From an uncultured Gammaproteobacteria bacterium (GTDB lineage Bacteria; Pseudomonadota; Gammaproteobacteria; CAWCPV01), in NCBI GenBank assembly GCA_963797555.1, contig CAWCPV010000004.1:608001-672000 (forward strand): 64,000 bases of DNA. Direction: 5' to 3'. Every line of letters begins with the position of its first letter. Positions within the stretch are counted from its first letter, which is position 1. The position numbers and the translations under genes were made by a program. Shown piece by piece: positions 1 to 64,000 of this stretch. The notes beneath the pieces were generated by a model. That model did not search any database and was not told the origin of the DNA. It saw nothing but the letters and a program-made list of their open reading frames with translations.

Positions 1-2355
1 CGTGAGTGTTCCCCAGCGCCCGCTAATACGGGCATCGAGGCTGACCATCCAGATGCCGGGTGCCCAGCGGTCGAGGGGAACGACGAGGGTGTAAGCCACG
101 CCGTCTGGCTCCGGAGCGGAGAAGGTCCAGGCCTTCGCGGATGGGTCTTGCAGCACGGAGATATCATCGCAGCCGAGATCCACGCGGATATCCTGCCCGC
201 CAATCAACTCAATGGCGGCCAGTCGAATCCGGTCGGCGCTGGCTGCCAACCTGAAAACAAGATCAAAGCGCTCGGGCTTCTGGACGGCGTTGAAGCGCAG
301 CACTTGGTGCGGCACTATGAGCTGAACGAGGGGAACACCGTAGTCGACTCCCTCCGGCCGGAACATCAGGGTGCTCGAATCGGGACGCACGTGCTCGACG
401 AGCGAGGCGAGATGCAGACGCCGCGAGCCCACCTGCTCGAACTTCACCCATTGCCTGAAACCGCCCAGCTCCAGCGCGCCGTCGGAACTCGAGTAGACCT
501 TGAGGACCTGCCGAGTCGCCGGCGTGACCGAGAGCGCGACCCCTTTGTGGAGGGGACGCTCGACCACCGGCTGCTGTGAATAGTCCTCCAGGTAGAGGAA
601 GATCCCCGGCACAGCCCATGTGAGCGTGAGGGTGCCCTGGTGACCCAGATTGAAGCCAGTGCGGAAGAAGCGGTTTGCGTTATCCCGGTATGTGAGCGTC
701 CGGGTCTGGCGGTCGACATGTAGGTTCTCGCTCGCCTCATCACTCAAGTTCTGCGGAAAGCCACTACAACGGAACCAGCAACGCTCGCGAACCTCCTCCA
801 GCCCATTCCACACGTGAACTGCGGCCCGTGCCAGGGGCCGGCGCAGGTCCTGGCGCCGGACCTCGGCGAGCAACCGAGTGACCCCCGGCCTCCAGCGTGC
901 GAGGTGTTCCGAAAGGTCTATCCTGGAATGGCTCTGTATATGGTCGAGGGGTAAGACGGCCTCGTCCCCAAGGTCCCCGGGAATCAGGCGTACTTCGAAG
1001 TTGGCTGCTGCCTGGAGGAGTTCCACTGGCACGACCACGCGCAGCGCGAGTTCGGGGGACAAATAGACCTCATGGCCGCGGACACCTCTGACGGCGCGCC
1101 CTTCAATGGCGACGAATGGCCGCGCGTCGGCCTGCAGCGTGGCAGTCGCTGGCCCGCGCCGGAGAACCAACGTCGCGCCCGGGTCGAATTCGGCCTCATA
1201 GGTGAAGAGTTCAGGTGTGTCGGACACGCGCTCGATCAGTTCCTCCAGGCCATCAGGAACGAACCGGAGAACAAGCAGGTGGGCCCCCGGCTCCACAGCC
1301 ACGGTATCCGGGGCGCCAAGCGCTGCACCGGTGACGAATGCTCCTGACCGGGTGAAGATCAACAGCCGGTTCGGCCTTCCGTCCTCCCATAGCCGCTCGG
1401 ACAAGATGTCCTGTCCTTCACTGGTCTGTATGGACACGTCGGAGGGAAGATTTTCCTCGAGGTGCACAAAACGCCCTTCTGCGAAGCCCTGGTACCGATA
1501 CTCTGTAGCCCCGACCCGAATCACCCAGTTCGTGCCCTCCGCGGGCGGCAGGTCGACCCCGAGCGAACCGTCTCGCCACACCACGTGCGGTAGGCTGAGG
1601 CGCTTTTGGCCCTCGCCCGACGGCCGGGTCTGCGGAGTCGTCAGAACCTCGGCGAGAAGCCTACCGAAGGCCGAGTTGTGTACCTCCTGGGAGTCGGGTT
1701 CTTGATACGCCCTGCAGAACAAGCGGACATAGAACCCGGTATCGTCCGCTTCGATCGCCCTGGTAGCCCGTTTGGAAGGAAAGTGCCTGAGCTGCTCTAG
1801 CAGCCCGCGTTGCCATAGCCGAATGGCATTCGGGTCGTCGTCGTCCGGGACACCAGCGACACGAGCATATTCCGCCATGCGCCCCGCGAGTTCGCCGGCG
1901 TAGCGCAGAGGCACCCCGGCCTGGCGGAGGTACTCGTCCACCATGAAATTCGTACCAGAACGGCGTAATGAGACGGAGAGCCCCAGCCGCACGCAAGCCT
2001 GCCGGTACGCCACACAGAGCCTTTCTTTCTGTGACTGCGAAAGCGTCCGGGTACCACCTGTAACGGCGCGCTCCACATACTCGTATACCTCTGGCGTCGG
2101 GCTCTGACCATAGCCCTCGACCACGTGGACGGTGAGGTAGGTGGCGAAAACCGCAGGCCAACGGGAGAGTCCATAAACATATCCACTAAGCGCGTCACGC
2201 TGCGACGCGAGCAGCTTCGCAAGAAATCCTCTGGCATTTTCGCGGAAGACGTCCGTGTAGAGACCAAGAAACGGCATGGCTCCATCTTTCAAAGCGCCCA
2301 CGATGCGCGCCTCCATCCGCTCGAACCAGATCTTCGTTGCGTCCGTTAGTGCCAT
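1..2355 (-). CDS. Large hypothetical protein (>785 aa, runs off window start); possible defence-system accessory subunit
   Basis: Manual translation: ATG at 2355 (in-frame TGA just upstream), open frame to base 1 (MALTDATKIWFERMEARIVGALKD...FMVDEYLRQAGVPLRY...SGRWGTLT). Missing from the ORF track because no stop lies in the window. Confidence 0.8.
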   Translation of the reverse strand, partial: MALTDATKIWFERMEARIVGALKDGAMPFLGLYTDVFRENARGFLAKLLASQRDALSGYVYGLSRWPAVFATYLTVHVVEGYGQSPTPEVYEYVERAVTGGTRTLSQSQKERLCVAYRQACVRLGLSVSLRRSGTNFMVDEYLRQAGVPLRYAGELAGRMAEYARVAGVPDDDDPNAIRLWQRGLLEQLRHFPSKRATRAIEADDTGFYVRLFCRAYQEPDSQEVHNSAFGRLLAEVLTTPQTRPSGEGQKRLSLPHVVWRDGSLGVDLPPAEGTNWVIRVGATEYRYQGFAEGRFVHLEENLPSDVSIQTSEGQDILSERLWEDGRPNRLLIFTRSGAFVTGAALGAPDTVAVEPGAHLLVLRFVPDGLEELIERVSDTPELFTYEAEFDPGATLVLRRGPATATLQADARPFVAIEGRAVRGVRGHEVYLSPELALRVVVPVELLQAAANFEVRLIPGDLGDEAVLPLDHIQSHSRIDLSEHLARWRPGVTRLLAEVRRQDLRRPLARAAVHVWNGLEEVRERCWFRCSGFPQNLSDEASENLHVDRQTRTLTYRDNANRFFRTGFNLGHQGTLTLTWAVPGIFLYLEDYSQQPVVERPLHKGVALSVTPATRQVLKVYSSSDGALELGGFRQWVKFEQVGSRRLHLASLVEHVRPDSSTLMFRPEGVDYGVPLVQLIVPHQVLRFNAVQKPERFDLVFRLAASADRIRLAAIELIGGQDIRVDLGCDDISVLQDPSAKAWTFSAPEPDGVAYTLVVPLDRWAPGIWMVSLDARISGRWGTLT

Positions 2356-3155
2356 GGCAAGCTGTCAGAGCGCCGGCCTGTCGTCGCGACCGTCTGTTCC
2401 GCCGATAGCGCTGGGAATGGTCATGGGCTCACGAGGTCTTGCAGCAACACATCATGGTTCGTCTCCTTCTCGTGCTCCCTCACCAGTCGGCTGAGCGTGG
2501 ACGAGTGCCGCCGAAGCGCTGTGCAATGGCCTTCATCGAGCGCCCCGGCTCATGAGAAGTTATCCAACTATTCCCGGGTAACCTGCGCACTGCCCACGAC
2601 TGCTGGCGAGGCGGGCGCGGCCCCGGGACAACCCGCCGTACCGGCGGGTAATTGTACTCCCTGAAATTCTGTCGCCGGTCAGCGACGAGACCCCGTCTCC
2701 GGTTCACTCGATAAGGCATTCGGGCAGTGCCCAGCGAGCTGCGGGCCAAACAGGGACCGCTGCTCGCAGCCCTTCGCACTTGGTGGCTGGTCGAGCGATG
2801 AGCGAAGAGCTTTCTTTGCCGACCGACAACACGGCGCCCTGCAAGCCGTGGTAACGGCGGTTTCGTGGGACACGGCCGCTGCGCTGCGCTGACCCTGGGG
2901 AGAATGCTGCGCCACGAGTTCGACCGGCCGAGATGACCTCTCCGGACGACGGCTCTCGATTGCTCCCGCCGACGCGTTCTCCGAGGTCGGCGTCCCTACG
3001 GGGGCGAGCGCCTGGAAGCCGCTCCTGCGTCACGTTCCCGGCACACCCTGCTGAGGCATGCTAATTGCGTACTGCTTGGCAACGATTGTCCGCTATCTGG
3101 TTACAGCCAGGTGGCCAACGGCTCGTGCGGAGGGGGCTCCCTCCGGGAGGACGTT

Positions 3156-3459
3156 ATGCGAGTCTCTGAGAGACACCGTGTGGCTTTAGCTTTCGTAACC
3201 GCCGTGCTGCTGGGCGGGCTAGTCGGCTGTGCCACTACCTCCACGACTTCGGTGAAGACAGAAACAGTTAGCGAGCCCGCGGCCGCTGCCCCCGGCGAGG
3301 ACGGCCCGGTCCGCCAAGGCGCCGGTCGGACCCCCGACGAGACCACCGTAACGACCACGACCCGAAAGGAAGGTCCGAATCGGGATCGTAGGCAGCGCCG
3401 TGAACCTGGGGGGCGCCGTCATCGCGTTCCCGTTCCGCGTCATCGGCGCAATCTTCTAG
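3156..3459 (+). pseudogene. Small lipoprotein with a frameshift near 3380
   Basis: GGAGG RBS; signal peptide with lipobox LVG-C; Thr-rich body; hydrophobic C-terminus GIVGSAVNLGGAVIAFPFRVIGAIF* continues in the +1 frame. Confidence 0.55.
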
Positions 3460-3611
3460 GGGTGTCGCGGCTGCGACGTCTCGCCTGGCCGCGTACCACC
3501 TGGGCACCCGAGTCGTCAGAGGGGGACGCAATCATTCGCCCACATGGCGGCCGGGCCGCCAGCGCCACGGGCTCCAAATACGCTGGGGCGTCATGGCTGG
3601 CAGCGTGTCGT

Positions 3612-5006
3612 TCATGCTGCTGTTCGGTCTTCGCTCCTGGGGGTCTGTTCCGACGGCAAATAGATCAACACGCTGAGCCCGCCGTCGGGCTCGTTCCTCG
3701 CCGACATCTCGCCGCCGTGCAGGCGCACCGCGCGCTCGGCGATCGCAAGCCCCAACCCGTATCCGCCAGTGGCGCGGTCGCGCGCGTCGCCGGCGCGCAC
3801 GAACGGCTCGAATAGTCGCGGCAGCATCTCTCCGGGAACACCGGGACCGTGGTCGCGCACCCGGATCACGAGCCGGCCCGACTGCGCGGGATCGGGTTCC
3901 ATGGATAATTCCACCGTACTGCCCTCGTCGGTGTAGCTCACGGCGTTGCGCAGCACGTTCTCCAGGGCGCTGTGCAGCAGCGGCGCATTGCCCGCTATTA
4001 CGGCACGCGCAGTCTTTTCGAAGCGCACTTCGCGGCTCCGGGCGTGCGCCTCGAAGGCGGCATCGGCGGCAACCGCTTCCAGCAGCTCGGCCATATCCAC
4101 AGGCTCCCGTAGGGGAGGTTCGGCACCGGATTCCAAGCGCGCGAGAGACAGCAGTTGACCGATCAGCTCGTTCAGCAGTTCGGTCTCGCGCTCCATCCGG
4201 TCCAGCTCCGGCTGGGCGTCCTTCCCGGCTCGTTGGCGCGCCAGCCCCAGGGCCACTTGCAGGCGCGCGAGCGGTGAGCGCAGCTCGTGCGAGACATCGC
4301 TGAGCAATCGTTTTTGTGAACCGATCACGGCGTTCAGGCGCTCTGCCATCCGGTCGAACGCCCGTCCCAGCTCGGCGAGCTCGTCACGGCGCCCGCCGAG
4401 GGAGGGTCCGACACGCTGACTCAGGTCGCCCGCGGCGTACCCTTCAGTTGCACGGTGCAGCCGCTGGATGGGCGCTGTCAGATAGCGCGCCAGCGCGAAG
4501 CACACCAGGCCGCTCACCAGCGCGGCCACCAGCAGAGGCACTGCCATCACCCACGGCCGGCGCAGCACGCGGGCCAGTGTCGCGCCTTGGAAGTCCGGGA
4601 CGAGCCGGTACTGGGTGCCGTCGGGCAAGCGGATTACGGGCCGCAACCGTGACGCGGAGCGGTCGTGCGGCGGAGGCGGCCGCTCGGCGCGTCGGGCCTG
4701 ACGCTCCAGGATCCACGTCGGTACTTCCCGGGCCAGTGTATCTTCGCCTTCTGGGTTGAGCACGAGGATCGGAACCGCTTCGCGGCGATCGACCCGGCGT
4801 GCCCAGGACCGCAGCCCCTTGATGCCGCCGCGGTCCGCTGCGGCTTGCGCCTCGGCAACGTGGCGCATCATGTACTGGTGGGGTGTGGTGGCTTCGCGCC
4901 GCTCGCGCATCCGCTCGAGGAATTGGGACGCGGTCAGCACGCTCGCCGCCGAAAACAGCACGAGGGCAACCCAGAACGAGAGAAAGAACTTCCAGAACAG
5001 TCGCAT
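3612..5006 (-). CDS. cpxA: CpxA-like sensor histidine kinase (2 TM, HAMP, HisKA, HATPase)
   Basis: DVSHELRSPLARL H-box, ENVLRNA N-box, DHGPG, GGYGLGLAI; downstream of cpxR and divergent from a Spy/CpxP gene. Confidence 0.85.
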   Translation of the reverse strand: MRLFWKFFLSFWVALVLFSAASVLTASQFLERMRERREATTPHQYMMRHVAEAQAAADRGGIKGLRSWARRVDRREAVPILVLNPEGEDTLAREVPTWILERQARRAERPPPPHDRSASRLRPVIRLPDGTQYRLVPDFQGATLARVLRRPWVMAVPLLVAALVSGLVCFALARYLTAPIQRLHRATEGYAAGDLSQRVGPSLGGRRDELAELGRAFDRMAERLNAVIGSQKRLLSDVSHELRSPLARLQVALGLARQRAGKDAQPELDRMERETELLNELIGQLLSLARLESGAEPPLREPVDMAELLEAVAADAAFEAHARSREVRFEKTARAVIAGNAPLLHSALENVLRNAVSYTDEGSTVELSMEPDPAQSGRLVIRVRDHGPGVPGEMLPRLFEPFVRAGDARDRATGGYGLGLAIAERAVRLHGGEMSARNEPDGGLSVLIYLPSEQTPRSEDRTAA

Positions 5007-5019
5007 TCCGTCGCTGTCC

Positions 5020-5718
5020 TCACGGCGTTACATATTGGTAGCCGACGCCGCGCACGGTCTTGATGCGTTCCTCGCCGTTCGGGAGCGGCCCGAGCTTTCG
5101 CCGCAGGTTGCTGATGTGCATGTCCAGGCTGCGGTCGTAGCGGGTGAGCCTGCGACCCAGCGCGTGCTCCGAGAGATCGGCCTTCGATACCACGCGGCCC
5201 GCCTCGCGTAGCAGCACCTCCAGCACGCTGTACTCCGTGCTGGTCATGGCGACGGGCTTGTCCCCCTGGGTCACGGCACGCGTGCCCATGCGCATCCCCA
5301 AGTCGCCGATCGTGAGGGTGTCAGGCGATGCGGGTCCTTCATATTTTGCTCCTGTCGGCTCGGCACGCCGCAGGATGGCGCGGATACGTGCCACGAGCAC
5401 GCGCGGATTGCATGGCTTGCCGAGGTAATCGTCGGCACCCAGCTCCAGGCCAACGATGCTGTCTACGTCCTCGTCACGTGCGGTGAGCACCAGCACCGGG
5501 GTGAGCGCGTGGGGGCGGAGCTCGCGGAGCACGTCGAAGCCGTTCTTGAGCGGCATCATCACATCGAGCACGATGAGGTCAAACGCTCCCGACCTTGCTT
5601 TGGTCAGCGCTGCCGCGCCGTCGTGCGCCGACTCCACCGTGAAGCCCTCCGCCGCGAGATACTCCTTCAGCATCTCGCAAAGCTCGACGTCATCATCCGC
5701 GAGCAGAATGCGGGGCAT
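5020..5718 (-). CDS. cpxR: CpxR-like OmpR-family response regulator
   Basis: ILLADDD, LDVMMP, GADDYLGKP, DRSLDMHISNLRRKL, TVRGVGY. Confidence 0.88.
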   Translation of the reverse strand: MPRILLADDDVELCEMLKEYLAAEGFTVESAHDGAAALTKARSGAFDLIVLDVMMPLKNGFDVLRELRPHALTPVLVLTARDEDVDSIVGLELGADDYLGKPCNPRVLVARIRAILRRAEPTGAKYEGPASPDTLTIGDLGMRMGTRAVTQGDKPVAMTSTEYSVLEVLLREAGRVVSKADLSEHALGRRLTRYDRSLDMHISNLRRKLGPLPNGEERIKTVRGVGYQYVTP

Positions 5719-5814
5719 CAGTCTCCTCCGTCGATAGGCTTATCCATGTCAATGTGTTTGCCGTAGCGATAGTGCCATATTCCAGGTCGCCCCATACAGC
5801 CTGACGGCGCCGAC

Positions 5815-5839
5815 TTTACGCGGTTTTACACAGTCTTAC
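5815..5839 (-). promoter_or_regulatory. Tandem CpxR boxes
   Basis: Minus strand reads GTAAG-N5-GTAAA-N5-GTAAA, matching the CpxR consensus GTAAA-N5-GTAAA, between cpxR and cpxP. Confidence 0.75.
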
Positions 5840-5936
5840 TCGGCCCCAACACACGCTTACGGCGTGGCGGATTAAATTGTTCCGCAGGATGTGGATATCC
5901 CGCATCCCGAGTGAACTTAGGCAAGAGGATTGAGCC

Positions 5937-6425
5937 ATGAAGAATGCAATGATGACGACCCTGACGACGACGTTGCTGGCCGGTAGCCTGGTGGCTGCCC
6001 CGGTCCTCGCACACCCGTCGGGCTGGCGGCATGGTGCGGCCTTCGGCCTGGAGGGGTGCGCCGAGCAGCGCGTCGAGCGCATGGCCGACAAGCTGAACCT
6101 GACGAAGGACCAGCTTGCCTCCATCCGCGCTGTTTTCGACCAGACGCGCGCTCAGCGGCGTGAACTCCACGACCGGATGATCGAGAACCGCAAACAGCTG
6201 CGGGCGCTGACGGAACAGGGCACTTTCGACGAGAACGAGGCGCGCAGGCTGGCCGATGCGCAAGGCAAGGTGACTGCAGACATGATCGTGCTGCGCACCC
6301 ATGTCCGGGCGGAAATCGACAAGGTTTTGACTCCCCAACAGCGCGAGCAGTTGAAGCAGTTGCATGGTAGCCACGGGGGGCGCGACCGCCAGCCGGCGGG
6401 GCAGTCGAGTCATTCAACGAGCTAA
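5937..6425 (+). CDS. cpxP: Spy/CpxP family periplasmic chaperone
   Basis: Signal peptide; LTxxQ motifs (LNLTKDQ, VLTPQQREQ); divergent from cpxRA. Confidence 0.85.
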   Translation: MKNAMMTTLTTTLLAGSLVAAPVLAHPSGWRHGAAFGLEGCAEQRVERMADKLNLTKDQLASIRAVFDQTRAQRRELHDRMIENRKQLRALTEQGTFDENEARRLADAQGKVTADMIVLRTHVRAEIDKVLTPQQREQLKQLHGSHGGRDRQPAGQSSHSTS

Positions 6426-6743
6426 GCGCCCGGTCCCGCCGTGGGGCTCACCGAGATTTGAGTCAAGCGACCGGGCTATGGCGTAGCATTCCCTAGCCCG
6501 CGATGGGGAGGGCGAGGTTTGGGCTGAACGCAAGAGCCTGCGGGGTGTGAACTGTCCCTCCACTCACAGACTCTGAAACGCTACCGCCTCGACCTCTCCC
6601 GCGTGGGAATAGGGCGGGGGTGGGGAGCGACGCGTTGACCGCCGTGCCCCAATCCCCGGCTTTCCCCTGTGAGCGAGCAGGGTGGGAATCGGTTGCCGGG
6701 CGTAGGAATTCCCTGGCGTGAAAGCTCTGACAAACGCTGCGTG

Positions 6744-7448
6744 CTACGGTCGTTTCCGTTGGACGACATCGTCCCGCAAGTAAACAGGCAATGCCTCCTC
6801 GGCGCTGACCGCCTTACCCCGGTGGAAGGCGTCGGCGGCCAGAGCGGCAATCGCGCTTGCCCGTGGATGGTAACCCGGCAGCCAGCGCTCCACGGCGGAG
6901 GAGACGCGGCTCAGCAGCACGGCGCCGTGGCGTTCCCACCCGCTTCCCGCTCCGACCCATCCGTCGTCGGGTGGCAGCGGGACCCGGTCTGGAGAACAGG
7001 CCAGCTCCGGTCCTGCCGGCTCAACCAGCCCGGACAGGACGCGCTGGTATGCGCACCAGTAAACCTCACCCATGCGGGCGTCGAGGGCGGCCAGGACTCG
7101 CCGTGCGGGGACCGCATGGGCCAGCGCGGCCAGAGACGAAATCGGCACGACCGGCCTATCGGTGCCCAAGGCGAGCCCTTGGACCACGCTGGCAGCGATC
7201 CGCACGCCGGTGAATGAACCGGGTCCACGGCCGAAGGCGAAGGCATCCAGTGTGCGGAGCGCGAGCCCGGCCTCACCTAGCAGCTCGTCGACCATGAGCA
7301 GGATGCGGTCGGCATGCTGCCGAGGCGCCAGAACAAACCGCTCGCGAACCTCGCCATCCAGGTAAAGAGCCACGGAGCAAGCGTCCGTGGCGGTGTCCAC
7401 CGCCAACAGCCGGATACCGCTGGGCCCCGGCGCGGCCATGGTGGTCAT
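6744..7448 (-). CDS. tsaB: tRNA t6A biosynthesis protein TsaB
   Basis: LAVDTATDACSVAL, GRGPGSFTGVRIA, LDARMGEVY, LPVYLRD; coupled to yoaA. Confidence 0.95.
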   Translation of the reverse strand: MTTMAAPGPSGIRLLAVDTATDACSVALYLDGEVRERFVLAPRQHADRILLMVDELLGEAGLALRTLDAFAFGRGPGSFTGVRIAASVVQGLALGTDRPVVPISSLAALAHAVPARRVLAALDARMGEVYWCAYQRVLSGLVEPAGPELACSPDRVPLPPDDGWVGAGSGWERHGAVLLSRVSSAVERWLPGYHPRASAIAALAADAFHRGKAVSAEEALPVYLRDDVVQRKRP

Positions 7449-9349
7449 CCGCGGACGGCCGGAGCGAAGAATGCCTCCACGTCAGCCAGGTCGCGCGTCA
7501 GCCGCATGGGCGGCAAGGACGCCAGAAACACTCGCCCGTAGGCGCGTGTGACCACACGTGGGTCGCAGAGCATGATAACGCCGCGGTCGGTGATGTCGCG
7601 GATCAATCGGCCTGCGCCCTGTTTCAGCGCCAACACCGCTTCCGGCAGCTGATACTCTGTGAACGGGTCGCGGCCCTGCTCCCGCATGCGCTCCAGGCAG
7701 GCTTTTAGGACGGGGTCGTCGGGGGGAGAGAAAGGCAGGCGATCGATGAGCACCAGCGAGAGCGCGTCACCCCGCACGTCCACCCCTTCCCAGAAACTGG
7801 CAGTGCCCAGCAAGACCGCATTACCCAGCGCACGGAACCGCTTCAGGAGGATAGCGCGCGGGGCTTGCCCTTGCACGAGCACGGGATAGGACAGGCGTCC
7901 GTGCAGGCGGCGGGCCATCGCTTGCATGGCGCGGCGGCTGGTGAACAGCAGGAAGGCACGGCCCCGGCTGTGGACGAGGGCGGCCAATGCGGCCTCGGCG
8001 ACGGCGTCGCCGTAGTCCGGGCTGTTAGGCTCCGGGAGTCCTTCTGGGACATACAGCAACGCCTGGTGCGCGAAGTCGAAGGGGCTGTCCCAGCGGCGTG
8101 TGACCGGTCCTTCCAGGCCCAGGGACCCGGTGAAATGGGAGAAGTCTTCGCCCACGGCGAGGGTAGCGGAGGTGAACACCCACGCGCAGTGATAAGTCTC
8201 CAGGCGGTCGCTGAATAGCTTTCCGATGTCGAGCGGCGTTACCCGCAACGTGAAGCCTTGCTCACGCGTTTCCACCCACCGAGTGCGCTCGGGCTCCGCG
8301 CAAGCGCAGAACAGCTGCACGTGCCTCGTTAGCTCGTCACTGCGCCTGGCACAGCTCTCCAGCCCCCGCGACCGATCGGCCAAGGGTTTGAGCCGGTCGC
8401 GCAGCTCTTGCAGCATTCCCATCAGCGTTTTCATGTGGTGCGCGACCGCGAATCTTCCGGCGGCCGCGGACCACGATAGGTGCGCGGGCGGTCCCAGTAC
8501 CGTGCGCAAGGCGGAGCTTGCTTGAACCACCTGCTCCGCCGTGGTGCGGACATGCGCAAGGTCGTCTATCGCCTCCGAGGCACTATCCCTGGCGAGATCC
8601 AAGAGCTGGCCGTAGCTCACCCCCACCCCGAGAAAGTCCCGGGCCACCTCCGGTAGCTGATGGGCCTCATCGACGATGACGGCGTCGGCGTTCGGGAGCA
8701 GCTCGCCGACGCCGCGATCACGCAGGGTCAGATCCGCACACAGCAAATGGTGATTGACGACGACCACGTCCGCCTTCTGTGCTGCACGACGGGCGCGGAC
8801 CAGAAAACAGTCCCCGTAATAGGCGCACTCCTGCCCCAAACAGCTGTCGGCCGTGGAGCTGAGTGTGCGCCAGATGTCCGCATGGTCGGGGATCTCCGGA
8901 ATCTCCGCGAGGTCGCCGGTCTCCGTGCTCCGCAGCCAGCGGGTGATAACCCCTCGAAGGTCTGCGGGCAGCATCGGCGAAGCACGCCGCGGACGTTCCA
9001 GTCGGTACAGGCACAGGTAGTTGGAGCGACCCTTGAGCAGGGCCGTCGTTAGCGAGGCGTCCAATGCCTCGCGCACCAGCGGCAGGTCCCGCGAGAACAA
9101 CTGCTCCTGAAGGGTTCGCGTACCGGTGGAAACAATGACCTTGAGGCGAGATAGCACGGCGGGAACCAGGTAGGCGAACGTCTTACCGGTGCCAGTCCCG
9201 GCCTCGGCGACCAGGACTCCCCGTGACCGGAGGGTCTCGGCTACGGTGTCGGCCATCTCCCGCTGGGCCTGTCGAGGCGTGAAGCCGGAGACGCGACGAA
9301 CCACCGGGCCGCCACGGCTTAGTAGATCGCCCGCGCTCTTCGATCTCAT
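7445..9349 (-). CDS. yoaA: DinG/YoaA family Fe-S ATP-dependent DNA helicase
   Basis: EAGTGTGKTFAYL, KGRSNYLC, DEAH, TSATL, SFWEGVDV, KQGAGRLIR; start uncertain (9349 or 9469). Confidence 0.92.
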   Translation of the reverse strand: MRSKSAGDLLSRGGPVVRRVSGFTPRQAQREMADTVAETLRSRGVLVAEAGTGTGKTFAYLVPAVLSRLKVIVSTGTRTLQEQLFSRDLPLVREALDASLTTALLKGRSNYLCLYRLERPRRASPMLPADLRGVITRWLRSTETGDLAEIPEIPDHADIWRTLSSTADSCLGQECAYYGDCFLVRARRAAQKADVVVVNHHLLCADLTLRDRGVGELLPNADAVIVDEAHQLPEVARDFLGVGVSYGQLLDLARDSASEAIDDLAHVRTTAEQVVQASSALRTVLGPPAHLSWSAAAGRFAVAHHMKTLMGMLQELRDRLKPLADRSRGLESCARRSDELTRHVQLFCACAEPERTRWVETREQGFTLRVTPLDIGKLFSDRLETYHCAWVFTSATLAVGEDFSHFTGSLGLEGPVTRRWDSPFDFAHQALLYVPEGLPEPNSPDYGDAVAEAALAALVHSRGRAFLLFTSRRAMQAMARRLHGRLSYPVLVQGQAPRAILLKRFRALGNAVLLGTASFWEGVDVRGDALSLVLIDRLPFSPPDDPVLKACLERMREQGRDPFTEYQLPEAVLALKQGAGRLIRDITDRGVIMLCDPRVVTRAYGRVFLASLPPMRLTRDLADVEAFFAPAVRG

Positions 9350-9515
9350 TGCAGCGGACGCGCGGCGGTGCGGCGTCGGCTCCCTTCGCAAGCGGGCCTT
9401 ATCGTGGTGGCTGGTCGGGCGAGTGCCGAGGGTAGCCGGTTGGGCTATCCGGGAAGGTCTGCTTGCCATGCCACCGTAAGGGGCGCCAAGCCCAGGCGCC
9501 CCGCCGGCCGATGGC

Positions 9516-10052
9516 TCAATGCCTGTAGTAGTCGGCTAGTGACTGGAGTACCGCCTTGAGCTCGTTCGCCGCGATCTCTGCAGCCTTGTGCTGCTTGATA
9601 TTCACGGCTTCCGCCTCGGCCACGGGGTCGGCAAATCCGATCACAATGCGGCCGGCAGAAGGCGTCTCTCCGGACTTGGCAGCCGGAATCTCCTGGAACA
9701 CCGTGAACCGGCAGGGGATGAGCAGGCTGATATAGGGATCCTCGCGGATCGCCTGTGCCAGGTACTGAGACTTACACGCCAATACCAGCTTATTGAAGGT
9801 GAAGAGCCCATACTTCCTCATCCCTAGGTCGATGTCCTGGACACTGACGATCTCCCAGTTCTGGGCCATGATCTCGCTCTTCAGGCGGTCCACCACCTCC
9901 TGGTAGTTGAGGTTTCCGGGAAGGTAGATGACGTAGGCATTCCCATGCCGTTGGATGTCGCCGTCCGCTGCCGGCGCAGCACGTGCCAAAGTGACCTGCA
10001 GCAGGCACACGAATATACAGATCCCAGAAAGCGTCAGTCTCCCCCATTTCAT
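9516..10052 (-). CDS. Exported DUF302-like protein
   Basis: Signal peptide; LACKSQY...LLIPCRFTVF Cys pattern typical of DUF302. Confidence 0.65.
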   Translation of the reverse strand: MKWGRLTLSGICIFVCLLQVTLARAAPAADGDIQRHGNAYVIYLPGNLNYQEVVDRLKSEIMAQNWEIVSVQDIDLGMRKYGLFTFNKLVLACKSQYLAQAIREDPYISLLIPCRFTVFQEIPAAKSGETPSAGRIVIGFADPVAEAEAVNIKQHKAAEIAANELKAVLQSLADYYRH

Positions 10053-10307
10053 CGCTCTACCTCCATTGCGTTGCCCAGCATAGGCGCTACGCAGGCCGCG
10101 CGTTAAGGTCGGGCCCTGCCGCCGGTCGTTTTTACACGCAAGTGCCTGAGGAGCATAGATGATGCGCATGGCCCACGCAACCGCGCCGAACGACGCCACG
10201 GCGTCGGGTGGGGCAGGCGTGGGATTTGGGTGCTTTGGTGCGGGATGCGCTGCCGGTGCGTGGAACCCCGCGTGGGGGATCCCGAGCGAATCGCGGCGGC
10301 GGTCGAT

Positions 10308-11165
10308 TCAGGAGCCCGCCCAGGAAGCGACCCGGTCCAGGGCGCGGTAAGGGAGCAACCGCCGCAGGGCGGCGAGCAGGGGCGTCGCGGGGGTGACGTA
10401 GTAGCGGATCTTGGGGCGGCGGCTCTCCAGGGCGCGGACCACACAGTTGAGCACGGCCTGCGGATGCCGGCTGAAGCGCGTGTTTGTGCCGCTCCCAGTC
10501 AGTTGTTGCTCGGTGGCCCCGTAGGCCACCCGGTGCACGCTGCGGTCAACGTCCACGTGGTCCTTGAACGCCCGCTGTGCGGTGGCCCGGAAACGGGTGG
10601 TGATGGGGCCCGGCTCGATGAGGCAGACGTTGATCCCGCTTCCGGCGAGTTCCAGACGGAGGCTGTCGGTAATCCCCTCCAGCGCGAACTTGCTAGCACT
10701 ATAGGCCCCGCGGAAGGGCAGGGCGACCAAGCCGAGCACGGAGCTGTTGTTGATGATCCGGCCGCGGCCTTGACGGCGCATAGCCGGGATGATGTGGTTG
10801 GTCAGCTCCACGGGGCCGAAGAGATTGGTCTCGAACTGGGCCCGCAGCACTTCGCGACTCAGGTCTTCGACGGCGCCGGTCTGGCCATAGCCAGCGTTGT
10901 TGAACAGGCCGTACAGTCGGCCCTCGCTGCGCTCCAGAACCCGATCCGCGGCCTCCCGGATGGATGCGGAGTCGGTCAGCTCCAGCGGGATTGCCTCGAA
11001 GCCTTCACTTCGCAGCACTTCGAGGTCTGGTGCGCGGCGCGCCGTCGCGAAGACTCGATAGCCGCGAGCCTGGAGCCCGTGTGCTACGCACCGACCGATA
11101 CCACTGGAGCAGCCGGTGACGAGCACCGAACGCGCAGCGCTCCCATTCATCGTCGGGTCCCGCAT
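10308..11165 (-). CDS. SDR family oxidoreductase (YbbO-like)
   Basis: TGCSSGIG, NNAG, YSASK catalytic motif. Confidence 0.9.
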   Translation of the reverse strand: MRDPTMNGSAARSVLVTGCSSGIGRCVAHGLQARGYRVFATARRAPDLEVLRSEGFEAIPLELTDSASIREAADRVLERSEGRLYGLFNNAGYGQTGAVEDLSREVLRAQFETNLFGPVELTNHIIPAMRRQGRGRIINNSSVLGLVALPFRGAYSASKFALEGITDSLRLELAGSGINVCLIEPGPITTRFRATAQRAFKDHVDVDRSVHRVAYGATEQQLTGSGTNTRFSRHPQAVLNCVVRALESRRPKIRYYVTPATPLLAALRRLLPYRALDRVASWAGS

Positions 11166-11262
11166 GGGGCGGCTTCAGTCTGTGCCGTGGGGGCGTGCCC
11201 GACGGTGCTGGGCGCACGTGATCGGCGAAACGTCGTCTTGGGACACGGCTGCAGCGGTCTGA

Positions 11263-11489
11263 GAGCTTGCGAATAGATCTGCTGCGCGTCCCGATAGCGG
11301 CGTCGTGCGGTGTTGATGGCGTACCTCCCTGTCCGCCACCCCTTTGGGGCGTCCCACAGCCGCGCCGAATGGCCATTTCGTCATTCGGTCGCTCCTCGCC
11401 TAGTCTGCTGGATGGGCCGCGTCGCCGCGCTTCCTGTGCGTCGCTCCTGGCGCTCCTGGGCTGCTCGGTAACGATTTCCTCGCTAGCCC
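11263..11489 (-). mobile_element. MITE family copy 1
   Basis: Imperfect 17-bp TIRs GAGCTTGCGAATAGATC / GATTTCCTCGCTAGCCC, TGA on both flanks, diverged core shared with copies at 13473, 20975, 57579. Confidence 0.7.
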
Positions 11490-11496
11490 TGAGCGC

Positions 11497-11802
11497 CTAG
11501 AGGCCGCTGTAGTAAGCCGCCAAGTCCGCGATCTGCTGATCGCTGAGTCCGGCCGCCATCCCCTTCATAATGGGGTTCTCGCGGCTGCCGCGCTTATAGT
11601 CGTGGAGGGCCTTGGCCAGATAGTCGGGATACTGGCCTGCCAATCTAGGATAGATGGGCTGCACCCCGCGGCCGTCGGCGCCGTGGCACCCCTGGCAGGT
11701 GGTGGCCTGCTGCTTGCCGGCTTCAGGGTTACCCTGTGCGTAGACATTCAGGGCCGATAGAATCAGGGCGCTCAACACTCCTGTCGCGATTGTTTTGCTC
11801 AT
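11497..11802 (-). CDS. Monoheme cytochrome c (c553/c4-like)
   Basis: Signal peptide, CQGCH, YPRLAGQ, distal Met. Confidence 0.9.
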   Translation of the reverse strand: MSKTIATGVLSALILSALNVYAQGNPEAGKQQATTCQGCHGADGRGVQPIYPRLAGQYPDYLAKALHDYKRGSRENPIMKGMAAGLSDQQIADLAAYYSGL

Positions 11803-11843
11803 GAGCAATTCTCTTCTGGAAGCTGACCCGGTGGCGTTTCGGG

Positions 11844-12173
11844 TTACCGCCACGCCTGACTGGCGAAATAGGCCGCCAAGTCCTCGATGTCCTGATCGGT
11901 CAGGGAGGCGGCCATCGCATGCATGGTTTGATTCTTGCGCACCCCCGAGCGATAGTCGCGCAGGGCGCTGGCGAGATATTCGGTGTGCTGACCTCGGATC
12001 CTGGGAATGCGGTAGATATTGGGCGTGTTGATGCGCATGCCCTCGCCGGTGTGGCAGCCCGCGCACAAGAGCGACTTTGCCTTGCCTGCATCGGGGTCGC
12101 CCGCGGCGTGAACGGCGGCCGTACCCAGCAGGCAGCATACGCCGACAGCAGCTGAGGCAATTCGTCCGAGCAT
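11844..12173 (-). CDS. Monoheme cytochrome c (c553/c4-like)
   Basis: Signal peptide, CAGCH, PRIRGQH, TMHAMA. Confidence 0.9.
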   Translation of the reverse strand: MLGRIASAAVGVCCLLGTAAVHAAGDPDAGKAKSLLCAGCHTGEGMRINTPNIYRIPRIRGQHTEYLASALRDYRSGVRKNQTMHAMAASLTDQDIEDLAAYFASQAWR

Positions 12174-12385
12174 TCTTAGGTCCTTTACGAAGGTTTCAGA
12201 CAGGATGTCCAGTGCGGGCGCCATCTTAAGCCAATTGGAGGGTGGCTTCAAGGAGATGAAGCGACAGCCCGCAGATCCAAGAGCCGTTTTCTGAGCCGCG
12301 AACTCTCTGTCCCGGCGCGATCGAGGCGACCCATTCGGCGGAGGAATCCGGAGCTTGACGTGCGAAGGAGAATGGGAGGACGCCT

Positions 12386-13357
12386 CTATCGCTTGAGGCG
12401 CAGGAACAGCCAGAGTCCTGGGAGGACGCTGGCCCAGAGCACGGCCAGGAACAGGATAGCCAGCGCAACCGCCGCTTGTTTGTCGATCCCGGCGGTCACC
12501 ATGAGCCCCACGAAAACTCCTTCGCGTACGCCCAGACCCCCCAAGGAGACGGGGATGCTGGCGGCTGCGAAGGTGAGCGGGACGATGGCCAGATAGGTTG
12601 CCGGGCTGAGCCCGAGGCCGAGATCCTCGCCGAGCAGCATGTAGACGGCAACCTCCACGCACTGCAGGGCGAAGGACAGCAGCAAGGCGCCGGACAGCAA
12701 GCGCGGGGATCGGCCATACGAGTGGCAGATCTCCAAGATGTCCGAAACCATCCCGGCGAGACGCAGGTGTCGCCACCGCGCCAGGGGTCGCTGGAGCAGG
12801 CGGTGCGTGGATGGCAGGAAGAGGAGCAAGAATCCCAGCGCGGCGGAGGTCGCGAAGGCTGCGAGGGCTGCCTTGTCGTGTCGCGGCAACACGAAGAGGT
12901 GCGCGGTCAGCAGACCGCCGATGGCCAGATAGATCATGGAGAACAGCCCGATCAGCCGGTCCATGATGGCCGACCCGACCAGGGGGCGCAGAGCGATCCC
13001 CTTGCGGTACAGGTGATAGGTCCGGACGGCATCGCCCCCGACCCCCGTGGGGAGAAGCTGATTGAAGAACAAGCCCATGTAGTAGGCGGGCTTCACGCTC
13101 AAGTACGGCACGTGGACGTTCGCGTAGCGCAGCAGCAGCCACCACCGCCAGAGTGCGACGGCATACGCGACGAATTGCAGCGCGAGGGCTGCCAGCATGG
13201 CCCCGAAACTGACCTTCTGCCAAGCCTCGACCAACCCCGACAGTCCGACGCCGTGGAGCAGCCAAGTCACCAGCGCCGCGGTGACGGCGAGCTTGAGAAG
13301 GAACCATATCCAGCGCCCGCCGCTCCCGCCGATGGCCGCAGGCGTGGCCTCAGACAC
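12386..13357 (-). CDS. Lysylphosphatidylglycerol synthase TM / flippase-like membrane protein
   Basis: GLFFNQLLPTGVGGDAVR, PVSLGGLGVREG; multiple TM helices. Confidence 0.85.
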   Translation of the reverse strand: MSEATPAAIGGSGGRWIWFLLKLAVTAALVTWLLHGVGLSGLVEAWQKVSFGAMLAALALQFVAYAVALWRWWLLLRYANVHVPYLSVKPAYYMGLFFNQLLPTGVGGDAVRTYHLYRKGIALRPLVGSAIMDRLIGLFSMIYLAIGGLLTAHLFVLPRHDKAALAAFATSAALGFLLLFLPSTHRLLQRPLARWRHLRLAGMVSDILEICHSYGRSPRLLSGALLLSFALQCVEVAVYMLLGEDLGLGLSPATYLAIVPLTFAAASIPVSLGGLGVREGVFVGLMVTAGIDKQAAVALAILFLAVLWASVLPGLWLFLRLKR

Positions 13358-13472
13358 GCGGTCCCCCGGGAGGGGTGCGGTTGTCAGGGGTGCCTCGTGC
13401 GCTTGGCAACGGCGGAAACATCGTCTGCGTGCCCGTGCCTCTGGTCTCGGCTGACAGGTGAACCACAGCTCA

Positions 13473-13688
13473 GAGCCTGTGAAGAAGTCGGTGCGAGCGG
13501 TCCGGGGTCAAGGCACAAGGAGCGCAGCGACGAGACCTGTCGAGTCGACAGCCGAGGTGCAACCGAATGGCAGGATAGCCATTCGGCACGTCCGCGGGAC
13601 GCCCCGAAGGGGTGGCGTACAGGGAGGTACGCCATGACCGCCGCGCACCGGCGCAGTCGGGACGCGCAGTCAACTCCTTCACACGCTC
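13473..13688 (+). mobile_element. MITE family copy 2
   Basis: TIRs GAGCCTGTGAAGAAGT / ACTCCTTCACACGCTC with TCA duplicated on both sides; core nearly identical to copy 3. Confidence 0.8.
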
Positions 13689-14484
13689 TCACCCCCCTGG
13701 TGGACCCTCGGGTCTGACAGCATCACCAGAGCGCGGGCGAGAATCTTGGCCGACGAGCGGGCCATCCCGATCGGGGCCGCCTGGGCACACACCTCGGTGA
13801 CGCGCGGGTCGTTCACGACCGAGTCCGGGCCGCGATGGAAGGCGATGTCGATGCGGGCTTGGCTCGCCTCCGCCAGACCGTGGCCGATGGCGAGGATACG
13901 CTCCTTGACGCAAGCTGACGAGTTTTGGGTCAGCGTGCGAATCGTCCCCCGCAGGCGTACCAGCTCCGGGATCACGTTGGGGTTCGCTCCCCCTTCGATG
14001 ACGCCGAAGGACACCACCATCGGATCCCGCGAGTCCACCGAGCGAGGCACGTAATGATAGACACCCGTTGACGAACTGAGTGGCGACCGAGATCGGGTCC
14101 ACGGTATGATGCGGCCGTGCCGCGTGTCCGCCCTGACCGCGGATGACGACGTCCAGGCCCACGGAGGTCGTCGGCAAGGAGCAGATCGACGCCATCGGGC
14201 TACCCAGCATGGGGGGGCGAAGACTTCGCCGCCTATCTGGCTACCGTGCCCGGCTGCATGTTCCGTCTGGGCGTAGCGGGTGCCCAGGGGACCACCGATT
14301 TCCTGCATTCACCGCGCTTCGACATGCTGGGCGGGATACGGTAAGAGATGCCGGCCTGTCGTAGTTTGTCTGCCAGATAGCCGGTGGTCTCGATCTCTTC
14401 GCCGCTGGGTTCCGGGTGGGCGTGTATGTGACGGCGGATCGCGATCAGCTCACTCGCCTGATCCTCGACGTAGCCGTCGATCAA
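13689..14484 (-). pseudogene. M20 family amidohydrolase, rearranged pseudogene
   Basis: IRRHIHAHPEPS and GQGGHAARPH..DP..NPNVIP on the minus strand; SMGGEDF..LHSPRFD segment on the plus strand at ~14160-14325; frameshifts. Confidence 0.8.
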
Positions 14485-14682
14485 ACGACCCCATACGCCG
14501 CCAGACAGGTTTGAGACGATTATCCTATACTTCCGCCATGCGTGGGAGCCTCACAGGCTCGCACGATCCCGCACGATCGGGTTCGCGCGGTCGGCTCGTA
14601 AGGCGCCTGAAGCCCGCTCTCGTCACGAGCCAGGCACACACCATGACGACCAACGCAGGGACCGACCACGAGGAGTCCAGAT

Positions 14683-15408
14683 ATGACACTTGAGGATTAC
14701 CGATCCTTAGCCCTGGAGCTGGAGTCGTTGCTCAAGCCCCAATCCCCGCCCCTGGCGATCACCTTTTCCGATGAGGCGCCGCTCGGTGTTTCCCGATTCT
14801 CGGCTGCGGTGCCCGAGCCGAGCCTCGACGGTCGCACTGGACCGGTCGCCGCGGGTTGTGTGTTCTGGATGAAGGCTGCCGAGCAGACCTTTACGACGGT
14901 GGCCGAAGACCATGCAAACTGCAGCGTGGGGAGTCTGACACACGGACTCAAAACGCTGCAGGAGGTGGCGGATTGCGAAGATGTCTCGACCCTGCTCGCA
15001 TCCGGCTGGGTGACCATGGACATGGTGCCGCGTATTCCCCACATTCGGGAGCGTCCCGGCTTCATCACCTACGGACCTCTCCACGCCACCCCGGCGGAGC
15101 CCGACGTCGTGCTCATGCGCCTCGTCGGCAAGCAGGTCATGGTCCTGCATGACGCCATCCCCGAGATGCGCTTCGAGGGGAAGCCCCAGTGCCACATCAT
15201 CGCGATTGCTAAGGAGGACGATGAGATAGCCGTGAGCGTCGGCTGCATGCTTAGCCGGGTTCGCACCGGCATGTCCGCCAACGAGATGACCTGCGCGCTG
15301 CCCGCGAAGCGGCTGGCGGAGGTCGTAGAGCGCCTGCGCGCCACCTGTGCGGCAGACGGCTTGGTCGCCGCCTATGCCAGCCGGGATGCGGCGCGGTTCT
15401 CGGCGTAG
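14683..15408 (+). CDS. DUF169 family protein
   Basis: GCVFW, HANCSVG, GKPQCH, SVGCMLSRVRTG Cys pattern; GAGGAG RBS. Confidence 0.7.
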   Translation: MTLEDYRSLALELESLLKPQSPPLAITFSDEAPLGVSRFSAAVPEPSLDGRTGPVAAGCVFWMKAAEQTFTTVAEDHANCSVGSLTHGLKTLQEVADCEDVSTLLASGWVTMDMVPRIPHIRERPGFITYGPLHATPAEPDVVLMRLVGKQVMVLHDAIPEMRFEGKPQCHIIAIAKEDDEIAVSVGCMLSRVRTGMSANEMTCALPAKRLAEVVERLRATCAADGLVAAYASRDAARFSA

Positions 15409-15516
15409 CGCGAGCGGTCGCGGGCTGCACGCCTGGATCTGCTGCCCGGTCCCCGTAGAGCAGGGTGCGGCGTCGTGGTGAGGCCGCGCTTGCACTGGCT
15501 TAGCCGGGTCGTACCG

Positions 15517-17574
15517 ATGCGGCTGACGCGCCGTTTCGTGTTGGCCTTGACCGCGCTGCTGCTGGTCGTGCTCTCGCTCGGCCTCGGTCTGCTCTGGACG
15601 GAACTGCGTTCCGCCATCCTCGCGGAGGAGGACAACCGCGTGCGCTCGGTCGTCGATGGGCTCACCGCCAGTCTGGAGACCCTGATGTTGACGGGTGACG
15701 CCGCTCTGGCGCGCGACTGGGTGGAGCGAGTCGCCCGGGAGCCGCTGGTGCTCAAGGTCCAGGTGCTGCGCACGAACGGGACGGTGGCATTCCGCGATCT
15801 CGCCACCGTCGAGAGAGTCGAGCGGCGTGTCGGGAGCGGACGTTTTCGCCGAGCGCCCCTGCCTGCTCAGCGCGTGCGGGATTTGCCGGAGACGGCTTTG
15901 GCGTCCGCGGTCCACGGAAAGACCATCCAGTTCACCCAGCGGGGCGCACCGGCCGGGCTGACGCAGCTCGTTCCTATCCGTGCGGCCGCGGCATGCGACG
16001 GCTGTCACGGGCAAGATTCCGATCGGGTGCTGGGCATACTGCGGGTGACGACGTCCCTCGCTTTCGCCCAGGCGCGTATCCAGGCCGCCCGATGGGAGAG
16101 CGCCCTCATGGCTGTCGGCGCGTCGCTGGTGCTGGGGCTCGGCGCACTGTGGCTGGTGCGGCGACAGGTCATTCGACCGGTGCACGCGCTGCAAGGGGTG
16201 GCCGAGCGGATCGAAGCGGGCGATCTGAGCGCCCGCGCCCACCTGGACCGCGAGGACGAGATCGGATCGCTGGCGCGCACCTTCGACCGCATGACCCAGA
16301 GACTCGCCGCCAGCTTGGTTCAGTTCCAGTCGCTGTCCACGTATTACCACGATGTTCTGGACCGCCTGCCGACCGGCGTCGTGATGTACGACGCCGGCCT
16401 GCGGCCGACCTACGTCAATGCCCGCATGCTGGAGATCACAGGGATGGGGCGCGAGGAGTTCCTGCAGTCGAGTTGCTGCGACCTCTGTCCGGCGAAAGCC
16501 AGCGACCACAGTGAGCGCTGCCTGCATTGCATTCAAATCCGCATCCTCGACACGCCGCGCCCGATGACCGCGGTACTCCCGCGGCTGCGCAAGGACGGCA
16601 GCGAATGGATATCGAGGGCGCGAGTCGTCCCGCTGCTCGACGCTGGCGGGCACCTGACCGAGGTCCTGGAGATCTGGGAGGACATCACCGAGGACCAGAA
16701 GCGCATCGACGAGATCAAGTGGCTGTCCACGCTGCCCGAGATGAACCCCTTCCCCATCATCGAGGTGGATCTGCACGGGCGTGTGCTCTACATGAATCCG
16801 GCGACGACCCGCTACCTGCAGCAGAATGGCATGGACGCGGCGGACATCCGCAGGATACTGCCGCCGGGCTTCACCCGCACGGTGCGTCAGTGCCGGCAGA
16901 AGGGCCGGCCGGTGGACACGGTTTCCTTCGAGGTGGGGCAGGAGTCCATGGTCTGGCAGCTCCATCCCAACGAAACCAATGAGAACGTCCGGGCATACGC
17001 CATCGACATCACCAGCCGCATCCACGCGGAGCAGGCGGCGCTGCGGCTGGCCCACCACGACCCGCTGACCGGGCTATCCAACCGCATCCTGTTCTACGAC
17101 CGGTTGGAACGGGCCATGGCCCTGGCGCGCCGACGTGGCCAGATGCTGGCGCTGCTGTTCGTCGACCTGGACCGTTTCAAACCGATCAACGACACCATGG
17201 GCCATCACATCGGCGACTTGGTCTTGAAGGAACTGGGCGGGCGCCTCCAGGCCGCTGTGCGGGAGACGGACACCGTGGCCCGGATCGGCGGCGACGAGTT
17301 CGTGATCATTCTTCAGGACGTTGGGGGAGAAGAGGGCATCGTGCGGGTCACAGCCAATGCCCTGGCCGCTCTCGCCACGCCTGTGCGGACCGAGCAGCAG
17401 GAGTTTGTCGTGTCGGCTTCTGTGGGCGTAAGCGTGTATCCGCGGGACGCCGACGACGCTGACGAGCTGCTCAAGCGGGCCGATCGGGCCATGTACCAGG
17501 CGAAGCAGGAGGGCGGGAACCGCTACCGGTTCTACTCCGCGGACCAGACGATTTCAGAGGGCGCCGGCGGCTAG
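15517..17574 (+). CDS. Membrane diguanylate cyclase (periplasmic CxxCH sensor, HAMP, PAS, GGDEF)
   Basis: 2 TM, CDGCH, REDEIGSLA HAMP, DPLTGLSNR, RETD I-site, intact GGDEF. Confidence 0.9.
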   Translation: MRLTRRFVLALTALLLVVLSLGLGLLWTELRSAILAEEDNRVRSVVDGLTASLETLMLTGDAALARDWVERVAREPLVLKVQVLRTNGTVAFRDLATVERVERRVGSGRFRRAPLPAQRVRDLPETALASAVHGKTIQFTQRGAPAGLTQLVPIRAAAACDGCHGQDSDRVLGILRVTTSLAFAQARIQAARWESALMAVGASLVLGLGALWLVRRQVIRPVHALQGVAERIEAGDLSARAHLDREDEIGSLARTFDRMTQRLAASLVQFQSLSTYYHDVLDRLPTGVVMYDAGLRPTYVNARMLEITGMGREEFLQSSCCDLCPAKASDHSERCLHCIQIRILDTPRPMTAVLPRLRKDGSEWISRARVVPLLDAGGHLTEVLEIWEDITEDQKRIDEIKWLSTLPEMNPFPIIEVDLHGRVLYMNPATTRYLQQNGMDAADIRRILPPGFTRTVRQCRQKGRPVDTVSFEVGQESMVWQLHPNETNENVRAYAIDITSRIHAEQAALRLAHHDPLTGLSNRILFYDRLERAMALARRRGQMLALLFVDLDRFKPINDTMGHHIGDLVLKELGGRLQAAVRETDTVARIGGDEFVIILQDVGGEEGIVRVTANALAALATPVRTEQQEFVVSASVGVSVYPRDADDADELLKRADRAMYQAKQEGGNRYRFYSADQTISEGAGG

Positions 17575-17599
17575 GGGGTCGCCTGCGGCGGCCTGTAGC

Positions 17600-17884
17600 C
17601 TACTTCTTGCCACCCTGAGGCTGGAAGCCCGGCGGTAGCTGCCCCAGATCCCCCTCGCCGAACAGGAAGCCCCCCATATGCTGTTCGATTAGCTCGATGG
17701 TGCCGGGATCGGCGGTGCTGAGCCGGTTCTCGTTGATGATGGTGGTGAGGCGCTCGAGCCACTTGGCCCACCCTTCCTTGGAGACGTTTTCATAGATGCG
17801 CTGGCCGAGCGGGCCCGGATGGGGAGGCTGGTCGAGGCCTTCCGCCTCGCGTTTCAAGACCACGCAGTGTACGGTGCGCGCCAT
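17600..17884 (-). CDS. yggX: Fe(II)-trafficking / oxidative damage protection protein YggX
   Basis: MARTVHCVVLKREAEGLD..PGPLGQRIYENVSKEGW..INENRL. Confidence 0.9.
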   Translation of the reverse strand: MARTVHCVVLKREAEGLDQPPHPGPLGQRIYENVSKEGWAKWLERLTTIINENRLSTADPGTIELIEQHMGGFLFGEGDLGQLPPGFQPQGGKK

Positions 17885-18011
17885 CTCGTCGACTCCTGCC
17901 GGCATTTGCTCCGGCGGCGTTTTTCGGGCGCTGGACCCGTGCTAAAATGCTGACTGGCCAGCTCAACTATTCGAGACCATTATTGCAGCGAACCTGTGGA
18001 GGGGCAAGACG

Positions 18012-18407
18012 ATGTCACAGCCAGCAACAGCTTTATCCACCCCGGACCGGGACGACGGCGAGATGCGGTTGACGCCTGCAGCGCAGGCACAGATGGCGGA
18101 ATTGCTCGGCCAAGCGGACGAGGACTTCGCGGGGATCCGCGTCTTCGTCGCGGGCGGCGGCTGCGGGGGCATGGGTTATGGGATGACGTTCGCGGAATCC
18201 ATCACGTCCTACGATCGGGTGGTGGAAGGCCCGGGCTACAAGGTGGTCGTGGACGCCGTGGCGCTCAACTACCTGCAGGGCTGCGAGGTGGATTTCGTCG
18301 AGGACGGCGTCAACTCGACGTTCGTCTTCAACAACGTCTTCCGCAGCGTCGGCGGGTCGGGTACCTGCGGAGGCTGCGGCGGCGGGGGAGGCTGCGGCGC
18401 CTTCTGA
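18012..18407 (+). CDS. HesB/IscA family A-type Fe-S carrier with atypical C-terminus
   Basis: LTPAA, IRVFVAGGGCGGMGYGMTF, YLQGCEVDFV, FVFNN; tail GTCGGCGGGGGCGAF. Confidence 0.85.
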   Translation: MSQPATALSTPDRDDGEMRLTPAAQAQMAELLGQADEDFAGIRVFVAGGGCGGMGYGMTFAESITSYDRVVEGPGYKVVVDAVALNYLQGCEVDFVEDGVNSTFVFNNVFRSVGGSGTCGGCGGGGGCGAF

Positions 18408-18485
18408 CGCCGTGCTCGCGGCGCGAGCGGCCGGGGCGGTCGGGCGCCGTCGATGGGGAGTGCCCGATCCGGTGCCGCCGCGGGG

Positions 18486-19811
18486 ATGAGTGTGACCCCC
18501 GCGGTTCGCTCGCCGCGGCCAGGTGAGCGCGCCCACGTCCTGCTTATCGCCCCCCACGGGAGTTACCGAACCGTGCCGTTCATAGCGGCGGCCCCAAGAC
18601 TGGGAGCCAAGGTGCTCGTGGCATCGGAGGGACGCCACTCCCTGGTGAGCGCCTATGCCGAGGGAATCCACATCGACCTCGGGGACGCCGAGGGAGCCCT
18701 GGCCACCATTCTCCGGGTCGCCCGCAGGACACCTTTCGCAGGCGTCATCGGAACCGATGACGCCACCATCGAGCTGGCGGCGCGCGTCGCCCGTCAGCTC
18801 GGGCTGCCTCACAACCCGCCGACGGCGGTGCGTAACGCCAGACGCAAGGATGTGGCACGGGCTTGTCTGGCCGCTGCCGGGATTGCGGTGCCGGGCTACC
18901 GCCTGCTCGACTTGCGCGGGTCGTTGGCTGCGCAGATCGAGGGAATCTCTTTCCCTTGCGTGGTGAAGCCGCTCGCGTTGTCTGCGAGCCGCGGCGTGAT
19001 CCGTGCAGACGACGGGCCGGGACTGCTGCGGGCCTGCGCGCGTGTCGACCGTATCCTGCACGAGGTGCCGGACGAGTACGAACGGAGCCATGTGCTGGTG
19101 GAGGACTTCATCCCCGGCTTCGAGGTGGCCGTGGAAGGGATTCTGGTCGAGGGGCGGCTCACGCTGCTCGCCGTTTTCGACAAGCCCGACCCGCTGGACG
19201 GGCCGTTCTTCGAGGAGACCTATTACGTGACGCCGTCCAGTCTGGGCGCCGAGGTACAGGCCGCGCTCCGCGCACAGATTCAGGACGCTTGTCGCGCCTA
19301 CGGTCTGCGCGAGGGCCCGGTCCACGCCGAGTGCCGCATCAACGATCTGGGCGTGTGGATTCTCGAGGTGGCGGCCCGCACCATCGGCGGCCTCTGCGGG
19401 CGGCTGCTGCGCTTCGGTACCGGCTACGGTCTGGAGGATCTGGTGCTCGCTCATGCCCTCGGTGAGGCCATTCACCCGGACCCGCAGCGAGGTGCGGCCG
19501 GGGTATTGATGATCCCGGTTCCACGCGCGGGCGTCCTGAGACGTGTGGAGGGCTTGGGAGCCGCCCGGCGCGTCCCGCATGTCGAAGAGATCGTCATCCA
19601 AGTGCGGGAAGGCTACGAGCTGGTGCCGTGGCCCGAGGGGTCCAGCTACCTGGGCTTCGTGTTCGCGCGCGCCCCGACTCCTCGAGAAGCCGAGACCGCG
19701 CTCAGGCAGGCACATGCGCGTCTCAATATCGTCGTGGCGCCGCTCTGGAAGCTCAGGGCGACGCCCTCCGTGGCCCCCGAGTCCTCGGGGCTGGCCGCCG
19801 TTGTCGGCTGA
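18486..19811 (+). CDS. ATP-grasp domain ligase
   Basis: FPCVVKPLALSASRGVIR, VEDFIPGFEVAVEG, HAECR, LEVAARTIGG. Confidence 0.85.
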   Translation: MSVTPAVRSPRPGERAHVLLIAPHGSYRTVPFIAAAPRLGAKVLVASEGRHSLVSAYAEGIHIDLGDAEGALATILRVARRTPFAGVIGTDDATIELAARVARQLGLPHNPPTAVRNARRKDVARACLAAAGIAVPGYRLLDLRGSLAAQIEGISFPCVVKPLALSASRGVIRADDGPGLLRACARVDRILHEVPDEYERSHVLVEDFIPGFEVAVEGILVEGRLTLLAVFDKPDPLDGPFFEETYYVTPSSLGAEVQAALRAQIQDACRAYGLREGPVHAECRINDLGVWILEVAARTIGGLCGRLLRFGTGYGLEDLVLAHALGEAIHPDPQRGAAGVLMIPVPRAGVLRRVEGLGAARRVPHVEEIVIQVREGYELVPWPEGSSYLGFVFARAPTPREAETALRQAHARLNIVVAPLWKLRATPSVAPESSGLAAVVG

Positions 19812-19877
19812 GTCCGACCCAAGCCATATGCGGCCGGCGTTCCGGGGCGTCCTGCTGTTCGAGTAGGGGATTCCGAG

Positions 19878-20948
19878 ATGTCCGCCCGTCCGGCTCCGAG
19901 AGACTACCAGCTCGTTCCCACGCGGCTTCAGGAGCCTCTGGCCAACGGCGCGACGCGCTGCCACTTGTGCCTGTGGCGCTGCGGTCTGCGGCATGGGCAG
20001 CGGGGCTTCTGCCAGGCTCACGTTAACCGCCACGGCACCCTCTACAACCTGTCCTACGGCATCATCTCGTCCATCGACGTGGGGCCCATCGAAGGCAAGC
20101 CGGTGCGCCATTTCCGGCCGGGAAGCCAGGTGATGTCGGTGGGGAGCTATGGCTGCAGCTTCCGCTGCGGCGGTTGCCACAACCTGGAGATCTCCTGGGG
20201 GGTCACGGCTCTGGATGACCTCGCCAGGGGCCAATCGACGGCCGCCTACGTGACCCCGGACGATCTGGTGGCGGCGGCCCTACGGCATGAGGTGCAGGGC
20301 ATCGCCTTCACCTATTCGGAGCCAGCCGTGTGGCTGGAGTACGTGCTCGACGTCTCCGTTGCGGCACGCGCCGCCGGGCTGTACACCGTGTACGTCTCGA
20401 ACAGCTTCGTGACGGACGAGGCGCTGGAGCTGATGGCACCCCATGTCGACGTGTTGTGCTCCGACATCAAGAGCCTGGATGACGGGTTCTACCGCAAGCT
20501 ATGCAAGGCGGCGCACGTGAAGCAAGTCTTGGCCGCGATCGAGACCGCGCACCGCCTGGGTCTCCACGTGGAGACGCGGACCAACGTCATCCCCGGAAAG
20601 AACGACGACCTCCGAATGCTGGCCGACATTGCCCGCTGGATCCGCGATCACCTGGGCCCAGACAGTCCCTGGCACATCACCAAGTTCTTCCCGGCCTACA
20701 AGCTGAGTGACGTCCCGGAAACCCCGAGCGACACGCTGTGGGCGGCTCACGACGTGGCACGAGAGGTCGGCTTGCGCCATGTCTATGTTTATGGCGACAA
20801 GGGCTGCGACTGTGCAAAGGAGAACCTGCCGGCGGCCGCCTATCTTGCGGCTGATCCGGGCACCCTGCACTCGGTCAAGAAGTGTGCGGCCTCCTGCTGC
20901 GGGACGGAGGGTGTGCTGCTGAAGAAATACGAGCAGTCCCCAAGTTAG
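19878..20948 (+). CDS. AmmeMemoRadiSam-type radical SAM enzyme (AmrS-like)
   Basis: N-terminal CHLCLWRC..GFC, PIEGKPVRHF, CSFRCGGCHN, IAFTYSEP, WHITKFFPAYK; extra Cys-rich tail. Confidence 0.85.
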   Translation: MSARPAPRDYQLVPTRLQEPLANGATRCHLCLWRCGLRHGQRGFCQAHVNRHGTLYNLSYGIISSIDVGPIEGKPVRHFRPGSQVMSVGSYGCSFRCGGCHNLEISWGVTALDDLARGQSTAAYVTPDDLVAAALRHEVQGIAFTYSEPAVWLEYVLDVSVAARAAGLYTVYVSNSFVTDEALELMAPHVDVLCSDIKSLDDGFYRKLCKAAHVKQVLAAIETAHRLGLHVETRTNVIPGKNDDLRMLADIARWIRDHLGPDSPWHITKFFPAYKLSDVPETPSDTLWAAHDVAREVGLRHVYVYGDKGCDCAKENLPAAAYLAADPGTLHSVKKCAASCCGTEGVLLKKYEQSPS

Positions 20949-20974
20949 TCGACCTGCACTCTGTAAATGTGTGA

Positions 20975-21186
20975 GAGCTTGCGCACAAATCGTCGCGGGC
21001 CGCCCGAGAATAAGACGTGCGGCGCACAGCGACGAGCCGTGTCCCATAGAAAGACGATGAGCGACCGAATGGCAGGACAGCCATTCGGCACGTCCGCGGG
21101 ACGCCCCGAAGGGGTGGCGTACAGGGAGGTACGCCATGACCACCGCGCTCGGTATCGGGACGCGCAACAGATCCGTCCACGAGCCC
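20975..21186 (+). mobile_element. MITE family copy 3
   Basis: TGA|GAGCTTGCGCACAAATC ... GATCCGTCCACGAGCCC|TTA; ~78-bp core matching copy 2 with about one mismatch. Confidence 0.75.
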
Positions 21187-21216
21187 TTAGTCCGGGCACC
21201 ACGCGGTCGCCGAGCG

Positions 21217-21930
21217 ATGGCTGAGGACCGCAAGAAGCTGCCTGGCAATGCCTCCGACGCCGACGTCCGGGCCTTCCTGCGTCAGGTGGCGGAGACGCCC
21301 GCCCCCTGCGTCGGGGGTGCGCGTGGCCGCCTCATTTTCGCGATGGACGCGACGGCCAGCCGGGAGCCGGCCTGGGACCGGGCCTGCCACATCCAGGGCG
21401 AGATGTTCGCCCAGACCGCAGCTCTGGGTGGGCTCGACGTCCAGCTCGTCTACTATCGCGGCTTCCGCGAGTTCGGCGCCAGCGCCTGGCTGTCCAACAC
21501 GGAAGAGCTACTGCAGCGCATGACCTCCGTGTTCTGTCTGGGGGGCTATACGCAGATAGCCCGAGTGCTGCGTCATGCTCTCGCCGAGACCGCCGGGCGC
21601 AAGGTGAACGCCCTGGTGTTCGTGGGCGACTGCATGGAGGAGGACCGGGACGAGCTGTGTCAGCTCGCCGGCGAGCTGGGCCTGCTCGCGCTCCCTGCCT
21701 TCATCTTCCACGAGGGCGACGACGCCGCGGCCGGGCGGGCCTTCCGGGAGATCGCAAGACTGAGTGGCGGCGCGTACTGCCGCTTCGATGCCACGAGTGC
21801 CCGCCAACTGCGCGAGCTGCTGAGCGCCGTGGCCGTATACGCTGCCGGCGGGTGGCACGCCCTGGAAGGCTATGGCCAGCGCACCGGAGGCCTCGCCCTG
21901 CAAGTGACTCACCAGATCGCCAAGAGGTGA
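21217..21930 (+). CDS. VWA domain protein
   Basis: MIDAS-like MDATASR, GYTQI, FVGDCMEE; alternative in-frame ATG at 21136 lies inside the MITE. Confidence 0.85.
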   Translation: MAEDRKKLPGNASDADVRAFLRQVAETPAPCVGGARGRLIFAMDATASREPAWDRACHIQGEMFAQTAALGGLDVQLVYYRGFREFGASAWLSNTEELLQRMTSVFCLGGYTQIARVLRHALAETAGRKVNALVFVGDCMEEDRDELCQLAGELGLLALPAFIFHEGDDAAAGRAFREIARLSGGAYCRFDATSARQLRELLSAVAVYAAGGWHALEGYGQRTGGLALQVTHQIAKR

Positions 21931-21945
21931 GCTGGCCTGGCCCGC

Positions 21946-22650
21946 GTGTACCTCCTCCTGGCAGTCCTGCTCGCGGTGACCCTGGTTCTACTGCTGCGCT
22001 GGGTCGCCCGGGCGGAGCCGGCCCAGGTGGCCCGTGCGCTGCGCTGGCTGGCGGTGACCTTCGGGGCGGCGGGTGTGCTGCTGCTCGTGCTCAGTGGACG
22101 CCTGCAGGCGCTGGTCCTTTCTCTGGGTGCGCTGCTCCCCCTGCTGGGGCGGGTCGCCGCGACGTGGCAGCGTGCGCGCGCTGCGGCAGCAACGGCTCGG
22201 GGAAAGCGCTCGCAGGTCGAAACGCGTTGGCTGCGCATGTCGCTCGACCACTCTACCGGTGCCATGGACGGGGAAGTGTTGCAGGGCAGGTTCCGCGGTC
22301 GCGCCCTGGGATCACTCGGACTGGAGGATCTGCTGGACCTGCTGGCCGAGTGCCGCCACGACCGACAGTCCGCGGCGCTGGTTCAGGCATACCTGGACCG
22401 TGTGCACGGAGATGCCTGGCGTGGGAGGGCTGGAGCACACGCTGCCGGGGCACGCGCTCATGCCTCCGGTAAAGGGAAGATGAGCCAGGAGGAGGCGTAC
22501 GAAGTTCTCGGACTCAGCCCGGGAGCAGGCGTGGAGCAGATCCGAGAGGCCCACCGCCGGCTCATTCAGAGGCTGCATCCGGACCGGGGCGGGTCGTCCT
22601 ACCTGGCTGCCCGCATCAACGAGGCCAGGGATGTGCTGCTCGGCGCGTGA
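21946..22650 (+). CDS. Membrane-anchored J-domain (DnaJ-like) protein
   Basis: N-terminal TM helices; C-terminal [30 protein letters not shown]. Confidence 0.9.
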
Positions 22651-22803
22651 GCCGTTCCGCTCCTCCGCGGCGCGTCGGGCTGTCTCGCGAACTCTGGTGG
22701 CGCGGGCAGGGAGGCTGTTCGACTTCGGCGATCACGCAGCCAGGGAGAAGAACGGGTCTGGACGGAAATCAGAGCAGCCCGGGTCGTTGCGGAGCGAGCG
22801 CGA

Positions 22804-23124
22804 TCACTGCGGAAGAAGTTTGGCTATGCGGAACTGCTCGGCCGCACCCTTGAGATCGCGAAGATCCTGCAGCAATAGGCCGTAGTCGAAGTGCAGCCAG
22901 CGATCGTCGGGGTTTCTGGCGAGCGCCCACCGGTACTCCGCAGCAGCTTGCTCGAAGGTCTCGATCGGGGCATCCGCCTCGCGCCGCAGATCGGAGACCC
23001 GCTGGGCGTGGTCGAGCTGGTTCGTGAACGGAGGGCTCTGCATTCTGTGGACTATCTCCTTGAGCATCCGGCGTCGGTCATGGCTGGTGATCGCAAGCTG
23101 GCGGTGTTCAGATGGAATTGCCAC
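22804..23124 (-). pseudogene. TPR-protein fragment
   Basis: AAAEYRWALARNPDDRWLHFDYGLLL..AAEQFR TPR-like repeat; no clear start. Confidence 0.45.
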
Positions 23125-23289
23125 AGGTTGAGCGTGCTCCCGGCAAGCTCATCCGGCCTAGCCGTGTTAGGGTCCAACCGGCGGGCTGTCCCCGTACTAC
23201 TACCTGGCAGACTGGGTGCCGGCAATCCCTGCCGAACAGGCGGGCCGGAATGAGGTTTGTGGTCTGTCATCGCTATTTCCATACGATGC

Positions 23290-23748
23290 TCAAGCTTTCC
23301 CCGGGCGCCGTTGACCCAGAAAACGGTCCAATTCGTCAGCAAAGGCCTTGCGGTCTCTCGCGTTGAGTGGCGCGGGGCCGCCGGTGACTATGCCGCTGCC
23401 GCGTAGCTCGTCCACAAAATTCCGCAGGCTCAACCGCTCCCGGATATTGTCCTGCGTATAGAGTTCGCCTCTCGGGTTGAGCGCATGGCCGCCTTTCTCG
23501 ATGACGGCTGCAGCGAGAGGGATGTCGGCGGTGATGACCAGATCTCCGGTCTGCACTTCCTCGACGATGTGCTGGTCCGCCACATCGAAGCCCGACGAGA
23601 CCAGGATGGCTTTGATATAGCGCGACCGAGGCGTGCGCACAGGCTGATTGGCAACCAGCGCGAGGGAGATTCTTAGCCTTTCCGCGGCGCGAAAGAGGAT
23701 ATCTTTGATGACGCCGGGACACGCATCGGCGTCCACCCAAATTTGCAT
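23290..23748 (-). CDS. yaiI: YaiI/YqxD (UPF0178) family protein
   Basis: [30 protein letters not shown]. Confidence 0.92.
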
Positions 23749-24251
23749 TCAGCTTGCTCCTGATTGAGCGTCAAGGTTTGCACGTCGCATTCCGGCAGCA
23801 GCTTGCGGCGGATGGTCTCTACGGCGCCGCCTTCGAACAGGACGTTGGGCCCTTGCAGCAGTTCCAGAGTTTCTGGCCTCGTCGACTCGCGCTCCCGTCG
23901 GAGTATACATCTCCACGGGCAGTGTGACCGCCGGGCGCAGCGCCTCGATGGCCTCGAACAGCCCTTCTGGTTTCCGTGATGGTGACTGGCATCGGGAGCT
24001 TGCAATTGACTACGACGGACGCTCGCCTAGTCTTGCCTCATCAAGGCAGAAGATTTGCGACACAACCGTAGGTCGCGTATGTTAAACGGTTCGTGAATCG
24101 CTTAGCTCAAGCTGAAAATGTGCCGAAGGCGCCGCACAATCTCCCTCGCCCGATTGCGGGAGAGGGCTAGGGGCGAGGGGGGCCGGTCATGGCGTGACAA
24201 CGGTTTTCATATCCCGGGGCGGCGAAACTCGCCATGAACGGTTAGTGGGCG

Positions 24252-24594
24252 ATGCACGAGATGTCGCTGTGCGAGAGCGTGGTGCAGATCGTGGAGGAGC
24301 ACGCCCGGACACACAAGTTCTCGCGGGTCAACAAGGTTCGGCTGGAGATTGGGGCGTTCGCCTGCGTCGAGCCGGAGGCGCTGCGGTTCTGTTTCGATGT
24401 GGTGACCCGGGGAACGCTGGCCGACGGTGCTCGGCTGGAGAATCCTCGACCTGTCCGGCCGCGCTTGGTGTAGTGTCTGTGATGCGGAGGTGGTGGTGCG
24501 CCAGCGCTTCGACTCCTGCCCGACCTGCGGGAACGAGTGGCTGTCCCCGGTCGGCGGCGACGACCTGAGGATCAAGGACCTGGAGGTAGAGTAA
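24252..24594 (+). pseudogene. hypA: Hydrogenase nickel metallochaperone HypA with a +1 frameshift near 24441
   Basis: MHEMSLC...LRFCFD, then [21 protein letters not shown] in the shifted frame; may be a sequencing error. Confidence 0.85.
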
Positions 24595-25527
24595 TGTGTA
24601 CCACCTGTGGATGCGGCGAAGGCGAGGTCAAGATCGAAGGTCAGGACCCCCCACGCCCTCACCATCCTCATCACACCCACGGGCATGGCCATGACCACCC
24701 GCATCACCACGACCACGGGTCTGGCGAACTGCTGGATTTCGGCCGCGGGCCGGCGCATGCCCATGCCCCGGGCCTGACCCAGGCGCGCACGCTCCAGATC
24801 GAGCGGGACATCCTGTCGTTGAACAACGCCCACGCTGCGGACAACCGACGTTACTTCACAGAGCACGGTGTCTTCGTCGTCAACCTGGTGTCGAGCCCAG
24901 GGTCCGGGAAGACCACTTTATTGGCGCGGACCATCGAGCGCCTCAAGGCCCGGTTGCCCATGGCGGTGATCGAGGGTGACCAGCAGACGACCCGCGATGC
25001 CGACCGCATCCGGGCGATCGGCGTGCCGACCGTTCAGGTGAACACCGGCAAGGGTTGTCACCTGGACGCTCACATGGTCGGTCATGCGCTGGAGCATCTG
25101 GCTGTTGCGGACGACTCCGTGCTGTTCATCGAGAACGTGGGAAACCTGGTTTGCCCGGCGGCTTTCGACCTGGGAGAGGCCCACAAGGTGGTCGTGCTCT
25201 CGGTGACCGAGGGCGACGACAAGCCCCTCAAGTACCCCGATATGTTCCACGCTGCCGGGCTGATGGTGCTGAACAAGATCGATCTCCTGCCCTATGTCGA
25301 GTTCGACCCGCAGCAGTGCGTCCACTACGCCAGGCGGGTGCAGCCCGACATCCAGGTGATGGAGGTCTCGGCTACCCGCGGGGAGGGGATGGAATCCTGG
25401 TGTGCCTGGCTGGAGCGGGGCCGGAATGCAGTTGCCGAGCACCGCCGCAGCACCGTTCAGGCGTTGGGGCAGCGCAACACCGAGCTCGAGGCCGAGGTGG
25501 CGGCGCTGCGGGCCAGGCTGGGGGAAC

Positions 25528-25535
<8 letters not shown>
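24594..25535 (+). CDS. hypB: Hydrogenase nickel incorporation GTPase HypB
   Basis: MCTTCGC, His-rich tract, [27 protein letters not shown]. Confidence 0.95.
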
Positions 25536-27855
<2,320 letters not shown>

Positions 27856-27869
27856 GAGGTACCGAGGGA

Positions 27870-28118
27870 ATGTGTCTCGCCATACCGGGTAAGGTCGTGG
27901 AGATCGGCGACGGAATGCTGGCGACGGTGGATATCGGTGGCGTGCGCCGGGAGATCTCGCTGCTGCTGGTCGACGGCGTCGAGGTGGGCGACTACGTCAT
28001 CGTGCACGTGGGCTATGCCCTGAACCGTTTGGACCCCGAGGAGGCCGAGCAGACCTTGGAGCTGTTCCGCCAAGTGGCACGGGAGTCCGGTATTCCGTGG
28101 CCGCAGGCGGCCCAGTGA
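27870..28118 (+). CDS. hypC: HypC/HybG chaperone
   Basis: MCLAIPG, VGDYVIVHVGYA. Confidence 0.95.
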   Translation: MCLAIPGKVVEIGDGMLATVDIGGVRREISLLLVDGVEVGDYVIVHVGYALNRLDPEEAEQTLELFRQVARESGIPWPQAAQ

Positions 28119-29251
28119 AGTACGTGGACGAGTTCCGTGACGGCCGGCTGGCGGGGGCCATCGCGGAGGCAATCGCCTTGGCGGCCGCCCCGGATCGCGA
28201 CTACCACCTGATGGAGTTCTGCGGGGGGCATACCCACGCCATCCACCGCCACGGCATCCAGGACCTGCTGCCGCCCAACATCCGCATGGTGCACGGGCCG
28301 GGGTGTCCGGTCTGCGTGCTGCCCATGTCGCGGATCGATAACGCCATCCAGCTCGCCCGAACCCCAAATGTCATCCTGTGCACATACGGGGACATGCTGC
28401 GCGTCCCAGGCTCCAACCACGCCAGCCTGTTCCGGGCCAGGGCGGAGGGTGCGGACGTGCGCATGGTGTACTCGGTCATGGACGCCCTGCGCATCGCCCA
28501 ACAGCGGCCGGAACGGGAAGTGGTGTTCTTTGCCATCGGCTTCGAGACGACCACGCCTCCTACGGCGGTGGCCGTCCTCCAAGCCGAATCCCTCGGACTG
28601 CGCAACTTCAGCGTGTTCTGCAACCATGTGCTCACGCCCTCGGCCATCCAGAACATTCTCAATTCCCCGGAGGTGCGGGAGCTAGGGCGGGTGCGCATCG
28701 ACGGCTTCATCGGCCCCGCTCATGTGAGCACGGTGATCGGGAGTCGCCCCTACGAATATTTCGCGGCCGAGTATCAGCGCCCGGTGGTGATTGCCGGCTT
28801 CGAGCCCCTGGACGTGATGCAGTCCATCCTGATGCTGGTTCGGCAGCTCAACGAGGGCCGCGCGGAGGTCGAGAACGAGTTCACCCGCGCGGTCACTCGC
28901 GACGGGAACCTGAAGGCACAGGCGCTGGTGGCCGAGGTGTTCGAGCTGCGGCGCGCCTTCGAGTGGCGCGGCCTCGGGATGGTGCCCTACAGCGCGCTGC
29001 GGATCAAGAAGCGCTACGCGGACATCGATGCCGAGCAGCGCTTCGAGCTGCCCAGCCTGCCCTGGGCGGACCACAAGTCCTGCCAGTGCGGGGCGGTGCT
29101 GCGCGGCATTACCCGGCCCCAGGAATGCAAGCTGTTCGGAAACGTGTGCACGCCCGAGACCCCGGTGGGGCCCTGCATGGTGTCCTCCGAGGGCGCCTGC
29201 GCCGCCCACTACACGTACGGGCGTTTCCGGGACCTTCGGCGGACCGCCTGA
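28115..29251 (+). CDS. hypD: Hydrogenase formation protein HypD
   Basis: MEFCGGHTH, GPGCPVC, GFETT, PAHVST, CMVSSEGACAA. Confidence 0.95.
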   Translation: MKYVDEFRDGRLAGAIAEAIALAAAPDRDYHLMEFCGGHTHAIHRHGIQDLLPPNIRMVHGPGCPVCVLPMSRIDNAIQLARTPNVILCTYGDMLRVPGSNHASLFRARAEGADVRMVYSVMDALRIAQQRPEREVVFFAIGFETTTPPTAVAVLQAESLGLRNFSVFCNHVLTPSAIQNILNSPEVRELGRVRIDGFIGPAHVSTVIGSRPYEYFAAEYQRPVVIAGFEPLDVMQSILMLVRQLNEGRAEVENEFTRAVTRDGNLKAQALVAEVFELRRAFEWRGLGMVPYSALRIKKRYADIDAEQRFELPSLPWADHKSCQCGAVLRGITRPQECKLFGNVCTPETPVGPCMVSSEGACAAHYTYGRFRDLRRTA

Positions 29252-29256
29252 GCGTC

Positions 29257-30306
29257 ATGGCCGCTGCCAGGCGAGGCTACGTCCGGCCTTTGGACCTGAA
29301 GCAGGGGCGCGTCGAGATGGCCCACGGGAGCGGGGGCCGCGCCATGGCGCAGCTCATCGAGGAGCTGTTCGTGCGGTTCCTCGACAACGAATGGCTGCGG
29401 GCCATGAACGACCAAGCCGCCGTGCAGGTCCCGGCGGGCCGCCTGGTGGTCTCGACCGATGGCCACGTGGTCTCTCCACTATTCTTCCCCGGTGGGGACA
29501 TCGGCAGCCTGTCGGTGCACGGGACCATCAACGACGTGGCCATGAGCGGGGCGCAGCCACTCTATCTGACTGCCTCCTTCATCCTGGAGGAAGGTTTTCC
29601 CCTCGCCGACCTGGCGCGCGTCGTGCGTTCCATGGCCCGGGCCTCGACGGAGGCAGCGGTGCCCGTCGTGGCCGGGGATACCAAGGTGGTGGAGCAAGGC
29701 CACGGCGACGGCGTGTTCATCACCACCACCGGGTTGGGCGCGGTTTCGCCGGGCATCGAGATCGCCGCGGACCGTGCACGTCCCGGCGACTGCATCCTGG
29801 TGAGCGGCCCCCTCGGCGACCACGGCGTCGCCATCATGTCGTTGCGCGAGAACCTTTCCTTCGCCACCTCGGTGCAGTCGGACACGGCGCCGTTGCATGA
29901 CTTGGTGGCGGCGATGGTGCGGGCGGCACCCGACATCCATTGCATGCGCGATCCGACGCGCGGCGGCCTGGGGGCGGTCCTGAACGAGCTCGCCCAGCAG
30001 TCCGCTGTGGGGATGCTCGTCCAAGAGTCCCGTATTCCCGTCCGCGAAGAGGTGAGGGCGGCCTGTGAGTTCCTGGGGCTCGACCCTCTCTACGTCGCCT
30101 GCGAGGGAAGGCTGGTCGCCGTCTGTCCGGCGCGCTCGGCAGACCCCCTGCTGGCGGCCATGCGTGGTCACCGGCTGGGACGGGAGGCCGCCATCATCGG
30201 TGAGGTCCGGGAGGATCCTCACTGTTTCGTGGAGATGCAAACCTCCTTCGGCGGCAACCGCGTGGTGGACTGGCTGAGCGGCGAGCAACTGCCGCGCATT
30301 TGCTAG
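29257..30306 (+). CDS. hypE: Carbamoyl dehydratase HypE
   Basis: MAHGSGG, GDIGSLSVHGTINDVAM, DTKVV, RDPTRGG, C-terminal LPRIC. Confidence 0.95.
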   Translation: MAAARRGYVRPLDLKQGRVEMAHGSGGRAMAQLIEELFVRFLDNEWLRAMNDQAAVQVPAGRLVVSTDGHVVSPLFFPGGDIGSLSVHGTINDVAMSGAQPLYLTASFILEEGFPLADLARVVRSMARASTEAAVPVVAGDTKVVEQGHGDGVFITTTGLGAVSPGIEIAADRARPGDCILVSGPLGDHGVAIMSLRENLSFATSVQSDTAPLHDLVAAMVRAAPDIHCMRDPTRGGLGAVLNELAQQSAVGMLVQESRIPVREEVRAACEFLGLDPLYVACEGRLVAVCPARSADPLLAAMRGHRLGREAAIIGEVREDPHCFVEMQTSFGGNRVVDWLSGEQLPRIC

Positions 30307-30310
30307 GCCG

Positions 30311-32065
30311 GTGCGCATCCTGTTCCTCGCCCACAGCTTCAACAGCCTGACCCAGCGGCTATTCGTCGAGCTCACCTCCCGAGGCCACGAGATCTCGATC
30401 GAGCTCGACATCCACGATGCCGTGACCGAAGAGGCCGTGGATCTGTTCCGTCCCGACGTCATCCTCGCGCCTTACCTGCGGCGCAGGATTCCGGAATCGG
30501 TATGGCGCCGGAACCTGTGCCTGGTCATTCATCCGGGGATCCGGGGCGACCGGGGCCCCTCGGCCCTGGACTGGGCCATTATGAACCGGGAAACCGAATG
30601 GGGTGTGACCGTGCTCCAGGCCATCGCCGAGCTGGACGCCGGCCCCGTCTGGGCGGAGGCGGGGTTCCCCATGCGGCTCGCCCGCAAGAGCAGCCTGTAC
30701 CGGAACGAGGTGACCGAGGCGGCCGTCGCGGCTTGTCTTCAGGCGTTGGAACGGGTCGAGGGCGGAGTGTTCCGGCCGCAGCGCCCCGAGCACTCGGATT
30801 CCTCGGTGCGCGGCCGACAGCGCCCGGCGATGCGGCAGGTCGACCGCGCCATCGACTGGAGCGCCGACGACACCGAGACCGTTTTGCGCAAGATCCACGC
30901 GGCGGACGGGTCGCCCGGCGTGTTGGATGCATTGTTCGGGGAGGCTTTCTATCTCTACGACGCCTGGGCCGATGACGGCCTCACCGGGACGCCTGGCGAG
31001 GTAGTGGCGCGCAGGGACGGAGCTATCCTGCGGGCCACGGTCGACGGTGCTGTTTGGCTCGGAAGTCTGCGCAGCAAGCCCGCCGGCCAGCCGACCTTCA
31101 AGCTGCCCGCGACATCGGCGCTGGCCGGCAAGCTCGGCGCAGTGCCCGAGTGGCCCCTGGGCCTCGAGCCCGCCAGCCGCCGGACCTATCAGGAGATCCG
31201 CTATGAGGAGCGAGGTCCGGTCGGGTACTTGCACTTCGATTTTTACAACGGCGCCATGTCCACCGAGCAGTGCCGACGCCTCCTGCGGGCCTACGAGCAC
31301 GCACGAGCCCGGCCGACCCGCGTCATTGTGCTGTTCGGCGGACGGGACTTCTGGTCCAACGGCATGCACCTCAATGTCATCGAGGCTGCGGAGAGCCCCG
31401 CGGAAGAGTCCTGGAACAACATCAACGCCATCGACGACCTGGTGCGCGCGCTGATCACCACCGACCGCCATATCACCATCGCCGCTTTCCAGGGCAATGC
31501 CGGCGCGGGCGGCGCCTTTCTGCCGCTCGCCGCCGACCGCGTCTACGCTCGGGAAGGCGTGGTGGTCAACCCGCACTACAAGGGCATGGGAAATCTCTAT
31601 GGGTCGGAATACTGGACCTATCTGCTGCCGCGGCGCGTCGGGCGCGATCAGGCGCAGGCCATCACCGAGAGCCGGCTGCCTATCGGGGCTCGGGCCGCAC
31701 GTGAGTTGGGCTTCATCGACGACTGTTTCGGGAGCGACGCCGAGTCCTTTTTATCTCATGTACGAGATCTCGCCGATGGACTCGCCCGTTCGCCGGAGTT
31801 CGAGCGCCTTATACGAGAAAAGCGCGAGCGCCGCGCGCGGGACGAGCGCGAAAAGCCCCTGGAGGCTTACCGCAGGGAAGAGCTGGAACACATGAAGCTG
31901 AACTTCTACGGCTTCGATCCCAGCTATCACGTCGCCCGGTACAACTTCGTTTACAAGGTGCCGCACTCTTGGACGCCGCTGCACCTTGCGCGTCATCGGC
32001 GCGGCTCAAGGAAGCACACAGAGTCGGTGCCCTCGGCCGTCGACCCGCTCTCCGCCAGGGGCTGA
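30311..32065 (+). CDS. hypX: HypX/HoxX (formyltransferase plus crotonase; CO supply for aerobic NiFe maturation)
   Basis: FNSLTQR, HPGIRGDRGPSALDWAI, FDFYNGAMST, NPHYKGMGNLYGSEYWTY. Confidence 0.92.
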   Translation: MRILFLAHSFNSLTQRLFVELTSRGHEISIELDIHDAVTEEAVDLFRPDVILAPYLRRRIPESVWRRNLCLVIHPGIRGDRGPSALDWAIMNRETEWGVTVLQAIAELDAGPVWAEAGFPMRLARKSSLYRNEVTEAAVAACLQALERVEGGVFRPQRPEHSDSSVRGRQRPAMRQVDRAIDWSADDTETVLRKIHAADGSPGVLDALFGEAFYLYDAWADDGLTGTPGEVVARRDGAILRATVDGAVWLGSLRSKPAGQPTFKLPATSALAGKLGAVPEWPLGLEPASRRTYQEIRYEERGPVGYLHFDFYNGAMSTEQCRRLLRAYEHARARPTRVIVLFGGRDFWSNGMHLNVIEAAESPAEESWNNINAIDDLVRALITTDRHITIAAFQGNAGAGGAFLPLAADRVYAREGVVVNPHYKGMGNLYGSEYWTYLLPRRVGRDQAQAITESRLPIGARAARELGFIDDCFGSDAESFLSHVRDLADGLARSPEFERLIREKRERRARDEREKPLEAYRREELEHMKLNFYGFDPSYHVARYNFVYKVPHSWTPLHLARHRRGSRKHTESVPSAVDPLSARG

Positions 32066-32285
32066 GGGTCGCTGCTCCGCGAACAGCGATGCGTAGTAAT
32101 TCCAACGCTCTACGGTGCAGGGAATCCGGTCCTGGCGTTCCGAGCTGTCAAGGCTTCCGTGAGTGGGACGGGTCGGAAGGGCCGGCTTGGGTGCCGACCT
32201 TCACGATGCCCGGTGCGAGAACGCGTGGTGCAGACCCGACGGGCGGCGAAACCTAGCCCGCTACGCGGGCTGGCACAACAGGCTC

Positions 32286-32334
32286 AATATATCGAGTCCG
32301 ACCCCGAGAGCCGCATATCGTGTCTGACCCCATT
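32286..32334. repeat. Two orphan Y1-element terminal repeats
   Basis: ATCGAGTCCGACCCC (to 32305) and ATATCGTGTCTGACCCCATT (32315-32334) match the TIRs at 41053, 45520 and 46277-46303. Confidence 0.75.
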
Positions 32335-32335
32335 A

Positions 32336-32381
32336 GTCGCACCTGCACCTGGAAAGGCGACGAAGACTTGGCAGGAAGCAT
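32336..32381 (-). pseudogene. intI: Integron integrase N-terminal remnant (~15 codons)
   Basis: MLPAKSSSPFQVQVR resembles the IntI SP-x-L-D-QVR start; divergent from attI, under a LexA box, cut by a Y1 TIR. Confidence 0.6.
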
Positions 32382-32398
32382 GGCGGCATCCCTTGTGG

Positions 32399-32414
32399 CT
32401 GTATGGATACCCAG
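32399..32414. promoter_or_regulatory. LexA (SOS) box overlapping the intI -10 region
   Basis: CTGTATGGATACCCAG (CTG-N10-CAG); TATACT on the minus strand at 32413-32418 and TTGAAA at 32438-32443. Confidence 0.75.
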
Positions 32415-32443
32415 TATATAGAACTTTTGGAGAACTTTTTCAA

Positions 32444-32660
32444 GGATAGACGGACGATGTCCGCCTATCCCCCGAACGGATGCCTGCCGTCCCCGGCCCC
32501 GTCAGTCATCGAGTATGATGCAAGTGGCTGTTCGTCCGAGCGAACGACGCCGTCCGAGGTGACCCGCATGGTCCAGCGGCTCGGGGCACGGGCTTGCGGG
32601 ATAGGCGGACAATGTCCGTGTTTAAACACGGACAACGTCCGTCTACTCATATGTTAGCGC
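32444..32660 (+). other. attI region of the integron
   Basis: Crossover G|TTAGCGC at 32653 is the exact complement of the first attC R'' (GCGCTAAC); repeats GGATAGRCGGACRATGTCCG at 32444 and 32599; palindrome TGTCCGTGTTTAAACACGGACA. Confidence 0.7.
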
Positions 32661-33534
32661 CCAGGTGGAACCCAATTGCAAGAGGAGAAGATAAGATGCC
32701 TACTGAAACGGAAATTACAGCAGTTGCCGAGATGGAACTAAAAGCTCTGTTGACGGAGCTATCTGAAGGAGAGCTGATTGCGTTAGAGCTTGAAGTAGTT
32801 GAGGATGCAATCAAAGATCCGATATTCCAGGTTAGTGATTGTCAAGTTGAGGTTTCGAGCGCCACTGAAGAAGAGCTGCTCTCCCTAAGATCTCAACTTG
32901 AGCAAACAGGCCTTGCCCCTGACAAATCAGACGGCTTCATCAAGGGACTTGCCAAGCGTTTCGGAGGCAAGTATGCAGACGTTCTCGGCTTTAGACCAAT
33001 TCCTCCAGGGGAAAGCAATCCGGACCTATCGTCGATTGACATGCTCTTTGGTCGCGTGCACATGCCTACCGTAAAGGGGTTTACTACCAAACTGACTATT
33101 GAGCGAGAACAAGAAAAAGAGACCGATATAAGCATCAAGATTAACGGTTTCGGGGCAGGTGGCAGCAAATCATTTGCTTGCAAAATAAGTCAATCTCAAA
33201 CAATTAGCGCAATTCCGGTTAATCTAGTAATTCCTGTATCTGTTAAGATCGACAGGTTTGAGAATTCGGCAGGAGATTATTTCTATATATGCTATCCGGT
33301 GAACATTAGCCGAAATGTCGTCGCAAGGCGGACCAAGAATCAGTATGACTCGGAAGATGGATACAAAGAGCTCAGCAAGCTCCCTGGAATTCTGGATCGT
33401 TATGATACCACCGTACTATCCGAGCCGCAGCCGGTATCAGAGGTAACCGTTCAGACCCTCCCACCAGTTGATCGATGCGTTAAGAGCGCGTCCAGCGCAG
33501 CAGAGCCGCTCGGCTTGTCGTACACTCCCGGCTC

Positions 33535-34262
33535 ATGGATCAAGAGCCCTCTATTCCGCAGGCGCGCAGGCGATCACGGCGAGCGGCCGGAGCTTTACCG
33601 AAGAGGAGATCTCCGCCATCGTCCGAATGGTGTCGATGTGCGTGGGCCTGAGTCGTTTTGAGCTGGCGCAGACCATCTGTGAGCTGCTGGGGTGGAGACG
33701 GGACAACGGAGCCCTGAAGTCCCGCGAGTGTCGGGATCTACTGGAGCGGTTGGAAGCTCGGGGGGATCTGGGGCTTCCCGCCAAGCGCACGGGCAGGCCC
33801 AAGGGGCGGCGCACCTGCACTGCGCAGACCGATCGGGGCGAACGCCGCGGCGAGATTGCCGGTGCGCTGCAGGAGGTGGCCCCGGTGGAGCTTCAGTTAG
33901 TGCGCCAGGCCGAGGGACGGGCATTTGTGGCGCGAGCTTCTCGCGCGCTATCACTACTTGGGCTATGCCACACCCTTTGGGGCCCAGTTGGTCTATCTCA
34001 TCCGCTCCCAGCGCCGGGAGGGGGAGGTGTTGGGCGGGCTCACCTACACCAGCCCGGCCTGGCGCATGCAGGCCCGCGATGCGTGGATCGGCTGCGCTTT
34101 GCCGGGACCTGCTACCGGGCGGCCAACTGGTGCGAGGTGGGCGAGACCAGCGGACGCGGGCGCATGGACCGTGCGCACCAACGCCATGGCAGAGCGATAA
34201 AGCGGGTCTTCCTCTACGCTCTGCACCCGCAGGCCAGAGAGCGCCTGCGCGGTGAGCGCTGA
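33535..34262 (+). pseudogene. DUF4338 (DruA-like) passenger gene, frameshifted and internally deleted
   Basis: LSRFELAQTICELLGWRRDNG, RYHYLGY, AWRMQARDAWIG joined directly to RFAGTCYRAANWCEVGETSGRGR. Confidence 0.75.
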
Positions 34263-34264
34263 AC

Positions 34265-35834
34265 TCAAGCGGGCGCAGGAAGCGGCGGTGCCTCAAAGCC
34301 GCGGCGTCGGTGGGCGAGGACATCTCTGAGATAGCACAGCGGGGAGCTCAATCGCAGCCGAGAAGTCTCGATCACACTGGCGAGCAGCGCCAGCGCCCGG
34401 CTGCCTTGTTCGCTGCGGGTCCCCTGGCTGATGCGACGCAGAATCACCCAGTGACGCAGCGCCCGCTCCGCCACGTTGTTGGTCAGCGGCAGCTGAGGCT
34501 CATCCAACACCCGGAAGATCGCCCCCCAGTCGTTGAGCAGCTCCTTGCCCAGCGCCTGGGCCTTGTCATAAGGGCAGCAGCTCATGCGTTCACACAGGGC
34601 CGTGAGCTCGTTGAGTCTCGCCCGGGTGGGCTTGCCGCAGGGAGCCGCCCGGTCCCTCGCGGGCGTGATAGACGGCCTGCATCAGCGCATCGAGCAGGTC
34701 ATAGACCGCCTGGCCGTAGCCCTGGAGGGTGGGCGAGAGGCAATCCCTCAGGCCCCGGGCCTTGCGAATGAGATGCGCCCAGCAACGCAGGCGCTTGGCA
34801 TAGTCCCGATAGACCTGGTACCCATCGCTCATCAGATAGCCGCAGAAGAGATCCTCGATGAGGTTCTGAAACATCTCTTTGGCGCGAGAGCCGACCAAGA
34901 ACAGCGCCGTCGAGGCCGAGATGAACACCCATAACCACAAGGGCTCTCCCCATTGCTTGTGCGGTGTCTCATCGGCATGCATGAGGGCCGCTTCCAGCAA
35001 CTGGGTCACCAGCTCATCCTCGACCGGCTCGCAGGCACGGGCGGTCTCCATCACGCATTGGTGGAGGGTGCCGATGCCGAGCGCCAGCCCAAACACCTCG
35101 TGCAGGAACTCCCGGACCAGGCGGATGGACAGGCGCATCCGAAACCGCAGCCAGACGATGAAGGCGCACAATCCCGGCCCCACCAGGCGCCACTCGCCAA
35201 GCTCCACCCCTCGCCAGCATCCCAAGTGCTCGGGCGCGCGGTGCGGCGCCTGCCGGGTCTCATGACCACAGTCGCAACGGCTCTGGTAGTATACCTGCCG
35301 CGTGCAGGTCAGGCGCAGCCCCGGCGCCTGCTCATCGCCAAAGACCAAGTCCAGCCTATCAAAGGCGGTGTAGGGCTTCGCCTGCTCAGGATTGAGCGCC
35401 CCACCACACAGCGCACAACTTCCCGGCCGATGATGGTCCCAATCGGTGACTGTCAGCTTCTGGGCGCGCCCGAATCCCTGGGAGCCAGGCTGCCGGCCCG
35501 CTCGGCGCTGCGTCCCTGAGGTCTTGCCACTCGTGTCCTTTGCGCCCTTCTGGCCGCCAGCCCCGGGGAGGCCATCCTCCTCAGAACGGCTCTTGGCCTC
35601 CTCGTCCTCAGGACCGGCGTCGGCCTCTTCGTCCTCCCGCGCACGCAGCCAGGGGTCTTGACTGCTCGGCGGACGAGAGCTATTGGAGGGACTCTGATTG
35701 AGCCGCTCCCACGCTTCCTTGAGATCCTGCAGCAGGCGGATGCTCAGCGCTGCCAGCGCATCGGGATCCTTCTGCCTCAGCTCCAGAATGCGCTCCTCGC
35801 TGAGCTGACGAAGGTCGTGCTCCTTGAGCACCAT
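34265..35834 (-). pseudogene. IS66 transposase, frameshift near 34600
   Basis: NSSRPPSSQD, HADETP, MSDGYQVY, RLRCWAHLIRK, TNNVAERALR, GTRSEQG. Confidence 0.88.
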
Positions 35835-36175
35835 GATTGTGTGTGACAGTGAGGTCGAGGAACATCCTGCCAAGGGCACCCAACTGTCTCACGCTGGAAC
35901 CGTTTTGTCCAGCCCTCCGGGTCAAAATATTCCAGGGGGGTGAACGGTTACTATCAGAGTGGTTAAAAGAATCTACAAAAATAGATTTAAGCGCGGACAT
36001 TGGCTCGCTTCTTGGCATACCTGGAGTAGTTAGAGTTTCTGGTGTGGCAACGGTAAGAAATACGCTGCAAGTTTCATACTCGTTGCCTGTTGGTCATGAG
36101 TTTGCGTCGCATGTCCAGAATGAAAAGTATTTCAAACATATCTGGGCAACTAAATACTAGCTTGGAAACGCGCTA

Positions 36176-38105
36176 ATCGGGTAGCCGGGGGTGTTTAACC
36201 CCCAGCCCCCACACCACCACGGCATGCGGGTCCGCACCGGGCGGTTCACAAAAGCGGAGCACCCGACGACATCAAGCATAGCCATGGGCACGGAGCCACA
36301 AAGCGCGTACCGATATCAAGCCCTGGCGTTCCAGCCAGTCGTTGGTCATCCCGGTCTGTGTGGCCAGCGTCTTCGACAGGTGCCAGTAGCTTTGGGAGCT
36401 GAGCGCCGTCAGAATCGCATGGCGTTTACCGGTACCCAGGGCCAGGAGATTTCGGACCTTGGTGCGCACCCGACGCCACTGTTTCCAGTAGCACATGCGG
36501 ATGCGCCGCCGCAGCCATGGGTCAATCTCTGGGATGGGACGGTAGTAGTCCGAGATACCGAAGTAGTTCATCCAGCCCCTGACGTAGCGGGTGAGCCGGT
36601 CGAGGCGGTAGTCCATCGAGACTCCCCAGGAGCGCCCGGTCAGTTTCCGGACACGGTGCCTGAAGTCCTCGAAGGCTTGGTCGGACCAGCGCAGCTTGCT
36701 TCCACGGAACGTGAATCCCAGGAATTCCACCGCGTCGGTCTTGACCACCCGGCTCTTGGACTCGTTGACCACCAGCTTGAGGCGGGTGGTCAAGAACCGC
36801 GTGATGCTGGCCTTGACGCGTTCACCGGCGCGCTCGCTTCTGACCAAGATAAGCAGGTCATCGGCGTATCGCGCGAAGCGGTGTCCGCGCCTCTCCAGCT
36901 CCTTGTCGAGGTCGTCCAACAGGATGTTGGCCAGCAACGGCGAGAGCGGCCCGCCCTGAGGCGTGCCGAGTTCCGTTGCCTGGATGCACTCCCCGACCAG
37001 TACGCCCGAGCGCAGGTAGCGGCCTATCAGGGCGAGGAGGCAGGTGTCCTTAACCTTCCTCGCCACCCGGGCCATCAGGACATCGTGGTTCACTTGGTCG
37101 AAGAATTTCTCCAGGTCAAGGTCCACGGCGAACCGATAGCCCTCGCCGATATACCGCTGCACCTGGCGCAATGCTCCATGGGCGCAACGTCCCGGTCGGA
37201 AGCCGAAGCTCGACGCCGAGAAGTCCGGGTCGAACAGCGGCGTGAGGACTTGCCCGATAGCCTGCTGGATCACCCGGTCGAGCACCGTCGGGATACCCAG
37301 CAGCCGTTCGCCCCCATTCGGCTTCGGGATACTCACGCGTCTCACCGGCTGGGGTTGATAGGTGCCATCGAGCAGGGCTTGGCGGATAGCGGACCAGTGC
37401 AGCCGTGCAAACGCCGGGAAGCCCTCAAGGCGCATCCCGTCAACGCCGGGCGCCCCCTGGTTGGCCTTCACCCGCTTCCATGCGCGCTTGAGGTTTGCGC
37501 GGTCCACCACCCGCACCATGAGGTCGTCGTGCAAGGCTGGCTGCGCAAGCACACGCCGGTCAACAACTCCCCCGGACGGGTTCAACATCGAGACCGAGTG
37601 ACTCACGGCTCCTCCTTGTACTCTCGTGTTCGGCCCTTCACCGGAAGTCCCTCCTGGACGCCTCGGCTACTACGGCCTCTGCTGACTTCTGCCCGGTCAC
37701 GCCGCGCGTTGCCGCGGGGCGCGCTGCCGAAGGCGGGCGGTAGGGTCCGGTGGTCGCCCCAGGGCTTTCGCCCTGGACCTCAGTCCGGCTCCCATAGCCC
37801 GATCCGGCCGCAGGCCGGACAGACCTCCCCGAATAAGGACATGGACTATCGGTGCACAACCGCCGCATTTACCCTATCTCCTGTACCCGGTGGGCTTCGT
37901 CATCTTGTGCTGACTCGCCCGGAGACTAAGCCTTCTACGCGGTTTCTGTTCGTCGGCTCGCACCTTTGCGCTCGGGCTTCCTTCAGACCGCCCCTCGCGG
38001 GACCGCCCTTGCCGTCGGCTAGTAGTTGTATCTGTCCCGAGGGACATACCAGGTACTCCTACAGGGGACTCTCACCCCATCAGTCCATGCCCATGCCGGG
38101 CGTAC
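36176..38105 (-). mobile_element. Group IIC-attC intron (1930 nt)
   Basis: 5' end GTACGCCCGGCATGGGC after exon TTGT; domain V/VI then CCCGAT 3' end; inserted in the attC bottom strand at TTGT|TAG. Confidence 0.92.
36272..37606 (-). CDS. Group II intron reverse transcriptase/maturase (class C, no endonuclease domain)
   Basis: [54 protein letters not shown]. Confidence 0.95.
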
Positions 38106-38198
38106 ACAATGCGTTGCAGGTAACGTCTGTCCCGCTACGCGTGCCAGACGCACCTGAATACAACCGTTATGTTTTAAAAGGAAGATGAGGACTAGTTG

Positions 38199-39002
38199 AT
38201 GGCTGTGCAAAAAGCATTTCACGAAGGATTTGCACGCTTCTTTGAAGCGCCTTCTCGAGAAGCACTACGTGATCTTTTAAAACACAGTGTGGGCGAAACA
38301 GATCACATTGATTTTAAGGCAGAATTACCGGAAAAGGCTAAGTTAGCAAAGCATTTTCTAGCATTTGCCAATAGTGGAGGCGGAGCCCTTATTGTTGGCG
38401 TTACAGATGGTGAGTTGATGGAGCCAGTTGGTATTTCACAACTTACAGACAAGGCTGATATCCAAAAAATGGTATCGCCATACTTACCGGACTCTCTTCA
38501 ATATGAGGTTTTCGATTTTTCTTTCACTGAATCGGAATACCCAACTATCAAGGGAAAAACATTTCAGGCCATTCTTATTGAATCAAATGACAAAGACCTG
38601 CCGTACGTTTGCAAGCGAAACGGTGATTCGATACGAGAAAATGTTCTTTATGTAAGAAAAGGCACAAATTCAACAGAAGCAAACCATGATGATTTTCAAA
38701 AAGTTATAAATAAGCGCCTAGATACAGGATATTCTTCAACAAGAACACTTAGCCTAGAAGAGCATCTTGAACAGTTAAAATTATTGTATAAAGAAATACC
38801 CAGAACTATAAAGATACCAAAAGAAGGCGCATTCGATCAGCTACATGCGTTCGCGCGCATCGCAGGCGACATGCAGAATTTATTCGGAAAGCTTTACGAA
38901 ACTAAGCCAAATCCTGAATTCCCATCTGAAGACTATGATACGTTTGTACTTAGGCTGATTGATATGAAGAAGGCTCGTATCAAGCAGGAAATTGAGGTAT
39001 GA
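38199..39002 (+). CDS. Cassette 2: Schlafen/AlbA_2 domain protein
   Basis: ETDHIDFK, AFANSGGGALIVGVTD, YVRKG; AT-rich; flanked by attC sites. Confidence 0.85.
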   Translation: MAVQKAFHEGFARFFEAPSREALRDLLKHSVGETDHIDFKAELPEKAKLAKHFLAFANSGGGALIVGVTDGELMEPVGISQLTDKADIQKMVSPYLPDSLQYEVFDFSFTESEYPTIKGKTFQAILIESNDKDLPYVCKRNGDSIRENVLYVRKGTNSTEANHDDFQKVINKRLDTGYSSTRTLSLEEHLEQLKLLYKEIPRTIKIPKEGAFDQLHAFARIAGDMQNLFGKLYETKPNPEFPSEDYDTFVLRLIDMKKARIKQEIEV

Positions 39003-39003
39003 A

Positions 39004-39084
39004 ACATAACAAGGCCGTAAACTCGGACGCATTTTTTGTTTGCTGCGCTCACTACAAATGCGCCGGTTACGGCTGGCGTTGGGC
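39004..39084 (+). other. attC site 2
   Basis: R'' ACATAAC (complement of the preceding GTTATGT), imperfect palindrome, R' GTTGGGC. Confidence 0.9.
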
Positions 39085-39175
39085 GGCCGCTGGCACCGCC
39101 TCGCTTGATCGACCGCTGGTTGGGGACGACCCTACCCCTCGCCGCTCTGCAAGGAGAAACGGAAGGAGACCTCAC

Positions 39176-40030
39176 ATGAGAGCCAAGCTACAGCCACAAA
39201 TCGCCGTCTTCGCCAGGAACCACCTTCCCTATCTCGATTACGCCACTTCCGTTGCGAGCGATGATTCGGAACGGAAGGTCACATTTCGCAGTCGCAAGGC
39301 GTGGAGCGGCGCGAAACGGGCGCTTGAAGCCCTCGGGCGCCTCCCGGTGTTCTTTGCGGTCGTCGGTCAAGCCGACGTTCGCTATAAGGCGACTCTCCAA
39401 GAGATCCAGCTCAACCCTCGCACTGACGATGTCGATACGCAGCGACTACTGAGACTTGTTCCACCACAAACTGAAGGCGAGGGTCTCTGGGACGAGGCCG
39501 TTCACACACTCTACGTGGTCTCAGGCTGCTATCGTATCGACCAGCCACGGCCACTCTCAAGCCTAAATCTGGCCGACGACGGTTCACCCCTGTCTGAGAA
39601 CTTCAAATACTCATACGCCCTCGTGCGTGACGAAGCCATCGACATTCGGGACAGGCCAGCGCCCGACACGGCGCCACCTCCCGCACGGGTGGACGCTACC
39701 ATATCGCGGATCATTCGGGATACGGCTCTCGTCTGTAGGCTAAAGGCCTTCTACAATGATACGTGCCAATTGTGCGGCACACGGCTCACCCTTCGCAATG
39801 GCCGGGGCTATTCAGAGGGGCATCACCTGCGCCCCCTCGGCGCGCCACACGACGGACCGGACGTAGCCGACAACATTGTCATCGTCTGCCCGAACTGCCA
39901 TGCCCTTCTGGATCGCTGCTCCCTAACACTCGAGACCATTCCGAAATGCCATCCCGACCACCCGATCAGCCAGCTCTACATCAGCTACCACAACGCCCTG
40001 CCGGAACCGGGAGCGCAAGCGATCCGCTGA
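39176..40030 (+). CDS. Cassette 3: HNH endonuclease with an uncharacterised N-terminal domain
   Basis: CQLCG..SEGHHLRPL..GPDVADNIVIVCPNCHALLD; AAGGAG RBS. Confidence 0.88.
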   Translation: MRAKLQPQIAVFARNHLPYLDYATSVASDDSERKVTFRSRKAWSGAKRALEALGRLPVFFAVVGQADVRYKATLQEIQLNPRTDDVDTQRLLRLVPPQTEGEGLWDEAVHTLYVVSGCYRIDQPRPLSSLNLADDGSPLSENFKYSYALVRDEAIDIRDRPAPDTAPPPARVDATISRIIRDTALVCRLKAFYNDTCQLCGTRLTLRNGRGYSEGHHLRPLGAPHDGPDVADNIVIVCPNCHALLDRCSLTLETIPKCHPDHPISQLYISYHNALPEPGAQAIR

Positions 40031-40041
40031 AGCAAAGGGCC

Positions 40042-40099
40042 GCCCAACAACCGCTTGCACCGGACTCGCTTCGCTCGCCGGTGAAGCGAGGCGTTCGGC
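40042..40099 (+). other. attC site 3
   Basis: GCCCAAC-AACCGCTTGCACCGG...CCGGTGAAGCGAGGC-GTTCGGC. Confidence 0.92.
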
Positions 40100-40128
40100 G
40101 TCACATGCAACGATGAGGTTCGCTCCGA

Positions 40129-41016
40129 ATGTCCGTTAAGAATCGCATCCTCCAAGAACAGCGGGATTGGGCTACCGCGTTGGATCTGGAAGTCGATTCC
40201 AGAGGCTACCTCAGTAGCTATCAACTCAATCTCTTTCGGCCGCTGAATCAGAAATCGCTGGAGGCCTTTAACCGTGGTAGTGGTTCGGAGTTGAAGGACA
40301 CGCCGAGGAAACCGGCCAAGATGCGGGCGCTTCATTCATCTTCGGCATTGGCCGTGAACGTCTTTGATACATGGATGGATAGAAACGCCTCGCCGCTGCT
40401 GTCTGTCCTGAACTTGGAGCCGGGGGAAGTGGATGTTCATTTCGAAGAGCAATATCCCACCGGGCTTCCTGGCAATCCACCAAACCTCGATGTCGTGCTG
40501 AGGAGGTCCGGCGGTCACGTCATCGCCATAGAAAGCAAGTTTACAGAGTGGCTAACGCCGAAAGCCAAAAAGGCGCCCCCGCTCAAGGACAAATACTTTC
40601 CGAAAGGTGCCGGTGTCTGGGAGCAAGTCGGCCTTCCCAGGAAACAGCAATTTGCGGCGGCGCTCCACGCTGGAGAGGTCGTCTTCCGTCATCTGGATGC
40701 ACCGCAGCTCATTAAGCATAGTCTCGGCCTAGCCACACACTTGGGCCGCGACTTCTCGCTTCTGTATGTGTTCTATGATGCCGATGGTGTCGAAGGGGAA
40801 GTGCATCGGTCTGAGATCTCTATATTCGCAGCTCAGGTCGGTTCCGAGTTCGGATTTCAAGCCATTTCCTACCAGCAGGTGTTCCCCGAATTGGCGGCGC
40901 GACATGACGCACCCGAGGAATATCTCAGCTATCTGAAGGCGAGGTATTTCTCAGGAGACGCCGAACAACGCGTTGCAGGTGACGTTTGGCCCACTGCGCG
41001 CGCCAGCCGCGCCTGA
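40129..41016 (+). CDS. Cassette 4: PD-(D/E)xK putative restriction endonuclease (PGN_0703-like)
   Basis: HSSSALAVNVF, HFEEQYP, PPNLDVV..AIESKFTE, DAPQLIKH; stop codon lies inside attC4. Confidence 0.75.
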   Translation: MSVKNRILQEQRDWATALDLEVDSRGYLSSYQLNLFRPLNQKSLEAFNRGSGSELKDTPRKPAKMRALHSSSALAVNVFDTWMDRNASPLLSVLNLEPGEVDVHFEEQYPTGLPGNPPNLDVVLRRSGGHVIAIESKFTEWLTPKAKKAPPLKDKYFPKGAGVWEQVGLPRKQQFAAALHAGEVVFRHLDAPQLIKHSLGLATHLGRDFSLLYVFYDADGVEGEVHRSEISIFAAQVGSEFGFQAISYQQVFPELAARHDAPEEYLSYLKARYFSGDAEQRVAGDVWPTARASRA

Positions 41017-41031
41017 ACGCAGGCGTTCGGC
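40960..41031 (+). other. attC site 4
   Basis: GCCGAAC-AACGCGTTGCAGG...CCTGAACGCAGGC-GTTCGGC. Confidence 0.9.
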
Positions 41032-41052
41032 GTCTTAGTGTTAGAGAAGCGC

Positions 41053-41370
41053 AATGGGGTCAGACATGATAATCTGTGCTATGCTTCGTGCAGTCACTTC
41101 ACGACCTGAACCGCCATGGCCCGCCTTCCCCGCTACGTCATCCCTGGGCAGCCGCAGCATATCATCCAGCGCGGCAACAACCGCCAGGTGATCTTTGCCG
41201 CGGATGCGGACTATCAGTTTTTTCGCGATGCCCTGGTGGAAGCGGCAAGTGAGCATGGTCTGTCGATCCACGCGTATGTCTGGATGACCAACCACATCCA
41301 TCTTCGGGCCACACCTGAAGGCGACCACAGCATCAGCAAAGTGCTCCAGTCAGTGGGTCGGCGTTATGTG
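41053..41370 (+). mobile_element. Y1/RAYT-like element type A, 3'-truncated (gene from 41116)
   Basis: Left TIR AATGGGGTCAGAC; MARLPR..HIIQRGNNRQ..MTNHIH; close paralogue of 45581-46288. Confidence 0.88.
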
Positions 41371-41396
41371 GGAATGTGGAATGGGGTGTGGAATGG

Positions 41397-41950
41397 GTAG
41401 AGTAGAGGGCAGGTGTCCGAGACCGTAGGCTGGGCCTATCTGTTTCCGCCCCTTTCGTCTGGCGGTGCCTCAAGAGCCCATCCGTAGCCGCAGTAGCCAG
41501 CCCCCTCTCATCAAACCGTGCATACGGTTTTCCCGTACACGTTCCGATGCTCTTCACGCCAGGGCATGCGCCGTGCGCCAGGGTGCCGTCGTCGCCAGCT
41601 TGAAGAGTCCATAACGGGCAGGTGCTCTCCGGACGGGAAAGCGCCGGTACGCCTGCGCCCGGCTGAGGAGCTTGTGGCGCCGACGCAGATGAGTACGTAC
41701 CCGCTCTTCCACGTGCAGCTTCACCTTGGACAGTGCCTGAGTGCAGTTGCGGTGGTGAAAGTAGTGGCTCCAGCCCCGCAGGCTCCGGTTCAGCTCCCCG
41801 ATGATCTGGGGCATCGGCACCGGGGTCCGCCGTCGAGGAGTCAACTGCTTGGCACGGTCTTTGATGCGCTGCACCGAGCGCTTCGACGGTTCCACATGCG
41901 GGTAGCGTTTGCCGCTGTGGCGACTGCGCCGCAGGCGGAAGCTGAAGCCG
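41397..41950 (-). mobile_element. Group II intron 3' fragment (second family; maturase C-terminus plus DV/DVI)
   Basis: ELNRSLRGWSHYF; domain V GTGTACGGGAAAACCGTATGCACGGTTT; ends CTCTAC before 3' exon CCATT. Confidence 0.85.
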
Positions 41951-41956
41951 CCAGCC

Positions 41957-42783
41957 AAAGGGGCCAGGGTCGCATTATTTTGCTATGATAAGTCCAATGC
42001 CCCGCCGCCCCCGCATCCATCTTGATCGCGTACCGCTGCACATCGTGCAACGCGGGCACAACCGCCAACCGTGCTTCTTTGGCGAAGAAGATTATCAGGC
42101 ATACCTCCACTGGTTGGGCGAAGCGTTGAAGAAAGAGCAATGCGCGCTTCACGCCTACGCGTTGATGACCAACCACGTCCACCTGCTTCTGACGCCGGAA
42201 CATGCCCAAGCGGTTCCCCGGCTAATCATTGCCTTGGGGCGGCGCTACGTGCAGTATATCAACACCACCTACCGCCGGACCGGCACCTTGTGGGATAGCC
42301 TGGGATAGCCGTTACAAATCCTCGCTGATCCAAGCCGAAACCTACTTGCTTGCCTGCCAGCGATACATCGAGCTCAACCCCGTACGGGCGGCCATGGTGG
42401 ATGATCCTGCGCATTACCGCTGGACGAGCTACCGTCACAACGCCCTGGGGCAGGTCAACCCTTGCCTTACCCCCCATCCTCTGTATCTGTCGCTGGGCAG
42501 GGATGCGAAGGAAAGGCAAGCTGCCTACCGGAGCCTGTTCCGGGCGCAACTGGACCAAGAAGCGGTCAACGACCTACGGCTGGCGCTCAATCAGAATCAG
42601 CCTTTGGGCAATGCACGGTTTTATGCCAACATTGAGGCAGCGACCGGCCAACGGCGGGAGCCGAAGCCGCGAGGCAGGCCGTGTGCCCGGCGAGACGACT
42701 CCGTCGCGGCATGACCCAGGTCAGGGAGAACTGGCGGTATGAATGCAGTTTATGCAGCAGAAATATGCGAGCCTGGCCCCTTT
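41957..42783 (+). mobile_element. Y1/RAYT-like element type B copy 1 (827 bp; gene from 41997, frameshifted)
   Basis: TIRs AAAGGGGCCAGGGTCGCAT / ATGCGAGCCTGGCCCCTTT; HIVQRGHNR, MTNHVHLL, YIELNPVRA; 10-bp duplication at 42291-42310. Confidence 0.9.
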
Positions 42784-42807
42784 AATCGCTTTAATCGCGG
42801 TCAGAAC

Positions 42808-43281
42808 ATGGCGCACGAGACAAACGATCCTTTCGGCGTCCGCTCTGCCTTCGCGCAGATTCAGAGACGAACGCATTCAGGGCTTGCAATTGCAGTCGCA
42901 GCAATCTTGGATAGTCAGCTCGAACTGTGCCTGAAGCAGGCCATGCTCCCGATGCCGAAGAAGCTATACGCCCAACTCTTCGACCCAATGCGCGCCTTGG
43001 GTAGCTTCGCTAGCAAGATCACAATGGCATACGCCCTGGGCATCGTCACTAGAGACATCTACAACCGCTTAGAGAACGTCCGAAAGATCCGCAATGCTTT
43101 TGCTCACTCGACCGTCGTTCTGAACTTTGAGAGTGCTCCAGTGGCGCCTCTGCTGGATCGACTGAAGAAGTCCATGGAACTGAAGACCAACTCACCGCAG
43201 GGACAATTTCTCGAGTGTGTAAAGCCCATTGACGAGGCGCTCAACGCCTACTTGAAATCGAAGGGCGCGCAGGCGTTGTAA
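42808..43281 (+). CDS. Cassette-like gene: MltR/HEPN-like protein
   Basis: LGSFASKITMAYALG, VRKIRNAFAHS (RxxxxH). Confidence 0.7.
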   Translation: MAHETNDPFGVRSAFAQIQRRTHSGLAIAVAAILDSQLELCLKQAMLPMPKKLYAQLFDPMRALGSFASKITMAYALGIVTRDIYNRLENVRKIRNAFAHSTVVLNFESAPVAPLLDRLKKSMELKTNSPQGQFLECVKPIDEALNAYLKSKGAQAL

Positions 43282-43297
43282 CCGGAGCTTCCGTGAG

Positions 43298-43353
43298 ACC
43301 TAACCAATAAGGATTGAGGCGACCCGAGGGGTCGTTTCAATCCAGTGTTCAAG
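43298..43353 (+). other. Degenerate attC-like site 5
   Basis: ACCTAAC, stem GGATTGAGGCGACC/GGTCGTTTCAATCC, then GTTCAAG; spacing atypical. Confidence 0.5.
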
Positions 43354-43418
43354 AAGCCCAGTGGTGGGCGTGGCTCTTTAACAGCAAGGGGATTGCTTCA
43401 GCGGCGTGTGTGAGGGCT

Positions 43419-44245
43419 AAAGGGGCCAGGGTCGCATTATTTTGCTATGATAAGTCCAATGCCCCGCCGCCCCCGCATCCATCTTGATCGCGTACCGCTG
43501 CACATCGTGCAACGCGGGCACAACCGCCAACCGTGCTTCTTTGGCGAAGAAGATTATCAGGCATACCTCCACTGGTTGGGCGAAGCGTTGAAGAAAGAGC
43601 AATGCGCGCTTCACGCCTACGCGTTGATGACCAACCACGTCCACCTGCTTCTGACGCCGGAACATGCCCAAGCGGTTCCCCGGCTAATCATTGCCTTGGG
43701 GCGGCGCTACGTGCAGTATATCAACACCACCTACCGCCGGACCGGCACCTTGTGGGATAGCCTGGGATAGCCGTTACAAATCCTCGCTGATCCAAGCCGA
43801 AACCTACTTGCTTGCCTGCCAGCGATACATCGAGCTCAACCCCGTACGGGCGGCCATGGTGGATGATCCTGCGCATTACCGCTGGACGAGCTACCGTCAC
43901 AACGCCCTGGGGCAGGTCAACCCTTGCCTTACCCCCCATCCTCTGTATCTGTCGCTGGGCAGGGATGCGAAGGAAAGGCAAGCTGCCTACCGGAGCCTGT
44001 TCCGGGCGCAACTGGACCAAGAAGCGGTCAACGACCTACGGCTGGCGCTCAATCAGAATCAGCCTTTGGGCAATGCACGGTTTTATGCCAACATTGAGGC
44101 AGCGACCGGCCAACGGCGGGAGCCGAAGCCGCGAGGCAGGCCACGTGCCAGGCGAGACGACTCCGCCGCGCATGACCCAGGTCAGGGAGAGCTGGCGGTA
44201 TGAATCCAGCTTTATGCAGCAGAAATATGCGAGCCTGGCCCCTTT
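43419..44245 (+). mobile_element. Y1/RAYT-like element type B copy 2 (827 bp; gene 43459-44203, frameshifted)
   Basis: Same TIRs and the same TGGGATAGCC duplication (43753-43772) as copy 1. Confidence 0.9.
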
Positions 44246-44276
44246 AATCGCTGTTCACATCACCTTGGAGATCGTC

Positions 44277-44654
44277 ATGAAATATCTGCTTGTTCTCGCA
44301 ACTCTTGTGGCAAGCGGTACGGCATCAGCTGCGAGGCTGCCGTGCTCAATCCACGCCAAGACGGGCGCTTCCGCAGCCACGCTCCAGAGCCTTAGCAAAA
44401 TATCGATCGAACAAGCACGGGCAACTGCTCTCTCCGCCGTCGGTGCACAATCGACGGCGGTGGCCGAGGGGGAGCTTGAAGCCGAGCACGGTTGTCTTGT
44501 CTACTCGTTCGACATCCGTCTCTCTCCTCAGGCTACTGGGGTAGAGGAGGTCATGGTCGATGCTGGTAACGGCAAGGTGTTGTCGCATAAGCATGAAACA
44601 CCGCAGCAAGAAGCCACTGAGAAAGCTAAGGATGCAGCTGCTAGTCACAAGTAG
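44277..44654 (+). CDS. Cassette-like gene: exported PepSY domain protein
   Basis: Signal peptide; KISIEQARATAL, ELEAEHGCLVYSFDI, EVMVDAGNGKVL. Confidence 0.85.
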   Translation: MKYLLVLATLVASGTASAARLPCSIHAKTGASAATLQSLSKISIEQARATALSAVGAQSTAVAEGELEAEHGCLVYSFDIRLSPQATGVEEVMVDAGNGKVLSHKHETPQQEATEKAKDAAASHK

Positions 44655-44682
44655 TCACTGCAATTAGGTAAGCGACGTTGCC

Positions 44683-44730
44683 GCCCAACCCTGCGCTCCA
44701 GCCGACGGGCACGCCTTCGGCGTGGGCGCG
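44683..44730 (+). other. Left half of attC site 6
   Basis: GCCCAAC-CCTGCGCTCCAGCCGAC plus hairpin CACGCCTTCGGCGTG; cut at CAATGG. Confidence 0.7.
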
Positions 44731-44736
44731 CAATGG

Positions 44737-45501
44737 GTAGAGTAGAGGGCAGGTGTCCCGAGACCGTAGGCTGGGCCTATCTGTTGCCGCCCCTTTCGTC
44801 TGGCGGTGCCTCAATAGCCCAACCATAGCCGCAGGAGCCAGCCCCCCTCATCAAACCGTGCATACGGTTTTCCCGTACACGGCTTTCCGATGCTCTTCAC
44901 GCCAGGGCATGCGCCGTGCGCCAGGGTGCCGTTGTCGGCAGCTTGAAGAGTCCATAACGTCCGTAGAGCACCTGCCCGGGAAAGCGCCGATACGCCTGCA
45001 CCCGGCTGATCAGCTTGTGGCGCCGACGCAGATGAGTATGCACCCGCTCTTCCACGTGCAGCTTCACCTTGGACAGTGCCTGAGTGCAGTTGCGGTGGTG
45101 AAAGTAGTGGCTCTAGCCCCGCAGGCTCCGGTTCAGCTCCCCGATGATCTGGGGCATCGGCACCGGGGTCCGCCGTCGATGAGTCAACTGCTTGGCACGG
45201 TCTTTGATGCGCTGCACCGAGCGCTTCGACGGCTCGACATGCGGGTAGCGTTTGCCACTGTGGCGACTGCGCCGCAGGCGGAAGCTGGAGCCGAGAAAGT
45301 CGAATGACTGTTCTCGGGCATCGACCACCCGCGTCTTGGCCTCGTTGAGGCTGAGACCCAGCCGCTCCAATATGCTGCGCAGCACCCGCATCGGTGGCTC
45401 CACCCCCCGTGCACACATGATGACCAGATCATCGGCATAACGCACGAGTCGGGCTCCATAGGCGCCCGCCAGGTCATGGCGCTCCCATATCCGATCCAGC
45501 G
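44737..45501 (-). mobile_element. Group II intron 3' fragment (same family as 41397-41950)
   Basis: LDRIWERH..VRYADDLVI..FDFLG..; premature TAG at 45113-45115; DV/DVI; 3' exon CCATT. Confidence 0.88.
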
Positions 45502-45519
45502 CGTCCGCAATACGTCCGC

Positions 45520-46303
45520 AATAGGGTCAGACACGATATTGTGCTATCCTTCGTGCAGTCACTGCACGACCTGAACCGCCATGGCCCGCCTTCCCCGCTA
45601 TGTCATCCCCGGGCAGCCGCAGCATATCATCCAGCGCGGCAACAACCGCCAAGTGATCTTTGCCGCCGATGCGGACTATCAGTTTTTTCGCGATGCCCTG
45701 GTGGAAGCGGCAAGCAAGCACGGTCTGGCGATCCACGCGTATGTCTGGATGACCAACCATATCCATCTGCTGGCCACACCGGAAGGCGACCACAGCATCA
45801 GCAAAGTGCTCCAGTCCGTGGGTCGGCGTTATGTGCAGTACTTCAATTTCACATACCGGCGCAGCGGCACCCTGTGGGAAGGCCGCTACCGGGCGACGGT
45901 AGTCGATAGCGAGCGGTATCTGCTGACGCTGATGCGCTACATCGAGCTGAACCCCGTGCGGGCGGCGCTGGTGGGGCACCCCAGGGATTATCCCTGGTCC
46001 AGTTACCGGTGCAATGCGCTCGGTGAGTCGGGATCGAACGCAGACTGGCTGAGGCCGCATCAGGAATATCTGCGCTTGGGCCGCACTGCGGCGGAACGGC
46101 AAGGTGCCTACCGGCAATTGTTCCGGGCGGCTGTCTCCGGCAACGACCTGAGGGAAATCCGGGAGTGCACGCACAAGGGCTGGGCGCTCGGTGGCGACCG
46201 GTTCAGGGACCAGGTCGAGGCGCTGGCGCAGCGGCGTGCAGCGTCCAAGGGTGTGGGCAGGCCGAGAAAGGATGATAATCGTGTCTGACCCGTGTCTGAC
46301 CCC
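45520..46303 (+). mobile_element. Y1/RAYT-like element type A, complete
   Basis: TIRs GGGTCAGACACGAT / ATCGTGTCTGACCC; short tandem duplications at both ends. Confidence 0.88.
45581..46288 (+). CDS. HUH Y1 tyrosine transposase (RAYT/TnpA-REP-like), intact
   Basis: HIIQRGNNR, MTNHIHLL (HUH), GTLWEGRY, RYIELNPVRA (catalytic Tyr), YPWSSY; stop lies inside the right TIR. Confidence 0.92.
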   Translation: MARLPRYVIPGQPQHIIQRGNNRQVIFAADADYQFFRDALVEAASKHGLAIHAYVWMTNHIHLLATPEGDHSISKVLQSVGRRYVQYFNFTYRRSGTLWEGRYRATVVDSERYLLTLMRYIELNPVRAALVGHPRDYPWSSYRCNALGESGSNADWLRPHQEYLRLGRTAAERQGAYRQLFRAAVSGNDLREIRECTHKGWALGGDRFRDQVEALAQRRAASKGVGRPRKDDNRV

Positions 46304-46416
46304 GCTTACCCTTCCGCGCCCGACTTGCACCGGTATGCGCGGACGCCGCAAAATCAGCGCCCGGCGTTCGCGCGCTGCCTGCCCGATTTCTCCTGCCTGC
46401 CATAAGGAGACCGAAG

Positions 46417-48144
46417 ATGCACCTCCGCACCGGACTGTTCTTGGTCCTCGCCCTGGTCGCTCACCCGGTTAGTCTCGCCCAGGCCGGGCAGAGGACGCCC
46501 CCCGGTCCTTCCGACGTACTCGTGGTATCGGGAACCGTCACCAACTCCCAGGGCAAGGCGGTCAAGGGGGCAGAGCTAACTTTCTTCGTCGCAGGCCAGC
46601 GGGTGAAGCTGGCGGAGGAGGTGACGACCTCGGCCCATGGAACCTACGAGGCGCAGCTCGAGCTGCCGGCCGGCACGCTGCCCGGTGCCCGCGTGGAGGT
46701 AATGGCGGGGAGGCCATCCTACCAGTCGACCGGGCGGCTTTCTCTGCAGCACGTGTTGCCGGAGCAGGTGGACGGCGGCGGCAACCGCGTCTACCTCGCC
46801 CACTTCAGCACCACCCTGGAGCGCGCCTTGTCGCCGGGATTCTGGATAGCCGCGCTGGTGCTGCTCGGCGTCTATATTTTCATCGCCTTCGAACTCATGC
46901 ACCGCACGCTGGCTGCGCTCGTGGGGGCCGCGCTGATGCTGTTCGTGAGCTACACACTAGGCACCTTCGACCCGAGCTACCGCATCCTGGCCTTCGAGGA
47001 CGCCATGCACGCCATCGACGGGAACGTCATATTTCTGCTGATGGCGATGATGATCATCGTCGGGATCACCAAGAAGACCGGCGTGTTCCAATGGATGGCC
47101 TACAAGTCGTTCCAGGTGGCGCGCGGGAATATTTTCGTGCTGGCAGCGCTGCTCATGTTCGTGACGGCCGTGGTGTCCGCCTTCCTCGACAACGTGACGA
47201 CCATGCTTCTGCTCATCCCGGTGACCATCGAGGTTTCTCTCGCGCTCAAGCTGAGCCCGATGGTCCTGCTGATACCCGAAGTCTTCGCATCCAACGTCGG
47301 CGGCACGGCGACTCTGATCGGCGATCCGCCCAACATCATGATCGGGTCCTATGCGGGGCTCACCTTCATGGACTTCGCGCGGAATCTGACGCTGGTTTGC
47401 CTGATCGGGCTCGCGGCCTCCACGGTCTATTACGTGTTGTGGTTTCGAAAGGGCTACCTCGCGGCCAAGGTGGGCGACGTGCCCGCCATGGTCGCGCGTC
47501 TGCGCGAGGAGTACCAAATCACAGACCGCCCCCTGCTCATCAAGTGCGGGATCGTTCTGGCCATCACCATTTTTCTGTTCGTCGTTCACGGCGCGCTGGA
47601 CATGGAGCCGAGCATCGCGGCCATGACCGGAGCGGCGCTGCTGCTCATCATCAGCGACGTGCACATCGTCGAAATGGTGGAGAAGGAGGTCGAGTGGCCG
47701 ACCCTGATCTTCTTTATGATGCTGTTCATCGTCGTGGCTGGCGCCGAGCAGACGGGGCTCATCCAGATCATCGCCGAGTGGGTGCGCGAGGCATCACGGG
47801 GGTCCCTGGTGCTCGCCATCGTCATGATCCTCTGGGTCTCGGCGCTGTTCTCGGCGATTATCGACAACATCCCATTCACCGCCACCATGCTTCCCGTCGT
47901 GGCATACCTCACGACGAGCATCCCGGGTGCCGAGCATGGGATTCTCTGGTGGGCGCTCTCTCTCGGCGCCTGTCTCGGCGGCAACGGCACCCTGATCGGA
48001 GCGAGCGCTAATGTCGTGACGGTAGGTATGGCCGAAAAGGCGGGTTATCCGGTCTCGTTCATGGAGTACCTGCGGATGGCATTCCTCCCCATGATCCTCA
48101 CGGTGGTGATCGCCATGATCTGGCTGCTCCTGGTCGAGGTGTGA
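46417..48144 (+). CDS. ArsB/NhaD (SLC13-like) permease with N-terminal periplasmic beta-sandwich domain
   Basis: AFLDNVTT, SNVGGTATLIGDPPN, IIDNIPF, CLGGNGTLIGASAN; signal peptide followed by VSGTVTNSQGKAVKGA. Confidence 0.88.
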   Translation: MHLRTGLFLVLALVAHPVSLAQAGQRTPPGPSDVLVVSGTVTNSQGKAVKGAELTFFVAGQRVKLAEEVTTSAHGTYEAQLELPAGTLPGARVEVMAGRPSYQSTGRLSLQHVLPEQVDGGGNRVYLAHFSTTLERALSPGFWIAALVLLGVYIFIAFELMHRTLAALVGAALMLFVSYTLGTFDPSYRILAFEDAMHAIDGNVIFLLMAMMIIVGITKKTGVFQWMAYKSFQVARGNIFVLAALLMFVTAVVSAFLDNVTTMLLLIPVTIEVSLALKLSPMVLLIPEVFASNVGGTATLIGDPPNIMIGSYAGLTFMDFARNLTLVCLIGLAASTVYYVLWFRKGYLAAKVGDVPAMVARLREEYQITDRPLLIKCGIVLAITIFLFVVHGALDMEPSIAAMTGAALLLIISDVHIVEMVEKEVEWPTLIFFMMLFIVVAGAEQTGLIQIIAEWVREASRGSLVLAIVMILWVSALFSAIIDNIPFTATMLPVVAYLTTSIPGAEHGILWWALSLGACLGGNGTLIGASANVVTVGMAEKAGYPVSFMEYLRMAFLPMILTVVIAMIWLLLVEV

Positions 48145-48233
48145 CCCTCGACCGTCCGAGTGGGCGGTTTGCCTAATCGGTCGAGGCCGGTTAAATTTCG
48201 AGCGACCGACGGCAATCCGGAGCAGGGACTCAG

Positions 48234-50330
48234 ATGGCCAGCCCAAGCTACACAAGGGGATCGTCCGCACTGCCCAAGTGGCTGCTGTGGGGCACCGTCT
48301 CGGTGCTGGGGGCGGGTGCGGTCGGGGGCATCGCCTTCGGTCGGGGCGAATCCGTCAACAGCGGCTGGTTCGTCGTCGCCGCGCTCTGCGTTTACGCCAT
48401 CGGATACCGCTTCTATAGCGCGTTCATTGCCGCCAAGGTCCTGGTCGTCGACTCGACCCGAGCGACCCCTGCCGAGCGCTTCAACAACGGCCGGGATTTC
48501 CTGCCCTACAACAAGTGGCTCCTGTTCGGCCATCATTTCGCTGCCATCGCCGGGCCCGGCCCCCTGGTGGGTCCCACCCTCGCCGCCCAGTTCGGGTACC
48601 TGCCGGGAACCCTGTGGATCCTGATCGGTGCGGTGCTGGGCGGCTGCGTCCAGGATTTCGTCATCCTGTTCTTCTCCACCCGAAGAGACGGCCGTTCCCT
48701 CGGGCAGATGGCCCGCGACGAGCTGGGCCCCATGGGGGGCTATGCCGCGCTGCTGGGCGTCCTGACCATCATGATCATCCTCATCGCGGTGCTGGGGCTG
48801 GTGGTCGTGAACGCCATGAAGCACAGCCCGTGGGCCACGGCAACGGTGGCCGCTACCATCCCCATCGCCATGCTGGTGGGGCTGTACATGCGCAGCCTCA
48901 GACCCGGCCGCGTGATCGAGGGGACGCTGATCGGTGTCGCACTGCTGATGCTGGCCGTGGCCGGCGGCGGCTGGTTGGATCATCAGCCGCTGCTGCGCAG
49001 CGGGTTCGACTATGGTGCCTCGGAGCTGGCCGGGATGGTCGTCGCTTATGGATTCGCCGCCGCCGTCCTGCCGGTCTGGCTGCTACTGGCGCCGCGCGAC
49101 TATCTGTCGACGTTCATGAAGGTCGGCACGGTGATCGCGCTCGCGGCGGCCATCGTGCTGTTGCGCCCCGAAATCAGGATGCCGGCGCTGACTCAGTTCA
49201 TCGACGGAAGTGGGCCCATCTTCGGCGGCAAGCTCTTTCCCTTCGTGTTCATTACCGTCGCTTGCGGCGCCATCTCCGGCTTTCATTCGCTCATCAGCTC
49301 GGGAACTACCCCGAAGCTGTTGGCCAACGAGACCGACGCGCGGTTCATCGGCTATGGGGCGATGATGATGGAGTCTTTCGTGGCGGTGATGGCGATGATT
49401 GCGGCCACCATCCTCGATCCCGGGGTGTACTTCGCCATCAACGCGCCGGCCGGCATCGTCGGCAGCGAGGCTGCACGGGCTGTGGCGACGATCTCCGGCT
49501 GGGGATTCCCGGTGAACGTCGACCAGATGGCCCAGCTTGCCGCCGATATGGGAGAGCGGACCCTGTTCGCCCGCACCGGCGGTGCGCCGTCGCTGGCGGT
49601 GGGGATGGCTCGGATCTTCGCGACGGCCTTCGGCCAGGGTCTCCTGGCCCTGTGGTACCACTTCGCCATCATGTTCGAGGCGCTGTTCATCTTGACCACG
49701 CTCGACGCCGGGACTCGGGTGGGCCGGTTCATGCTGCAGGACCTGCTGGGGAATGTGTACCCCGCCTTGGGGAGGACCAGTTGGTATCCGAGCGTCCTGC
49801 TGACCAGCGCCTTGGTGGTGGGGGCTTGGGGCTATTTTCTGTACATTGGGACCATCGATCCGTTGGGGGGAATCAACAGCCTATGGCCCCTGTTCGGTAT
49901 CTCCAACCAAATGCTCGCGGCCATCGCCCTGTGCGTGGCGACGACCATCCTGGTCAAGTCCGGCAAGGCGCGCTATGCGTGGGTGACCGCGCTGCCATTG
50001 GTATGGCTGGTGCTCATTACCAGCGCCGCGGCCTGGGAGAAGCTGTTCAGCCCGGACATCCGGGTGGGGTTTCTGGCCCACGCCCGAGACCTTGCCGACA
50101 AGCTGGCCGCAGGCGTGCTGACTGCCAGGCAGGCCGCTCAGGCCCCCCGGCTCATGTTCAACGACCGGCTGGACGCCGTGCTCAGCGCGTTCTTCCTGGT
50201 AGTGACCTGGATAATGGTCGTCGATACGCTGCGCGTGTCCTTTCGAGCCTTGGCAGGACGCGTGCATCCGCCGCTGTCCGAGTCGCCCCATATCCCCAGC
50301 CGCTTGGTGGAGGACTGGGTACGTGATTGA
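48234..50330 (+). CDS. cstA: Carbon starvation protein CstA / pyruvate:H+ symporter family
   Basis: GHHFAAIAGPGPLVGP, LAPRDYLS, ACGAISGFH, RTGGAPSLAVG, LWPLFGISNQML. Confidence 0.95.
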   Translation: MASPSYTRGSSALPKWLLWGTVSVLGAGAVGGIAFGRGESVNSGWFVVAALCVYAIGYRFYSAFIAAKVLVVDSTRATPAERFNNGRDFLPYNKWLLFGHHFAAIAGPGPLVGPTLAAQFGYLPGTLWILIGAVLGGCVQDFVILFFSTRRDGRSLGQMARDELGPMGGYAALLGVLTIMIILIAVLGLVVVNAMKHSPWATATVAATIPIAMLVGLYMRSLRPGRVIEGTLIGVALLMLAVAGGGWLDHQPLLRSGFDYGASELAGMVVAYGFAAAVLPVWLLLAPRDYLSTFMKVGTVIALAAAIVLLRPEIRMPALTQFIDGSGPIFGGKLFPFVFITVACGAISGFHSLISSGTTPKLLANETDARFIGYGAMMMESFVAVMAMIAATILDPGVYFAINAPAGIVGSEAARAVATISGWGFPVNVDQMAQLAADMGERTLFARTGGAPSLAVGMARIFATAFGQGLLALWYHFAIMFEALFILTTLDAGTRVGRFMLQDLLGNVYPALGRTSWYPSVLLTSALVVGAWGYFLYIGTIDPLGGINSLWPLFGISNQMLAAIALCVATTILVKSGKARYAWVTALPLVWLVLITSAAAWEKLFSPDIRVGFLAHARDLADKLAAGVLTARQAAQAPRLMFNDRLDAVLSAFFLVVTWIMVVDTLRVSFRALAGRVHPPLSESPHIPSRLVEDWVRD

Positions 50331-50532
50331 GATGTCCTACGGCCGGCGGCTGAGACGGCTGTGGTGCCGTGTCTGGCACGCCCTGCGCACCGCGACTGGG
50401 GACGACGCTTACGAGCGCTATCTCGACCACTGGCGGGCGCACCACACGGAGGAAGGCCCGCCCATGGACCGCAAGAGCTTCTACCGTTTGGAGCTGGAGC
50501 GTAAGTGGAGCGGGGTGGGGCGCTGCTGCTGA
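50323..50532 (+). CDS. YbdD/YjiX family small protein
   Basis: GDDAYERYLDHW...RCC; directly follows cstA. Confidence 0.85.
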   Translation: MIEMSYGRRLRRLWCRVWHALRTATGDDAYERYLDHWRAHHTEEGPPMDRKSFYRLELERKWSGVGRCC

Positions 50533-50620
50533 GCGGTGGACGCGGCGGCCGGCAGGGCAGGGTTGCCGGCCGGTCCCTCTGTCTCGATGATGCGTTTCAG
50601 CCGCCGCCCATCTTACGATG

Positions 50621-51124
50621 TTACGACACAGCGGGATCTCGGAGCGGAGGTACGAGGCTGTCGGGTGCGGCCGACAGGGCGCTCGATTCGGCGCGGCCTC
50701 TGTCTCCGTTGAACCGGGCGCGCAGGCCGTCGGCCCACTTGTCGGAAACGTCGCGGGTGAAGCGACTGACCGGGCCTTGTACGGCAGCCGCCGCGAACAT
50801 ACCGACCAGCGCGGGTGCCGCGACCGTCAACAACCCGCGCCCCACCAGCGCAGCGACTCCGATGCCGGTAGCCGATGCAGCCAGGGCGCCGATGGCACCG
50901 AGGATGGCGCCATGGCCGATTTGAGACAGGCCCCGGCCGAGAAGGGTGAAACCGTCCTGGTCGCTGTTTCGCCGCGCCGCGGCAACGCCGCCGACCAAAG
51001 CCACGCCGGCGCCCGCAGCAGCCCCGGTGAGCGCCCCGATCTTGGCGGACGAGGCGAGCAGCTCTACGGTCGTCGGGGAGCCGATCGCGAAGCGGACCGC
51101 TTCTTCGAGCCTATTTGATGCCAT
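50621..51124 (-). CDS. Hypothetical Gly/Ala-rich membrane protein
   Basis: Hydrophobic GxxxG-rich helices; start uncertain. Confidence 0.5.
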   Translation of the reverse strand: MASNRLEEAVRFAIGSPTTVELLASSAKIGALTGAAAGAGVALVGGVAAARRNSDQDGFTLLGRGLSQIGHGAILGAIGALAASATGIGVAALVGRGLLTVAAPALVGMFAAAAVQGPVSRFTRDVSDKWADGLRARFNGDRGRAESSALSAAPDSLVPPLRDPAVS

Positions 51125-51261
51125 AGGTATCACTGGACCTTGTGCACCGACTGCTTGGCGGCCCGGGAGCCTGGGGTCCACGATGCCTTCAATTTGAGCC
51201 AGGGCAAGAAGTGACGGAGGGTGCGCCCGGGTGAGCACCTTCTGCGGTTTCGTCGCCTGAA

Positions 51262-51295
51262 ACGAAGAACCCCGCTGCGTGGCGGGGTTCTTCGT
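51262..51295 (-). terminator. Intrinsic terminator after the cold-shock gene
   Basis: ACGAAGAACCCCGC / GCGGGGTTCTTCGT perfect stem. Confidence 0.75.
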
Positions 51296-51316
51296 GGCCG
51301 AGCGAGTCGCTTGCCT

Positions 51317-51520
51317 CTACGCCGGGACGACGTTGGTGGCAGCCGGACCCTTCGGGGTCGTCTCGGTATCGAACCTCACCTTCTGACCTTCGGCCAACGA
51401 CTTGAAGCCGCTGCCTGCGATGGCGGAGTGATGCACGAACACATCCTTGCCGCCGTCGTCCGGGGTGATGAAGCCGAATCCCTTACTGTCGTTGAACCAC
51501 TTGACCGTTCCTGTACTCAT
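51317..51520 (-). CDS. Cold-shock protein (CspA family)
   Basis: [24 protein letters not shown]; ~130-nt leader after TATAGT at 51655-51660. Confidence 0.97.
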
Positions 51521-52004
51521 CGGAAGAACCTCTGCAATATTAGTGAAGTAGAGGCTCGTGAAGGCAGTTTCTTGGCACAGAGGCTGCGGGAGTGACCACT
51601 GTTGAACAGGAGGGACTTCCGAGACGGTATCAGGACAAGGAACTGCACGGACGGCACTATACCCCGAGTCCTTTGAGAAAGCTAGTCTCTTCCCTAGCCC
51701 CGAACGGGACTTGTCCGGAAGGGCCTACCCGACCGCGAGATCCCAAAGCAACCGTGGCTATCGGGCCGCGCAGCAGATTCATCCTCGAGCGTTCAGACGC
51801 AGAGCCCGAACAGACGGGGTAAAGCAGTGGCCGCGGATGGTCGGTTAGTTGCCGTGTACGTCCACATCCCCGGGCTTCCGGCGCCGTTGACGGACGTGTA
51901 CGGGGAGCCCTGCTCACAGATGCGACCCCACCCCGGCGCTCGCAGGGAGTCTGACGCCGACGAGCTACGGCGCTTCGCGGTCAGGGGCGAGGCAGCCAAG
52001 GACG

Positions 52005-52232
52005 TCAGCGCTGACCCGATGGGGGCAGGGCCTGCACGTGCAGGTGCACGCCGACGCACCCGAGGTCACGGACCTTCCTCAATGCGTCCTCAGGGTCTCT
52101 CGCGACGACGATGTAGTCGATCGGCACCGGGATGTGCTCCCGCCCCGCGTATCCAACACCGTATACCTTGTACATGGCCCATACCGTCGTGTAGTTGAAG
52201 TCCTGCAGATCCTCAAGCATCTCCCGTGCCAC
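52005..52232 (-). CDS. Small hypothetical protein
   Basis: 75-aa ORF with host-like codon usage and protein-like composition. Confidence 0.45.
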   Translation of the reverse strand: MAREMLEDLQDFNYTTVWAMYKVYGVGYAGREHIPVPIDYIVVARDPEDALRKVRDLGCVGVHLHVQALPPSGQR

Positions 52233-52410
52233 TCGTCTATCGTCGCATCCGATCGCGGGCCGGGGACGCCGGGCGACCCTGCCGGCTTAACCCAAGGGGA
52301 CAGAGAACGGGTGAGGGATACGCGCAACGCAACTCCACCGTGCCAAATGCGCACTGCGGCTGCACCGTCTGCGGCCGTCCGACACTTACGGCAGGGGCGG
52401 CAAGATGGCG

Positions 52411-55400
52411 TCAACTTCCGTCCGGAGTCTTCGGCCCGGCTGCTCGCCGGCCGCGGCGCGCGGAAGTCGGGGGCCGTTTCCGCCGGGCTGGACTCAGGCC
52501 GAACAGGCCGGGAACGAAGCGGCCCGGCTCGCCGCCCGGGGTCGACGCGAACAACGCTCCCGCGATCCACTCGCCCAACTTGCGGTAGCTCTCCCACTGC
52601 GCCTCGTCGAAGAACTGGTCGGCGGTGGTCTCCTGCGGGAACGCGGGGTGGTTGGCATGGTACTGCACGATGTCGGCCGGCTCGTCGCCCATCAGCGTGG
52701 GCTTGATGTAGAGCAGCCACGACTCCGCCTCCGGGCGGTCTTCGTAGCGCACCTCTGCCAGGGCCGCGCGGGCCGTGGACAGACCTGTCTGCTCGGGGGC
52801 CCTGAGGACATATCTCTCCCGGCGTTCCTGCGAGTCCCCGCTGTCGGGGACCAGCGACTTCTCCCATTGTCCGCGCCGCAGGTTCTGGAGGGATCCGAAG
52901 TGCCTCCTCAGCCTCGGGTCGATGCGCTGCTCCAGCTCGTCGTCGTCCAGGAAGCGGACCTCGGCCTGGAAGTCCAGGCGCGCCTTGCGTACCAGGTTGG
53001 CCAGTCCCTCGAACAGGTAGTCGCCATCGGCCTCCGCGTCGACCACGACGATCACCGGCAGCCGGCGCCGGATCAGCTCGTAGGCCCCCATGTTCTCGAA
53101 GTGCCCGCCGTCGGAGAGGTACCAGTGCTGCCGTGCGGTGCCGGGGAAGCGCGCCAGGAACTCTTGCAGGAAGAAGGATTGCATCCGGAACGCCTCTCTC
53201 AGCCATCGGGCTGCCCGCGCCCCCAGGCTGCGGGGCCGCGCAGACGGCCGCCGCTGCACGTCGGTGCCCGAGTTCCACCAGTAGCCCAGCCGGATGTTGC
53301 CGAAGCCTGCCAGCAGGCTGAGCCCCAGGCTGGTGCGCGCGCCGAGGCCGGTGGAGAAAGCCGCTCCGGAGATGCCCACCCACTGCCCTAGAGACAGGAC
53401 CTCGGCCTTCAGCTCGCGCTGCTGGTATTCGAAGACCCGATAGGAGCCTTCTTTGGCCTCGGGGTAGATCACAACGGGCCGGGGAACCTTGCCTTGCGGC
53501 TCTGCGTCGGCGAACACTGCATGGTGACGGACGCCCACGCTGACCCCCGCCGGCCCCAGCGCCATGCCCACCCCCTTGCGGTCCTGCTGCTCGATTCTGG
53601 GACACCCCGTCCACGGTCTCGTTGATGGTGACGTTGAGGAGGTGGATGGGCGCTCCCTTGTCGTAGGCGCTGCCGCTCCTGCCGGACGGCGCCGGGGAGG
53701 CCCAGTAGTGCACCAAGTCGATGTCGTCCTCGGGGATCACGTGGGTCACGGCTCCGCTCGGCCCGCTGCGGCACGGATTGGAGGCTCCCAAATAGGCTCG
53801 GGTAAGGCGCGCGCTATATAGCGGATGTTCGGAGGACCAGTTGAGGAATGGCCAGGAGCGCCCGAACGCCACGGAGAACGCCAGGACGATCGCCCACGCT
53901 AGCAGCGGTGCTACCAGATCGCCCCGTCCGGATCGGGAAGCCGTCGGTAGGCAGTCGGCACACTCAGGCGTACTGCTGTGGGCGGCCTGCGTGCGGGCGG
54001 TCCAGCCCTCGCCGGTCTCGGAAGGGGCGATGAGCACCGACCTCGCGGTGAGGATCTGCGGTGCCTCCGCTTTTCCGAGGGCTGCGGGTCGTCCCGCGGG
54101 CGCGGCGAAATCCCAGGCCAGGGCATGGGAGAAGCCGTCCAGGGTGCCGAGGACCAGCGTCATGATCGACGAACGCAGCCGCCGCTGCGAGGAGACTGAC
54201 GGGGACCCGGGGCCGTTTGCTGGTCCCCGTACCGCCGAAGAGCACGACGACCTGCCGGGCAGAGGCCGCCGCGCCCACCAGGATTCCGAACACGGCGGTC
54301 GCCCACGCGCCGAGGCTGGAATCGGGCCCCACGACCACGGCATACGCGGTCTGGCCGATGGAGTCGACCAGCGCCAAGGCCGCGGCCGCTCCGGTCCAGA
54401 CCATGGCGCGCCTGAGCTGTGATGAGATCCAGTGGCGCGCGTGCGAGTCCTCGAAGAGAGACCGCTCCGGCGAGCTGCGGGTCATCTGCCGGCGCGCCGC
54501 TTCGGCGCCGGCCACGCGTCGTGCTCCCTCGGACCACAGGGCCGCCAGCAGCCCGCCGAGCAGTGCCTCTGCGGACAGGGCGCGCAGGATCGCGTGCTCC
54601 TCCGGCAACAGCAGGACACCGGTGAAGCCGATGAGGAGCGCCATCCCCAATCCCCACGCCGGGTCGAGGCTCCAGCGCACCTCTGCCATCTTTACCTTTG
54701 GCACCAGCATCCAATAGGCCCAACCCACGGGGACCGCCCACAGGGCGAATGCCGCAAGGACCACGAGCACATAGGGACTCCACCACAGCCATGTCTGCCC
54801 CCCCGGCATGTGGCAGCCCAGGACATCGTTCGCCCAGGTCATGAATGCGGGAAAGTTGACCTCGGCGACAGCGCGCAGCAATTGCGCCGTGAGGAACACC
54901 ATCAGGACCAGGCTGGCCAGGACCACCTGTACGGCGACCCAGTTCCTCATCAGCACGGCGGCCCCGAGCAGCAGGTCCCCGGCGCCGCGCGGTGACAGGT
55001 ATCGGCCGTTTTCCCGCAGCCAGCGGAATACGTCGGGCGGGTGGCGGCACTCGGGTGGTGCGCCGCCCTCGTCGCTGCTGGGGGCGGGGCCGGCAGGCGG
55101 GCTTCCGAGCAGCATCTTCTCGGCATCGGCCACGTCGCTGACATAGTGGCGAGTGAACAGCCGGCCCAGGAACGATCCGAAGTAGCCGCCGCCCGAGACC
55201 GTGGAGATGTAGTCGATGCGGCCGAGAAGCTTGAGCCGGGCGAGGGCCTGGAACACCCCCAGACAGAACGTCGCGCTGCGGATGCCCCCTCCCGAGAGAG
55301 CGAAGCCCACGCGTGCCGCGTCGGCGTCTACCTTGGCGGCTTGCCGGCGCCTGGCGATTAGCCGATGCTCTCGCTCCCGCAGCTCAGGCGGACAGGCGAC

Positions 55401-55433
55401 GTCGAAAGCGTCGGGACGGGTGGTGGCGGGCAT
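52411..55433 (-). pseudogene. Patatin/cPLA2-like phospholipase with membrane insert; frameshifts near 54170 and 53600
   Basis: ALSGGGIRSATF, STVSGGGY, ISGAAFS, NIRLGYWW, YLSDGGHFEN, FPQETTADQFFDEAQWESYR across three frames. Confidence 0.82.
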
Positions 55434-55731
55434 AGGACAATCCTCCCAGTTGTTGTTTCGTTCTAAGGGTCCCACGAAACCACGATGCGGACCAAAGCAT
55501 AGCCCAACGCTGCCGGATGGGGTAACCCGGCGAGTCCCGTAGAGGCGGCGCAAGGCCCGTTCGAGCCGCGGGGCCAAAGGAGCACGGCTACGAATCCCGC
55601 AAACATGACATCGCCCCCCCGACCCGTGCCGCGGCGCTTCCGGGGCCTTGCGTCCGGGACCGGCTTTGCTAAGGTAGCCTCGCAGCCGATGGAATGCCGA
55701 GCGCGTCGCGCTGGCTCTGGGAGGGCTGAGC

Positions 55732-56364
55732 ATGAAAGCGATCAGCAGGACCTTTCTCACCGGTCTCGTCACCGTCCTGCCAGCGGTGGCCACCTTTTAT
55801 GTCCTGTTTTGGCTTGCGCGCTCCGCCGAGTCGTTTCTCGGCGGACTCCTACGCCTCGTGCTGCCGCACGCCCTGTACTTCCCGGGTCTGGGGGTCGCTG
55901 CCGGCGTGGCGGTAGTCTTCGCGGTCGGGCTGGCGATGCGGACCTGGGTCGTCCGCGGACTGTTTGCCTGGGCCGAAGGGGTGGTGTTCCGGGTGCCACT
56001 GGTGAAGTCGCTGTACGGTGCCATCCGCGACTTCTTCGGCTTCATCTCGGGGCGAGGTCAACAGGGGATGCGGCAGGTCGTGGCGGTGCCCCTGGGGGAC
56101 AGCGGCATGGAGATGATCGGCTTCGTGACGCGCACGGATCTCGGCGTGCGCACGACTGGGTCGGTCGAAGGAGACATGGTGGCGGTCTATCTGCCCATGG
56201 GGTACCAGCTCGGGGGCTTCACCGTGTTGCTGTCCCGCTCGGCGGTGCGGCCGCTGGAGATGTCCGGGGAGGAGGCCATGCGCTTCGTGCTCACGGCGGG
56301 GATGACCACCGGCCCCCAGACGACCGGCCGTCCGCAGGCCTCGCGTCCTGCAGAGACGCCGTGA
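55732..56364 (+). CDS. DUF502 membrane protein
   Basis: FLTGL..LP, RVPLVKSLY, IGFVT, VYLPMGYQLGG, AMRFVLTAG. Confidence 0.85.
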   Translation: MKAISRTFLTGLVTVLPAVATFYVLFWLARSAESFLGGLLRLVLPHALYFPGLGVAAGVAVVFAVGLAMRTWVVRGLFAWAEGVVFRVPLVKSLYGAIRDFFGFISGRGQQGMRQVVAVPLGDSGMEMIGFVTRTDLGVRTTGSVEGDMVAVYLPMGYQLGGFTVLLSRSAVRPLEMSGEEAMRFVLTAGMTTGPQTTGRPQASRPAETP

Positions 56365-57578
56365 GCGACGCCGCCACGCCCGATCGGCAGGATGCTTCGG
56401 CGAGGCCGGAGGCGGACGAAGATCTGATCGGGCAGTGCCGCCGCCGCTCGCTGGCTCTGCTGCGTCTCAACACCACGCCCCACGGCATCCTGGCCGCGAC
56501 GCGCACTGCCCAGTCCGAGCGTCGGCACTACGCGCACATCTTCGGGCGCGACGCGGCGGTGTGCGCCCTGGGGATGGCGGTCTCCGGCGACGCGGCTCTC
56601 AGAGAATGTGCGCGCAACAGCCTCCTGACGCTCGCGCACTATCAGGCCGAGAACGGCCAGTTGCCGAAATACGTGGATGCGGAGCAGGGGACCGCCGACT
56701 TCTGGTACTTCGGCTGCATCGACGCCACACTGTGGTGGCTCATCGCCGTGAAGCTGCTCTCGCGGCTCGCTCCCGACTGCCCCATCGAGCACGAGGTCGG
56801 CCAGCGCATCGAGCGGGCCATCGCCTGGCTGCGCTGCCAGGAGCATCAATCCCTATACCTGCTGCAGCAGAACGAGGCCAGCGACTGGGCCGACATCATG
56901 CCGCGCTCCGGGTTCGTTCTTTATACGAACGCGCTCTGGTATTACGTCAAGCGCCTGTATCACCTGTCCCATCGGGAGGAGACCCATTACTTCTTCAACC
57001 ACTTGTTCTTTCCCTTCTCCGGCCACGTCACCGACCAGCGGCGCGCCCGGTTGCTGATGCACTACGTGCGCAACAAGGCCCGACGCACCGATGCGTATCT
57101 CAGCTTCGTCAACTTCTCCTTCTGGGGCGAGGAGGGCGACGTGTTCGGAAATCTGCTGGCGGTCCTGCTGGGGCTCGCCGGGGACGGGCAGGCGAACAGG
57201 GTGATGCACGCACTGGAGCAGGCCCAGGTGGCCACTCCCTACCCGGTGCGCGTCGTCTGCAAGCCGATCCGCAAGGACAGTGCCTTGTGGCGCACGTACA
57301 TGCTGCGCCATCGCCAGAACCTGGAATACCAGTACCACAACGGTGGGATCTGGCCGTTCGTGGGCGGCTTCTGGGTGATGGCCCTGGCGCGGTTGGGCAG
57401 GGCCAGGGCGGCCCGCGCGGAGCTGGCGAAGCTGGCGCAGGCGAACCGCGTCAAGGACTGGCAGTTTATCGAGTGGCTCCACGGCAAGACCCTGGAGCCC
57501 CGCGGCATGGCGGGCCAGTCCTGGAACGCGGCGATGTTCCTGCTGGCCGATCACGCCCTGCGCGAGAGAGTGTTCTGA
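56361..57578 (+). CDS. (alpha/alpha)6 glycoside hydrolase, GH100/debranching-like
   Basis: IFGRDA, IDATLWW, ASDWAD, YQYHNGGIWPF, EWLHGKT, QSWNAA. Confidence 0.8.
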   Translation: MSDAATPDRQDASARPEADEDLIGQCRRRSLALLRLNTTPHGILAATRTAQSERRHYAHIFGRDAAVCALGMAVSGDAALRECARNSLLTLAHYQAENGQLPKYVDAEQGTADFWYFGCIDATLWWLIAVKLLSRLAPDCPIEHEVGQRIERAIAWLRCQEHQSLYLLQQNEASDWADIMPRSGFVLYTNALWYYVKRLYHLSHREETHYFFNHLFFPFSGHVTDQRRARLLMHYVRNKARRTDAYLSFVNFSFWGEEGDVFGNLLAVLLGLAGDGQANRVMHALEQAQVATPYPVRVVCKPIRKDSALWRTYMLRHRQNLEYQYHNGGIWPFVGGFWVMALARLGRARAARAELAKLAQANRVKDWQFIEWLHGKTLEPRGMAGQSWNAAMFLLADHALRERVF

Positions 57579-57744
57579 AGAGGCTCGTGAATCGTGAACA
57601 GATGGGCTGCGCGTCCCGGTAGCGGCGTCCGGCGGTGGTCATCGGGGCGTCCTGCGGACGTGCCGAATGGCTGTCCTGCCATTCGGTCGCTAGCTCCGTG
57701 CGCCTATGCTCGCGGGCCGCTCGCGGCGATCTCTTCACAGGCCC
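57579..57744 (-). mobile_element. MITE family copy 4 (internal deletion)
   Basis: Reverse-complement core CCGAATGGCTGTCCTGCCATTCGG; right end GATCTCTTCACAGGCCC|TGA; left TGA is the stop codon of the upstream gene. Confidence 0.7.
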
Positions 57745-57938
57745 TGAGGGGTGGCTAGCCAGCGCCGAGTGCGCCCGGTTTGCAGGGCGGCGACGGCCGG
57801 GATAGAGTTTGTGCACTTGCGCAGCCGCGGCGCTCCTGAGACGGCCTGCGTTCACCACACGGACGGCGGCACGGCGTGCGGGGCAGTCCGCGTCGCATGC
57901 CCGCCGCGGGTCGCCTCCACTGCCGGAGGGGAGATGAG

Positions 57939-59492
57939 ATGGCCGAGAACAACAAGCTCTTGGGTGTGCTGCGCTTGGTGCCCCGCGTCCGAGCACCGGG
58001 CAAGGAGTCCATGGCGCGCGGTGCGGGCCTGCTGCTGCTCCTGGCCTTGGCGGCGGGCGTCCCGGGCTTCGTGTGGTTCGTCTGCCGCATCGAGCCCGGC
58101 CCGGATCAGATCGCCATCCTCATCGCCAAGACCGGGCGGGATCTGCCCGCCGGCCAGATCCTCGCTCTCGAGCCTGGGCAGAAAGGTATCCAGTTGGCGG
58201 TGCTTCCCGAGGGCCGCTACTTCCGCAACCCCTATGACTGGGACTGGGAGATCCGTCCCGTCACCGACATCCCGGCCGGCAAGCTGGGAGTGCTGACGCG
58301 CCTGTATGGAGACAACCTGCCGCCCGGCCGCATCATCGCCACCGAAGGCACCAAGGGCATCGTCGCGGACGTGCTGCGGCCAGGCAAGTATCGCATCAAC
58401 CCGTACGCCTACCATGTCGAGCTGTTCGACGCCCTGTCCATCCGCCCCGGTGCGGTGGGCGTGGTGACCTCCCTGGTGGGCCGGGACGTGCTGAATGACG
58501 GCCTGCCTCCCGAGGCGCGCAATACCTTCCTGGTGAAGGCAGGGATGAAGGGGGTGGTGGCCGACGTCCTGGATCCCGGGACTTACTACCTGAACCCTTA
58601 CCTGGTGAACGTGGTGGAGGTGAACCTGCGCAGCCAGCGCTTCGAGATGAGCGGGGACGACGCCATCACCTTCCTCACCATGGACGGCTTCAACGTCCGC
58701 GTGGAGGGCACCCTGGAGTTCAGCATCGAGCGCGACAAGGCGGCGCTGCTGACCCACCGGGTGGGCGACATGGACGACGTGCTGAAGAAAGTCATCCTGC
58801 CCCGCGCGCGTGGCTTCTCGCGCATCGAGGGCAGCAAGCACCCCGCCATCAACTTCATCGTGGGGGAGACCCGCCAGCAGTTCCAGGACAACCTGGAGCA
58901 GCATCTGCGCGAGAAGACCGAGGACTGGGGCGTGGCCATCAAGTCGGTGCTGGTGCGCAACATCGTGGTTCCGGACGCCATCGCGAGCATCATTCGCGAG
59001 CGCGAGGTGGCCGTGCAGAACGCCCGCAAGTTCGAGCAGCAGATCGAGCAGGCCCGATCCATGGCCGAGCTCACTCGCCAGGAGATGCTGGCGCAGCAGA
59101 ACAACGAGAAGGTGCAGGCCCAGACCGCGCGCATCCGCGCCGTCATCGGCGCCAGGCAGGATCTGGCGGTGCAGGTGACCGGCGCCGAGCGGGAGCGTGA
59201 GGTGGCGAAGCTCGACAACGAGGCTGCCGCCTTCCAGGCAGACGCCCTGTTGGCGAAGGCGCAAGCCGAGCGCGACGTGATACGTCTGGACAACCAGGCC
59301 AAGGCCGGGGTCATGGCGACCCAGGTGAAGGCCTTCGGCTCCGGGACCAATCTGGCCCGCTATCGGCTCTACCAGAAGCTCGGTCCGCGCATCGAGTCCA
59401 TCCTCAGCAGCGACGACGGCCAGAGTCTGGGCGGCTTGTTCCGCTCCTATCTGCCGGCCCCTGTGCCGGCCTCGGCGGAGGCCAAGCCATGA
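57939..59492 (+). CDS. SPFH/band-7 domain membrane protein A
   Basis: TM helix, three KG-x4-VL-x2-G-x-Y-x2-NPY repeats, TMDGFNV, AE-rich coiled coil. Confidence 0.8.
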   Translation: MAENNKLLGVLRLVPRVRAPGKESMARGAGLLLLLALAAGVPGFVWFVCRIEPGPDQIAILIAKTGRDLPAGQILALEPGQKGIQLAVLPEGRYFRNPYDWDWEIRPVTDIPAGKLGVLTRLYGDNLPPGRIIATEGTKGIVADVLRPGKYRINPYAYHVELFDALSIRPGAVGVVTSLVGRDVLNDGLPPEARNTFLVKAGMKGVVADVLDPGTYYLNPYLVNVVEVNLRSQRFEMSGDDAITFLTMDGFNVRVEGTLEFSIERDKAALLTHRVGDMDDVLKKVILPRARGFSRIEGSKHPAINFIVGETRQQFQDNLEQHLREKTEDWGVAIKSVLVRNIVVPDAIASIIREREVAVQNARKFEQQIEQARSMAELTRQEMLAQQNNEKVQAQTARIRAVIGARQDLAVQVTGAEREREVAKLDNEAAAFQADALLAKAQAERDVIRLDNQAKAGVMATQVKAFGSGTNLARYRLYQKLGPRIESILSSDDGQSLGGLFRSYLPAPVPASAEAKP

Positions 59493-61237
59493 GCGCTCCC
59501 GTGAGGAAAGTGATCGTCGCCGGGCCGTTGCTCGTACTCGCTGCCGCGGCACTCTGGGGCGTCTGGGTCTGGGGCTTTTGCCGTTTCTATGTCCCCCCGG
59601 ATCACATGGCGGTCATCACCGCCAAGACCGGTGAGGCGCTGCCTCCCGGTCAGATGCTCGCGCGGCCTGGGCAACAAGGCATCCAGGAGCAGGTCCTGGC
59701 GGAAGGCCGGCACTTCCGCAACCCGCTCTTCTACGACTGGACAATCCTGCCCGTCCTCCGGGTGCCGCCCGGCAAGGTCGCCATCGTCACCTCGAAGGTG
59801 GGAAGCGAGCTGCCGGAGGGCGAGTTCCTGGCTGCCCAAGGCCAGAAGGGGATCTGGCGCGACGTGCTGGGGCCCGGCAAGTACCGCCTGAATCCGTATG
59901 GCTACCGCGTCGAGCTGGTGGACGCCCTCAGCATCCCCATCGGCTACGTGGGTGTGGTGACGGGACTCTCCGGGGCGCAGGCCGCGCCGGGGGAGTTCGC
60001 GGGGCCGGGGCAGAAGGGAGTGCGCAAGGACGTGCTGCAGCCGGGGCTCTACTACGTAAACCCCAAGCAGCTGCGCGTGGACGTTCTGGAGATCGGGGTG
60101 AACCAGGTCTCGCTCCTCGGCAAGAAAGGCGGCGAGGTGATCACCAAGGCCCAGATCGTGTCTCAGAACGCGCCCATGGACGAGCTGCAGAAGCGGGTGC
60201 TCGCGGAGCAGAAGGAAAAGCGCATGGGTTACCTGGCACAGCGGGCGCAGGTCGCCCAGGAGAAAGCCGAAATGGCCGCGGCGCCGAGTGAGCGCGGCGG
60301 GGTGGCCGCGGGAGTTCCCAAGCCCATCGTGCCCCCGAACGCCACCCTGAGCCTCGACCAAGTGGTCGAGTTTCCTTCCCGGGACGGCTTCGAGATCAGC
60401 CTGGACATGAGTGTCGAGTTCGAGCTGCTGCCCGAGCACATCGCCTCGATCTACCAGAGCTACGGCGATCTGCCCGCGGTGGTGGACAAGATCATCATGC
60501 CCCAGATCCTCTCGGTCTCCCGGCTCAAGGGCTCCGCCTACCGGGCCAGGGACTTCATCGTGGGGGAAGGGCGCGAGAAGTTCCAGAACGACTTGACCGA
60601 GGCGCTGGCACGGGTCCTGGCGGGACGCCACATCGTCATCCACAACGCCCTCATCCGCCACGTGAACGTCCCCGCGCAGATCCTGGAGCCCATCCAGCAG
60701 GCGAGCGTTGCCGTGGAACAGGACCTCACCAACAAGGAGAAGCAGAACACCGCCCGCAAGCAGGCCGAGCTCAACACCGAGGTGAGCCTCATCGACCAGG
60801 CGCGGGAGCAGGTGGCCCAGGAGACCGAGAAGCTGAGGGCCGAGATCCGGGCCGATCAGGACAAGCAGGTGGCCGAGATCCGGGCCGAGGCGCAGAAGCA
60901 GGTGGCCGAGATCGCCAAGCAGACCGCGCTCGTTGCTGCGGAACGGGTGCGCAAGCTCGGTCAGGCCAAGGCCCAGGTGGTGACCCTGGTGGACGGCGAG
61001 AAAGCTGCCGGAGTCGCCCTCAAGTCCGCCGCCTTCGGCGACCCCGAAGCCTACACGTTATGGGAGTTCGCCGACGGCCTCAACGGCGGCGTGCGCATCC
61101 GCATCCTGCACTCCGGCGAGGGCACCCTTTGGACGGACCTGGAGAAGGCGACCCTGGGGGAGCTAGGCGGGGCGGAGGTGCTCAAGGGGCTGAGCTTGCC
61201 GCCGGCGGTCGGGTCCGAGAGTCCGAGGGGGCGGTGA
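59489..61237 (+). CDS. SPFH/band-7 domain membrane protein B
   Basis: Paralogue of A; same repeats, SRDGFEI, coiled coil; ATGA overlap. Confidence 0.8.
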   Translation: MSAPVRKVIVAGPLLVLAAAALWGVWVWGFCRFYVPPDHMAVITAKTGEALPPGQMLARPGQQGIQEQVLAEGRHFRNPLFYDWTILPVLRVPPGKVAIVTSKVGSELPEGEFLAAQGQKGIWRDVLGPGKYRLNPYGYRVELVDALSIPIGYVGVVTGLSGAQAAPGEFAGPGQKGVRKDVLQPGLYYVNPKQLRVDVLEIGVNQVSLLGKKGGEVITKAQIVSQNAPMDELQKRVLAEQKEKRMGYLAQRAQVAQEKAEMAAAPSERGGVAAGVPKPIVPPNATLSLDQVVEFPSRDGFEISLDMSVEFELLPEHIASIYQSYGDLPAVVDKIIMPQILSVSRLKGSAYRARDFIVGEGREKFQNDLTEALARVLAGRHIVIHNALIRHVNVPAQILEPIQQASVAVEQDLTNKEKQNTARKQAELNTEVSLIDQAREQVAQETEKLRAEIRADQDKQVAEIRAEAQKQVAEIAKQTALVAAERVRKLGQAKAQVVTLVDGEKAAGVALKSAAFGDPEAYTLWEFADGLNGGVRIRILHSGEGTLWTDLEKATLGELGGAEVLKGLSLPPAVGSESPRGR

Positions 61238-61409
61238 GGGCAGCCTGCGCTCGAAAGAGCCCTCCTGGCGTGGGGTATGAGCCGCGGGAGCCTCGTGCGT
61301 CGGGTGGGCCATACCAAGACCACGAGGCTTAAACGGCAGGGCGCGGGGGACGGGTCTCACATTCCCTCACTGACCACCGCCAAGCAGTGCCGGGCCCCGG
61401 AGGAGTACT

Positions 61410-61575
61410 GTCACAGGGAAAGCCCGCCGCATGCCGTTAGGGAGTCTCATCAGCGATAGTACTCGGAGTGTGGGAAAGCCCACTACAAGGGGAAGGACCT
61501 CACGGAAGGACGCAGCTTTACAGGAAACTTGCGCCGGACGGCGTCGGCCGGAGAATGCAAGCGAACCTCACTCCA
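61410..61575 (+). mobile_element. Probable group II intron internal remnant (domain II/III region)
   Basis: GGAGTC..ATAGTACTC..GGGAAAGCCC..ACAAGGGGAAGG..AGGAAAC pattern typical of the pre-ORF intron region. Confidence 0.45.
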
Positions 61576-61579
61576 GCCA

Positions 61580-61613
61580 TTGCTACGCAGGCCGCTTATA
61601 TCAGGCGTTGGGC
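61580..61613 (+). other. Right half of an attC site
   Basis: GCTACGCAGGCCGCTTATATCAGGC-GTTGGGC upstream of a VOC gene. Confidence 0.55.
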
Positions 61614-61658
61614 GCCACGACTCGGCCCGCCCACTGCTCGCGCCACGGGGATCTCAAG

Positions 61659-61864
61659 ATGAGCGTTCAACTAGACCACGCGATAGTTCCATCCCACGAC
61701 AGGAAAGCTGCGGCAGAATTGCTCGCCACCCTCCTTGGCGTCCCTTGGGCAGAGTCCGGAGTGGGTCCCTTCTGCCCTGTCTATGTGAACGAAGGATTGA
61801 CCCTCGACTTCGACCAAGCCGAGGGCCTCTTTCCCGTACAACACTATTGCTTTCGAGTGAGTGA
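61659..61864 (+). pseudogene. VOC/glyoxalase family gene, truncated
   Basis: MSVQLDHAIVPSHD..LTLDF..QHYCFRVSE, then abuts the integrase fragment. Confidence 0.75.
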
Positions 61865-62292
61865 GGTGACTTCTCGAATGGGCCGCGCACCGATCCAGGG
61901 GAACACGTCGCGCTCTAGGCGTCGGATGATCTTGCTGGAATGACTCGCAGCCCAGGTCGGCGCGAACTTGACGAACCACTCCCGCGCCACGGCTGCAAAG
62001 GTGTTCTCCACCCTGTCGGCCTGCAACGCCTTCTCAGCCTTGCGTGCCGCAGCGGGATCGACTCCCGATGCGAGCAGCTTGCGCGCCTCATCCCGTCTAT
62101 CCCTGGCATCCTTCAGGGACACATCCGGGTACACGCCGATGGCAAGCGTCTTGCGCGTGCCTATGAACCGGTAGTCCAGCCGCCAGTATTTGTTCACGGA
62201 CTCACCAGCAGGTACAGCCCCTTCTCGTCGGTGAGCTTATAGGGCCTGTCCTTGGGCTTGGCGTTGCGAGCTGTGGTATCGGTGAGCGACAT
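61865..62292 (-). pseudogene. P4-like (IntA) integrase N-terminal fragment
   Basis: MSLTDT..AKPKDRPYKLTDEKGLYLLV, KYWRLDYRF..LAIGVYPDVSLKDAR, NTFAAVAREW; no catalytic domain. Confidence 0.85.
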
Positions 62293-62331
62293 GGCGGTAT
62301 CTTCCCAGGGACGCGGATTGATCTTGCCGCT

Positions 62332-63395
62332 TCAAGACCTCCACAAACCGGCAGAAAATCTTGGGACAGTGAGGCAGAGATAGAGTTTGTCGGTATCTGC
62401 CTTGATGGGCGGCCGGATACCGTCAAAAGTATCCGGGTCTTCGGCTGTATCCGCCTCCACTGTGATGCGGTCGCCCTTCTTCACCCGCGAAGAGAGCCGC
62501 AGTTTCTTCACCACCACCACCACCACGCCGCTGATGCCGCTGCCTACGGCATATACGAACTGGAAGCCCCTCTGGCGCAGTGGATTAAGGTCGTAGACGC
62601 GCTCGTCTCTCGGACCGGGCGGTAGGTTGCGCAGCTTCAGAATCGCCGTTGCGAACATCGCCTGTAGCGGCTCGATCGCCTTGTAGGAGCCGCGGAAGTT
62701 CAGGTCGAGCGAGCCGTCACGCCGTGAGTAAACATAGATGACCTCGAAAGCGGGATTGTGGGGCGGCGGCCAAACTCACCATTCACCCATTCGACGCTGT
62801 GCTGCGAGTAGTCCTCGGGATAGGCGAAAAAGTAATCCAGTTCTCCGCGGCGAAAGGGCTCCACCGCGCAGTTGTTGCCCCGGCCCTCGGTATGGTGGAA
62901 GTAGTCGCGGATCAGGCGGGCAAGTTGCAGAAGGCTGGCGTCGTCCACCGCTGCCGGCCGGTGCGACAGATTCTTGCGCTTGCGCCAGTAAGGGAGACTA
63001 TCCGCGTGGTAGAACAGGGTCGCACCTTTCCAGCAGTCGTTGTGGTCCAGGAAGACGACCATCGCCCGTTCGTAGTGGTTGGGCAGCGCCGACAACGACT
63101 CAACGAAAGCGGTGAGACCGTCCGGAGCTTCCCTCAACTGCCACCCCGCCTCGTCAATGATCGCCCGAAAGCCCTTCTCGCAACCCAGGTCGAAGATGTC
63201 CCGAAACTGCGCATCCATGGCATTGCGCTGACCGTCAGGCAGAGCCAGCCATGCCGCGAACAACTCGTCTGGCTTGGTCTCGTTCATGGCCGAGAAGTCC
63301 AGTTCGCCGAACAGCCCACGCTCGTGGAAGTAGCGGGCGAGCAGGGCGTTTGGCATCTGCCTAAAGAAGTCCTTCGATGAGTAATGCCGGGTCAT
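62332..63395 (-). pseudogene. Hypothetical protein, frameshifted near 62760
   Basis: MTRHYSSKDFFRQMPNALLARYF... continues into the 62332-62658 ORF. Confidence 0.6.
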
Positions 63396-63490
63396 GCTGT
63401 CCCCCGCCACAAGTAGTTGTCACAGGCTTGGACTATACGGGACGTTGCAGGGCATTATAGTGCATTTGCATTTACCCACTGCGGAGGGGC

Positions 63491-63688
63491 ATGGCCAACA
63501 TCAAAATCGCCACCTTGACCTTTCGCATCGATCCGGGCGTCAAGGAGGCGCTGCGCATCACCGTCGCCCGCGAGCACCGTTCCATCGCCAATATGCTGGA
63601 GGTGCTGATCCGGGCCTATTGCGGGCGCAACGACATCACTATCCAGGAGCAACAGGCATTGCCTCTGGAAGTCGAACGCAGACGGTAA
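63491..63688 (+). CDS. Small ribbon-helix-helix-like regulator
   Basis: TLTFRIDPGVKEALR..HRSIANMLEVLIR; GGAGG RBS. Confidence 0.75.
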   Translation: MANIKIATLTFRIDPGVKEALRITVAREHRSIANMLEVLIRAYCGRNDITIQEQQALPLEVERRR

Positions 63689-63717
63689 CCCGCCACGGCC
63701 ATCAAGAAGTCCGACTA

Positions 63718-64000
63718 GTGCGAGCCAATATCCCTCCCTCACCTGGATTTCCAGCGGCCGCACCAGCGTTGGATGCCTTCGGCCTCAAGTTCTCTTCCGG
63801 GGGCGCCCACATCAGCCGGACCATGATGTTGGCAGGAACTCGGCGCGGTGCTGGCCGGCGTTCCGCGGCTCCGGTGCTGCCGATTACCGCGAGGCCATTC
63901 TTCAGCGGAACGTGCTGGGCAAGACCACGGACAGCACCCGGCAGAAATCGCTGCGCCACTTGCGCGAGCTGTATGCGCTCAACGAAGCCACCCCCATTTT
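63718..64000 (+). pseudogene. BrxA-like protein start (BREX), two frameshifts, runs off window
   Basis: FGLKFSSGGAHISRTMML..DYREAILQRNVLGKTTDSTRQKSLRHLRELYAL; family call is from memory of BREX first genes. Confidence 0.55.

Follow-up and report, generated by a model that had tools for sequence, protein, structure and literature searches.

The locus raises the question of why four Y1 transposase elements of two types (A and B), together with orphan element ends, should be gathered in a single island of about 14 kb, and whether they act upon the integron machinery of the cassette array in which they lie. The window analysed here, a stretch of 64,000 nucleotides from an uncultured gammaproteobacterium, was the subject of an earlier note proposing that the elements had destroyed the integrase, target or rearrange cassette arrays and may substitute for IntI. 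We arrived at a plainer reading, to which we give a probability of roughly 80%: the four elements are TIRtrons that came into a decaying array devoid of integrase, in its non-coding stretches, by ordinary insertion and not by acting on attC sites. We found nothing to show that they target the integron machinery or take its place.

Apart from the elements themselves, this array, which has no integrase and is in decay, is composed as follows:

32286–46303: island of about 14 kb, a gene-cassette array hosting TIRtrons, group II introns and one IS66
36181–38105, minus strand: intact group II intron of the IIC-attC type, with an RT/maturase at 36272–37606 (Rfam group-II D1D4, RVT_1 and GIIM matches)
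38106–38170: attC continuing from the intron-interrupted R'' box, which holds the intron 36181–38105
39004–39084, plus strand: attC of the SLFN/AlbA_2 cassette, with R''/R' boxes and hairpin
40042–40099, plus strand: attC of the HNH cassette (fold −29 kcal/mol, ends paired)
40960–41031, plus strand: attC of the REase-ARP cassette (fold −46 kcal/mol)
41397–41956, minus strand: group II intron fragment 1, the 3' part with the maturase domain (GIIM match)
44678–44735, plus strand: attC-like remnant behind the PepSY cassette, an R''/L''-like 5' half without R' box
44737–45519, minus strand: group II intron fragment 2, domains V–VI and the C-terminal part of the RT from YADD on (Rfam Intron_gpII at 44737–44887)

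Canonical attC sites, recognized by eye and by folding rather than with IntegronFinder, number only four, all between 38.1 and 41.0 kb, and the site at 40960–41031 is 79% identical to that at 38106–38168. Four sites over 38106–41031 that have R''/R' boxes and whose ends pair, in the absence of intI, correspond to a CALIN (at least two attC sites of the same orientation, no intI), and with the elements in the same island the proposal that they colonized a cassette array holds. A complete integron, with intI and attI beside the attC array, was rejected on the lack of any IntI signal in the window (Pfam, NCBIfam and tblastn with two IntI queries, E up to 10–50), leaving no remnant to attest the supposed destruction of the integrase. 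The interval 43282–43418 was rejected as an attC, the hairpin that it contains being one of 15 bp, and the remnant at 44678–44735, directly next to intron fragment 2, does not fold significantly (z = 0.08); the claimed order of element, gene and attC, with type-B ends in place of R' sites, is therefore unsupported. The intact intron lies in an attC R'' box in the orientation opposite to the cassettes, its bottom-strand junction (TTGT followed directly by the intron) agrees with the TTGT/T insertion consensus of group IIC-attC introns (PMC7923331), and its RT has no endonuclease domain; the assignment to that group is thus one by site and domains, not by phylogeny. The array would have acquired its group IIC introns and IS66 before the TIRtrons arrived.

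The elements and the pieces belonging to them are:

32291–32334, minus strand: orphan type-A ends without an attached transposase gene, made up of two incomplete copies, in tandem, of a repeat like that of a left end; the outer end points to the right
41053–41370, plus strand: A1, truncated type-A TIRtron with left repeat, −10-like box (41077–41085) and the first ~85 Y1 codons
41371–41396, no strand: filler, 26 nt of repeated (G)GAATGG units resembling the first bases of the type-A repeat
41957–42783, plus strand: B1, type-B TIRtron with inverted repeats at 41957–41984 and 42756–42783
43419–44245, plus strand: B2, second type-B copy
45520–46303, plus strand: A2, intact type-A TIRtron with Y1 ORF 45581–46288 (235 aa) and −10-like box 45542–45550

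Pfam, tblastn and end-core matches agree that the four elements of two types and the orphan ends are confined to the island, as had been noticed. Y1_Tnp (PF01797) was matched at 41116–41400, 41985–42308, 43447–43770 and 45581–46288, and a tblastn search of the window with the intact A2 protein placed Y1 coding sequence only at 41116–46285. The type-A end core GGGTCAGACA has five exact matches in the window, all in the island (32321, 46282 and 46293 on the minus strand; 41057 and 45524 on the plus strand), as against 0.21 expected from shuffling, with none of 100 shuffles reaching five, while the type-B end AAAGGGGCCAGG has four, a number likewise reached in 0/100 shuffles. The orphan ends, with an exact core at 32321–32330, are 83% complementary to the A2 left end over 29 nt. 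A2 is the sole copy able to encode the enzyme; A1, which agrees with it in 298 of 323 aligned columns, is cut near 41370, and B1 and B2 are both frameshifted pseudogenes carrying an identical 10-bp tandem duplication (42291–42310 and 43753–43772 respectively).

True terminal inverted repeats bound the elements, as the earlier note had it, and they are longer than it reported (28 nt with 86% complementarity in type B; 18 nt with 89% in type A), with neither conserved subterminal hairpins of the IS200/IS605 type nor GTAG-type REP hairpins. The A2 left end forms a hairpin (z = −3.4) that is not conserved among relatives, whereas no significant folding was seen at the A2 right end (z = −0.8) or at the left end of type B. 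AATGG, previously taken for a flank, belongs to the repeat itself (consensus AATGGGGTCAGACACGAT across 70 related left ends). The extended −10-like box was confirmed: four of the five TGCTATNNT matches in the window lie 22–24 nt inside the four left ends, and TGnTAnnnT occurs in 38/70 left ends of relatives compared with 1% of random 34-mers. This conserved box would drive the Y1 gene. The A2 stop codon falls within the right repeat, as it does in many relatives' loci.

The A2 protein matched Pfam Y1_Tnp (4e-13) and scored 77.8 bits with NCBIfam REP_Tyr_transpos, under the cut-off of 80; its best PDB sequence match was the TnpA_REP 4ER8 (E = 8e-7, residues 5–145 of 235), which was also the top fold match of the predicted model (pLDDT 95; E = 2e-10, TM 0.77), followed by the IS608 and ISDra2 transposases. 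The HUH motif (H60, H62) and Y120xxxN124P125 occupy nearly invariant columns in an alignment of 63 sequences. A C-terminal extension of ~90 residues, helical in the model (pLDDT 90.6), had no Pfam match at E ≤ 10 and no PDB fold match (Foldseek best E = 2.6). Lineages A and B share ~45% protein identity and have a separate repeat each.

These features place the elements not in a new kind but in that of TIRYTs and TIRtrons, which has been described before and has received hardly any study; as the earlier note had it, GGGG-type repeats beside RAYT relatives were known. The published class has GGGGWSAS repeats that sometimes overlap the gene end and form dimers or clusters (Di Nocera, De Gregorio, Rocco 2013, BMC Genomics 14:522; PMC3733652). 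Like it, our elements combine a RAYT-like Y1 protein (HUH and catalytic Tyr) with flanks that are terminal inverted repeats and not REP hairpins, and these repeats can overlap the gene end and occur in dimers or clusters; the type-A repeat GGGGTCAG fits GGGGWSAS, whereas the type-B repeat GGGGCCAG is one base off, at the W position. A TIRtron in this sense is a small IS-like unit of ~780–830 bp whose one gene, framed by 20–30 bp repeats starting (A)A(A/T)GGGG.CAG, encodes a TIRYT, namely a Y1 HUH transposase that resembles RAYTs and has a helical C-terminal extension. TIRYTs make up subclass 2.1 of the TnpA_REP proteins, which corresponds to RAYT Group 1, of all RAYT groups the one most like an IS (Quentin et al. 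2018, BMC Genomics 19:475, PMC6006769; Bertels et al. 2017, GBE 9:2110, PMC5581495). A2 shares with it Y---NP, a long C-terminal extension, the lack of nearby REP-like hairpins and a wide distribution in Proteobacteria, but the HTH/DnaA-C similarity of part of the subclass (Bac_DnaA_C, HTH_23, HTH_28-like) was not recovered in the A2 protein. This does not bar membership, since the extension of subgroup 2.1.1, to which A2 may belong, is described only as conserved (PMC6006769).

The Y1 HUH fold, the single small transposase gene and the lack of target-site duplication are common to TIRtrons and IS200/IS605 elements (IS608, ISDra2), from which TIRtrons differ in having true terminal inverted repeats and no conserved subterminal hairpins, and the A2 protein in an extra C-terminal domain and in being closer to TnpA_REP. 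As to the IS200/IS605 habit of inserting 3' of a fixed short target beside the left end, the bases outside the repeats, compared among occupied sites, are just AT-rich. REPIN–RAYT systems share the protein clade, inverted cognate repeats flanking the gene and solo repeats in clusters, but lack of a GTAG-tagged REP hairpin, several decaying near-identical copies instead of one domesticated gene (four gene copies in the window, three of them defective) and few solo repeats (in the window, only 32291–32334) set the present elements apart. Among the elements known to aim at attC, those of the IS1111-attC group enter it at a defined position. Group IIC-attC introns likewise insert at a set position inside attC (PMC7923331) and share the habitat of the TIRtrons, an intact one lying within one attC of the present array, whereas the TIRtrons here and in related loci L008, L021 and L041 lie outside attC.

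The family is large: a homologue search gave 8000 of 8000 scored candidates at E ≤ 0.001, many on contigs of ~1–2.5 kb, with 873 clusters (50% identity) at E ≤ 1e-30 and 6158 of 7055 candidates at E ≤ 1e-20 in the B lineage. We examined 80 related loci for ends and context, and found both ends in 52, only the left in 17 and neither in four, seven being undecided at contig ends or N runs; right ends were sought over 250 nt, a range in which 17/80 had none detectable. Target-site duplications were seen in at most two of about 52 loci at any offset, and the flanks of 47 complete relatives have only AT-richness in common (54% vs 42%). In 30/80 loci there were further repeat cores at distances of over 260 nt from the gene. 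Family members were also encountered in an orphan toxin/immunity gene array (a P. aeruginosa record) and on an ordinary plasmid backbone.

Short tandem duplications cross the element ends. B1 has a 9-nt one at its right end (42781–42798), the junction of intron fragment 2 and A2 an 11-nt one (45498–45519), and the right repeat end of A2 is doubled (46281–46291, 46292–46303); among relatives they affect 17/70 left and 13/54 right ends, against 32/2539 random positions, with an outer edge varying over 6–12 nt.

HUH enzymes and attC recombination both act on folded single strands, and this common ground lends appeal to the proposal that the elements recognize folded attC sites or the borders of cassettes, rearrange arrays and can shuffle cassettes or have them expressed in place of an integrase that has been lost. 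It draws on the crowding of four elements and orphan ends into 14 kb with none in the other 50 kb, on the start of A1 21 nt past the R' box of the preceding attC, and on the type-B right ends, which stop 24 and 31 nt short of the ATGs at 42808 and 44277, much as the 25–32 bp first given. Three relatives add to it: in L041, 2.3 kb separate the element from a frameshifted IntI, L008 has an IntI N-terminal stump and an orphan repeat beside attI, and attC sites adjoin the element in L021. Yet in all three the element sits within a cassette between ORF and attC, by the ORF or 190–230 nt from attC and never in it, and 78/80 loci have no IntI within 10 kb. Nor do the AT-rich flanks reveal an attC target; outside integrons, too, the family gathers about its own ends, and it extends to the toxin/immunity array and plasmid backbone mentioned above. 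For cassette expression, a simple scan of 40900–46450 gave no sigma-70-like promoter, and the −10-like box of the right-end repeat is directed inward. Cut features fared unevenly: both intron fragments do end at or near element ends (fragment 1 no more than 6 nt from the left end of B1, fragment 2 at that of A2), but intI has no remnant to show disruption. We consider this proposal quite unlikely.

Very unlikely, in our judgement, is an origin of the copies by segmental duplication and homologous recombination in the array, the Y1 genes being domesticated, immobile RAYT-like genes. The intron fragments are indeed paralogous together with 13-nt flanks (93.7% identity over 559 nt), and class 2 TnpA_REP genes are described as low in copy number and mostly vertical (PMC6006769), but B1 and B2 are alike only within their ends: identity begins within 3 nt of the left repeat and ends 7 nt past the right one, left flanks are unrelated and neighbour genes differ. 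The first ~730 nt are identical, and all eight differences in 827 nt fall in the last ~100 nt. Copies that are truncated, frameshifted or orphaned are what IS decay typically leaves, thousands of close relatives occupy element-sized contigs, and RAYT Group 1 includes 6.3% duplicates and some plasmid-borne members (PMC5581495). That the repeats form a MITE-like unit, mobilized by an unrelated DDE transposase from another locus, with the Y1 gene a passenger, is hardly credible: true terminal inverted repeats are a DDE hallmark, and solo and tandem repeats without a gene exist, but there is no target-site duplication, the Y1 stop codon falls inside the repeat, which co-varies with protein lineage among the A, B and P. 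aeruginosa copies, and an unsystematic look found no DDE gene common to the loci.

Ordinary TIRtron insertion, the reading that we prefer, would have broken the intron copies and cassette boundaries without attC action, in an array of a kind that tolerates insertions; the family, moreover, tends to accumulate beside its own ends. By analogy with other Y1 HUH transposases, the enzyme would nick and rejoin single strands at the ends of the repeats or close to them, leaving no target duplication, and repeated nicking, short extension and re-ligation there may produce the junction duplications; B1 and B2 must either have been moved in trans or been copied after breaking. Plain opportunistic insertion does not account for two details, namely that AATGG also adjoins both intron fragments and that the 9-mer GCGCAATGG stands before both A1 and intron fragment 2. 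A further idea, which we think unlikely, is that TIRYT elements prefer hairpin-rich, often single-stranded small-gene arrays (here, L008, L021, L041 and the P. aeruginosa toxin/immunity array), and that nicking and rejoining at their ends rearranges such arrays or carries neighbouring cassettes along. The island is edged by type-A ends of the same orientation (32317–32334 and 46281–46303), and so could itself be a unit moved or assembled by the enzyme.

To our knowledge, transposition has been demonstrated for no TIRYT, and the treatment of class 2 cited above speaks of no formal evidence of autonomous mobility for such elements (PMC6006769). Near-identical B copies with repeat-exact boundaries are, on sequence grounds, evidence of recent movement; like the tandem duplications across element ends, which are family-wide, they are new here and absent from the text passages of Di Nocera et al. 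(2013), a paper in which integrons are nowhere mentioned (PMC3733652). The link between TIRtrons and integrons, believed undescribed by the earlier note, was not found in the literature searched, where published speculation has it that such IS could move integrase-less arrays. IntI lies within 10 kb in 2/80 loci and attC sites adjoin the element in a third; with the present window added, these integron contexts exceed random placement, and the family may have some preference for such arrays.

Y1_Tnp domains were detected exactly at all four places where the earlier note had read Y1 transposase elements, two of type A (A1 and A2) and two of type B (B1 and B2), and a tblastn search with the intact A2 protein as query found no extra Y1 copy in the 64 kb. 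The island that carries them has a G+C content below that of its surroundings and is laid out as follows:

30311-32065, HypX-like gene, left neighbour of the island
32291-32334, two orphan type-A ends in tandem
32447-32645, palindromic MITE-like block
between this block and the next fragment, truncated ORF
33468 onward, DUF4338/DruA-like ORF fragment, adjoining the IS66
34265-34585 and 34590-35879, minus strand, IS66-family transposase, frameshifted
between the IS66 and the intact intron, cassette tail
36181-38105, minus strand, intact group II intron within the R'' box of an attC
38196-41031, three cassettes with clear attC sites (SLFN/AlbA_2, HNH and REase-ARP)
41053-41370, A1
41397-41956, group II intron fragment 1
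41957-42783, B1
42808-43281, cassette
43419-44245, B2
right of B2, PepSY cassette followed by an attC-like remnant
44737-45519, group II intron fragment 2
45520-46303, A2
46417-48144, CitMHS transporter gene, right neighbour of the island

Four attC sites only are convincing (38106-38170, 39004-39084, 40042-40099 and 40960-41031). Downstream of the 42808-43281 cassette no attC was found, the expected place being taken by a perfect hairpin (43311-43343; 15-bp stem, 3-nt loop), and of the stretch 3' of the PepSY cassette only the 5' half resembles an attC. No integron integrase was detected among the ORFs of the island region or the whole window, nor in six-frame pieces of 31950-32720 compared with NCBIfam (E <= 1), and tblastn of the window with IntI1 of R751 and the IntI of a related locus (L041) gave no match at E values up to 10-50. 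Given the lack of any integrase trace and the four convincing attC sites, the island is best called a decayed, integrase-less cassette array; the earlier proposal that element ends cut intI or took the place of an R' box finds no support there. A P4-type phage integrase fragment (Arm-DNA-bind_3, Phage_int_M; 61844-62197, minus strand) is unrelated to the island. The palindromic block at the left edge of the array resembles either a small MITE or a palindrome with a regulatory role; it holds three copies of a ~17-nt motif and folds much more stably than its shuffles (z = -5.3). The first cassette ORF is broken near 33460 by the DruA-like fragment and the IS66 together. The three consecutive cassettes at 38196-41016 appear to encode nucleic-acid-targeting or defence functions (SLFN/AlbA_2, PADLOC PDC-S50, 3.9e-7; HNH, mREase_IV, 9e-7; REase-ARP, Pfam, 2.6e-16).

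The element ends are well defined. The end motifs GGGTCAGACA (five exact matches in the window, all in the island, against 0.21 expected) and AAAGGGGCCAGG (four matches against 0.43 expected) are far beyond chance. The inverted repeats described earlier are real but longer than noted, extending over 28 nt at 86% in type B and 18 nt at 89% in type A, and TGCTATNNT is indeed present 22-24 nt inward in all four left ends. The A2 protein as query gave 80 related loci, whose left ends have the consensus AATGGGGTCAGACACGAT and whose right ends have its complement; AATGG, previously taken for a flank, thus belongs to the repeat as its outer part. Both repeats were found in 52 of the 80 loci, the left one only in 17 and neither in 4, the remaining 7 being undetermined at contig ends or N runs. 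In 38/70 cases the left repeat is followed by a -10-like TGnTAnnnT, compared with 1% of random 34-mers. No target-site duplication was detected (<=2 of about 52 at any offset).

A2 (235 aa), whose stop codon lies within the right repeat, is the sole intact copy; A1 ends near 41370, and B1 and B2 are frame-shifted by the same 10-bp tandem duplication (42291-42310 and 43753-43772). The A2 protein scored 77.8 bits against the NCBIfam REP-associated tyrosine transposase model, just under the cut-off of 80. Among solved structures, E. coli TnpA_REP (4ER8) is its closest relative in sequence as well as in predicted fold, with the IS608 and ISDra2 transposases next in fold. Its HUH histidines and Y...NP motif occupy nearly invariant alignment columns. 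Residues 146-235 form a confident helical domain in the predicted structure (pLDDT 90.6), with no counterpart in Pfam or the PDB.

These features place the elements in a described class. RAYT-like genes with flanking inverted repeats were named TIRYTs, and the units TIRtrons, by Di Nocera et al. (2013; PMC3733652), who reported a common GGGGWSAS motif, repeats overlapping the gene ends and an arrangement in dimers or clusters. Quentin et al. (2018; PMC6006769) classified TIRYTs as TnpA_REP subclass 2.1, characterized by a C-terminal extension and no REP and present in about 15% of strains, and mapped onto it Group 1 of the RAYT scheme by Bertels et al. (2017; PMC5581495); in that scheme, Group 1 and one other group are the most IS-like. 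The window elements match TIRtrons in protein, inverted repeats and lack of REP, and so belong to the same class. In the literature searched, the word TIRYT was confined to two bodies of work, the repeat sequence strings were not mentioned, and those co-mentions of RAYT and integron that were examined matched the author name Raytselis only. The original observation is sound and the element class real, but the class is already in print; what is new is its occurrence in an integron context, together with the sequence evidence for recent mobility.

The family is very large. A total of 873 clusters at 50% identity passed E <= 1e-30 with A2, thousands of relatives 78-93% identical occur in Betaproteobacteria and Gammaproteobacteria, many of them on contigs of about the size of one element, and the B lineage is similarly very large. 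Plasmid relatives (27 records) all share <60% identity, and the one plasmid backbone inspected (Iodobacter) carried no integron. A third lineage, 42% identical, is represented by three copies in a P. aeruginosa record (NZ_CP116719, 14100-23000), with a 33-36 bp repeat showing the same AAAGGGG.CAG start. A DUF637 (CdiA-like) gene lies upstream, and the three copies are interspersed with small genes of toxin-domain and immunity-like type; here too, the TIRYT family has settled in an array of small, variable genes.

Movement of TIRYTs had not been demonstrated to date according to Quentin et al. (PMC6006769). B1 and B2 are identical from 41954 and 43416 on for ~730 nt and show eight differences, all within the last ~100 nt (a scripted count of 13 includes five gap-placement columns at the left edge), while their left flanks are unrelated and their right flanks share just 7 nt. 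At the sequence level, the pair is evidence of recent movement; because both carry the same frameshift, they must have moved in trans or been copied after inactivation.

Tandem duplications across the element/flank junction were found at 17/70 left ends and 13/54 right ends of the related loci, against 32/2539 random positions of the same loci, i.e. an ~18-fold enrichment (24% of TIRYT ends versus 1.3%). The 20 exact duplications used for edge mapping (12 left and 8 right) have their outer edge 6-12 nt outside the GGGG core, while the inner edges cluster 2 nt (8/20) or 7 nt (6/20) into it. Three such duplications occur in the island:

42781-42798, right end of B1, 9 nt twice
45498-45519, left end of A2, 11 nt twice
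46281-46303, right end of A2, 11 nt twice

The doubled orphan end (32291-32334) resembles an older junction duplication, and so does the filler rich in GGAATGG (41371-41396). The 10-bp duplication of B1 and B2 is within the gene, yet of the same size class. Extra repeat cores distant from the gene were detected in 30 of the 80 loci, and right-end arrays reach up to six copies. The extra cores and arrays indicate that the family piles up around its own ends, a habit that might by itself be enough to explain why one island has four elements.

The intron junctions allow two readings. Both intron fragments have AATGG ahead of their 3' ends, and GCGCAATGG lies ahead of both A1 and intron fragment 2. 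Such a sequence could represent the left-hand half of an attC R'' box, or else the intron could at some time have inserted into a type-A repeat. R'' is where IIC-attC introns insert (at TTGT/; PMC7923331), and the insertion site of the intact intron reads similarly to the AATGG junctions. Searching the 80 loci for relatives of both window introns (blastn, tblastn) yielded none but a reverse transcriptase in one locus (L014), located ~1 kb downstream and clear of the element end.

The earlier note had proposed that the elements target or reshape integrons and may substitute for IntI. IntI was found within 10 kb in two of the 80 loci. One (L041) has a frameshifted intI and a classical array; the other (L008) is the only one to resemble the 'destroyed integrase' picture of that note. 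In L008 (5707-6112), an IntI N-terminal stump (residues 33-94 only) lies ~200 nt from an orphan right-end-like TIRYT repeat, beside the presumed attI. In a further locus (L021), the element is closely followed by two attC sites. Aiming at attC is not supported by any of the three, the element sitting within a cassette and not in attC: directly after the ORF stop in L008, ~100 nt after the ORF and 190 nt before attC in L041, and ~230 nt before attC in L021. Two intI genes in about 1.04 Mb of flank exceed several-fold the expectation of one intI per genome, so some enrichment near integrons is likely; a minority of genomes carry integrons, which would raise the excess further. Other relatives lie in ordinary contexts or in the toxin/immunity gene array.

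An attC covariance model built on three window sites recovered only its seeds, L018 and one L041 site, and was dropped, since known attC sites went undetected with filters off as well; hairpin-plus-R-box scanners were also dropped, being insensitive or too loose (415 candidates in 1.1 Mb). As these detectors were inadequate and gave no usable enrichment figure, the array association rests on the IntI tblastn and the reading of three loci. A simple scan found no outward promoter from the B right end. Nothing in this evidence supports a functional link to integron recombination. Most simply, cassette arrays would act as permissive sinks, which in this island have also taken up the IS66 and the introns; once inside a cassette, an element can move together with it.

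The Y1 HUH fold with intact catalytic motifs, and inverted repeats that vary with protein lineage, suggest how the elements may work. By analogy with other Y1 enzymes, single strands would be nicked and rejoined at or near the repeat ends; the C-terminal domain may recognise the repeat, and the two repeats might pair while the element is single-stranded.

The integron angle is weaker than first hoped, the array looking like another permissive landing ground. Few groups of Y1 HUH proteins are as large as TIRYTs, and the window offers a natural experiment with one intact, one truncated and two near-identical broken copies. The identity of B1 and B2 ends at the inverted repeats, and the tandem end duplications are a family-wide scar hinting at the enzyme's cut site; copies and scar together make a useful start for a biochemical study of TIRYTs.

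Follow-up and report, generated by a model that had tools for sequence, protein, structure and literature searches.

Positions 41,053 to 46,303 of the window, the 64,000-nucleotide stretch of gammaproteobacterial DNA analyzed here, hold two group II intron fragments interspersed with small Y1 elements of two types, A and B; a solo target lies some distance upstream. The features are as follows, with a slash marking an insertion junction or the corresponding point of the repeat here and below.

32316..32334, plus strand: solo target without intron, ATATCGTGTCTGACC/CCATT, found by motif search of the window
41053..41369, plus strand: truncated type-A Y1 element with left end AATGG/GGTCAGACATG... 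and a subterminal hairpin
41370..41396, no strand: stutter GGAATG TGGAATGG GGTGTGGAATGG, with the outer left-end pentamer AATGG (41392-41396) as its last bases
41397..41950, minus strand: intron copy 1 (RF00029, 25.5 bits, below gathering; pairwise and multiple alignment)
41957..42783, plus strand: type-B Y1 element 1, ends AAAGGGGCCAGG ... CCTGGCCCCTTT, adjoining the truncated 5′ side of copy 1
43420..44245, plus strand: type-B Y1 element 2, 98.9% identical to element 1
44655..44736, no strand: cassette-end or attC-like stretch, GCCCAAC ... CACGCCTTCGGCGTG hairpin, ending GCGCAATGG
44737..45502, minus strand: intron copy 2 (RF00029, 46.1 bits; GIIM, 46 bits; RVT_1, 26.4 bits, below cut-off)
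45503..45523, no strand: junction stutter GTCCGCAATAC GTCCGCAATA, by sequence inspection
45524..46303, plus strand: full type-A Y1 element, left end (AATA)GGGTCAGACACGATAT, hairpin TCGTGCAGTCACTGCACGA, right end TCGTGTCTGACCC GTGTCTGACCCC

The full type-A element carries a 235-aa Y1 gene (45581-46288; PF01797, 50 bits), whose product scores 77.8 bits against NF047646 (REP-associated tyrosine transposase), just under the cut-off of 80; no obvious REP hairpin or GTAG motif was seen in the type-A end. The truncated type-A element, 94% identical to the full one at 45517-45835, keeps 84 codons from the start of the Y1 gene (41116-41369), its ORF diverging past ...GRRYV. In type-B element 1, a 10-bp tandem duplication disrupts the Y1 gene; the 107-aa N-terminal ORF matched PF01797 with 42.5 bits, as scanned on its twin at 43447-43770, which has an identical listed translation.

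Both intron copies are 5′-truncated. Copy 1 retains, in frameshifted form, the X-domain and C-terminus of the reverse transcriptase (RT), followed by D5 and a long, branched D6 whose last bases are CTCTAC. In copy 2, the RT begins slightly upstream of YADD and extends through the X domain, with one in-frame TAG; D5 and a long D6 follow. Matches to the Rfam D5-D6 model RF00029, whose gathering score is 40, end exactly at 41397 and 44737, and a 16-sequence alignment set the same intron 3′ end, with the D6 basal stem and a bulged A seven bases from ...CTCTAC. The common minus-strand 3′ junction ...CTCTAC/CCATT noted in the sequence-only reading was thereby confirmed. On the plus strand, copy 1 reads ...gtgtggAATGG/gtagagtagaggg (41392-41396/41397) and copy 2 reads ...gggcgcgcAATGG/gtagagtagaggg (44732-44736/44737); the first pentamer is, on the minus strand, the 3′ exon CCATT... 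of copy 1, and the second is an outer left-end remnant that forms the 3′ exon CCATTGCGCGCC of copy 2. Over 559 bases the copies share 93.7% identity, and past CCATT their flanks differ at once. That they belong to a second intron family was borne out as well: the RT of a full-length relative is only 38% identical to that of the window's other intron (36272-37606), and the relatives match RF02005, whereas the other intron matches RF02001.

The pentamer CCATT proved to be, as proposed, the outer part of the type-A end. It is the outer five bases of ...TATCGTGTCTGACC/CCATT, and the 13-mer GTCTGACC/CCATT forms both type-A Y1 ends, left ends reading AATGGGGTCAGACACG and right ends CGTGTCTGACCCCATT; the type-B element lacks GTCTGACC. 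The exact 13-mer GTCTGACCCCATT occurs 24 times in the 5.35-Mb genome against 0.16 expected, and with up to two mismatches it has five matches in the window against 1.15 expected, a number reached in none of 100 shuffles. Next to copy 2, GCGCAATGG stands at 44728-44736 and again at 41049-41057, where it runs on into GGTCAGACATG, the intact type-A left end. Intron-free type-A left ends are preceded by the same X-AATGG-X-AATGG pattern as the 41370..41396 stutter. Both fragments are thus placed precisely within the 15-base terminal repeat of a small tyrosine-transposase (Y1) element.

Given that the window copies lack D1, their own EBS1 is unreadable. The genome contains two more copies with a 3′ end, copies 3 and 4, and two further fragments with the 5′ part only, on contigs C6 and C5. 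Copies 1 to 4 all lie on contig C4, diverge from one another by 5-7%, and have CCATT at the 3′ junction in three of four cases, copy 4 having CCGTG. The D1 fragments (C6:89286-89553 and C5:191721-192108) carry ...GCCGACCnnnnGGTCAGnnGGGGAAGGC, and their EBS1, GGUCAG, is exactly complementary to CUGACC; a distinctive CCGTCTG variant occurs both in copy 3 and in the first 72 bases of the C6 piece. An empty-site paralogue was found for copy 3, 22 of 23 bases of whose 3′ exon CCATTGACCCCTTTGCCTTGCCT match the sequence past atatcgtgtctgacc/ at C3:781846, a repeat without intron (…GTGTCTGACC/CCATTGACCCC…). The predicted 5′ exon GTCTGACC, by contrast, was found at neither of the two 5′ junctions visible among the intron copies of this genome: the sole clean one, TTCTCTCTGGCC/ (C6), pairs with EBS1 only through a G-U, and that of copy 3 reads ...GAGGCGCGG/. 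All six pieces are truncated, internally deleted or frameshifted, and the lineage appears to be extinct in this genome.

Coincidence, or a segmental duplication in which a block of intron 3′ end and a few flank bases was copied without any target preference, would fit the location of all copies on contig C4 and the mere five flank bases common to copies 1 and 2. We regard such an origin as extremely improbable, since the copies differ by several percent with flanks that diverge at once, CCATT belongs to a 13-mer present 24 times in the genome, the flank of copy 3 runs 23 bases as in an intron-free repeat, and the EBS1 of this genome and the relatives independently indicate the same site. The empty-site paralogue and the EBS1 match largely refute it.

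Among the intron's relatives, EBS1 and the six 3′-terminal bases of the 5′ exon (IBS1) proved to covary (67 junctions, 36 distinct). Pairing averaged 5.25 of 6 positions compared with 3.71 ± 0.18 after shuffling, and none of 2000 shuffles reached the observed value; the same held with one representative per EBS1 type (n = 15; mean pairing 4.8; 0 of 2000). When D1 was scanned blindly against exon offsets 1-15, the EBS1 site gave the top six signals, and no EBS2-IBS2 covariation was detected. Of the two complementarities predicted from the window sequence, that of EBS1 stood, while no EBS2 pairing was seen. The closest full-length relatives, L075 and L076 (77 and 76% RT identity), both have the EBS1 GGTCAG and the 5′ exon ...GAGACCTGACC/ (...CCTGACC/). 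The 3′ exon of L076 is CCATTGCGCGCGTTG, compared with CCATTGCGCGCC for copy 2, and CCATTGCGCGCG is common to the 3′ exon of L076 and the 44655..44736 stretch. Among 79 distinct 3′ exons of relatives, 76 begin with C, 51 with CC, and only two with CCATT. The upstream part of the repeat is TCGTGT here and CAAGAC in relatives with the same EBS1.

Three foreign loci each have a filled site adjacent to an empty one, beside a Y1 or RAYT gene. In L088, the Y1 gene spans 3071-4054, and the left repeat begins near 3055 in contig coordinates. The terminal 30 bases of the 5′ exon are found again without change at 4098-4127, where CCTTTATT comes next; the 3′ exon of the intron is CCTTTTTAAGG. This empty unit carries a variant of the repeat core and lies five bases beyond the Y1 element's terminal repeat (~32 bases). 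In L022, a true RAYT (NF047646, 194.6 bits) has inverted GTAGG-hairpin REPs on either side; the intron stands after ...GGTGCGTATGACGCAC/, and the locus also contains an unfilled copy, ...ACGCAC/CCTACGG; all 19 junctions examined in this MAG come after the GTAGG hairpin. In L030, filled GGGGTCAGGT/.../CTTTCG contrasts with empty CCGGGGTCAGGT/CTTCAA at the left end of a Y1 gene. L165 derives from the same genome as L001; its Y1 left end, GGAAACGG/GGTCAGGTCTTGCATTGCC, reads in reverse complement as the 5′-exon consensus of the relatives, (T)GCAAGACCTGACC/CC. Of 16 Y1 loci in four relatives' genomes, only L165 had the target motif beside the Y1 gene, a count that omits an L168 match at 489; none of the four G061 loci did, though L022 of G061 has one. 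No Y1 gene lay directly upstream in any of the 21 full-length relatives whose upstream sequence was available (93 ORFs scanned), and most targets are thus solo REP-like units.

Homing into the terminal repeat between GG/GG, as proposed from the window sequence, is therefore supported by evidence that is indirect but convergent: the EBS1 of this genome, the empty site of copy 3, covariation, the relatives' exons, and the L088, L022, and L030 pairs. We consider it probable that the fragments derive from a decayed endonuclease-less group II intron whose natural homing site is the terminal repeat of a RAYT-like Y1 element, together with its solo REP-like copies. The RNP would reverse-splice into the strand reading outward from the Y1 element, between GACC and CCATT, recognizing about six bases through EBS1 and one base at +1, and a nascent strand at a replication fork would prime cDNA synthesis, as in other introns lacking an endonuclease domain. 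Being inverted at the two ends and dispersed as solo copies, the repeat could supply many neutral, horizontally travelling targets on both strands.

An intron aimed at integron attC sites or other hairpins, with Y1 ends merely occupying the same cassette boundaries, would resemble IIC-attC introns, and copy 2 indeed lies at a cassette end with a hairpin, in an array that also holds an IIC-attC-like intron. EBS2 was not found, as in IIC introns, the Desulfobulbaceae relatives are inserted right after a REP hairpin, and passages of PMC7923331 propose attC-like structures upstream of 5′-truncated class E fragments in a CALIN. The attC-like stretch here, however, is on the 3′-exon side, whereas IIC introns read a 5′-exon hairpin; copy 1 is located within a Y1 gene and copy 3 ahead of an ordinary gene; the relatives' targets follow unrelated genes (e.g., DAHP synthase, response regulator, hicAB); and EBS1 is complementary to the repeat core and to no attC consensus. 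We therefore judge attC targeting very improbable. The attC layer of the nested chain attC < Y1 end < intron < Y1 element envisaged earlier is only plausible.

The 5′ sides of the introns raise the question of which element came first. Homology of copy 1 extends to 41950, followed by the filler CCAGCC and the type-B left end AAAGGGGCCAGG from 41957; that of copy 2 extends to 45502, followed by GTCCGCAATAC GTCCGCAATA and the type-A left end GGGTCAGACACG from 45524. Y1 left ends thus now adjoin truncated introns in both window copies, as they do in L034 and L127, and left ends are always preceded by ...AAT, as would be expected if Y1 elements inserted into or beside introns and the adjacency reflected the transposase's target choice. 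Such reverse causality is very improbable, since the intron replaces the inner repeat (AATGG/intron, not AATGG/GGTCAGAC), which a Y1 insertion cannot yield; truncation points vary (about intron positions 1230 and 1440 in the window, others in L034, L127, and L026); and EBS1 complementarity is a property of the intron. The claim that each intron is cut by a Y1 left end stands as an observation, although copy 2 could instead stem from retrohoming, cut short at the 5′ side by incomplete cDNA synthesis, into the left end of the 45524-46303 type-A element, the outer end being later rebuilt by the stutter process. The order flank, AATGG, intron 3′ part, left end, and divergent Y1 gene is as this predicts and recurs in L034, and PMC7923331 describes 5′ truncation as frequent among bacterial group II introns. 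At the inner junction, however, the left end is almost whole (AATA/GGGTCAGAC) and accompanied by two stutter units, as is seen at de novo insertions, and the element abutting copy 1 is of type B, without GTCTGACC. We thus hold truncated retrohoming of copy 2 to be somewhat unlikely.

Endonuclease-less introns that home into another mobile element are already known in kind; here, an intron lineage probably aims at Y1 end repeats, as intact relatives elsewhere indicate, and we found no literature report of an intron landing in such repeats. ISRm2011-2 is an insertion sequence of the DDE kind. In the excerpts consulted, RmInt1 of Sinorhizobium meliloti homes into ISRm2011-2 (PMC1802570), has an IEP without endonuclease domain, spreads via single-stranded DNA at replication forks, and leaves copies that fragment and go extinct in the host (PMC1802570, PMC8914252, PMC4496777). 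The present intron resembles RmInt1, so described, in its lack of an endonuclease domain, its natural homing site in another mobile element, and its decayed host copies; it differs in its target, the outer pentamer/core junction of a 15-base Y1/RAYT-like terminal repeat and solo copies, and in that no EBS2 pairing was detected.

With IIC and IIC-attC introns, the family shares the absence of an endonuclease domain, a short EBS1 contact without visible EBS2, and multi-copy structured DNA motifs as targets, and its nearest solved RTs are IIC RTs (7uim, 2e-60; 6ar1, 3e-55). Its D1-D4 model (RF02005, not the RF02001 of the window's IIC-attC-like intron), its 38% RT identity to that intron, and its D1-D3 of ~490 nt set it apart, as does an IBS1 of six bases of the repeat or hairpin 3′ arm instead of a few bases after a hairpin. 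H.ha.F1 and H.ha.F2, 5′-truncated class E (IIB) fragments beside IS200/605 in a CALIN of Halorhodospira halochloris (PMC7923331), are by description similar: 3′ fragments of an endonuclease-less intron, with part of the IEP, D5, and D6, in a cassette array adjoining a Y1-family IS. In the consulted passages, Sonbol and Siam (2021; PMC7923331) ascribe their targeting to attC-like hairpins and note the clustering of ssDNA-requiring elements, and, unlike our reading, draw no homing link to IS ends. REP sequences are landing sites for ISPpu9/10, ISPsy8, ISPa11, and IS1397, and a table places two of nine copies of a Pseudomonas putida group II intron in REPs (Tobes and Pareja, 2006; PMC1525189); in the part consulted, that intron association is weak and not analyzed. 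Those IS are DNA transposons, whereas the targeting described here is RNA-guided base-pairing, as shown by covariation.

Both group II intron fragments in the window lie on the minus strand and are followed directly, on the intron strand, by CCATT. Type A and type B are the two kinds of small Y1 transposase element found there, and CCATT (AATGG on the other strand) is the outer pentamer of the type-A end. The sequence-only reading had placed both intron ends at this pentamer, and the Rfam matches agree to the base: RF00029 scored 46.1 bits over 44737-44887 with its end exactly at 44737, and 25.5 bits, below gathering, over 41397-41545 with its end exactly at 41397. The sequence GCGCAATGG is found at 44728 and again at 41049, where it continues as the intact left end GGTCAGACATG. 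A BLAST search of the genome detected four copies bearing a 3' end; two fragments of D1 are also present (C3 to C7 are contigs of this genome; C4 carries the window at 608001-672000).

Intron remnants in this genome
Copy 1: window 41397-41950, minus strand; frameshifted 3' fragment, shorter than copy 2
Copy 2: window 44737-45502, minus strand; 3' fragment, RT from just before YADD to the maturase domain, one in-frame TAG
Copy 3: C4:558915-559734; internally deleted; 3' exon CCATTGACCCCTTTGCC, 5' exon ending in GAGGCGCGG
Copy 4: C4:688775-688862; 88 bases left; 3' exon CCGTGACGCAGACCCC
D1 fragments: C6:89286-89553 and C5:191721-192108

None of the copies found is intact in this assembly of 20 contigs, which is 84.6% complete, and the window introns are dead fragments, with nothing active in the window. 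Both window copies are truncated and lack D1 to D4 and a GUGYG-like 5' end; the 5' end GUAUGCCG is present in other fragments of this genome and in relatives. In copy 2, the coding region is followed by domain V and by domain VI. The consensus fold of 16 family members, with compensatory changes in 14 of 38 pairs, fixed the 3' end: the basal stem of domain VI carries an unpaired A, the bulged branch point, seven bases before the end CTCTAC. The RT fragment retains YADD and the maturase (X) domain, scoring 46 bits with GIIM, 109.9 bits with TIGR04416 (model positions 196-353) and 26.4 bits with RVT_1, the last under the 29.6 cut-off because the fragment is truncated. The full ORF of L075, a relative from a metagenome contig, has 445 aa, matches solved group II RTs at 2e-60 and stops a few tens of residues past the maturase domain. 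Because of this length, and because only RT and maturase (GIIM) domains, and no HNH, matched when the C-terminal fragment in the window (P0001) was scanned with Pfam, we consider the intron-encoded protein to lack an endonuclease (D/En) domain, the Pfam evidence covering P0001 and the evidence from L075 being one of length. Domain VI of this clade (44737-44860 in the window; alignment columns 55-172) also has a branched insertion of ~100 nt that is conserved (80-89% identity across distant hosts) and contains the GAAA-type hairpin CCGCCAGACGAAAGGGGCGG.

Alignment of 12 left and 6 right ends revealed that type-A elements have terminal inverted repeats, starting with AATGGGGTCAGACACG and ending with CGTGTCTGACCCCATT, and CCATT is therefore part of the repeat. 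The 13-mer GTCTGACCCCATT occurs exactly 24 times in 5.35 Mb (0.16 expected), and the 12-mer GTGTCTGACCCC has 49 matches in the genome at no more than one mismatch. Inverted copies of the short repeat flank the Y1 gene, and many further copies are solo, scattered through the genome without that gene. The 235-aa type-A protein has a Pfam Y1_Tnp domain (50 bits), and its best NCBIfam model is NF047646, "REP-associated tyrosine transposase", whose cut-off of 80 bits it just misses with 77.8; membership of the IS200 equivalog family TnpA was ruled out (NF033573, 21.6 bits against a cut-off of 55). A GTAG motif with an imperfect palindrome was not found in the type-A end, which consists of AATGG and GGTCAGACACGATA with no clear palindrome; that form is present in the relative locus L022, as GTAGG followed by GTGCGTCATACGCAC.

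We next consider how the intron recognizes such a repeat. In full-length relatives, the EBS1 loop has the form GCCGACC-N4-(6 nt)-N2-3-GGGAAGGC, and its six bases change in step with the six exon bases that precede the intron. We compared EBS1 with IBS1 at 67 junctions (36 distinct): on average 5.25 of the 6 positions are paired, against 3.71 +/- 0.18 after shuffling, and none of 2000 shuffles is as high; this count includes 3 of the 36 junction pairs that come from distant RTs, where the 5'-end pattern probably misfired. The outcome was the same with one representative for each of the 15 EBS1 types (0 of 2000 shuffles), and when all D1 column windows were scanned blindly against exon offsets 1-15, the six strongest signals all fell on the EBS1 site. 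The complementarity at EBS2 that had also been predicted did not emerge: nothing was detected beyond EBS1, the best other signal differing by at most 0.47 of 5 pairs.

The D1 fragments of this genome link this pairing to the type-A repeat. Both have GGTCAG at EBS1, the exact complement of the CTGACC in GTGTCTGACC/CCATT (a slash marks the insertion point). Moreover, 22 of 23 bases of the copy 3 3' exon are as in the sequence that follows atatcgtgtctgacc at C3:781846, an empty site, and this places the intron exactly at the boundary between GACC and CCATT. A full-length copy in this organism is predicted to have a 5' exon ending in TATCGTGTCTGACC and an EBS1 of GGUCAG. Among the 3' exons of relatives, 76 of 79 distinct sequences start with C and 51 with CC; past the initial C they vary with the host repeat (CCGGAATT, CCTTAATT, CCTAC, CCTTT and others). 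Only 2 of the 79 start with CCATT, as do three of the four copies in this genome; CCATT is therefore the local target here and not an intron requirement. At the 5' side, GTCTGACC is absent as a 5' exon from every copy in this genome. The 5' side of copy 3 is unrelated to the repeat, and the only clean 5' junction in the genome, that of the C6 fragment, follows CTCTGGCC, which fits EBS1 via a G-U pair and is not a repeat. The same C6 locus (89286-89624) shows a local inversion inside a dead copy, with the D1 fragment (intron positions 76-338) joined head-to-head to intron bases 1-72 in inverted orientation. No full-length copy was found among the 60 nearest relatives examined, all of which share only the class of this genome (61 genomes with it); partial matches there were limited to two weak ones in one genome (G031) and 65 bases in another (G039, flagged as unpublished), on which none of our conclusions depends.

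Full-length relatives on metagenome contigs provided the 5' exons. The closest two, L075 and L076 (77% and 76% RT identity), both have EBS1 GGTCAG and a 5' exon ending in GAGACCTGACC; this much of the prediction for full-length relatives was borne out, and the EBS2 match was not. The 3' exon of L076 is CCATTGCGCGCGTTG, compared with CCATTGCGCGCC in copy 2. Filled and empty sites could be paired at several loci. L088 has an unoccupied unit that repeats, without mismatch, the final 30 bases of the intron's 5' exon and then continues as CCTTTATT; this empty unit is found just beyond the ~32-base terminal repeat of a Y1 element, of whose core it has a variant. In L022, a RAYT gene (NF047646, 194.6 bits) stands between inverted GTAGG-hairpin REPs, one of which has an intron after ACGCAC while its tandem copy is empty (ACGCAC/CCTACGG); in the Desulfobulbaceae MAG of this locus, all 19 junctions examined come after a GTAGG hairpin, in both orientations. 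The L030 intron splits GGGGTCAGGT/CTT; a Y1 gene close by has this sequence undivided at its left end. Among 16 Y1 loci from four relatives' genomes, the target motif was found beside only one Y1 gene, that of L165 (L001 genome), with one more motif match in L168. The Y1 left end in L165, GGAAACGG/GGTCAGGTCTTGCATTGCC, reads as the consensus 5' exon shared by many relatives once it is reverse-complemented.

A phmmer search with the type-A and type-B proteins detected, among all ORFs of the relative loci it covered, Y1 genes only in L030, L034, L088 and L127, with weak matches in L017 and L022, and none was present in the upstream flanks of 21 full-length relatives (93 ORFs scanned), whose targets are short units behind ordinary genes. 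We therefore moved from a reading of autonomous element ends to one of mostly solo repeat units, and speak of the terminal or REP-like repeat of RAYT-family Y1 elements, which need not be autonomous. Homing of the intron into this repeat is well supported comparatively, as judged from sequence: the claim of homing into the Y1 terminal repeat gained the EBS1 match, the empty site, the covariation and the filled and empty pairs, and has against it the lack of D1 in the window copies, the missing GTCTGACC 5' exon in this genome, the 5' side of copy 3, the EBS2 result, the upstream flanks free of Y1 genes and the form of the type-A end. The 328-aa Y1 protein of L088 (3071-4054, minus strand) combines a RAYT-like N-terminal domain (68 bits) with a C-terminal stretch matching the DNA-binding end of DnaA (TIGR00362, E = 8e-15). 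L026, L028 and L036 (positions 2001-4761) are three copies, >99.7% identical, of a unit of >2.7 kb; in each, upstream sequence ending in GTTTGCCACTTTGT cuts off the intron at one and the same RT position.

The suggestion that these fragments represent a second intron family held up. RF02005 scored 60-76 bits in 8 of 14 relative loci scanned, whereas the other window intron matches RF02001, and the two RTs are 38% identical. On these grounds (Rfam and pairwise RT comparison) we rejected IIC-attC membership; RNA and RT of class C were not found by Rfam model and RT identity. The nearest solved RTs in the PDB are IIC RTs. The Desulfobulbaceae relatives sit after a REP hairpin; by eye, no comparable hairpin was seen directly upstream of GTCTGACC in this genome. 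The other window intron (~36190-38110, minus strand) is full length, with an intact 444-aa RT (36272-37606), scores 134.7 bits with RF02001 and 64.2 bits with RF01998, and is IIC-attC-like, standing in an attC-like hairpin on the strand opposite to the cassette ORFs. For the intron studied here, class E (IIB-like) membership is suggested solely by analogy with the elements of Sonbol and Siam (2021; PMC7923331). That paper describes 5'-truncated class E fragments in a CALIN, with an adjoining IS200/605 element, and invokes attC-like hairpins; in the text considered, IS ends are not linked to the fragments. Tobes and Pareja (2006) list an intron of P. putida of which 2 of 9 copies lie in REPs. 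Our literature search, which covered sources other than subscription journals, returned no report of an intron target of this kind and no match for "Ps.tu.I1". The present intron shares with RmInt1 homing into an IS, and with IIC introns a short pairing to a structured multi-copy motif.

Introns without an endonuclease domain, such as RmInt1, are described (PMC8914252, PMC1802570) as using RNP reverse-splicing into transiently single-stranded DNA, with the nascent strand as primer. By extension from RmInt1-type introns, the RNP of this family may reverse-splice into such DNA and be primed in the same way. Recognition appears to require six EBS1 pairs and a C at +1. An inverted multi-copy repeat would offer the site on both strands and let it travel with the Y1 element, and the intron would always read outward from that element: an intron at the right end could share a transcript with the Y1 gene, as in L022, and one at the left end would be antisense to that gene. 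On its 5' side, copy 1 adjoins a type-B left end and copy 2 adjoins two stutter units followed by a type-A left end; L034 and L127 show the same nesting of truncated intron and Y1 left end. Either the 5' truncations reflect later Y1 insertions into the intron, or the truncation of copy 2 reflects incomplete retrohoming into that same type-A element.

Stuttered DNA, in which flank and outer pentamer recur in tandem (X-AATGG-X-AATGG/GGTCAGAC, sometimes with partial cores between), was seen just outside Y1 left ends in the window (41370-41396, 45503-45523), elsewhere in this genome (C7:43560-43625, C7:296470-296520, C3:414620-414690) and at other loci (L028 from 4762; L030 4927-4990 and 6700-6745; L127 400-470). 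The pattern occurs with and without introns, also in unrelated metagenome contigs, and looks like a footprint of a Y1 transposition or repair mechanism. An identical tandem duplication of 10 bp (TGGGATAGCC twice; 42296-42315 and 43758-43777) shifts the frame of both type-B Y1 genes; as the two elements are 98.9% identical, it was a broken type-B element that was copied.

Bacterial group II introns hide in other mobile DNA. Specialized targets known so far comprise terminators, attC sites and, for a few DDE insertion sequences, the element interior. If a lineage pairs with terminal or REP-type repeats of RAYT-like Y1 elements, this list would gain a new and very abundant kind of landing site; that would account for bursts like the one in a Desulfobulbaceae MAG, which has at least 19 copies, and offer a reading of the puzzling 5'-truncated intron fragments beside IS200/605-family genes in cassette arrays. 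Such a lineage would also link two kinds of element that each need single-stranded DNA at replication forks, and would provide a natural series of EBS1/target pairs. MAGs with members of the clade are labelled Gammaproteobacteria, Thermodesulfobacteriota/Desulfobulbaceae, Zetaproteobacteria and Gemmatimonadota, among others. Possible, if on balance doubtful as a joint claim, is that a whole clade of endonuclease-less group II introns is specialized on REP/RAYT-type repeats, with EBS1 retuned to the host repeat variant (CTGACC, GTGTCC, CTGTCC, ACGCAC, TCAGGT and others); that insertion divides the repeat at the boundary of outer motif (GTAGG, AATGG or AAAGG) and core, so that the Y1 transposase loses that end; and that Y1 ends in turn insert into and truncate introns. 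If true, an RNA-guided retroelement and a single-strand DNA transposon would be engaged in a reciprocal arms race.

Elsewhere in the window, no integrase-family match was found among the large ORFs scanned at 29.5-35.9 kb, and one of them, on the minus strand at 34590-35879, encodes a DDE transposase domain of the IS66 family. At 38196-41016 lie cassette-like ORFs whose domains are of defence type, namely SLFN/AlbA_2 (38196-39002), HNH endonuclease (38999-40030) and REase-ARP (40129-41016). A PepSY-domain ORF is located at 44277-44654, and a cspA thermoregulator RNA (RF01766, 91.6 bits) at 51262-51686 on the minus strand.
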